From contig NIVC01004673.1 of assembly GCA_002269645.1 (NCBI GenBank), positions 1-38,475 of the forward strand: DNA of 38,475 bases, read 5' to 3'. A model generated the notes under the pieces. It was not told the DNA's origin, searched no databases, and saw only the letters and a program-made list of their open reading frames with translations. Shown piece after piece: positions 1 to 38,475 of this stretch; positions within the stretch are counted from its first letter, which is position 1, and each line of letters begins with the position of its first letter. The stretch comes from Macrostomum lignano. Taxonomy: Eukaryota. Both the position numbers and the translations under genes were made by a program.

Positions 1-163
1 AATGAGGCTTCAGCTTCAGCTACTCAGTTAGTTGTAGTAAATTTGGAAACTGCAGTCACAAAAAGCTTCAGAGAGAGGCCTGAAAATTGTCCCAATGCCC
101 AAAGTTGTTCATCGAATCTCTTGTACCATCGCCCAACCCCACCCATGCCGTCAGCATGCCCAG

Positions 164-365
164 GAGTTTGTGGTGGACGTGTCGCAGCCGTTTTACTACC
201 GCTGGCTGGCCGTGCTGTCCGTGGCCGCCTGCTACAACCTGATATTCATTGTGATGAGGTCGGCGTCACACAGATTCAGGAGGAGTACCCGATATGGCCC
301 TGGTTCCTGCTAGACTATGCGGCGGATGCTGTGTACGCTGTGACGTGTTTATCGTTCTAGGAAAG
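164..365 (+). CDS. CNGA: Cyclic nucleotide-gated channel alpha subunit, first in-window exon (S1-S2); gene is 5'-partial. Model: 164-365, 958-1581, 1926-2170, 3248-3837
   Basis: cag|GAG acceptor at 163. Reads EFVVDVSQPFYYRWLAVLSVAACYNLIFIVMRSA..QIQEEYPIWPWFLLDYAADAVYAV(D)VFI(R)SRK, matching CNGA YYRWL...WLVLDY..D. Donor AAAG|gtacat at 366. Needs single-base restorations near 266, 342 and 353. Confidence 0.9.
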
Positions 366-420
366 GTACATGATGTACTCCGCTCATGGGGGAATTGCTG
401 AGTTGTCAAGACTCACCTTT

Positions 421-925
421 TGAAATCTGAAATCCCAAATTCAATCTGAAATCCCAAATTCAATAAAAAATCCCAAATTCAATCTGAAATCCCAAATTCA
501 ATCTGAAATCCCAAATTCAATCTGAAATCCCAAATGCAATCTGAAATCCCACATTCAATCAGAAATCCCAAATTCAATCTGAAATCCCAAATTCAATCTG
601 AAATCCCAAATTCAATCTGAAATCCCAAATGCAATCTGAAATCCCAAATTCAATCTGAAATCCCAAATTCAATCTGAAATCCCACATTCAATCAGAAATC
701 CCAAATCAGTCTGAAATCCCACATTCAATCAGAAATCCAAATTCAATCTGAAATCCCAAATTCAATCTGAAATCCCAAATCAGTCTGAAATCCCAAATTC
801 AATCTGAAATCCCAAATTCAATCTGAAATCCCAAATGCAATCTGAAATTCCAAATGCAATTTGAAATCCCAAATGCAATCTGAAATCCCAAATGCAATCT
901 GAAATCCCAAATGCAATTTGAAATG
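421..925. repeat. 19-bp minisatellite (AATCTGAAATCCCAAATTC)n filling CNG intron
   Basis: About 26 tandem copies read directly; TTC/TGC variants. Confidence 0.95.
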
Positions 926-957
926 AATAAAAATTTCCCAAACATTTATCATCCCAG

Positions 958-1581
958 GCTTCCTCGAGCAGGGCCTGCTGGTCAGAGACCTGCCCCGCCT
1001 CCGCCAGGTGTACATGCAGTCAGCTGGGTTCAAGCTACTTGGCCTGTCTGTTCCCACCGATGTACTTTACTTCGTGCCCCAGATCGGCATCGTTGGCACC
1101 TACGTCAGAATCAACCGGCTGATAAAATGCCTCAGACTGCAGGAGTTCATCGATAGAACGGAGACTCGAACCAATTATCCCAACCTGTTCCGGATCAGCA
1201 ACCTCATCCTGATCCTGCTGGTGGTGGTGCACTGGAACGGTTGCATCTACTTCTCCATCTGCCTGGTGCTGGGCCTGGGCCGGGACTCGTGGACGTACCC
1301 GCCAAGACCCGACAACCTCATCGCCCTGGCGAACACCGAGCCGTACAACTACACAAGCATATGGGACAACCTGTCTAGAAAGTACATCTACTCATTTTTC
1401 TGGTCCACTATGATTTTAACAACTATTGGCGATGTGCCAAGGCCGGTGACAGATTCACGCCTTCATGACCGTGGACTTTCTAGTTGGTGTGCTCATCTTC
1501 GCAGTGGTGGTTGGAAATGTTGGTTCAATGATCACCAATATGAATGCGGCGAGGACCGAGTTCCAGATGCGGATGGATGGG
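958..1581 (+). CDS. CNGA: CNG alpha subunit exon (S3-S5, pore, S6, start of C-linker)
   Basis: cccag|GC acceptor completes [11 protein letters not shown]. Contains [38 protein letters not shown], pore [19 protein letters not shown] and, after a frameshift near 1455, [40 protein letters not shown]. Donor GGG|gtgaga at 1582. Confidence 0.95.
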
Positions 1582-1609
1582 GTGAGATCGGAGGCTGAGG
1601 GTGGATTAT

Positions 1610-1885
1610 AAGCTGCCAAATGGTAGATTACAATGTAGATTAGTAGTGGATTAAATGTAGAATATTGGTACATTACAATGTAGAACAATGGTAGAGCACA
1701 TTGCAGAATACTGGTAGATTACATTGGATAAGAATGGTAGACTACAATGCAGAATAATGTTAAATAACAATAGCCGATTGCATTTTAGAATAATGGTAGA
1801 TTACATCATAGAAAAATGGAAGTTTACATTGTAGAATAACAGTAGATTAAAGTGTAGAACACTGGTAGATTACAGTTGTTGGCAA
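1610..1885. repeat. Degenerate ~28-bp tandem repeat (GGTAGATTACAATGTAGAATAAT-like) in CNG intron
   Basis: Recurrent gtagattaca..gtagaata motifs through the intron 1582-1925. Confidence 0.7.
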
Positions 1886-1925
1886 GATACAGTAACTACA
1901 CACGCAAATCCGCGTGCTCTCCCAG

Positions 1926-2170
1926 GTAAAACGCTACATGGAGTTTCGTAAGGTAGGTCGCGAGCTCGAACGCCGCGTAATCCGCTGGTTCGACTACCTG
2001 TGGACCAACAAGCAATCGCTGGACGAAAAAGAATTCTGGGCACCTTGCCAGACAAACTCAAGGCTGAGATCGCCATCCACGTGCACTTTGACACGCTGAA
2101 GAGGGTGGCGATCTTCCAGGATTGTGAGCCAGGCCTGCTGGTTGAGCTGGTGCTCAAACTCAAGCTGCAG
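1926..2170 (+). CDS. CNGA: CNG alpha subunit exon (C-linker)
   Basis: cccag|GTA acceptor. [29 protein letters not shown], then (1-nt shift near 2031) [45 protein letters not shown]. Donor cag|gtgagg. Confidence 0.95.
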
Positions 2171-2739
2171 GTGAGGCATTTTTGGCATTCAGCTCTACGG
2201 GACTGTAGTTTAACAAAAAAATTGAAGGCAGCGTCGAAAATCCAAATATTAGCTCAACTTTGGTAATGGGATAGTAAAGGACTCACAGAAGTCCTTGTTA
2301 AAGTTCAGGATGTACTATGCAGTTAAAGTATTTAAAGGTCGAACATCGTATTTTTGCCAAGGACCACCGCTATGTAGTATAATCAGGACTCAAAATTTTA
2401 GGCCAATTTCCTGGGAAAAATCATTTGTGTCATCACAAAATCAATCACTACATTTGATCTCGGGCGGTGAAGATTTACCATTCCTTTAATTCAGAATGCA
2501 AAGCACAGGCTACTGTTGTATTTTGCATAGCTATATGTAATGAAAATTTGATATTTAATTATTTCATTTTCTAAGCCAAAAGCTACCTGCAATACTCACT
2601 ATTGGGGCATTAGCTGAACTTTTTGGTTTGGTCGTCTTGAATGCAAATATATTTCATTTTTATTAAAAAAAATTGTTTTTTTTTAAAGCATGCAGGTTCT
2701 CTCCAGCCATTATTGTAGGTATGTACTCCCATTTCAATG

Positions 2740-3015
2740 TCTATTAATACCTATACATACAAGTACATACCTTCTATACTACATATTGTATGTACGCTCA
2801 AGTATCTGAAGGCTGCGCACGGCTGTTCAGTCCAAGGACTGGGGGGTCGCCACACACAGCCTCAATTACCCCAGCTAATGCTGGCACCCATTTTACAGCT
2901 GGGTGAACTGAAGCAATGCAGAGTTAATGTCTTGCTCAAGGAAATAAATTGTTCCAGTGGGACCGGGAATCGAACCCTCGACCTTTCAAGTCGTGAGTCC
3001 GACGGTAGCTAAATT
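2740..3015 (-). mobile_element. tRNA-derived SINE with CORE-like domain in CNG intron
   Basis: Minus strand has B box GGTTCGATTCC (2966-2976) followed by CCTTGAGCAAGACATTAACTCTGCATTGCTTCAGTTCACCCAGCTGTAAAATGGG (2941 down to 2887). This resembles the MIR/CORE consensus CCTTGGGCAAG..CTTAAC..CTCAGT..C..CTGTAAAATGGG. Boundaries approximate. Confidence 0.7.
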
Positions 3016-3247
3016 TTGCTATATAAAATACAACAGAGCATTAAAAGTAAAACAATGGAAATGTTCACTGCCCAGATCAAATACAATCATGTTGATCATT
3101 TGAAGAAAGAAAAGAATTTTTTCCTATATGTGTATTATTTACAGGAAATTGCTGGCCTCAAATAAATAAAAATCTTTTTGTGGCCTGCGCAGTGTGATTT
3201 ACATGTAATGCACTCATTCAACCAGCTCGACGACTCAATTACGGCAG

Positions 3248-3837
3248 GTGTACTCACCCGGAGACTACATCTGCCGTAAGGGCGACATCGGCAAGGAGAT
3301 GTACATAGTGAAACGCGGCAAGCTCAGCGTGGTCTCACCAGACGGCAAAACCGTTTTCGTCACCCTGGGCGAGGGCAGCGTGTTCGGCGAGGTGTCCATC
3401 CTGAACATCCCGGCAACAAGACGGGCAATCGGCGCACCGCAAACGTGCGCAGCGACGGCTACTCGGACCTGTTCTGCCTGAGCAAGAACGACCTGTGGGA
3501 GGCGCTGACCGAGTACCCCGACGCCAAGGTCAAACTGCTGGAGAAAGGACAGCAGGTTCTGCGCAAAGACAACCTCATCGACGAGGAGGCGCTGGCCAAG
3601 GCGCTGCAAGATCGCGAGTCGACCGAGCGTCGAGTCGAGCGGCTGAACGCCGAGCTCGGCGTGCTGCAGACTCGGTTCGCCAGGATGCTGGCCGAGTTCG
3701 GCTCGACGCAGAGCAAACTGAGGCGGCGCCTGGTCGCACTGGAGGCTTCCTCGGCTGGCGGCCTGCGGGCCGATGCGGCAGGAGACGAGGCCAGCGATGA
3801 GGCTACGGATGCTGGGGCTGCTGGACCAGCTGACTGA
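3248..3837 (+). CDS. CNGA: CNG alpha subunit terminal exon (cyclic-nucleotide-binding domain + C-terminal leucine zipper)
   Basis: ggcag|GTG acceptor. [36 protein letters not shown](G)[24 protein letters not shown], with a 1-nt shift near 3411. CLZ-like [25 protein letters not shown]. Stop TGA at 3835-3837. Confidence 0.95.
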
Positions 3838-3904
3838 TGAAGGAGCTGTATGTACACGGATACACGATGGATCGTGTCATTTTGCAGGTATTAAAATGCG
3901 CGTG

Positions 3905-4020
3905 GATGCTGGGTGACACACTAACGGCCCCTGGTTCGATTCCTGCGCGGCCACATTCAAAATTGTCCGGAAGGGGGTTGTCTGCGATTCACAGCATAAA
4001 ATCTTGCATTTCTGCATCTT
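3905..4020 (+). mobile_element. Possible second tRNA-headed SINE fragment downstream of the CNG stop
   Basis: Perfect B box GGTTCGATTCC at 3933-3943; no cloverleaf and no recognisable body. Confidence 0.3.
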
Positions 4021-4802
4021 TCTTCACTCGTCCATCGAATGAAGACCCATTGGAATTCAATTGGATCAAATCCAGTTCTGAATGCCTTATATCAGATTTG
4101 GAAAATCTTGGGGAACAATTCCTAGTTATCAGCACTCTTTGTCCTTCGCGGGACATTCTGTGACATGCTCAGGGGTCAACGGAATGTCGCTGATGATGTT
4201 ACGGCAGGGTGCCCACAACCAACGGAATCTACGATAAAAGCAGCTAACCTTTAACTATATTATTAATTACATTTTTAATAACCAAATTTGAATTTCCAGA
4301 GTCCAACCCTGCTGCATCAAACTGACTGACAGGCAGGCGGGCATTCAAAAGCAATATCAGACGCGAAACAACTTCTAACCTGTAATGTACATGCCGATAC
4401 AAATTGTAACTTGAACAAACTTTTTTCTAACACTTTTGATTGTTTTCAATGCAAGCACTGAATGTTTTAGAATGTACTCGTAGTTTCGAAAATATTTTAT
4501 TACACACTAATCCAGTCTTGTCTCGTTGTGCTAAACGCGCACTCAGTTGCCGCCATCAATATATAATATTCCTTTATTAACAGAAAAACCCGCTATTCAC
4601 TACTGCCTGTCTCATTGTTAACAGTAGTAATCATAATGCGATATTGTTATGTTTTTCTGCAACAAGTAAAAACATAAAATTGCAGCACAATTTTTCTGGA
4701 CCAGATCAACACGTTTTCACGATTTTCATGCTGATTTTTGAAAGTTTTTACTCTAATTTAAACGTATAGAAGATAACACTGGGCCCGGGTCGGTAGACTT
4801 GG

Positions 4803-5160
4803 ATGAGAGCGGAGAGAGAGGAGATGAAAGGAGAGAAAATATGAGAGGAGAGAAGTGAGGAGAGGACAGAAGAGGGAAGAGATGAGACGAGAGGAGAGAA
4901 GACGAGGAAGAGATGAGAGAGGAGCAAAGGGGGAGAGATGAGACGAGAGGAGAGAGGAGAGATGAGAAGAGAGGAGAGGAGAGGGGAGAGATGAGAAGAG
5001 AGGAGAGGAGAGGAGAGGGGAGAGATGAGACGAGAGGAGAGAAGAGGAAGAGAAGAGAGGAGAGATGAGAGGAGAGAAGAGGGGATATATGAGAGGACAG
5101 GAGAGAAGAAAGAGAGGAGAGCTGAGAAGAGACAGAAGCCGGAGGCCGAGGAGACAGAGG
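4803..5160. repeat. Purine-rich low-complexity (GAGAG/GAGGA) tract
   Basis: Almost pure G/A on the plus strand. Confidence 0.95.
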
Positions 5161-5473
5161 CCGGATTGCTATTGTGAAGTTTCAAAGGACCCAGAGGGCC
5201 GGAGTTTGCCACTGCACAAACAAAATCAAAAAGCGAGTGGAGAATTACTACGGTTTCATAATAATATTTAGCAAAGCACCGGTTTAAAAAGTTTTTTATC
5301 ATAAAAGTTTTATTTCTGCAACAAAGAATTGATTGAATTTATCAAATCAAATGAATTACACATAATTTTGTGTTATACATGATAAAATTGGATATACGTG
5401 AATAAAAGATAAGGTTTAAAAAGATAAGGCGAAATATGGATTAAACAGTAATAGCTGCCATGAAAACAGCCTA

Positions 5474-6855
5474 GGGAATTGCTAATCAGATGCCAAAGGA
5501 AAATTGCTAATCAGATGTCAAAGGGGAATTGCTAATCAGGTGCAAAAATGGGAATTGCTAATCAGATGTCAAAGGGGAATTGCTAATCAGATGTCAAAGG
5601 GGAATTGCTATCAGATGTCAAAGGGGAATTGCTAATCAGGTGCAAAAATGGGAATTGCTAATCAGATGTCAAAGGGGAATCGCTAATCAGATGTCAAAGG
5701 GGAATTGCTAATCAGATGTCAAAGGGGAATCGCTAATCAGATGTCAAAGGGGAATCGCTAATCAGATGTCAAAGGGAATTGCTAATCAGATGTCAAAGGG
5801 GAATCGCTAATCAGATGTCAAAGGGGAATCGCTAATCAGATGTCAAAGGGGAATGCTAATCAGATGTCAAAGGGAATTGCTAATCAGATGTCAAAGGGAA
5901 TTGCTAATCAGATGTCAAAGGGGAATTGCTAATCAGATGTCAAAGGGGAATCGCTAATCAGATGTCAAAGGGGAATTGCTAATCAGATGTCAAAGGGGAA
6001 TCGCTAATCAGATGTCAAAGGGGAATTGCTAATCAGATGTCAAAGGGGAATCGCTAATCAGATGTCAAACGGGAATTGCTAATCAGATGTCAAAGGGGAA
6101 TTGCTAATCAGATGTCAAAGGGGAATTGCTATTCAGATGTCAAAGGGGAATTGCTATTCAGATGCCAAAGGGGAATTGCTAATCAGATGTCAAAGGGGAA
6201 TTGCTAATCAGATGTCAAAGGGGAATTGCTAATCAGATGTCAAAGGGGAATTGCTAATCAGATGCCGAAGGGGAATTGCTAATCAGATGCCGAAGGGGAA
6301 TTGCTAATCAGATGCCGAAGGGGAATTGCTAATCAGATGCCGAAGGGGAATTGCTAATCAGATGCCGAAGGGGAATTGCTAATCAGATGCCGAAGGGGAA
6401 TTGCTAATCAGGTGCAAAAATGGGAATTGCTAATCAGATGTCAAAGGGGAATCGCTAATCAGATGTCAAAGGGGAATCGCTAATCAGATGTCAAAGGGGA
6501 ATCGCTAATCAGATGCCGAAGGGAATTGCTAATCAGGTGCAAAATGGGAATTGCTAATCAGATGTCAAAGGGGAATCGCTAATCAGATGTCAAAGGGGAA
6601 TTGCTAATCAGATGCCAATGCTCACGGGGAATTGCTAATCAGATGCCAATGCTCACGGGGAATTGCTAATCAGATGCCAATGCTCATGGGGAATTGCTAA
6701 TCAGATGCCAATGCTCACGGGGAATTGCTAATCAGATGCCAATGCTCACGGGGAATTGCTAATCAGATGCCAATGCTCACGGGGAATTGCTAATCAGATG
6801 CCAATGCTCACGGGGAATTGCTAAACAGATGCCAATGCTCACGGGGAATTGCTAA
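5474..6855. repeat. 25-bp minisatellite (GCTAATCAGATGTCAAAGGGGAATT)n, switching to a 31-bp variant after ~6600
   Basis: About 50 copies; last ~8 units are GCTAATCAGATGCCAATGCTCACGGGGAATT. Confidence 0.95.
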
Positions 6856-7096
6856 ATGTTGTTTATTTGCTTGAAGCTTGAAGCAACCTTTCTGTTGGCT
6901 AATAAATGAGTAACAAAAAGGCCTGCACAATGAAGTTATTACTGTTAATCTCGACCAGACCAGAATAAAGATGGGCTACATATTTATATATAAAATACTG
7001 GTACATTCTTACACAAAACATAAACAATGCACAATTAAGGAAGGCCAAGAAACCTTGGAAGAGTTCCCGATCAGGTCAGCAAATGCCGGAACCTAC

Positions 7097-7746
7097 CAGG
7101 CAGACTTCTGATCATCTTCTTGGAGGCGACATTCAGCAGATACCATTTAAAAGACACGCAGCCCAGAGTCCGCTGCAGCTCCAGCCGGGAGGTCAAGTCG
7201 CCAGGGTCCACACCAACAGCCCTGGGCTCCTGATAGAAGAACACCTCGCGAAACGGGCCCAGCCACACGTTGGCCAACCGAACAGAATTGAACAGCCAGC
7301 TGTCCCGGCCAGAGAACTCGCCGTACGGTCGGCGGCTCCTGAACACGTGGCCAACCGAGAGCAGGGACAGGCGTACACGGTGCGCCGCACTGCCAATAGC
7401 GAAACGACATCTCCAGATTCTCGCCGCCCCAGGTCTCCATGAGGTTGTCGTAGGCGCCGAACGCGTGGAAGGTGCTGGCCCGGACGGCGAGAAGACCACC
7501 GGACATCACGGGCGAGTGGAACGGCTCGTCCAAGGGCACGCTGGCCGGCAGGGGGTCCCAGGCGAACCGCAGGTTCCACGTGAAACCGCCGACAACGTGG
7601 GGCGTAGCCGAATATTCGAACGTCTTCTCGTCGATAACGTCTACTAGGGGAAGAGCGACCGATTTTGGCCGGATGCTGAGGTGATGAAGCAGAGGCTGCA
7701 GCCAGCCGACATTCACTTCGATGTGACTGTCTAGGAAGATGAGCAC
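7097..7746 (-). CDS. GALNT11: Polypeptide GalNAc-transferase (GALNT11/pgant35A-like), exon 3, catalytic domain. Model: 11960(or 11828)-11358, 8251-8136, 7746-7097
   Basis: ccgcag|GTG acceptor. VLIFLDSHIEVNVGWLQPLL (DxH motif), GGFTWNLRFAWD, PVMSGGL, METWGGENLEMSFRYWQCG, then after two 1-nt shifts near 7370-7390 GHVFRSRRPYG..NSVRLANVWL..LGCVSFKWYL. These blocks match human GALNT11 closely from memory. Candidate donor CCTG|gtaggt at 7096. Confidence 0.9.
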
Positions 7747-7767
7747 CTGCGGTTTGAGATTGAAGCT

Positions 7768-8050
7768 GTGGGGATTAGGGGTATGGGATTGATCGAGTGT
7801 GGGGATCGATCATGTGGGAATTTGGGGTATGGGGATTCAGGCTGTGGGAATTAGGGTATAGGGATTGAGGGTGTGGGAATTAGGGTATGGGGACTAAGGG
7901 TGTGGGAATTAGGGTATGGGATTGATGTGGTAATTAGGGCATGGGGATTAGAAGTATGGGGATGGAGGGTGTGGGAATTAAGGTATGGAGATTGATGATA
8001 TGGGAACTGAGGGTGGGGGAATTAGGGGTATGGGGATTGAGGATGTGGGG
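7768..8050. repeat. G-rich degenerate ~28-bp repeat (GGGAATTAGGGTATGGGATTGAGGGTGT) in GALNT intron
   Basis: Repeated GGG runs and TTAGGG words within intron 7747-8135. Confidence 0.85.
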
Positions 8051-8135
8051 ACCTATATTCCACAAGCTAAATAGATATTCAATCAAAATGCACCAAATTC
8101 AAACTGATTGTAAACCCTGACAGCCAGCCACTCAC

Positions 8136-8251
8136 CCGCCCTGTGGCCAGTTTGGCCGCATAATTTCTCGCCCTGATGAGGCCCAGCTTCATTGGCGCAA
8201 TTTCGTAGCGAATTTTCGACGATATAAAATTCACATCAAAGCTGCTGATGC
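8136..8251 (-). CDS. GALNT11: GALNT11-like exon 2 (absent from the ORF track)
   Basis: ttccag|GC acceptor, 116 nt, reads (G)ISSFDVNFISSKIRYEIAPMKLGLIRARNYAAKLATGR. Donor CGG|gtgag. Phases fit both neighbouring exons; GLIRAR...ATG is the GALNT motif. Confidence 0.9.
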
Positions 8252-8374
8252 CTGGAAAATCATTGAATCGGGTTTTTTTGTCTTCAATTTACATAGAACA
8301 CTCGATAGGTGCAAAAAGTATTGCTAAAACAGAATCATCTAGATAATGATCCCAGATTAGACAAGATTCGAGAA

Positions 8375-11305
8375 TTTCCTTCAGATCAAAGACAAGAGCC
8401 TTCCAGTTATCCAAAATCCTCAGGTCAAGGGCAAGAGCCTTCCAGTTATTCAAAATCCTTCAGATCAAAGGCAAGAGCCTTCCAGTTATCCAAAATCCTT
8501 CAGATCAAAGGCAAGAGCCTTCCAGTTATCCAAAATCCTTCAGATCAAAGGCAAGAGCCTTCCAGTTATCCAAAATCCTTAGGTCAAGGGCAAGAGCCTT
8601 CCAGTTATTCAAAATCCTTCAGATCAAAGGCAAGAGCCTTCCAGTTATTCAAAATCCTTCAGATCAAAGGCAAGAGCCTTCCAGTTATCCAAAATCCTTC
8701 AGATCAAAGGCAAGAGCCTTCCAGTTGTTCAAAATCCTTCAGATCAAAGGCAAGAGCCTTCCAGTTATCCAAAATCCTTCAGATCAAAAGACAAGAGCCT
8801 TCCAGTTGTTCAAAATCCTTCAGATCAAAGACTAGAGCCTTCCAGTTATCAAAATCCTTCAGATCAAAGACAAGAGCCTTCCAGTTGTTTCAAAATCCTT
8901 CAGATCAAAGACAAGAGCCTTCCAGTTATCCAAAATCCTTCAGATCAAAGGCAAGAGCCTTCCAGTTATCAAAATCCTTCAGATCAAAGGCAAGAGCCTT
9001 CCAGTTGTTCAAAATCCTTCAGATCAAAGACAAGAGCCTTCCAGTTATCCAAAATCCTTCAGATCAAAGGCAAGAGCCTTCCAGTTGTTCAAAATCCTTC
9101 AGATCAAAGACAAGAGCCTTCCAGTTGTTCAAAATCCTTCAGATCAAAGACAAGAGCCTTCCAGTTATCCAAAATCCTTCAGATCAAAGGCAAGAGCCTT
9201 CCAGTTGTTCAAAATCCTTCAGATCAAAGGCAAGAGCCTTCCAGTTATCCAAAATCCTTCAGATCAAAGACAAGAGCCTTCCAGTTGTTCAAAATCCTTC
9301 AGATCAAAGACAAGAGCCTTCCAGTTATCCAAAATCCTTCAGATCAAAGACTAGAACCTTTCAGTTATCCAAAATCGTTCAGATCAAAGATAAGAGCCTT
9401 CCAGTTGTTCAAAATCCTTCAGATCAAAGACAAGAGCCTTCCAGTTATCCAAAATCCTTCAGATCAAAGACAAGAGCCTTCCAGTTGTTCAAAATCCTTC
9501 AGATCAAAGACAAGAGCCTTCCAGTTATCCAAAATCCTTCAGATCAAAGGCAAGAGCCTTCCAGTTATCCAAAATCCTTCAGATCAAAGACAAGAGCCTT
9601 CCAGTTGTTCAAAATCCTTCAGATCAAAGACAAGAGCCTTCCAGTTATCCAAAATCCTTCAGATCAAAGCAAGAGCCTTCCAGTTATCCAAAATCCTTCA
9701 GATCAAAGACAAGAGCCTTCCAGTTGTTCAAAATCCTTCAGATCAAAGACAAGAGCCTTCCAGTTATCCAAAATCCTTCAGATCAAAGGCAAGAGCCTTC
9801 CAGTTGTTCAAAATCCTTCAGATCAAAGGCAAGAGCCTTCCAGTTATCCAAAATCCTTCAGATCAAAGACAAGAGCCTTCCAGTTGTTCAAAATCCTTCA
9901 GATCAAAGACTAGAGCCTTCCAGTTATCCAAAATCCTTCAGATCAAAGACAAGAGCCTTCAGTTGTTCAAAATCCTTCAGATCAAAGACAAGAGCCTTCC
10001 AGTTATCCAAAATCCTTCAGATCAAAGGCAAGAGCCTTCCAGTTATCCAAAATCCTTCAGATCAAAGACAAGAGCCTTCCAGTTGTTCAAAATCCTTCAG
10101 ATCAAAGACAAGAGCCTTCCAGTTATCCAAAATCCTTCAGATCAAAGGCAAGAGCCTTCCAGTTATCCAAAATCCTTCAGATCAAAGACAAGAGCCTTCC
10201 AGTTGTTCAAAATCCTTCAGATCAAAGACAAGAGCCTTCCAGTTATCCAAAATCCTTCAGATCAAAGGCAAGAGCCTTCCAGTTGTTCAAAATCCTTCAG
10301 ATCAAAGCAAGAGCCTTCCAGTTATCCAAAATCCTTCAGATCAAAGACAAGAGCCTTCCAGTTGTTCAAAATCCTTCAGATCAAAGACAAGAGCCTTCCA
10401 GTTATCCAAAATCCTTCAGATCAAAGACTAGAACCTTTCAGTTATCCAAAATCGTTCAGATCAAAGATAAGAGCCTTCCAGTTATCCAAAATCGTTCAGA
10501 TCAAAGACAAGAGCCTTCCAGTTATCCAAAATCCTTCAGATCAAAGACAAGAGCCTTCCAGTTGTTCAAAATCCTTCAGATCAAAGACAAGAGCCTTCCA
10601 GTTATCCAAAATCCTTCAGATCAAAGGCAAGAGCCTTCCAGTTATCCAAATCCTTCAGATCAAAGACAAGAGCCTTCCAGTTGTTCAAAATCCTTCAGAT
10701 CAAAGACAAGAGCCTTCCAGTTGTTCAAAATCCTTCAGATCAAAGACAAGAGCCTTCCAGTTATCCAAAATCCTTCAGATCAAAGACTAGAACCTTCCAG
10801 TTATCCAAAATCCTTCAGATCAAAGACAAGAGCCTTCCAGTTGTTCAAAATCCTTCAGATCAAAGACAAGAGCCTTCCAGTTATCCAAAATCCTTCAGAT
10901 CAAAGACTAGAGCCTTTCAGTTATCCAAAATCGTTCAGATCAAAGATAAGAGCCTTCCAGTTATCCAAAATCGTTCAGATCAAAGACAAGAGCCTTCCAG
11001 TTATCCAAAATCCTTCAGATCAAAGACAAGAGCCTTCCAGTTATCCAAAATCCTTCAGATCAAAGGCAAGAGCCTTCCAGTTATCCAAAATCGTTCAGAT
11101 CAAAGGCAAGAGCCTTCCAGTTGTTCAAAATCGTTCAGATCAAAGACAAGAGCCTTCCAGTTATCCAAAATCCTTCAGATCAAAGACTAGAGCCTTTCAG
11201 TTATCCAAAATCGTTCAGATCAAAGATAAGAGCCTTCCAGTTATCCAAAATCGTTCAGATCAAAGACTAGAGCCTTCCAGTTATCCAAAATCCTTCAGAT
11301 CAAAT
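8375..11305. repeat. 40-bp minisatellite (AGAGCCTTCCAGTTATCCAAAATCCTTCAGATCAAAGACA)n, ~73 copies, in GALNT intron 1
   Basis: Read directly; explains the six repetitive ORFs at 8309-11329. Confidence 0.97.
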
Positions 11306-11357
11306 GCAAAATCCATCCAGTGTTTATAAATCGCAGGAGGCTGAGTTATTCACTAAC

Positions 11358-11960
11358 CATTATTGCTTTCATCGTCCAGAACGATCACTTCGTGCAGCAG
11401 ATGAGGCGGCGACCGATTGAAAATGCTGTACAGTGTGCGGCGAAGGGTCGACTTGGCCTCGTTATAGAAGCAGATAATAACTGATGCGGTTAAGTTATCG
11501 TAGGACTGAGAATTGGCGTAGTAAGACTTGGACTGGCAGGCGGGTCCCTGGTGTCCGGCACTAATCTCTGCAAGCTGAGCCTATCGCTTAGAAACGCATT
11601 AAACGAATGCTGATGAAATGCTTTGTTATATTCCGCTCGCTCTTCCGGTGTTTTAGGAAAGATTTTTAAGCTGGGATTTAACAATGGATTATTGCTGCTA
11701 CCCGGGTTAGACTTCCAGTACAGTTTCAAGTTGATTGACAGGTTCCAGTAGCACAGCAGGCAGATTAATGTGAGCAAAACTAGCAAAACTAATTTGAGCA
11801 CAACGCCTAATCTCAATCTGACGCGCATTAAACAGCATGGCGCAATGGTCACTGATGAAGAGCAGACGCTGCGCCAGTAGCGCCAGAATAGGCCGCCTCG
11901 GTTTTTGGGACTCGCCGAACTTTGCTGGCGATGTTGATGCGACTGCTGCGACCGGAGCAT
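11358..11960 (-). CDS. GALNT11: GALNT11-like exon 1 (type II membrane anchor, stem, start of catalytic domain)
   Basis: Hydrophobic [22 protein letters not shown] after a basic tail (alternative start ATG at 11828), then [23 protein letters not shown]. After a 1-nt shift near 11540: [52 protein letters not shown] is typical of GALNT11. Donor AATG|gttagt at 11357. Confidence 0.9.
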
Positions 11961-12440
11961 TCGGGCTGAAGTTGGCAGGCCGGTAGGGAGACTCCAGTTA
12001 TGCTGGGGATTCAGTCTTAGTAGGAAGGGGCAGAATTGCTGTCAGCGCTGGCCGAAGCCAGGGTGCCCACAACTAACTGTAGCTAACCATACGCTCGGAA
12101 CTACTATAATTGCCTTTAAAAAGTCGAATTTTAACTTCCGGAATAAAAACCTGCTACATCAAACTAATGAAAACTTTTTTTTATGGAATCAGCAAAAAAG
12201 GCTAATTAAAGGAAGCTATAAATTACTTTATAACCTCATTAGTTCATTTTAGTAAATTCATTATTAACGTAATTTTATCAAATACAAAGACGAAAAATTG
12301 TAATATATCTTTCCAAATAGATTGATATAAGAAATACTTCATATTACTTAGTGCCTTGTACGACTGAAACCTAGAAAATTAAGTAGAAATTCAATATAAA
12401 AAATCGTCGTCGTAGTACTCAAAACAATGGAACTTAAAAT

Positions 12441-12664
12441 TGTGCGTACATTGGGGCAGGAACTGTTTACCGGGCAGGCTGGGTCTGGGGTGTGCGTACA
12501 TTGGGGCAGGAATTGTTTACCGGGCAAGCTGGGTCTGGGGTGTGCGTACATTGGGCAGGAATTGTTTACCGGGCAGGCTGGGTCTGGGGTGTGCGTACAT
12601 TGGGGCAGGAATTGGTTAGCGGGCAAGCTGGGTCTGGGGTGTGCGTACATTGGGGCAGGAATTG
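12441..12664. repeat. 50-bp minisatellite, ~4.5 copies
   Basis: GTGTGCGTACATTGGGGCAGGAATTGTTTACCGGGCAGGCTGGGTCTGGG repeated. Confidence 0.95.
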
Positions 12665-13319
12665 ATCAATAAATTAGTAAGAACTCGCTAAAATATTAAA
12701 CTACTACGGGATTATCTCCCCATTCTACATAAACAACAGCCCATATTTACTCGTGTAGCACAGCGTGTATATTATTGTTGCACGGAATTAAACAAAAATG
12801 AACTGCAAGAATTATTTCAAAGGAATGTACAAACTAGCTCAACATTATTAATCGTAGTTATTAGCAAAATATGAGTAATATATTCAGCGAAAAAAGATGA
12901 AAAAATGGAAGACGACGTTGCAAAAGTCCAATTAAAAAGGTGGAAACATTCTCTGGAGTTCAGAAAGATTCATTAAGAAAGTAAGTGCAACAAGAAAATA
13001 AGTTTAAAGATTACTTGATAGAAACAAATTTGTAGTAAAATAGCAACATTGTAGAGGTTGGTCCAGTGGGCCTTAACCAAAGGTGTACACGCTTATACTT
13101 TGAACGCTTTTAGACTGACGATTGAACAGCAGATATGATGAGGAATACAGTGGCATTCGTTGGCCTTCAATTTTTTAGTTTTTGAAAATTAGAATAAAAC
13201 TTCGAATTTATTCTGATCGAAAATACAAGTTTTAATACTATTTCTGAAACTATTGCCACGTACACGAATAAAAAAATCAGCGAAGTTGGCCGAATTTAAT
13301 CTGCTATGATGAGAATGCA

Positions 13320-13873
13320 AGGATCTGGGAGGCTGGCAGCCCAGCAACGGAGGATCTGGGAGACTGGCAGCCCAGCAACTGAGGATCTGGGAGGCTGGCC
13401 CAGCAACTGAGGATCTGGGAGGCTGGCAGCCTAGCAACTGAGGATCTGGGAGGCTAGCCCAGTAACTGAGGATCTGGGAGGCTGTGGCCCAGCAACTGAG
13501 GATCGGGAGGCTGGCAGCCCAGCAACTGAGGATCTGGGAGGCTGGCAGCCAGCAACTGAGGATCTGGGAGGCTGGCAGCCCAGCAACTGAGGATCTGGGA
13601 GGCTGGCAGCCCAGCAACTGAGGATCTGGGAGGCTGGCAGCCCAGCAACTGAGGATCTGGGAGGCTGGCCCAGCAACTGAGGATCTGGGAGGCTGGCCCA
13701 GTAACTGAGGATCTGGGAGGCTGTGGCCCAGCAACTGAGGATCGGGGAGGCTGGCAGCCCAGCAACTGAGGATCTGGGAGGCTGGCAGCCCAGCAACTGA
13801 GGATCTGGGAGGCTGGCATCCAGCAACTGAGGATCTGGGAGGCTGACAGCCCAGCAACTGATGATCTGGGGTC
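13320..13873. repeat. 31/28-bp minisatellite (CTGAGGATCTGGGAGGCTGG[CAG]CCCAGCAA)n
   Basis: About 18 copies; same family as 17751-18215. Confidence 0.95.
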
Positions 13874-13993
13874 CCCCTCAAAATATCAGTGAGCCAATTT
13901 TCTATTTAATTTATCGGCACTTTTTGTTATCACTTTTGCTCATCTTCAGGGTGAATCCCAACCTACTCTTCAATGCCGAATAAAAAGACAAGC

Positions 13994-14679
13994 TCAGTCA
14001 AAATCAAGCAAAGAGCCGGAAGCGCTCATATAGACTGTATCGATAATGACGCTGGTCAGCGGGTCCAGTTCCGACCGAGGCAGAGCCTCTACCTCGCTCA
14101 GCATCACAACCGGAGCGTGCTGACTGACCAACTCCTGTCGATTCTGTGCCGGAAAAGATGAAAAAGAATTCGAGGCAGATTTTGAAGAGTCCAACTGAGA
14201 CTGCGGAGCATTGTCCGGCTCCAAGTCAATGAGGACGGCGGCTGCCCGGGTTGGAAGCTTTTGCTTCGGTGAAGACTCCGAATGGATGGCAACTGGCGGC
14301 GACAGGAAAGCGCTAAAGCGTGAGCGCACGCGGACTGACCCGGTTGAGAAGCCAATTCAAGCATGCCAGCTAGATAAGACTCGAACTCGTGACGTTTAGT
14401 ATCGGGTCCAGACAGTCTGCTAGGCAGTCTTGGCTGCGGAACAGAAGGATTCAATGACAGCGAATGCCGGCGAGTCTGCCTGTGCAGCGACTCGAACTCG
14501 GCGAACAGTTTCTCCAGATTGTAGGCCGGCTGGCCGGGCCGAGCGACCCGGAGTTGATACAGAGTTGGCGCCGATTTCAGACGCGACACGGCCGGGTGAT
14601 TCGGTGGCGCCTTACGGTAGCCTGGCACTGTGACTCGAGTGCCAGGCAAGCCGCTGGGGTCCAGCTGATGATTATGATG
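13994..14679 (-). CDS. PX-domain-like protein with two clathrin-box motifs (one frameshift near 14355; no in-frame ATG before the domain)
   Basis: Acceptor ccctcag| at 14680-82 opens HHNHQLDPSGLPGTRVTVPGY..LYQLRVARPGQPAYNLEKLFAEFESLHRQ..PQPRLPSRL..KRHEFESYLAGML. This follows the PX pattern (..EF..LH..L; P.LP; RR..LE.YL). Restoring one A gives EIGFSTGSVRVRSRFSAFL and joins ORF 13994-14329, ending ..LIDLE..SLLDFD-stop. Domain call is by motif recall only. Confidence 0.55.
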
Positions 14680-14744
14680 CTGAGGGTGACCAATTTATTC
14701 ATGTTTGACAGATGTAGGACCTATTAATACCTATTAAAAAGGAT

Positions 14745-15707
14745 TAATGATCAAGCACCGCTAATCCCAGGTACCTTTAAATGATGGAGCACCGCTATTC
14801 CCAGGTACCTTTAAATGATGGAGCACCGCTAATCCCAGGTACCTTAAATGATGGAGCACCACTAATCCCAGGTACCTTAAAATGATTGAGCACCGCTAAT
14901 CCCAGGTACCTTAATGATCAAGCACTGCTAATCCCAGGTACCTTAATGATAAAAGCACTGCTAATCCCAGGTACCTTAATGATCAAGCACTGCTAATCCC
15001 AGGTACCTTAATGATCAAGCACTGCTAATCCCAGGTACCTTAATGATAAAAGCACTGCTAATCCCAGGTACCTTAATGATCAAGCACTGCTAATCCCAGG
15101 TACCTTAATGATAAAAGCACTGCTAATCCCAGGTACCTTAATGATAAAAGCACTGCTAATCCCAGGTACCTTAATGATCGAGCACTGCTAATCCCAGGTA
15201 CCTTAATGATCAAGCACTGCTAATCCCAGGTACCTTAATGATAAAAGCACTGCTAATCCCAGGTACCTTAATGATAAAAGCACTGCTAATCCCAGATACC
15301 TTAATGCTGGAGCACCGCTAATCCCAGGTACCTTTAAATGATGGAGCACCGCTATTCCCAGGTACCTTAATGATCAAGCATCGCTAATCCCAGGTACCTT
15401 AATGATGGATCACCGCTAATCTCAGACACATTTATGATGGAGCACCGCTAATCCCAGGGAACTTATGATTGAGCACCGCTAATCCCAGGGAACTTATGAT
15501 TGAGCACCGCTAATCCCAGGCACCTTAATGATTGAGCACCGCCAATCCCAGGCACCTTAATGATTGCGCACCGCCAATCCCAGGCACCTTAATGATTGCG
15601 CACCGCCAATCCCAGGCACCTTAATGATTGCGCACCGCCAATCCCAGGCACCTTAATGATTGAGCACCGCCAATCCCAGGCACCTTAATGATTGAGCACC
15701 GCTAATC
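14745..15707. repeat. 32/33-bp minisatellite (AAGCACTGCTAATCCCAGGTACCTTAATGATC)n, ~29 copies
   Basis: Read directly; variant blocks at both ends. Confidence 0.95.
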
Positions 15708-16234
15708 CTCATGTATTTTTACAAAGTATCGCAAATACACTAATCGTGAAAAAAGTTGTAAAGAAATTTAAAATCTGTCAATTATATTGATAATATTAAT
15801 AAGCTACTATGAATAAAAAGGAATTTACATAGTTAATTTTTATTAAATAGTATAGTGGGTACAAAACAAAGTGCGTTGAAATTTTTAAGTAACAAAGAAT
15901 TTAGAAGTTTATGCTCGTATTTTTAAAACTGGCTGTTAAGAATGAACGACAGTTGAAAATGATCTTTGAGAGAAATAAAGGTTATAAAATTATACTTATC
16001 CGTAACTCAGTAAACAAACCAAAGGCGATATATCAGGACTCGGAACACATTTCTTACAAAAAGATAGAATGTGATGGCACAGCTCAAAACCCGAAAACAG
16101 TGGCAAGGACGAAGAACTGTCCTTGACAACTCCGGTTGTCAATCGAAAATACAAATAAAATTATAGCTCAGAGCTATTCTGAAGAGATTCTAACGATTGA
16201 TAAGTCGACAGGGTGCGGTAAAATGTTTGATGAG

Positions 16235-17143
16235 TCAGTAATCGGTGAGCTTGCTCTTAGGCTGAGGCAGACGCTTAGTTTCCATCATCATCTCGTAGTC
16301 GTAGAAAGACAAGTCGTCAAACACAAAGTACTCAGTGTTCTTGTAGTCAAGAGACTTGTCCACTGAATCAATGCTGGCCGAAAATTTGCCCAAATAGATA
16401 CGACTTGAGTCCGATAAGGCGCCTGAAGTAGCGGATAGACTGCCGCTTGCTGACGTATTTGAACCCGATGCACTTCCGGTACGTCCGGTTGTTGGTGGTT
16501 TTGAAGCTGGTGGACTTCCGGTAGTTGGTGGTTGCGAAGCTGGTGGACTTCCGGTAGTTGGTAGTTTCGAAGCTGGTGGACTTCCGGTTAATGGCTTCGA
16601 ATTAGACTGACTTTCTGGGGAAGACGGCTTGGAACCGGAAGGACTTCCGGAATCTGGCTGCTTTGAACCAATCGAAGAACTTTCTGTCAATCCTTTTGTT
16701 GCTTTCGCGGCCACACCAGCGGCAGCAGCGGCAAAAATGCCACCACCATCAAAACCCCCTTTAAGTCCAGTTTTAGTGGACGATCCCGACACGGACTTTT
16801 GCGTTGGGCCGGAATCCGAACCAGCCTCCTCCGATTCGCTATCCGAATCTGACGAAGAAGAGTCGCTATCGGAGTCGCTATCGCTATCAGACGAAGACGA
16901 ATGCGTTGGAGTCGAAGATTTCGAAGAGAAGAACCTGACACTCGGACTGACTTGAACCGATCGGGTTGACGACAAAGCTACTGGTTGAGCATAGCGACAC
17001 GAGTGACGCAAAATTAAAGAGGAAGTTTTCGTTAACGTCGGAAGAAGAGACACCCAACCGAGTCTCTGGGTCAGGTCCTGCCAAACGAGCACTTGAAACA
17101 ATTGAAGAGATCATTGAGACGCAGTCGCCCTGTGTCTGGCTGG
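16235..17143 (-). CDS. NDUFV3: NDUFV3-like mitochondrial complex I accessory subunit, long low-complexity form
   Basis: Presequence-like Arg/Ser/Leu-rich N-terminus ending VRFFSSK, an SDSDSD tract, a P/S/T linker, and C-terminal DYKNTEYFVFDDLSFYDYEMMMETKRLPQPKS. The C-terminus fits the NDUFV3 motif (YKN.EYF.Y...SFYD.E.EM.K.RLPQPS in invertebrates, YKNLQHHDY..F.D...LSKFRMPQPS in mammals). The start needs a frameshift fix near 17075. Strong acceptor tttgtttcag| at 17144-46. Confidence 0.7.
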
Positions 17144-17750
17144 CTGAAACAAACAAATAAAATAATTAAAAGGTTTTACCGCAAGGCAGTTTTATAAACA
17201 AGTGCGGTATAGGTTTGAACGAAAACCTAGCATTTAAAAACACTCTTCAAAAACTTACAATGTCAAAAATGATTCCGGAATCAGCAACTTGTTTGAAATG
17301 CCAAATCCTTATTCAATTTTTAAGGAATAGTTGCTTTATTTCAAAAATAGCCATCACAGTAATTAAAGTACAAGAGTTGGGCGCATGCCAGGTTAGTAAG
17401 TGCAGCTTTGACAATCTAAATTGAAATGCAATTAAGTTACATCAGCGAAATGTTCAATTTTCTACCCCAAAACCAGATGGTCGACAAATTTCAGATTTGA
17501 GAAAAGTTGACCACTGGTTTCCGGGTTGAAACTTTAACATGTAGCTGAGAGCATATCCACATGATTTGCTATCTCAACCAACTGCACAATATATGCAACA
17601 AGAATCAAAAGTTTCAGTTTTTGTCAAGCGAACTTTTTTTTGGTATAGTTGATTATGAAACATAACAAAACACATACAGCTGGTAGCAACAAATATTTGC
17701 GAAAAAGAAAGCCTAGTAACTATGTAGTTTGACTCTGAACCTAAAGGCAT

Positions 17751-18215
17751 GGCTGAGCAACTGAGGATCTGGGAGGCTGGCCCAGCAACTGAGGATCTGG
17801 GAGGCTGGCCCAGCAACTGAGGATCTGGGGGGCTGGCCCAGCAACTGAGGATCTGGGAGGCTGGCCCAGCAACTGAGGATCTGGGGGGCTGGCCCAGCAA
17901 CTGAGGATCTGGGAAGCTGGCTCAGCAACTGAGGATCTGGGAAGCTGGCTCAGCAACTGAGGATCTGGGATGCTGGCTCAGCAACTGAGGATCTGGGAAG
18001 CTGGCTCAGCAACTGAGGATCTGGGAAGCTGGCTCAGCAACTGAGGATCTGGGAAGCTGGCTCAGCAACTGAGGATCTGGGAAGCTGGCTCAGTAACTGA
18101 GGATCTGAGAGACTGGCCCAGCAACTGAGGATCTGAGATGCTGGTGGCCCAGCAACTGAAACTGAGGGTCTGGGCGGCTGGCCCAGCAGCTGAGAATTTG
18201 GGAGGCTGGGAAGGT
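17751..18215. repeat. 28-bp minisatellite (CTGAGGATCTGGGAGGCTGGCCCAGCAA)n
   Basis: About 15 copies; same family and orientation as 13320-13873. Confidence 0.95.
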
Positions 18216-18244
18216 GTTAAACATGAACATAAAAACCAATTAAG

Positions 18245-18847
18245 CTACATTCTCAGCAGCCGCAGAGGCCGGGTCCAACGCTCAGTGAAGGCGAACCCAG
18301 CGGCAGACTCAGGCTCGGGGACTCCGCCAGCATCGCAGCTGCCGTCAACAATGAAGCCGAAGAAGTCGACGATGCAGAGGCACGGCCGCTGGGCCACCAG
18401 CTGATGACACAGCGGGTCCTGGATAGCGTTACAGTTGCGCAGGTCCAGGAAGCGCAGATCTGGCATGCGCTCCGGAACGAGCGGCAGCTGCTTGCCGGTG
18501 AGCTGATGAAGACCAACTAGACTCAACGAGCTCATCAGGCGACACGTGTCAAATAGCAGATCAACAGTCTTGTCGGTGATTTTCCAACACCAGTTGAGCA
18601 CTAGGATCTCTAGCCTATGACCGAAATTGGACACCAGATGATGCAGGCCTTCATCTGTGAGGCAGCGACACTCGGTGAGGTCAAGGTGAGTCAGGCTGGG
18701 GAAATGTCCAAACTGGCCAAGGCGATTGAATGCCTCATCGGAGATTCGATAGGCTTTGCGCAAAGTCAGGGACTCCAGGCAGCCAAGCTGGCTGATGCCA
18801 GAGTCCAGCAGTTCGTCGGAGACATCTTCGGCGAAGTCGCAGCAAAG
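18245..18847 (-). CDS. F-box/LRR protein exon 3 (cysteine-containing LRRs). Model: 20387-19987, 19406-19055, 18847-18245 = 451 aa, no frameshift
   Basis: atcag|CTT acceptor, phase 0. LESLTLRKAYRISDEAF, LTHLDLTECRCLTDEGL, LEILVLNWCWKITD, LRFLDLRNCNAIQD. Confidence 0.9.
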   Translation of the reverse strand, partial: LCCDFAEDVSDELLDSGISQLGCLESLTLRKAYRISDEAFNRLGQFGHFPSLTHLDLTECRCLTDEGLHHLVSNFGHRLEILVLNWCWKITDKTVDLLFDTCRLMSSLSLVGLHQLTGKQLPLVPERMPDLRFLDLRNCNAIQDPLCHQLVAQRPCLCIVDFFGFIVDGSCDAGGVPEPESAAGFAFTERWTRPLRLLRM

Positions 18848-19054
18848 CTGATTTGGGGATGATCGGGGATATAAAAATTTACATTGATATTTTGAGAATT
18901 TATTTACTAGACAATAATTCAAATATTCAGAAATACTGACTAGACTAGGCTTTTCTGATAAATATGGCCCATCAGTAAAAACCGCCTCCTTCTACTAGAG
19001 TAGTCCCTGGCACTATCATGGACAGCGACAAAGACAGGTATATAGCGCGCGCAC

Positions 19055-19406
19055 CATTCGCAAGCGCGAGCAGCTAGCCAGAGCCGGAGCCAGATGCCTC
19101 GACTCGCAACCGCTAGCATCAAGCACCACCCTCTCGAAGGTGTCTGTGCGGGACGTCAACAACAGGTTAAGCGCCTCGGGTGGCGTCGTGTTCTCATCTA
19201 AATTGATATAGCTCAGCTGAGTAAGCAGGCGACCAAGATGACCAGTAGTGGAATCGCAGGCTCGCCTGCAGTGGGCCAGACAGAGCGATTGAAGCCGAGG
19301 AAAAGATCTGGCTAGCGTTTCAACCAGCTCCGGTGTAAGCTGGTCGCTGCCGCTCAGATCCAGATGAAGCAGGTAACCACCAACTGGCTGACTGGATTGC
19401 ATGTGC
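19055..19406 (-). CDS. F-box/LRR protein exon 2
   Basis: cacag|G acceptor (phase 2). LLHLDLSGSDQLTPE, LQSLCLAHCR, LSYINLD. Donor ATG|gtgcgc joins RLRM to LCCDFAED in frame. Confidence 0.8.
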
Positions 19407-19986
19407 CTGTGTCTGACAGAACAGAGCGTGAGGGAATGTGCTCAGAGTGGATCACAGATACTAGAATAACTAGATGGGTGACGCAGCACATTTCCGCGTA
19501 AGCTACTTTCAGTTTAGTAGTAAGTTAAAAAGAAACATTTTCATGTATTTTTAAAGCCAAGGCTCATTAATTGGCTCTTACCCCCCAGGTTAAACCCTCC
19601 AACCGCGCCTTTCCACACGAATACGTTAGAGCCCACGCCCACCCCAATTTTAGTGCCTTTCTTGGAATTCCAGCCCAAAGCTGCTATGTATATTTCAGTA
19701 GACTGGCTAATGTACATTATTGCTGAACCAATTAGCAAGTTGTTTATGCCTGCAAGCTTGGGCTTCTAAACTTATCAAAGAAATTTCAGCTGCCTTTATT
19801 TTTATAAAATAGCTTATGTATTCTTTTTTGCTACTAAACTGAAATTAGAAAGCTGTTTTACTTTCTAGTTAAAGGAGGATAGACAATGCCAGAAAGAAAG
19901 ATAATTTATTATAATAAATTATTATATAAATGAAACAAGATGGGTAGAAGTATCATGTACAAACAGTAAATTAACAAGAGCTTTAC

Positions 19987-20387
19987 TCAATGCATAATCC
20001 TGCAAGAGCTTCTTTACTAGGTCTTAAATAGGCCAGCTGCAGATAGATTAGCCGTGGGCATCGGTGCAACACTTCACCAAAAATATCTGCAACATCATCT
20101 GATAATTCAGCTTTATCACAGGCCTGCCGACTCAAAATCAAAGTGCTAGCCAATGGTGCAAATCCAAGTAGCTGTCTCAAGTAGGATAATGATAAATGAC
20201 ACTGAGAATTAGTGAAATCAAGCTTTTGCCAAAACCTACTATTATGAGCAAGATGATAAAAATATTTATTAAGAGGTGCAACTTTATTTAATAGTTCTGG
20301 CAGGTCCAGGTATGCAAGTATCTGCAGCTGTATCATATATGGAAGATCAGTCAGAGTGACCAAGCCTTTACCAGACAAGCTTGTCAT
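19987..20387 (-). CDS. F-box/LRR protein exon 1 (F-box)
   Basis: LTDLPYMIQLQILAYLDLPELLNKVAPLNKYFYHLAHNSRFWQKLDF is an F-box pattern (LP..I..IF.YL....L...V......W). Donor GA|gtaaag at 19986. Confidence 0.9.
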
Positions 20388-22489
20388 ATTGCTTTATAGT
20401 GACCAATATCCCAACAATGCAATAGCTTTGCATTGAATGAAAATAAATAAAATCTGAAAAGAAATGGCAAATTCAGTTAACTATAGATAAAACACTGTTT
20501 AGGTTCAAATTTTGTGTACAGATATACAATAGCCAAATAAAGCTTCTATTAAAAGCAAATTTCAATAGCCCAAGGAGGTTCATAAAGGCTTTACATTAGT
20601 AGAATGTATTATTTAGTTCTCATTAAATGTTTTATCCACCTGGGTTATTCCATGATAGGGTCATCAAAGGTATAGAAATTTTTTTAAAAAATTATTTGCA
20701 AATGTGAATATTTCATTTTGCATATAATTATGTATAGTTTCATTTTTATGTAGTTTCATACACATTTATCTACCTCTAAGGTATATATATTTTGTTTTGA
20801 TCATAGTACCCTTGCAAGATTTTAAATGTCCCGCGGGACATTATAAAAAGTTTAATCTAGTTTTCAATAAGTAGAAAAGTTAATAAACATAATGCATCAA
20901 GTGCATAGATAATAAAAATCTTTCTTTCTTATATCTAAAGACTGAAATTATAAAGTTTTATGATCTAATATAGTTCTATCTATCATAATTTTTTATTTCA
21001 AAAAGTTTGACTTCCCTTTTTTAAGTGTTAAAAATGACCATCATTTTTTTACAAACAGTTGTTGTACTAATTTTCAAGAGGTTTATAAGGTGATAATTTT
21101 TTGCTAAAATATTTTCTGAGCCTATATTTAAGTTTATAGTCATTTTTGTTAGTTTATGATAAGTGTAACATGCTAAAAAAACCTGCAAAGTTACCTAACG
21201 ACCATCATTTTCTGGTATTCTGAAATTTGTTGATCTTTATAAAACCTGAATTGCTATCATTTATTCCTAAATTTTATACAAAAAACTGAATTTACTGATA
21301 TTCTAAAGTCATGTCTTTTTTTAATGTGAATTACTTATTCAATTTCTCTTTCAAAGTTTTTACAGTTTTGATTGTAAAGAAAAATATAGTGGAATTCAAG
21401 TCTTTTATTAAAAATGTATACTGTCAATTACTTGCACTATTAAAAAGGTTGTTCCAATTACTAACCATGCACCTAGAACTCTCCACTTTAGTTTGCAATG
21501 CACCTTAACACATGCCCCAATCTTCAGCATAAGTAGTCTAACTAGACTCAAGTTTTTACTATCCATTGGTGCTACTGCTTATTGCCTAACAAATAATCTG
21601 TATTTGCCTTTGGTTTTGTTAATTGTTATATTCTATTCTTTGAATTCTTGAATAGATTAGGACTGTCCATCTTTATGATCATATGTTGAGTTGTGCAATC
21701 ATGAAGTGATGTTTTTGTTGAAGGTGCATAAGTACGTTTGATCTGAAATGTGAAACAGGTATAATAAATTTTATGGTTAGACAAGCAAGTTATAGTTTTT
21801 ATATGAACAACTATGGATTATAAACAATCTTTTAACCAAGATTGTATCTAAAATAGAGAATCCTAATACACTTTTTTAAAACTGAAGGTCGTTTTTTTGA
21901 AACAAACGACCGTCAGTCAACGACCGTCATTTAAGAAAAAATGTGCAACACAGTTAAAGTTATCTACTAAAATGTAATAATTGTTTGTAACCATTCATCT
22001 AGCTATTGTTTACTACAATTAATGATCAATTGAGACAAAAACTTGCCTGATTCACAGGAATCTTAAACTTAAGTTATAAAGTTGGATACATAAACTTTCA
22101 CCAAAAATGACCGTCATTGAAAGTTTCTCTCTGCTAAATCAACACAGTAAGACAAATGACTTTAAAATGTATCTCATCTCAATCTAGAGGTCACGCCCAT
22201 AAATATAGAACTCACAAAGTCTCAATTTAGTTTGTCTTTTGTATGATTACTGATTATTATTTGCTCCAACCCAACGACCGTCATCTCGTGAATTACCCAC
22301 CTTATAGATAGGTCCTCAATATTTATATATTTGTAGTAATTGTACAAATAAAAATTGCAAAGGATATGTTATAACTTATATTTAAAACATATTTTTTGCA
22401 TTATCTAATACATTCTCGCTAAACAAAACTTGCAGTTTAAACTATAAATTACAAAAATTATTAATCCATAATTTTTCGCTTAAATAAAA

Positions 22490-23490
22490 AATGGCCATAA
22501 ACAAACTGGCTTGCTATGAAAAACTTACAAGCTCTAAACCCTTGTCTATAAGGCATGCAATGAGCCTAAGAAAAGCACAGTTGAAGCATTGAGCCTGATA
22601 AGATGCATTTTCAATTTCACAGGCTTACTTGCCTAAAGCTTGGTGATTGAGCTGCTTGGGGCAATGATATTCTATCCCTGAAAACCATATATTGCTAGAT
22701 TCTGGATAAAAGATGCCACTGATAAGATATGGGAAGCGCTTGGCCATAAAGGTAAAGGAGATAGTTTGTGAGGATCCTCACCTCTCATCTTGTGATCTAG
22801 CTAAGCAGCTAAATAGTGGACCATAGCACTATACTTTGTATCCTTTGAGAGGATCTATAGCTGAGATAGGTATGCTAAGTATGGGTAACTCATAACCTCA
22901 GGGATAATGATAAGGAAAGACAGATGTGAGGCAAGGTATAATTTGCATATACAAGATGAGACATGGGTGTCTTAGGATTGGGATGCTAATAGAATTAAGA
23001 CTAAGAACAAGACTTTGTTTAAAAGAGGAGAGCCCCAGAAACAGTACCTTAATGCCATTACAAAGTAGAAGTCCTTATTGATAGTCATGTTCACAGCCAA
23101 CAAGCAATTCTCAGTTGATTAAATTGCCTCACGCAGAGATGGTAGATGCCTAGCAAATGGTGAGCTATTTCTAGTGTAGTGAATCATAAACATATGGCAT
23201 ACTTTTGTTTCAACCTAGTCTGACTCAGTGAGATCAGCTTGCAAATAGACAATGCTTGATTGCATGTTACACAACTCTTTCAGGATTTCCTACGAGTATA
23301 AGAGCACTTTGTCACTGTCTAACCTATGTGACTAATTTAGGACATGACTTTTGGGCTTCAACAGCTATCAAGAGGCCCTCTCTCTAAGGCTAGGTGGATT
23401 TGCTCTGGACTAGAACAGATCTATCTACCTAGCCTAGCATGGCAAGATGCTAGCACATGCTTGCAGGCAATGTATAGTATCTAAATGATT
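22490..23490 (+). pseudogene. Heavily mutated Tc1/mariner (mariner-type) transposase fossil
   Basis: EDPHLSS(C)DLAKQLN (22770), VC*VWVTH for WVPH (22870), IQDETWV with first Asp (22955), QIDNA*LH for DNARPH (23248), NLCD (23330). Many stops and indels; not in the ORF track. Confidence 0.75.
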
Positions 23491-24007
23491 CAAGTTAAAA
23501 TGTCTTGTTTTTACTGGTTTTCTTGCTTGGAGGTACTGACAACAAGACTTATATTGGTATAAAACTTCTAAAAATATAAATCAATTTATAAAGAACACTA
23601 AAAAGTTTAAAACTTGATTATGATCTAATGGTAATATAGTGCTAAAATCATGATCAAAACACCCATATAATAAAAGGCTATGACAATTTTTTCAACTCCC
23701 AGAGTATTACATATTTTCTATTATACCTTAATATTTCTAGCTATTCATGGAAAATGAATTGTCATTATCATAGAAAATTCTTCAGATCTAAAATTTGAAT
23801 ACAAAGCAATTACCAAATCCTTGACCCTAGAAGGCTCAAAACCAAATTCTTGAATCTAAATTTGATGGCTATTGAAATATCCTATTAAAATTGGTAGCTA
23901 CATGTAAGTTCAAGCATGACCTTTAAGCATGAACTCACTTATAGATGATCCTTAATCAAGCTGATTATAAAATAATAATTTTTGTCAAATTTTAGGATCT
24001 ACTTGGC

Positions 24008-24272
24008 AGATTCTTGAAGATAGAGATGCTAGTATAAGATTTCAATGACATTATAAGCTAAAGATCAAAAAAGCACAGTCTCTGTTATAAATTCTTTTGC
24101 TTTCTATTGTCAATCACTATCAACTAGAGCTTAGATATTCTAGATATTTTCAATATAATTGATAGTGACTGACAACTTAAAGAAAAATAATTTATAGCGA
24201 AGACTAGGCTTTCTAATCTTAAGCTTATAGGTGATTGAGATCTTATACTAGCATTTTTATCTTCAAGAATCT
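24008..24272. mobile_element. ~265-bp imperfect palindrome (foldback MITE-like)
   Basis: AGATTCTTGAAGATAGAGATGCTAGTATAAGATTTCAAT.. pairs with ..ATTGAGATCTTATACTAGCATTTTTATCTTCAAGAATCT. Inner pair TTGTCAATCACTATCAA / TTGATAGTGACTGACAA. No TSD seen. Confidence 0.75.
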
Positions 24273-24436
24273 TTATCAAACCACTATGATCCCGTCAAAG
24301 TGAGAGTTAAATTGCACTATTAAAGTTAGACTAGGCCTATGTGCAATCCAAGCAAGATCTTGTTGACTATCTTATGGGATACCAAAAGCCTATTATTATT
24401 GCTTGACTTTTTTCCTAATAAGCAGATAGTCAAAGG

Positions 24437-24890
24437 CAGTGTTCTACTGTAAAGAGGGTCTATGTACCATGAGCAAAACTATGGCTTATTCCAACTCTCC
24501 ATAATCCGTAGCCATACCACAGCCAGGAAGACGGTAGAATCCTCGGAATTTTCCGGCGCAAATCAGCAATTTGCCGGCGCACGGCGCACACTTCACTGCG
24601 CCGCGCGCATGGGCTCGGCGCATCGGCGCATGGCTCGGTGCATCGGTGCATGGCTCGGCGCATGGCGCACAAGGTACGTCAGTGTACGTGACAATATAAT
24701 AATGAATAATAAAAAAACGTATATTAAATGTATACAAAGGCAAAGCAACAATACTTAATTGCTACTGAAAATACTAATGCTAAACTTTTTTACATTAATA
24801 AAAATTAGAGTTTGCTAGTGTTTTATTGTACTTTATTAGGTATATACTATATGCTATAAGTTTCTAAGTTGATAATACAGCAGAACACTA
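24437..24890. mobile_element. Non-autonomous hAT element (MITE), 454 bp
   Basis: TIR CAGTGTTCTACTG / CAGCAGAACACTA; 8-bp TSD GTCAAAGG at 24429-24436 and 24891-24898; internal GGCGCA repeats. Confidence 0.85.
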
Positions 24891-25149
24891 GTCAAAGGTA
24901 GTTATTATATTAATCCAATTATCTATTTATACTAGACAAAAAAAATCAATGGGGATATTAATTTACAATATACTACTAGTCTACTACTGAATAATGCTTT
25001 AGCCTATTGCAAAAGTAGCTACTAATACTACAAAGTTCCAAAAACTGCTATATCCTCTGTATTCATTGGACCTAGGCCTAAACAACTTCTATATATTTAC
25101 ATATTTTAAGCAAGTGTTTTGTAAATAGCAATTTAATATTGATAAAGCA

Positions 25150-25838
25150 TAGAGCTGTCAAAATTAGAGATTTTATTCGAGACGAGATTCGAGACGAGAA
25201 AGGCTTATAAGTCGAGAACTTTGAGACGAGACAAGACAAAGTAAATCTAAAAAAATATATTTCAGAATTGCATCTTGTCTTGCTCTTATCTTGCCTTATC
25301 TTGTCTTAAATTTCTTGATAAGATACAATTCTAAAATATATTTTTTAGATTTTCCAGAATACTTTCTTAATTCTAGTTTAAATTCTTTGCTATTTATTCA
25401 TAAGAATTTATGCTTGTAGCATATAGGCCCTTGGCCCTACTATGTCTATTACTAATTTGTCAAAAGACCTGTGGTGTGTAGATTGTCTTTAAGTCTACTA
25501 TGATACACCTTGCTGCAAAACTGAAATGATAACTAAAAGAGCGCATATGCAATGCAAACTCGTATATAACGACGTTCGTTAAATAACTGCTCGACATTGG
25601 CTAGATTTTACCATTTGAAAATTGCCCTATCAAGTGTGTTACAACAACAGTTGTATTTATATGAAAATTTGCTCCCCTTTTTGTATCTTATCACTTAAAA
25701 GCTTTTGAAAAAGGGTATCAGAAAAATTCTTGAATCTCGTCTTGAATTTCTTGACAAAATTCGAGATTTCTCGAGACGAGAAAAAATGTCAAGATCTTGT
25801 CTCGAATCTTGTCTCGTCGAGATCTCGTGACAGCTCTA
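25150..25838. mobile_element. Non-autonomous hAT element (MITE), 689 bp
   Basis: TIR TAGAGCTGTCA / TGACAGCTCTA; 8-bp TSD ATAAAGCA at 25142-25149 and 25839-25846; subterminal CGAGACGAGA repeats. Confidence 0.9.
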
Positions 25839-27204
25839 ATAAAGCACTAAAATTAAAAGCAACATTAAAGCATTATAATCAAGATGTCATAAATAAATGT
25901 GGCATAAGTGTGGGAGAGATCTGTATAATGTAGCATTTGTATGCAATCCTAAGAACTAGCTAGTAAAAGTGTAGATTAGTAGCAGGTCCTATTACTGCTT
26001 CAATCATAAACCTTAAAATTGCCACTATCTGCACTATCACATTAGTTAGTAAAGAGAGTCAAAGTTAAAATCTTCTAATTTAGACATATTTAAGCGTGGA
26101 CTAATTCAGTCAATGCTAGGATTATATTACCTAGGCCATTTGCTACATTGAGTCCTATTATTTAGACATTAAAATATCTGACTAATAGAGATAGTGTTAT
26201 TGATTTGTATGGGACCCAAAAAGGGTCATTGTGGATCTTACAATATTTACACTAGTGGCAGCATTGGTGGGTTCCTGGACACTTCGTCATCTTACCACTT
26301 TGTCATCCACTCATATTTCTAGACACTTCGTCATCTTACCACTTCGTCATCTACGATACTATTGTGGACACATCGTCATCTACTCCCTGGACACTTCGTC
26401 ATCATCCACTTTGTCTAAAAAACTTATTGAATAGCTATATGTAACTTTGTCAGCTAAGTTGCATCGAGTAGTCATAAATATAGGTGGCTACACTGAGGAT
26501 TAAATAACTGATTAACTAACTGATAATTAATGACGATTAACTACGAGTCTACGACATGTGAGGGTTTCCCGACAGATATTCAGACAGATATTCAAAACGA
26601 TCATCTACTACTTTTAACAAAATGGACCAAACGGAACCATATTTTTGGCAGATGTTTACGCATGTGTTTTGCAATCAAATGAGCCCAAATTTGTTTTATA
26701 AAATAAAAAACTTTACGAAGTGCATTGTTTCAAAGATTGCTTGGCAACACCCTGATTCAGCATCTCTTCAACGTTTTCTGAAAATGATTCAATTTTTACA
26801 TCCCATAAATGTGCCCCGTATCCCAAAAAGACAATGGACTAACTCTTACGCATGTTTCAGCTGTAAAATGCCGCATCACGCGTCTAATAAAATACTTTAC
26901 TTCTTGAATTATTTTCTTTTAAAGTGTGCTTGGCGATTTGCTTTTTTGAAGGCAAGTCAAGAAACAGCGCATATTTGCTGATGTCAGAACTCCATTTCGC
27001 TCTCAAATTAAATGAATTTATAGTTCCATTCTTACGCACATCCCAGCTTTAGAATGACACCATTGAAGCTGAAAAAGAAACAGTATTTCCTGAGATATTC
27101 GACTCTAAAGTGTGCTTTGCTTTTGAGTCAATAACGCTTGACGTTGTATGTCGAAATATACGCCAAGAAATTGTGACACCATTTTTTTGCTTACGAAACA
27201 TAAA

Positions 27205-28047
27205 ACTTAACTCGCTCTTTTACGCACGTCCCAGCTTTAAAATGACACCTCAGGCGTCGCCAAAGACGCCTCCGTTCGTGAGATATTCGACTCGAAACAT
27301 TGCTCGGCGTGTACAGACATTCACCTTATAAATCAAATGTATTCCCAATCTTTGTGCACGTGCTCCACCTGTGTTTTTCAGTCAATTCCGATGAAATTTA
27401 ACTCGCTCTTTTACGCATGTCCCAGCTTTAAAATGACACCTCAGGCGTCGCCAAAGACGCCTCCGTTCGTGAGATATTCGACTCGAAACATTGCTCGGCG
27501 TGTACAGACATTCACCTTATAAATCAAATGTATTCCCAATCTTTGTGCACGTGCTCCACCTGTGTTTTTCAGTCAATTCCGATGAAATTTAACTCGCTCT
27601 TTACGCATGTCCCAGCTTTAAAATGACACCTCAGGCGTCGCCAAAGACGCCTCCGTTCGTGAGATATTCGACTCGAAACATTGCTCGGCGTGTACAGACA
27701 TTCACCTTATAAATCAAATGTATTCCCAATCTTTGTGCACGTGCTCCACCTGTGTTTTTCAGTCAATTCCGATGAAATTTAACTCGCTCTTTTACGCATG
27801 TCCCAGCTTTAAAATGACACCTCAGGCGTCGCCAAAGACGCCTCCGTTCGTGAGATATTCGACTCGAAACATTGCTCGGCGTGTACAGACATTCACCTTA
27901 TAAATCAAATGTATTCCCAATCTTTGTGCACGTGCTCCACCTGTGTTTTTCAGTCAATTCCGATGAAATTTAACTCGCTCTTTTACGCATGTCCTAGCTT
28001 TAAAATGACACCTCAGGCGTCGCCAAAGACGCCACCGTTCGTGAGAT
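27205..28047 (+). repeat. 191-bp tandem array in left foldback arm (~4.4 copies)
   Basis: Identical ORF starts at 27337, 27718 and 27909 show the 190-191 bp period. Confidence 0.95.
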
Positions 28048-28189
28048 ACGAGCTATTTGAGTTGATTTTTGTTGAATTTGCACAGTATATTTAAGTTGGT
28101 TTGCACATTACGCGTTTATTGCTTCTATTTTAGGCACTGTTTATTTACTAACCTTTGGGTCTAAGGGTACTTATATTGGATCACAGCAA

Positions 28190-28982
28190 GGATAATCGTA
28201 CCGATGCTCACAAAAAATCACTTTTGGTCACTCGCAATCGACTGCGACGAACGGAAAATTTATTACATGGACTCGATGCAGCATTCAAACGCCAGGCGTA
28301 TGATAGCTGCAGAGTGTGTAGCACGGTTTAAGTAAGTCACAAAGTTAATTTCACCTTACCCTACTTAATAATTCAATTCACATGAAAACAGATTGCTAAA
28401 GTTTCTTTTACTACTTGTGTACCATAGCGCACTTCTGACTGGCACCGAACTTGAGAGTCCACTGCCACATCCTCATCTTGAACACCTTCGCTATAAGCAC
28501 TTTAACCTGGCTAATCGAATGTGCACTCAACAGAAGGACGCCTACTCATGCGGTGTTTTCACCTGCCTATTCGGTCGCAGTTTGCTTCTTGACAAATGTA
28601 CAATAATCGTTAACTGCACCCAACGTAAGCTTGAGACTGCAAGAAAAATAATAAAAACCGCACTGCTTAACTTCTCTGAGGCGGCTAGTCAACCAACATG
28701 CAAGTACTGTGGAAAAGAAGAACCACCTGGTCGGAGTTGCCGCATTGAATGGGTAATCGAAAAAGCGTTTCAATTGCATGCAAATAAAAAATAAGTCTAC
28801 TTTATTAATTTATAAAATGTATAAAGGGTAGATAGAGTATGGAATGTCATTATATACATATCACAATTGTTTTCATCCTATAGATTGAGTGTCCATCCTG
28901 CCTCTTCTGGCACCACAAAATCTGTTGGGACCGAAGTGCTGCTAGCGCCGTCTGTAAAACGTGCTCCCAAATTGACATTTAA
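28190..28982 (+). CDS. 3' end of a transposon gene: Ulp1/C48 cysteine protease + PHD finger. Exons ~28190-28331, 28392-28752, 28884-28982
   Basis: IIVPMLTKNHFWSLAIDCDERKIYYMDSM (His, Asp), AA|gtaagt..acag|A, QQKDAYSCGVFTC (Gln, Cys), CKYC..EW|gtaatc..atag|IECPSCLFWHHKIC..VCKTC-stop (C4HC3). Intron phases are consistent. Confidence 0.85.
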
Positions 28983-29182
28983 AACTTGTTTCCGCTGGCA
29001 ATCTGATAACTGCATCATTTATTAAAAGCCCTTTTAATTGCAGGTATGCCAAAATTTAAGCGGAAGTCAGTGAATAATGATGTGACACTGTCGCTCGTAT
29101 TATTAATATGTTTTAAACCCCAAAGAGGCCGGGCCGGCGCGGGGGTTTAAAACCAGTTAGAGTCAGATACCTGCCTCTAAAA

Positions 29183-30322
29183 TTGACTGAATTGACTGAA
29201 AAACACAGGTGGAGCACGTGCACAAAGATTGGGAATACATTTGATTTATAAGGTGAATGTCTGTACACGCCGAGCAATGTTTCGAGTCGAATATCTCACG
29301 AACGGAGGCGTCTTGGCGACGCCTGAGGTGTCATTTTAAAGCTGGGACATGCGTAAAGAGCGAGTTAAATTTCATCGGAATTGACTGAAAAACACAGGTG
29401 GAGCACGTGCACAAAGATTGGGAATACATTTGATTTATAAGGTGAATGTCTGTACACGCCGAGCAATGTTTCGAGTCGAATATCTCACGAACGGAGGCGT
29501 CTTTGGCGACGCCTGAGGTGTCATTTTAAAGCTGGGACATGCGTAAAAGAGCGAGTTAAATTTCATCGGAATTGACTGAAAAACACAGGTGGAGCACGTG
29601 CACAAAGATTGGGAATACATTTGATTTATAAGGTGAATGTCTGTACACGCCGAGCAATGTTTCGAGTCGAATATCTCACGAACGGAGGCGTCTTTGGCGA
29701 CGCCTGAGATGTCATTTTAAAGCTGGGACATGCGTAAAAGAGCGAGTTAAATTTCATCGGAATTGACTGAAAAACACAGGTGGAGCACGTGCACAAAGAT
29801 TGGGAATACATTTGATTTATAAGGTGAATGTCTGTACACGCCGAGCAATGTTTCGAGTCGAATATCTCACGAACGGAGGCGTCTTTGGCGACGCCTGAGG
29901 TGTCATTTTAAAGCTGGGACATGCGTAAAGAGCGAGTTAAATTTCATCGGAATTGACTGAAAAACACAGGTGGAGCACGTGCACAAAGATTGGGAATACA
30001 TTTGATTTATAAGGTGAATGTCTGTACACGCCGAGCAATGTTTCGAGTCGAATATCTCACGAACGGAGGCGTCTTTGGCGACGCCTGAGGTGTCATTTTA
30101 AAGCTGGGACATGCGTAAAAGAGCGAGTTAAATTTCATCGGAATTGACTGAAAAACACAGGTGGAGCACGTGCACAAAGATTGGGAATACATTTGATTTA
30201 TTAAGGTGAATGTCTGTACACGCCGAGCAATGTTTCGAGTCGAATATCTCACGAACGGAGGCGTCTTTGGCGACGCCTGAGGTGTCATTTTAAAGCTGGG
30301 ACGTGCGTAAAAGAGCGAGTTA
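29183..30322 (-). repeat. 191-bp tandem array in right foldback arm (~6 copies)
   Basis: Reverse complement of the left array; units recur at 29369, 29560, 29751, 29941 and 30132. Confidence 0.95.
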
Positions 30323-31973
30323 AGTTTTATGTTTCGTAAGCAAAAAATGGTGTCACAATTTCTTGGCGTATATTTCGACATACAACGTCAAGCGTTATTG
30401 ACTCAAAAGCAAGCACACTTTAGAGTCGAATATCTCAGGAAATACTGTTTCTTTTTCAGCTTCAATGGTGTCATTCTAAAGCTGGGATGTGCGTAAGAAT
30501 GGAACTATAAATTCATTTAATTTGAGAGCGAAATGGAGTTCTGACATCAGCAAATATGCGCTGTTTCTTGACTTGCCTTCAAAAAAGCAAATCGCCAAGC
30601 ACACTTTAAAAGAAAATAATTCAAGAAGTAAAGTATTTTATTAGACGCGTGATGCGGCATTTTACAGCTGAAACATGCGTAAGAGTTAGTCCATTGTCTT
30701 TTTGGGATACGGGGCACATTTATGGGATGTAAAAATTGAATCATTTTCAGAAAACGTTGAAGAGATGCTGAATCAGGGTGTTGCCAAGCAATCTTTGAAA
30801 CAATGCACTTCGTAAAGTTTTTTATTTTATAAAACAAATTTGGGCTCATTTGATTGCAAACACATGCGTAAACATCTGCCAAAAATATGGTTCCGTTTGG
30901 TCCATTTTGTTAAAAGTAGTAGATGATCGTTTTGAATATCTGTCTGAATATCTGTCGGGAAACCCTCACATGTCTACGACGGGGGAAGAGCTGGAGAGGA
31001 GATTGAGATCGCGATCGCAATCAGTACAAAATTGAATTCTACCCATACAATATCTTGGAATCCACAGTAAAACAAAAATAACAATAAATTGGAAATATGC
31101 ATTCCTAAATAGCAAAATTAAATGCAACTGAAAAAACATAATAATGAATACACAATAACACACTATTCATAAACATATTTAAATCTACATCGTTACAACT
31201 CCACACATGTTTGTGGAAGCGAAACTATAATAAAAATACAATGAACACTTGTACACATACAGCGTGCATTAGATGCCAATTATAGCGAGAAGTTGAATCC
31301 CTAAACGTGTATTTAATCCTATATTTTACAGACTATTGATTGAGAAACAATTTACATGCATAAAAAAACAATCGAATAACAATTTTACAGCTTTGCGAAA
31401 TCTTGGGATGACGAAGTGTCCTCAAATTTGGTCACTTTGTCATCTGGATGACGAACTGGTAAGATGACGAAGTGTCCAGGAACCCATTGGTGTGCCGGCT
31501 GTGCCCCCGTGGCCCATGGTCTTAGACTGAAACCTTATCTGGCCCTTGAGTTGAGTGGCTAATGCTCAATACCTAGCCCTTGGTTTCTACAAAAGTGGGA
31601 AAGAAAAGTCTTTATATATATAAATAGCAGCTCAACTACTATAGGCCTATAGCATATATGTGGTAGTTGTTGCACCAAAAATTTTTCTTCCTATTTTTTT
31701 AGAAAATTAAAAGAATTGCACAAATAAGAACAAGAAAATGTTGATACTCCCAGAACCAGAACCAAACAAAAATAAAAAACAGATAAAAAACAAAAAATTA
31801 GCAAGAAAAAATGTCTAAAATACTACAAAATCACCTCTAGCAATTATTCAGATGCATTTCCATAGCATATAGGTCCAAGTAAATTTCATTAGGCTAGGGC
31901 CACTTCCATATACTGCAAAAAAATTATATAGCAAAATAAGGGACTCACCAATATGTATGAGTATGTATGAGGC

Positions 31974-32141
31974 TGGTGAGGCAACGATCGCTTTATTTAT
32001 GCAAGTTGAAGTTAAGCCTGCGATGTGATGTACATATAGAGTGAACGTACATTAAATCAATACAGTGATTCAGCTACTTATTTGTCATGATTGCTAACAG
32101 TTCAGACTGCCTCTAAGGCAAGGAATAATACATCCCCCCCC
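31974..32141 (-). mobile_element. 3' LTR (U5 end divergent or truncated) with polypurine tract
   Basis: Minus strand: GGGGGGGGA (32141-32133) immediately before TGT (32132); AATAAA inside; direct repeat of 38242-38393. Confidence 0.85.
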
Positions 32142-32283
32142 ACAAAAGGAGCATAGCGACAGGGAATAAAAAGATGAGAGTGAGACACAGCTAGCGAAAT
32201 GTAGAGTAAAAAGAGGAGCGCAGACAGTAAAGTACATTTTCAATCACAGTCTCTGACAGTCCATGGCCTCAGTCACTCAGCGC

Positions 32284-33327
32284 TCACACCGAGGTAGTCC
32301 GGAGGACGCCGCACCCTGGCCGGGTACCGCCGCTCGGCCTGGCTCGACTCCGGGCGACCTCGTGGGTCACCGGCTGCTCGCGGAGCTGCTCCGCATCGGC
32401 CTGGGCTGCGAGCCGCCTGCGCAGCCGGTTCACGTGCACCCAGCGGACCGGCCGAATGCCGAAGGCGCGGCGGATGCGCACCGAGTGGCCGCGCTGCTCG
32501 AGCACCATCCAGCCCGGCTCCCAGTACAGCGCCAGCTTCGATCGCCGCATCTCGATGCTGAGCAACACCTCGGTGCCTTGCGGAAACTGCGGCAGGTCCG
32601 ACGCCTTCTTGTCGTGCGCCGCCTTCTGTTGCTGTCCGGCGGCCACCAGGTTTTCCTCAACGAACTCGCGGATGCGGGCCAACCGACACTCCAGCAGCGC
32701 CGAGTAGGTGCCGATGTCATACTGCTGCTCGCTAGCCTGCACCTGTGGTGGAAGCTGCGGGTCGCGGCAGGTCATCACAGTCAGCGGCGTCACCTTGGTT
32801 GAGCTGTGGACCCTGGAGTTGTAGGACAGGACCACCAGCGGCAGCTGCTCCTCCCAGCTGGACTCACTCTCAGTGAACAGCCGCAGCAGTTGCAACAGCG
32901 ACTTGTTGCCGCGCTCCACAAGGCCGCTTCCCTGCGGATGGTAGGGCGATGTGCGCGTCTTCCTGATGCCCAGCGCTCGCAGCGTCTCCTGGAACAGCTC
33001 GCTCTCGAAGTTCGCGCCTTGATCCGAGTGGATGACCGATGGGACTCCGAACAGCGAGAAAAACTTGACTGCAGCGTCCGCGATGGTCTTGGCAGTCTGG
33101 TCTGGCATCGGAATGGCGGTCAGGAACTTGGAGAACTGGTCCTGCATCACCAGCAGGTAGCTGCTGCTGCGGTCTGACAGCGGCACCTTCAGCACGTCGA
33201 TGGCCACAGTCTGCCAGCGCTTGCCGATCGGCATCTCTCCGAGTGGGGCCGCGGGGCGCTGCTGTGCCTTCTTTAGCTGGCAGGTCTGGCACTCCTGGCA
33301 GAAACTCACCACGTCGCTCTGCAATCC
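32284..33327 (-). CDS. Gypsy-type integrase, 5'-truncated
   Basis: CQECQTCQ (CC half of the HHCC finger), VAIDVL, IHSDQGANFES, TRTSPYHPQGSGLVERGNK (DDE). Located next to the PPT/3' LTR. Confidence 0.92.
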   Translation of the reverse strand, partial: GLQSDVVSFCQECQTCQLKKAQQRPAAPLGEMPIGKRWQTVAIDVLKVPLSDRSSSYLLVMQDQFSKFLTAIPMPDQTAKTIADAAVKFFSLFGVPSVIHSDQGANFESELFQETLRALGIRKTRTSPYHPQGSGLVERGNKSLLQLLRLFTESESSWEEQLPLVVLSYNSRVHSSTKVTPLTVMTCRDPQLPPQVQASEQQYDIGTYSALLECRLARIREFVEENLVAAGQQQKAAHDKKASDLPQFPQGTEVLLSIEMRRSKLALYWEPGWMVLEQRGHSVRIRRAFGIRPVRWVHVNRLRRRLAAQADAEQLREQPVTHEVARSRARPSGGTRPGCGVLRTTSV

Positions 33328-33414
33328 TCTCAGAGGGAATGTTTCAACTTTCAACTAAGGGAAAGACAGGAAAATTAATAACTAAGTGCTTTGAAAATCA
33401 CTCACCATTAGTAT

Positions 33415-35005
33415 TTAGTAATCATTTCCACACAATGGAATGACCGCAAACTCTTCATCTTGGGGAATCATAAAGCACTTTCCTGTTGGAGTGCCTTGCA
33501 CAGCAGTTCGAGAAATTACGTAGATCCCAATTCCAAGTTTTGTCGAATCAATAGGATAGTTGTACAATGGTCTTCTTAGAATCATAAGCTGCCCTGAGAC
33601 TAGATTGTTGTATGCTGATCGTATATAAACCACCTTCGAACCGATAAGGCAGCAGTTATCGCCATGCTTTTTCGAATGATGATGTGGCTCTTGTCTTTCA
33701 CGGCAGACTAAAGCTGCAGTAATCAAAACTTGATTGAAACTGTGGGTCGATGCAAATCTTGTTACTTTAAGCCGTCGTTTAATTGCAGACAAAAAGTTCT
33801 CAAATGGAAACGTGCTGAAGTTAGATAAACACCCAAATTGTTCTACAAACTGATGTAGATGAAGCAGAGAGTGCATATTGTAAGTCATACAGGCTCGACC
33901 GTAAAGCGATCTTGCTTTTCTTACAAAGAGTTGCAAGGACAATTGAGCAGTATTATTGAATTCGAATTATTACAGCTATACACATAGGTAGCAAAATGAA
34001 GAAGCTGAAAATGCCTGTAGAGCTTATCGGGTAGAAATTCGCGAAACAATATTGGTGCCAGTACAGGACGAATAGGCGGTACTCAGTGGCTTTAAAATGC
34101 CGTAAATCGGAGTCTATTCTTCTTGGACGCCTCTGAAAGCAACTTGGTGTAAAACATGCTATGGTTTGTACTTTATCAGACAAGCGCTTAATGACAGCAG
34201 GTTTCAGTTTGCACCTGCGTCCTTCATCGCTGAAAAAGTAGCAATAGAAAAGCTTCCGAACCACACCAAGGCAAATAGCATGCTGGAAATCCAAAGGAAA
34301 GTCTCTAGGACAGTGAATATTAGGTAGTCTTAACAGTGGTGAAATTTCTCTGCCGGTTTGATTAGATACCTGGCCCGAGCGATAAGCATCTGGTGTTCTT
34401 GAACTCGCTGCACTTTTGGAATAAATCATTCGATGGCTCTTTGATTTTCCTACCTGTCGGCAGTAACCACATCCTACTTTAGATGTGTGGCCAAAAGTGT
34501 TGCAAATAAATGATCGGGCAGGAGTGTCACAAACAAAACGCACAGATGACAAAAAATACGCACGCCACAGACGACAACGCCATCGGTTAAGAAATACGCA
34601 ATTCAGCGCAAAAGTCTTCCAAATAAGCATTCAGCGGCGGCTTACTGATTCCTGCATATATGGCGACAGGAAATGGTTTGGTGCCACTCCCAATGACTTT
34701 TAATAAAATCGGCCACAACGAAAAATTACTGCTTTTATAAACCGGAAGACCATCAACATTGCAGGACATTTCTAAATTACACGCTTCTTCTCCACTGGGT
34801 GTCTTATACCTGTCTTTCAGCTGTAAAAATCCTTCGCGAATTAGATGAGACAGATTCTTGACGATAGAAACAAAAGAAAAATGCCCAGTACCCATAGTAG
34901 AAGTCTTTTCAGCCTTCAATAGCTCCTGATCCTTCCATAAGCGAAACCGCGATTTTGCAGCAGGGAGGCCAAGACGACGCATGCCAGTAAGAAGAAAGCT
35001 GACTC
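33415..35005 (-). pseudogene. CACTA/EnSpm-type transposase (element A), frameshifted
   Basis: NVDGLPVYKSS..LWPIL; FVCDTPARSF..GH..GCGYC; DFQHAICLGVVRK; FQRRPR..FKATEYRLFVLY; LYG..YNMHSLLHL..FSTFPFEN, spread over ORFs 34587-35018, 33953-34630 and 33415-33942. Confidence 0.88.
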
Positions 35006-36313
35006 CACTGTGAGGCACATTATATCAAAAGAGTACCATGATATCCATTTTGCCCCGGCCTCTGCATGTTTGGATCGTTTTTGTCAGCAAGCTGAGGCAT
35101 TGTATGACTTTAAGCTACAATCATACAACACGCATCTCCTGCAGCACCTTGCGTTTTTTGTCCGGCTTTATGGCCAATGGATGAGTGGTCATCGTTCCCA
35201 TTTGAGAATTTCAATTCAATTTTGAAGCGGCGCATTCGTTCCACGCGGAAAGTTTTCGAACATGCAGTCAATACGATGTCAGTTATTCGGGATGTTTTTT
35301 CCCGTGTTTCAGCTGAGCAACTATTTTTTTCCGCTTCATCCCCGGACAACTGTTGCATTCTGGGTGACGGCCAAATAATAAGAATTACGTATGTTTCATC
35401 TGCTAATGCGGTTTGCGGTCAGGTTTTTCAGTTTTTCCAAGATCTCTACATTTCTCCATACAGGTCACTTGAAATTCAAATCGGTATTTACAAACTTTCA
35501 TCCCGGTATGTTCGGAATGTTCGGCCGAAGCGCAAGTGCATTATCATACCGCAGGTAGCAGTGAGTTTGTAATTATCCCGTTTTGCAACTAACTTTGCCT
35601 TTGTTCCACTACTGTTAATTCCTGACGTGTCTCTATATTTATGGCGGATTCATTTAGTTGCTGCTTGATTTGTGAATGATATTGTTTAATGCTGCACCAA
35701 TTTTACTTGTTTAAATGCTACACCAGACTTGGCAGATTCTGTCATCAAAATGTGCAAGTGTCAAGAGCTGTCGATTGACAGCACGTTTTTTGTGTACAAA
35801 CTTTCTGTCTATTCCTTCCTAATTTCTCGTGACTTCTGCGTCTAAATGTTTTGTGTTTTGTAGTTTTGTGTCGTAAAATATGCTCTCGTTATCGCTCAGT
35901 GTATTTTTTGTTATTCCATTTTGTGTGGCCAATGTTAATTTGACTTTTCATGATGCATTTTGACTTTTATGTTTGTGCAATTATAAGCAAATTAAATTAA
36001 TCGAAGCAGTTCTCGTCTGGTTGGTTACACCCTGAAACCTGTTTGTTACAAATGGTTGTTTTAATTAAATGGATCATAATAGTTGGTTTGTTGTTAACAT
36101 TCAATTTAACATTATAGCGGATGATATCTACAGTATAAAAGAGTATACTACATGTAGTATGAAATAACATGCAAAACGACGTCGATACGATCTGCTTGCG
36201 ACGTCGAATTTATACTGAAATCTTAGGTCGCAACGACGTCGTTGAACCGGAAACTCGGTAACCTTCGAAACGACGTAGAAAAACGACGTCGTTACGTGAC
36301 ATTTCCCAGTGGG
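35005..36313 (+). mobile_element. 3' fragment of a second CACTA/EnSpm element (B) in opposite orientation
   Basis: LY..SYNTHLLQHL..VRLYG..DEWSSFPFEN (35010-35572); clustered ACGACGTCG subterminal palindromes at 36175-36295; end ..GACATTTCCCAGTGGG at 36313. Confidence 0.8.
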
Positions 36314-37632
36314 ATGACCGCCTTCTCAACATTCCGGTCACTTGGTCGCTCAGCACCGTACAGAGATTCAATTACATCTGAGATTGTAAAATGAAATAAA
36401 AATTATATTTTACATTTAAGCTTATTGTAAAGTACATATTCATCTATGCATAGTCTTTCTCACCCATAAAACTGGAAGCAACACCCGCTGGAAGCTGAGT
36501 TGAGTATCAGTCAGGTCAGTGCTGCCAGATCGTTTTTGCAATTTTTTTGCCGCTGTAGTTGATCTGTCGCTGCATTGGTACGGAAAGCACTTTGTCCAAC
36601 ATTCGGCCCAACGTAACACGCCAACCACTATCCGCCTTGCAGAAGAGTAGCTCCAGTTTCTGAGTATTGAGAAGTAGTTATTCGAGTTCAAGCTAAGTCA
36701 TTTATAGTAATTACAATTTGTAGATAAAAAATAAATTAAAAAAATTAGTTCCATTTATCTTGGCTATGTGCACTAGGGTTTATTTTCGATAACTTTTTAT
36801 TTCTAATCTTGATGCTATTAACTAAAGCTCACTTCTTTATACTATAAGTAGCAGCTATAAAACGCATTTCTCAGCAAAACAAGTTCAGAGCAAAGCAAAG
36901 CTGGCAAAGCATAATTCTGAACTCTTAACTCTTATTAATAAATAAAGTAACTGGAAATTACAAACTTTATGCACTTACCAGCTGTGCCTTCATGAAGGGA
37001 GAATTGATAAAGTTGATGTACTCGTCCCAGCTGCTCAGTGGCCATGGGATTCGCACCCCTAAATTTGGGTTTTCACTTGCACTCTGCTCATTATTTGTCC
37101 CCTCGTCGAGCCTGAGAGAGTCAATTTTCTTCTCCAATCGATCTTGCCGCTTGATGAGCTCAGAAATTGAAAGGCGTATTCCTGCCAACTCTGCTCTAAC
37201 AGACCGCCGGTGCCTCTCAGCGCTTTCCCTAATTGCAGCCTGGTCACGCAAGAGGTTGACAAGCATGAAGGCAATGCTCGCTCTGATTGCACGCTGTAAC
37301 CCAGCTTCTGCTCGATTTCAGCAGTCAGGCTGTCAAGGCAATTTGCAGAAAACGCCATAGATGCACCGGGGCTGTCAAAAACCGCTCGCCGGCTAGTAGT
37401 CGGTGTTGGCGGCTGTGTCATCTGGGTCGTCGCCGTCCGTCGAAGTTTTCAGACGCTTGAACTTGAACTTGCTTCGACACTGTCGTCGCATCAATGACGG
37501 CGTGAGCGTTGATTGTTGCGGCGACTGCTGACTAACATTGGCCAGGCTGACGAGGCGGGTCTCTAACTGCTGCTCGTCTTCACTCGCACTTGAGTCGCTC
37601 GTGCTGTCAGCATTAAATACTATATAGGGCAT
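36314..37632 (-). pseudogene. Spliced accessory gene of CACTA element A (coiled-coil + DUF4806-like)
   Basis: IPWPLSSWDEYINF..KAQL|gtaagt (36978)..actcag|KLELLFCK..LGRMLDKVLSVPMQRQINYSGKK (from 36659), and a probable third exon tctcag|(D)VIESLYG..NVEKAVI cut at 36314. Family call is from motif recall. Confidence 0.55.
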
Positions 37633-38039
37633 AGGGTTGCCGATTGAAATCAGAGAAATCAAATATTATTTATACATGTACAATCTTATCTCTCACCATA
37701 TTTGCTCATTCATTTGATGTATTGTTTTCGTTTTTACTTTTTGCTTTAAATATTCATGCACTCTCACAATCCAATGCTATGCTATCACAGTAATAATTTC
37801 CTAGCATGATTTTTAGAAACTGCAATAAATACAAGTTTTAATTTCAACATCAAAATCTTGTCATTTCGATGAAAACAATGTGAAAAGATACTCACAACTG
37901 AACTGAAACGCTTTGATTTCAAGTACTAAATTCTCAATTAAAATCTGAAGTATACAGTGGGCCATTCAAATTGCGGTATAAATATTTTTTACGAGCTACT
38001 AGAAGTAGCAGTAAAAAACATTTCTTCATTTTTTCTTGC

Positions 38040-38145
38040 CCGACGTAGGCCCGACCGAACAAAGACGGACGGTTGACCGACCAGAGGAGTTGGCCTGGCC
38101 AACGAGTGGTCGTACGTTGGTGGCGGACGTAAATTTTTTACTGGG
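38040..38145 (-). mobile_element. Probable 5' terminus of CACTA element A
   Basis: Minus strand starts CCCAGTAAAAAATTTACGT with CGTACG/GGCCAAC subterminal words, a few codons after the Gypsy PBS. No matching 3' TIR found. Confidence 0.5.
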
Positions 38146-38186
38146 CTAGGAATCGCATGGTGACTGCCGCCCTCTGCCATAGTACA

Positions 38187-38393
38187 CTCTGCTACCACTT
38201 GTAAACGCGGTATTTGGCAGCACCAAAAACACGAAGGCCCGTGAGGCAGTGATCGCTTTATTTATGCAAGTTGAAGTTAAGCCTGCGATGTACATATAGA
38301 GTAAATACATTAATCAATACGATGATTCAGCTAATTATTTGTCACGATTGCTAACAGTTCAGACTGCCTCTAAGACAAGAAATAAATATTACA
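38187..38393 (-). mobile_element. 5' LTR (38200-38393, 194 bp, TGT..ACA) and tRNA-iMet primer-binding site (38187-38197)
   Basis: TGTAAT..GTTTACA, 2-nt gap, then TGGTAGCAGAG, complementary to the animal initiator tRNA 3' end CUCUGCUACCA. Confidence 0.88.
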
Positions 38394-38475
38394 CCTGTAC
38401 TTCATTGGTGGCAGCGATTCAATTGAAGACTTCTAGACAACTATAGGCAAGAAACCAACTATACTTCATCATTTT

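Follow-up and report, generated by a model that had tools for sequence, protein, structure and literature searches.

A probable spliced-leader operon with minisatellite-inflated spacers in Macrostomum lignano, and a PX-like gene that apparently takes its start codon from the leader

Four genes in a row on the minus strand of scaffold NIVC01004673.1 of the Macrostomum lignano Mlig_3_7 assembly, each preceded by an acceptor-like splice site, raise the question of whether they are transcribed together and separated by spliced-leader (SL) trans-splicing. The window analyzed here is a stretch of 38,475 nt of this scaffold, and its cluster is one of four near-identical copies in M. lignano, the other three being designated L003, L004, and L005. 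Pfam searches and the annotated CDSs place an FBXL, an NDUFV3-like, a PX-like, and a GALNT gene on the minus strand, exactly as the original prediction had them, and the order FBXL-(NDUFV3)-PX-GALNT is the same in the sister copies L003 and L005. In the window the neighbors share one strand without an opposite-strand gene between them, as in the published definition of an operon (PMC8629364). M. lignano uses a single SL of 35 nt with the 3′ end ...TTGCATG; trans-splicing affects approximately 30% of its genes, and approximately 15% lie in operons (PMC8629364), which hold 2-9 genes each (Wudarski et al., 2017, PMC5730564; Ustyantsev and Berezikov, 2021, PMC8629364). The SL sequence itself is absent from the window even when 3 mismatches are tolerated, its 3′ 16-mer has no exact match in the fetched sister loci, and scanning the window for Rfam families and tRNAs returned nothing, SL RNA genes included.

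The FBXL gene (18245-20387, minus strand, as for all features below) encodes F-box-like and LRR_6 domains (Pfam), and its annotated CDS of 453 aa is intact in the window copy. Its exons were tentatively placed at 20387-19987, 19412-19055, and 18847-18245, the best-consensus choice among ten GT-AG solutions giving 453 aa, and a homology search with exon 1 found no homolog. The NDUFV3-like gene is a single exon (16235-17114) containing a 33-nt coding tandem repeat (16484-16588), and Pfam recognizes an NDUFV3 domain at the C-terminal end of the ORF at 16238-17110 (E = 1.6e-10). Loss of 2 nt at approximately 17075 leaves the ATG of the window copy out of frame, and an exact look-up of the resulting 75-aa out-of-frame ORF found nothing; L003 (324 aa) and L005 (349 aa) have an uninterrupted ORF. 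A deposited CDS for NDUFV3 is missing in all copies, likely because transcripts overlapping repeat annotations were omitted from the GenBank submission (PMC5730564). GALNT carries Glycos_transf_2 and Glyco_transf_7C domains (Pfam) and matches solved GalNAc-transferases at ~1e-31; the GT2 catalytic domain together with the Gal/GalNAc-T motif places it among the polypeptide GalNAc-transferases. Its exon 1 (11358-11960, donor G/GTTAGT at 11357, with 1 nt missing from a run of C at approximately 11545) is separated by a 2.9-kb intron made of a 40-mer minisatellite (8377-11304) from the sole annotated GALNT part on the scaffold, a 218-aa fragment at 7147-8192 (BOX15_Mlig028237g1). The annotation of the scaffold is incomplete in both respects, with NDUFV3 absent and GALNT truncated by the minisatellite intron.

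The PX-like gene (13994-14679) encodes 228 aa in the sister copies, and a 1-nt deletion at approximately 14313 ends the annotated CDS of the window early, at 14104 (191 aa). The identification as a PX gene stands in part. A Pfam search with the protein gave no match even at E = 10, so the PF00787 profile itself does not support the name, the RYSDF motif is replaced by KLFAEF, and a single-sequence AlphaFold2 model was unusable (pLDDT 37). On the other hand, the protein has marginal matches to three PX-domain structures (best SNX22, E = 0.0076) and is 38% identical (E = 4e-15) to an M. lignano paralog that does carry the PF00787 PX domain, and “divergent PX-like paralog” describes it best.

Trans-splicing at the PX acceptor (ccctCAG, 14682-14680) is strongly, if indirectly, supported by the sequence and the deposited annotation. 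The PX CDS is 5′-partial and starts 0 nt after CCCTCAG (at 14679 in the window) in all four genomic copies (window, L003, L004, and L005), and the annotation is known to have cut gene 5′ ends at peaks of SL-read coverage (PMC5730564). The gene has no genomic start codon, as the reading frame is closed by a TAA five codons upstream of the acceptor and offers no Met before residue 114, which lies beyond the PX-like region. The 3′-terminal AUG of the SL would be in frame with the ORF when joined at the acceptor and, given the missing genomic ATG, would be the initiator; on this combination of features, PX apparently does start on the SL AUG. By comparison, the older paralog P0008 starts with “M-LDP”, its genomic ATG being five residues from the position equivalent to the PX start. 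We give somewhat better than even odds that the PX-like gene has become wholly dependent on trans-splicing for its translation, with the SL AUG supplying the start in four copies and P0008 retaining the genomic ATG. If so, PX would be a dated case of a gene that lost its own initiator after becoming trans-spliced inside an operon.

The other three predicted acceptor-like CAGs were also re-found at their positions, namely those of FBXL (tttcttttCAG, 20456-20454, 67 nt upstream of the ATG and identical in L003 and L005), NDUFV3 (tttgtttCAG, 17146-17144, 30 nt upstream of the ATG and motif-perfect), and GALNT (aacttCAG, 11968-11966, 5 nt upstream of the ATG). All three fit the published trans-acceptor motif of M. 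lignano, [T/C]TNCAG, whereas the PX site, CCTCAG, is the misfit. We estimate a chance of ~2% that at least three of four genes would have such a motif within 70 nt of the start; the motif has a density of 2.9 per kb on the minus strand of the window, and proximity of acceptor to start by itself is therefore just weakly above chance. An SL AUG joined at the FBXL candidate site would open a 20-codon uORF, and at the NDUFV3 candidate site an 11-codon uORF whose TGA overlaps the ATG of the gene (ATGA). A role for the SL AUG in rescuing the frame of the window NDUFV3 was considered and rejected, as L003, L004, and L005 have two extra bases that put their own ATG in frame. For GALNT, the CAG at 11968-11966 appears to be a trans-splice site, on evidence from one copy that is weaker than for PX: the L003 CDS begins 2 nt after AACTTCAG, the equivalent of the window CAG. 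The GALNT CDS starts elsewhere in the other sister copies, at the ATG in L005 and at a position not preceded by an AG in L004, and the latter indicates that 5′-partial starts are not always trans-splice sites.

Operon spacers inflated by repeats have been described genome-wide in M. lignano (Ustyantsev and Berezikov, 2021, PMC8629364), so that the predicted flatworm-type SL operon with repeat-inflated spacers is exactly what the literature on this species already describes. Intergenic distances are bimodal, with a repeat-adjusted operon mode of ~100 bp and an operon threshold of 1 kb (PMC8629364). The gaps between the four genes measure 1101, 1555, and 2028 nt (the last after correction of the PX frame), in agreement with the 1.1, 1.6, and 2.0 kb of the original prediction, but its description of them as largely minisatellite holds for the middle gap only, the shares assigned to repeats by TRF being 41%, 62%, and 38%. 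Spacer 1, between FBXL and NDUFV3 (17147-18244), contains a 28-nt minisatellite (17745-18209), a GTAAG donor-like site (17258-17254), and an AATAAA at 17340-17335, 196 nt before the NDUFV3 acceptor. Spacer 2, between NDUFV3 and PX (14683-16234), contains a 32-nt minisatellite of 965 nt (14744-15708) and AATAAA hexamers at 15844-15839 and 14699-14694. Spacer 3, between PX and GALNT (11969-13993), contains a 31-nt (13320-13870) and a 50-nt (12441-12664) minisatellite and an ATTAAA at 13910-13905. When the distance is taken from stop codon to acceptor and the TRF repeats are subtracted, spacer 1 is 646-647 nt in the three fully aligned copies, which differ there just in minisatellite length (314-507 nt), and spacer 2 is 590-614 nt in three copies, both below the 1-kb operon threshold. 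Spacer 3 remains above it at 1230-1253 nt in three copies. BLAST comparison of the unique spacer segments with the remainder of the window identified no interspersed repeats. For spacer 3 to fall under 1 kb, more than 250 nt would need to be removed as PX 3′-UTR or as masked interspersed repeats.

Deposited records bear on the extent of the unit. Under a locus-tag convention that we take from a single published example, the prefix denotes a cluster of transcriptional units and gN the number of the gene within it. PX copies are tagged Mlig026460g3 and Mlig026123g5 although there are just four PX genes, and under this convention the tags g3 and g5 place PX in multi-gene transcriptional units. 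The prefixes differ despite a single substitution in the 688-column alignment of three PX copies, which implies, under the same convention, that the clustered units are longer than PX alone. The sole GALNT locus tag seen, that of the window fragment, has a prefix (Mlig028237) unlike those of PX. The protein clusters of PX and GALNT contain only GenBank and UniProt entries, and no mention of Mlig028237 or Mlig026123 was found in the searched paper texts or supplements. A chimeric model, P0007 (UniProt A0A1I8FCG8), joins PX to GALNT via the GALNT acceptor over the ~2 kb spacer, but its exons hop between frames as in the output of an ab initio predictor, and it counts as weak evidence.

Taken together, we consider it roughly 60% probable that this is an SL-processed cluster in which PX receives its start from the SL and FBXL, NDUFV3, and PX form one unit, the membership of GALNT being uncertain. 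The three genes would be transcribed as one polycistronic precursor from a promoter upstream of FBXL, likely the first cistron. Cleavage and polyadenylation, with the AATAAA at 17340 and at 15844 as candidate signals, would free each upstream mRNA, SL addition would cap each downstream mRNA, and the spacers would represent short intercistronic stretches enlarged by minisatellites that vary in copy number. GALNT may belong to the precursor as a fourth cistron, or it may be transcribed separately and also trans-spliced. A single promoter for all four genes, as proposed originally, is possible, but the adjusted PX-GALNT spacer exceeds the operon threshold and the GALNT prefix differs, and the three-cistron reading is the better-supported one.

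Alternatively, each gene may be transcribed alone from a separate promoter within the unique spacer sequence upstream of it, with SL trans-splicing merely trimming outrons and no operon present. We regard this as possible but doubtful. Approximately 60% of trans-spliced M. lignano genes lie outside operons (PMC8629364), and trans-splicing by itself is accordingly no proof of co-transcription; moreover, 590-1250 nt of unique sequence remains in the spacers, upstream regions of 2 kb or less sufficed for faithful reporter expression in this species (PMC5730564), and the GALNT fragment has a separate transcriptional-unit prefix. However, the g3 and g5 tags suggest multi-gene units for PX, the repeat-adjusted spacers 1 and 2 belong, in the published bimodal distribution, to the operon mode, and the 965-nt minisatellite and the PX acceptor are separated by just 64 nt of unique sequence. 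It is very improbable that the SL plays no part at all and that the acceptor-like sites are cis 3′ splice sites of 5′-UTR introns with upstream non-coding exons. The sites had been predicted to be unpaired, which is doubtful at NDUFV3, where a consensus GTAAG donor (17258) precedes the acceptor by 112 nt and could pair with it in an ordinary 5′-UTR intron; the [T/C]TNCAG motif is common, and the same acceptors often serve both cis- and trans-splicing in flatworms (PMC12582326). Cis-splicing nevertheless leaves PX unexplained, as this would require a cis exon whose last three bases are ATG, and no ATG/GT donor is present in spacer 2, upstream of PX; the annotation also cuts PX exactly at the acceptor in four copies. 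In spacer 3 there is no GT[AG]AG donor.

Another explanation, compatible with the other readings, is that the window copy is a decaying duplicate in which the frameshifts of NDUFV3, PX, and GALNT are real and no working operon exists. The three deletions (at approximately 17075, 14313, and 11545) are specific to the window relative to the two fully aligned sister copies, L003 and L005, and in the DV1 line a large chromosome is duplicated, and the assembly is highly redundant (PMC8629364, PMC5730564). Against this, the FBXL gene remains intact, and in PX just 1 of 688 aligned columns shows a difference. Two of the deletions are located in C runs, the third in a CTCT context. Such deletions on a small scaffold are typical of long-read consensus errors. 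PacBio data were among the inputs to the assembly (PMC8629364), and the three frameshifts look like consensus errors, which makes decay of the window copy unlikely.

The SL-processed cluster looks like an ordinary example of the M. lignano operon type already published, and its operon status is probable. Like the operons described from the same assembly (PMC5730564, PMC8629364), it consists of unrelated conserved genes on one strand with acceptors of the [T/C]TNCAG type, and its spacers are inflated by tandem repeats and measure a few hundred nt once these are subtracted. We see no difference in kind, although the PX acceptor CCTCAG is off the top motif and spacer 3 exceeds the 1-kb cut-off. 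The locus adds little beyond a worked example of two published phenomena, the minisatellite-inflated intercistronic spacer and the SL-donated start codon, and it illustrates that a flatworm operon can be recognized from the bare sequence, without tools. SL-type operons are also known from Caenorhabditis elegans, where the SL2-type precursor is resolved by 3′-end formation coupled to SL addition and the cistrons are functionally unrelated and of housekeeping type. Intercistronic regions there are ~100 nt and SL2 is dedicated to them, whereas only one SL exists in M. lignano and the unadjusted spacers of the window measure 1.1-2.0 kb. Chimeric gene models over operons of parasitic flatworms have been taken as footprints of polycistronic precursors (PMC12582326), and the PX-GALNT fusion P0007 resembles them. 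The 3′-terminal AUG of the SL has been described as initiator methionine in a parasitic flatworm (Cheng et al., 2006, J Biol Chem 281:733, as cited in PMC12582326). As in that case, PX combines an SL ending in AUG with an ORF that is in frame from the acceptor and lacks its own start. The parasite in question is reportedly Schistosoma. In contrast to it, the use of the SL AUG by PX is deduced from sequence and annotation, and the P0008 paralog retains a genomic ATG.

In the window, FBXL, an NDUFV3-like gene, a PX-like gene and GALNT all lie on the minus strand, in this order of transcription, and the claim of four genes in one orientation is thereby confirmed. FBXL (CDS 20387..18245, 453 aa) is annotated and encodes F-box-like and LRR_6 domains, while the NDUFV3-like gene (ATG at 17114) matches Pfam NDUFV3 with E = 1.6e-10. 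The PX-like gene had no match in a Pfam search; it has marginal matches to three PX-domain structures, and a Macrostomum lignano paralog, 38% identical, carries PF00787. The identity of GALNT was confirmed by domain and structure matches, and its exon at 7150–7809 (minus strand) is 100% identical to PAA46857.1 (“BOX15_Mlig028237g1 [Macrostomum lignano]”). On the plus strand, a cyclic-nucleotide-gated channel gene (1–3834; exons with Ion_trans and cNMP_binding) converges on GALNT, and thus the cluster ends there.

M. lignano is a free-living flatworm in which trans-splicing of a spliced leader (SL) is well documented, with a single 35-nt leader (CGGTCTCTTACTGCGAAGACTCAATTTATTGCATG), approximately 30% of genes trans-spliced and approximately 15% in operons (PMC8629364). 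The four predicted CAG acceptor-like sites are present at 20456–20454 (FBXL), 17146–17144 (NDUFV3), 14682–14680 (PX) and 11968–11966 (GALNT), and all except the PX site fit the trans-acceptor motif of the species, [T/C]TNCAG (PMC8629364). With 2.9 occurrences of this motif per kb on the strand of the cluster, the nearness of an acceptor to a start codon alone is weak evidence. That these acceptors are “unpaired” was not demonstrable, as a GTAAG precedes the NDUFV3 acceptor by 112 nt.

The cluster has three sister genomic copies: L003 and L005, on scaffolds of 550 kb and 256 kb, respectively, and L004, which extends as far as a contig end. Local BLAST alignments of approximately 90–98% identity show L003 to be collinear with the window, and the order FBXL-NDUFV3-PX-GALNT is common to the window, L003 and L005; L004 has the same gene order, but with FBXL truncated where the contig stops and with a degraded GALNT exon 1. 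Compared to L003 and L005, the window has three specific frameshifting deletions, of CT at ~17075 (NDUFV3), C at ~14313 (PX) and C at ~11545 (GALNT), two within runs of C and the other within CTCT. Judging by this sequence context, the deletions are probably errors in the consensus of a small scaffold, but the window copy may instead be a decaying duplicate. The NDUFV3 ATG at 17114 comes into frame once the two missing bases are restored, and L003 and L005 have uninterrupted open reading frames of 324 and 349 aa, respectively, the window copy being shorter. The NDUFV3-like protein includes a Pro/Thr/Ser-rich 33-nt coding tandem repeat (16484–16588), the copy number of which varies among the genomic copies. 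No NDUFV3 CDS has been deposited for any copy, likely because of this coding repeat, as transcripts overlapping repeat annotations were left out of the GenBank submission of the Mlig_3_7 assembly (PMC5730564).

The deposited gene models give good support to trans-splicing at the PX acceptor. The gene 5′ ends in Mlig_3_7 are those of transcriptional units cut at SL-read coverage peaks, with open reading frames subsequently identified by TransDecoder (PMC5730564). A search with PX recovered two deposited proteins of one cluster, “BOX15_Mlig026123g5, partial” (228 aa) and “BOX15_Mlig026460g3, partial”, and in all four copies the deposited CDS, labelled partial, has the base directly following CCCTCAG as its first. 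The frame is closed by a TAA five codons upstream of the acceptor, and it contains no Met before residue 114, which lies past the PX-like region (residues 39–112 in the SNX22 alignment). For a 5′-partial open reading frame of exactly this extent, the transcript 5′ end must be 0–2 nt from the CAG. The spacer upstream of PX contains no ATG|GT donor, and no local copy of the SL was found in the window or the fetched loci. When the SL (...TTGCATG) is joined to CATCAT..., the product reads in frame as M-HHNHQLDP..., and the paralog P0008 starts M-LDP at a genomic ATG, which places the natural N-terminus of PX at the SL junction. The terminal AUG of flatworm SLs can serve as an initiator (Cheng et al., 2006, as cited in PMC12582326), and the apparent dependence of PX on the SL for its AUG is the most noteworthy detail of the cluster.

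P0008 (201 aa, PF00787; 10001–11249 at both L006 and L007) is an older PX-like paralog with its own genomic ATG, in a neighborhood unrelated to the cluster, where an RNase_T gene lies approximately 2.5 kb downstream on the same strand. It retains an RYSDF motif that has been lost from the PX-like gene of the window.

For GALNT, the case is weaker. In L003 the CDS (466 aa, N-terminus “RM...”) starts 2 nt past AACTTCAG, which would put a transcript end at the predicted acceptor; in L005 it starts at the ATG, and in L004, where exon 1 is degraded, its first base is not preceded by AG. Because the latter two starts differ, trans-splicing at the GALNT acceptor appears less secure than at PX. A GALNT intron in the window (8377–11304) contains a 40-nt minisatellite of 73 copies (2.9 kb), which is approximately 0.55 kb in L003 (13876–14422). 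The 2.9-kb array divides the window annotation such that only a 218-aa fragment of GALNT was deposited.

The three spacers measure 1101, 1555 and 2028 nt, in agreement with the predicted 1.1, 1.6 and 2.0 kb; “largely minisatellite” holds only for the middle one, with TRF repeats accounting for 41%, 62% and 38%, respectively. Alignment of the window with L003 and L005 shows the unique parts to be constant (646–647, 590–614 and 1230–1253 nt), while the minisatellites vary in length (314–507, 965–998 and 775–1324 nt). Three sequences may act as poly(A) signals: an AATAAA at 17340, which precedes the NDUFV3 acceptor by 196 nt in each of the three aligned copies, a second AATAAA at 15844, which precedes the PX acceptor by ~180 nt (repeat-adjusted), and an ATTAAA at 13910, immediately ahead of the minisatellite following PX. 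No canonical signal was found on the transcribed strand of the cluster minisatellites. One 28–31-nt minisatellite family (CAGTTGCTGGGC...CCCAGATCCT on the gene strand) is found at 17745–18209 and 13320–13870, in each case just past the stop codon of a different gene (FBXL and PX, respectively).

Repeat-subtracted distances within M. lignano operons peak near 100 bp, and an operon threshold of 1 kb has been applied (PMC8629364). By this criterion, NDUFV3-PX qualifies as an operon pair because PX is apparently trans-spliced and the adjusted distance is less than 1 kb, and the same would hold for FBXL-NDUFV3 provided that NDUFV3 is trans-spliced. The PX-GALNT pair is not a clear case, as the adjusted distance is 1230–1253 nt and the window GALNT fragment has a different prefix (Mlig028237). 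The locus tags also point to multigene units when read by the convention of a published supplementary figure, in which the prefix stands for a cluster of transcriptional units and gN counts the genes in it; units clustering at 95% identity receive the same prefix (PMC5730564). PX is numbered g3 under one prefix and g5 under the other, only four PX genes exist, and PX copies bearing different prefixes show one substitution over the 688 columns of a three-copy alignment, so that the clustered units must be longer than PX and include several genes each. Based on one published example, the numbering fits FBXL, NDUFV3 and PX as g1, g2 and g3 in L005, and also fits 3 + 2 genes over L003 and the truncated L004. 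A UniProt model (A0A1I8FCG8, 551 aa) joins PX to GALNT over the spacer via the GALNT acceptor with part of GALNT exon 1 misframed. Elsewhere, chimeric models have been taken as traces of polycistronic precursors (PMC12582326); the present model is a chimeric mis-annotation and was given little weight because its reading-frame hopping resembles ab initio prediction.

Taken together, we favor a three-gene polycistron (FBXL-NDUFV3-PX) with a probability of roughly 0.6, with transcription by RNA polymerase II that would begin upstream of FBXL. In the three copies covering this region, the approximately 4 kb upstream of FBXL holds no annotated CDS. An AT-rich insertion of approximately 1.7 kb (20642–22326), flanked by AGGTGG direct repeats, lies approximately 190 nt upstream of the FBXL acceptor and is missing from L003 and L005. 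Farther along the window, an inverted repeat (26553–30974) has arms (26553–28048 and 29189–30974) that are 99–100% complementary, each with a 191-nt tandem array, around a unique center of approximately 1.1 kb, and may represent either a foldback-type element or a palindrome created in assembly. A retrotransposon integrase fragment (rve, Integrase_H2C2; 32287–33354, minus strand) is located in a 60%-GC block, adjoined by transposon-like long open reading frames with no Pfam match (33418–35569).

The original prediction is partly supported: the organism and the repeat-inflated spacers agree with published work, and trans-splicing at the PX acceptor has good support and that at the GALNT acceptor weaker support, while the single promoter proposed to drive all four cistrons is unproven. 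The inflation of intercistronic spacers by repeats, correctly guessed for this cluster, is already a published property of the M. lignano genome, in which intergenic distances inside operons are enlarged in this manner (PMC8629364), and the kind of system represented here is one already described genome-wide for M. lignano.
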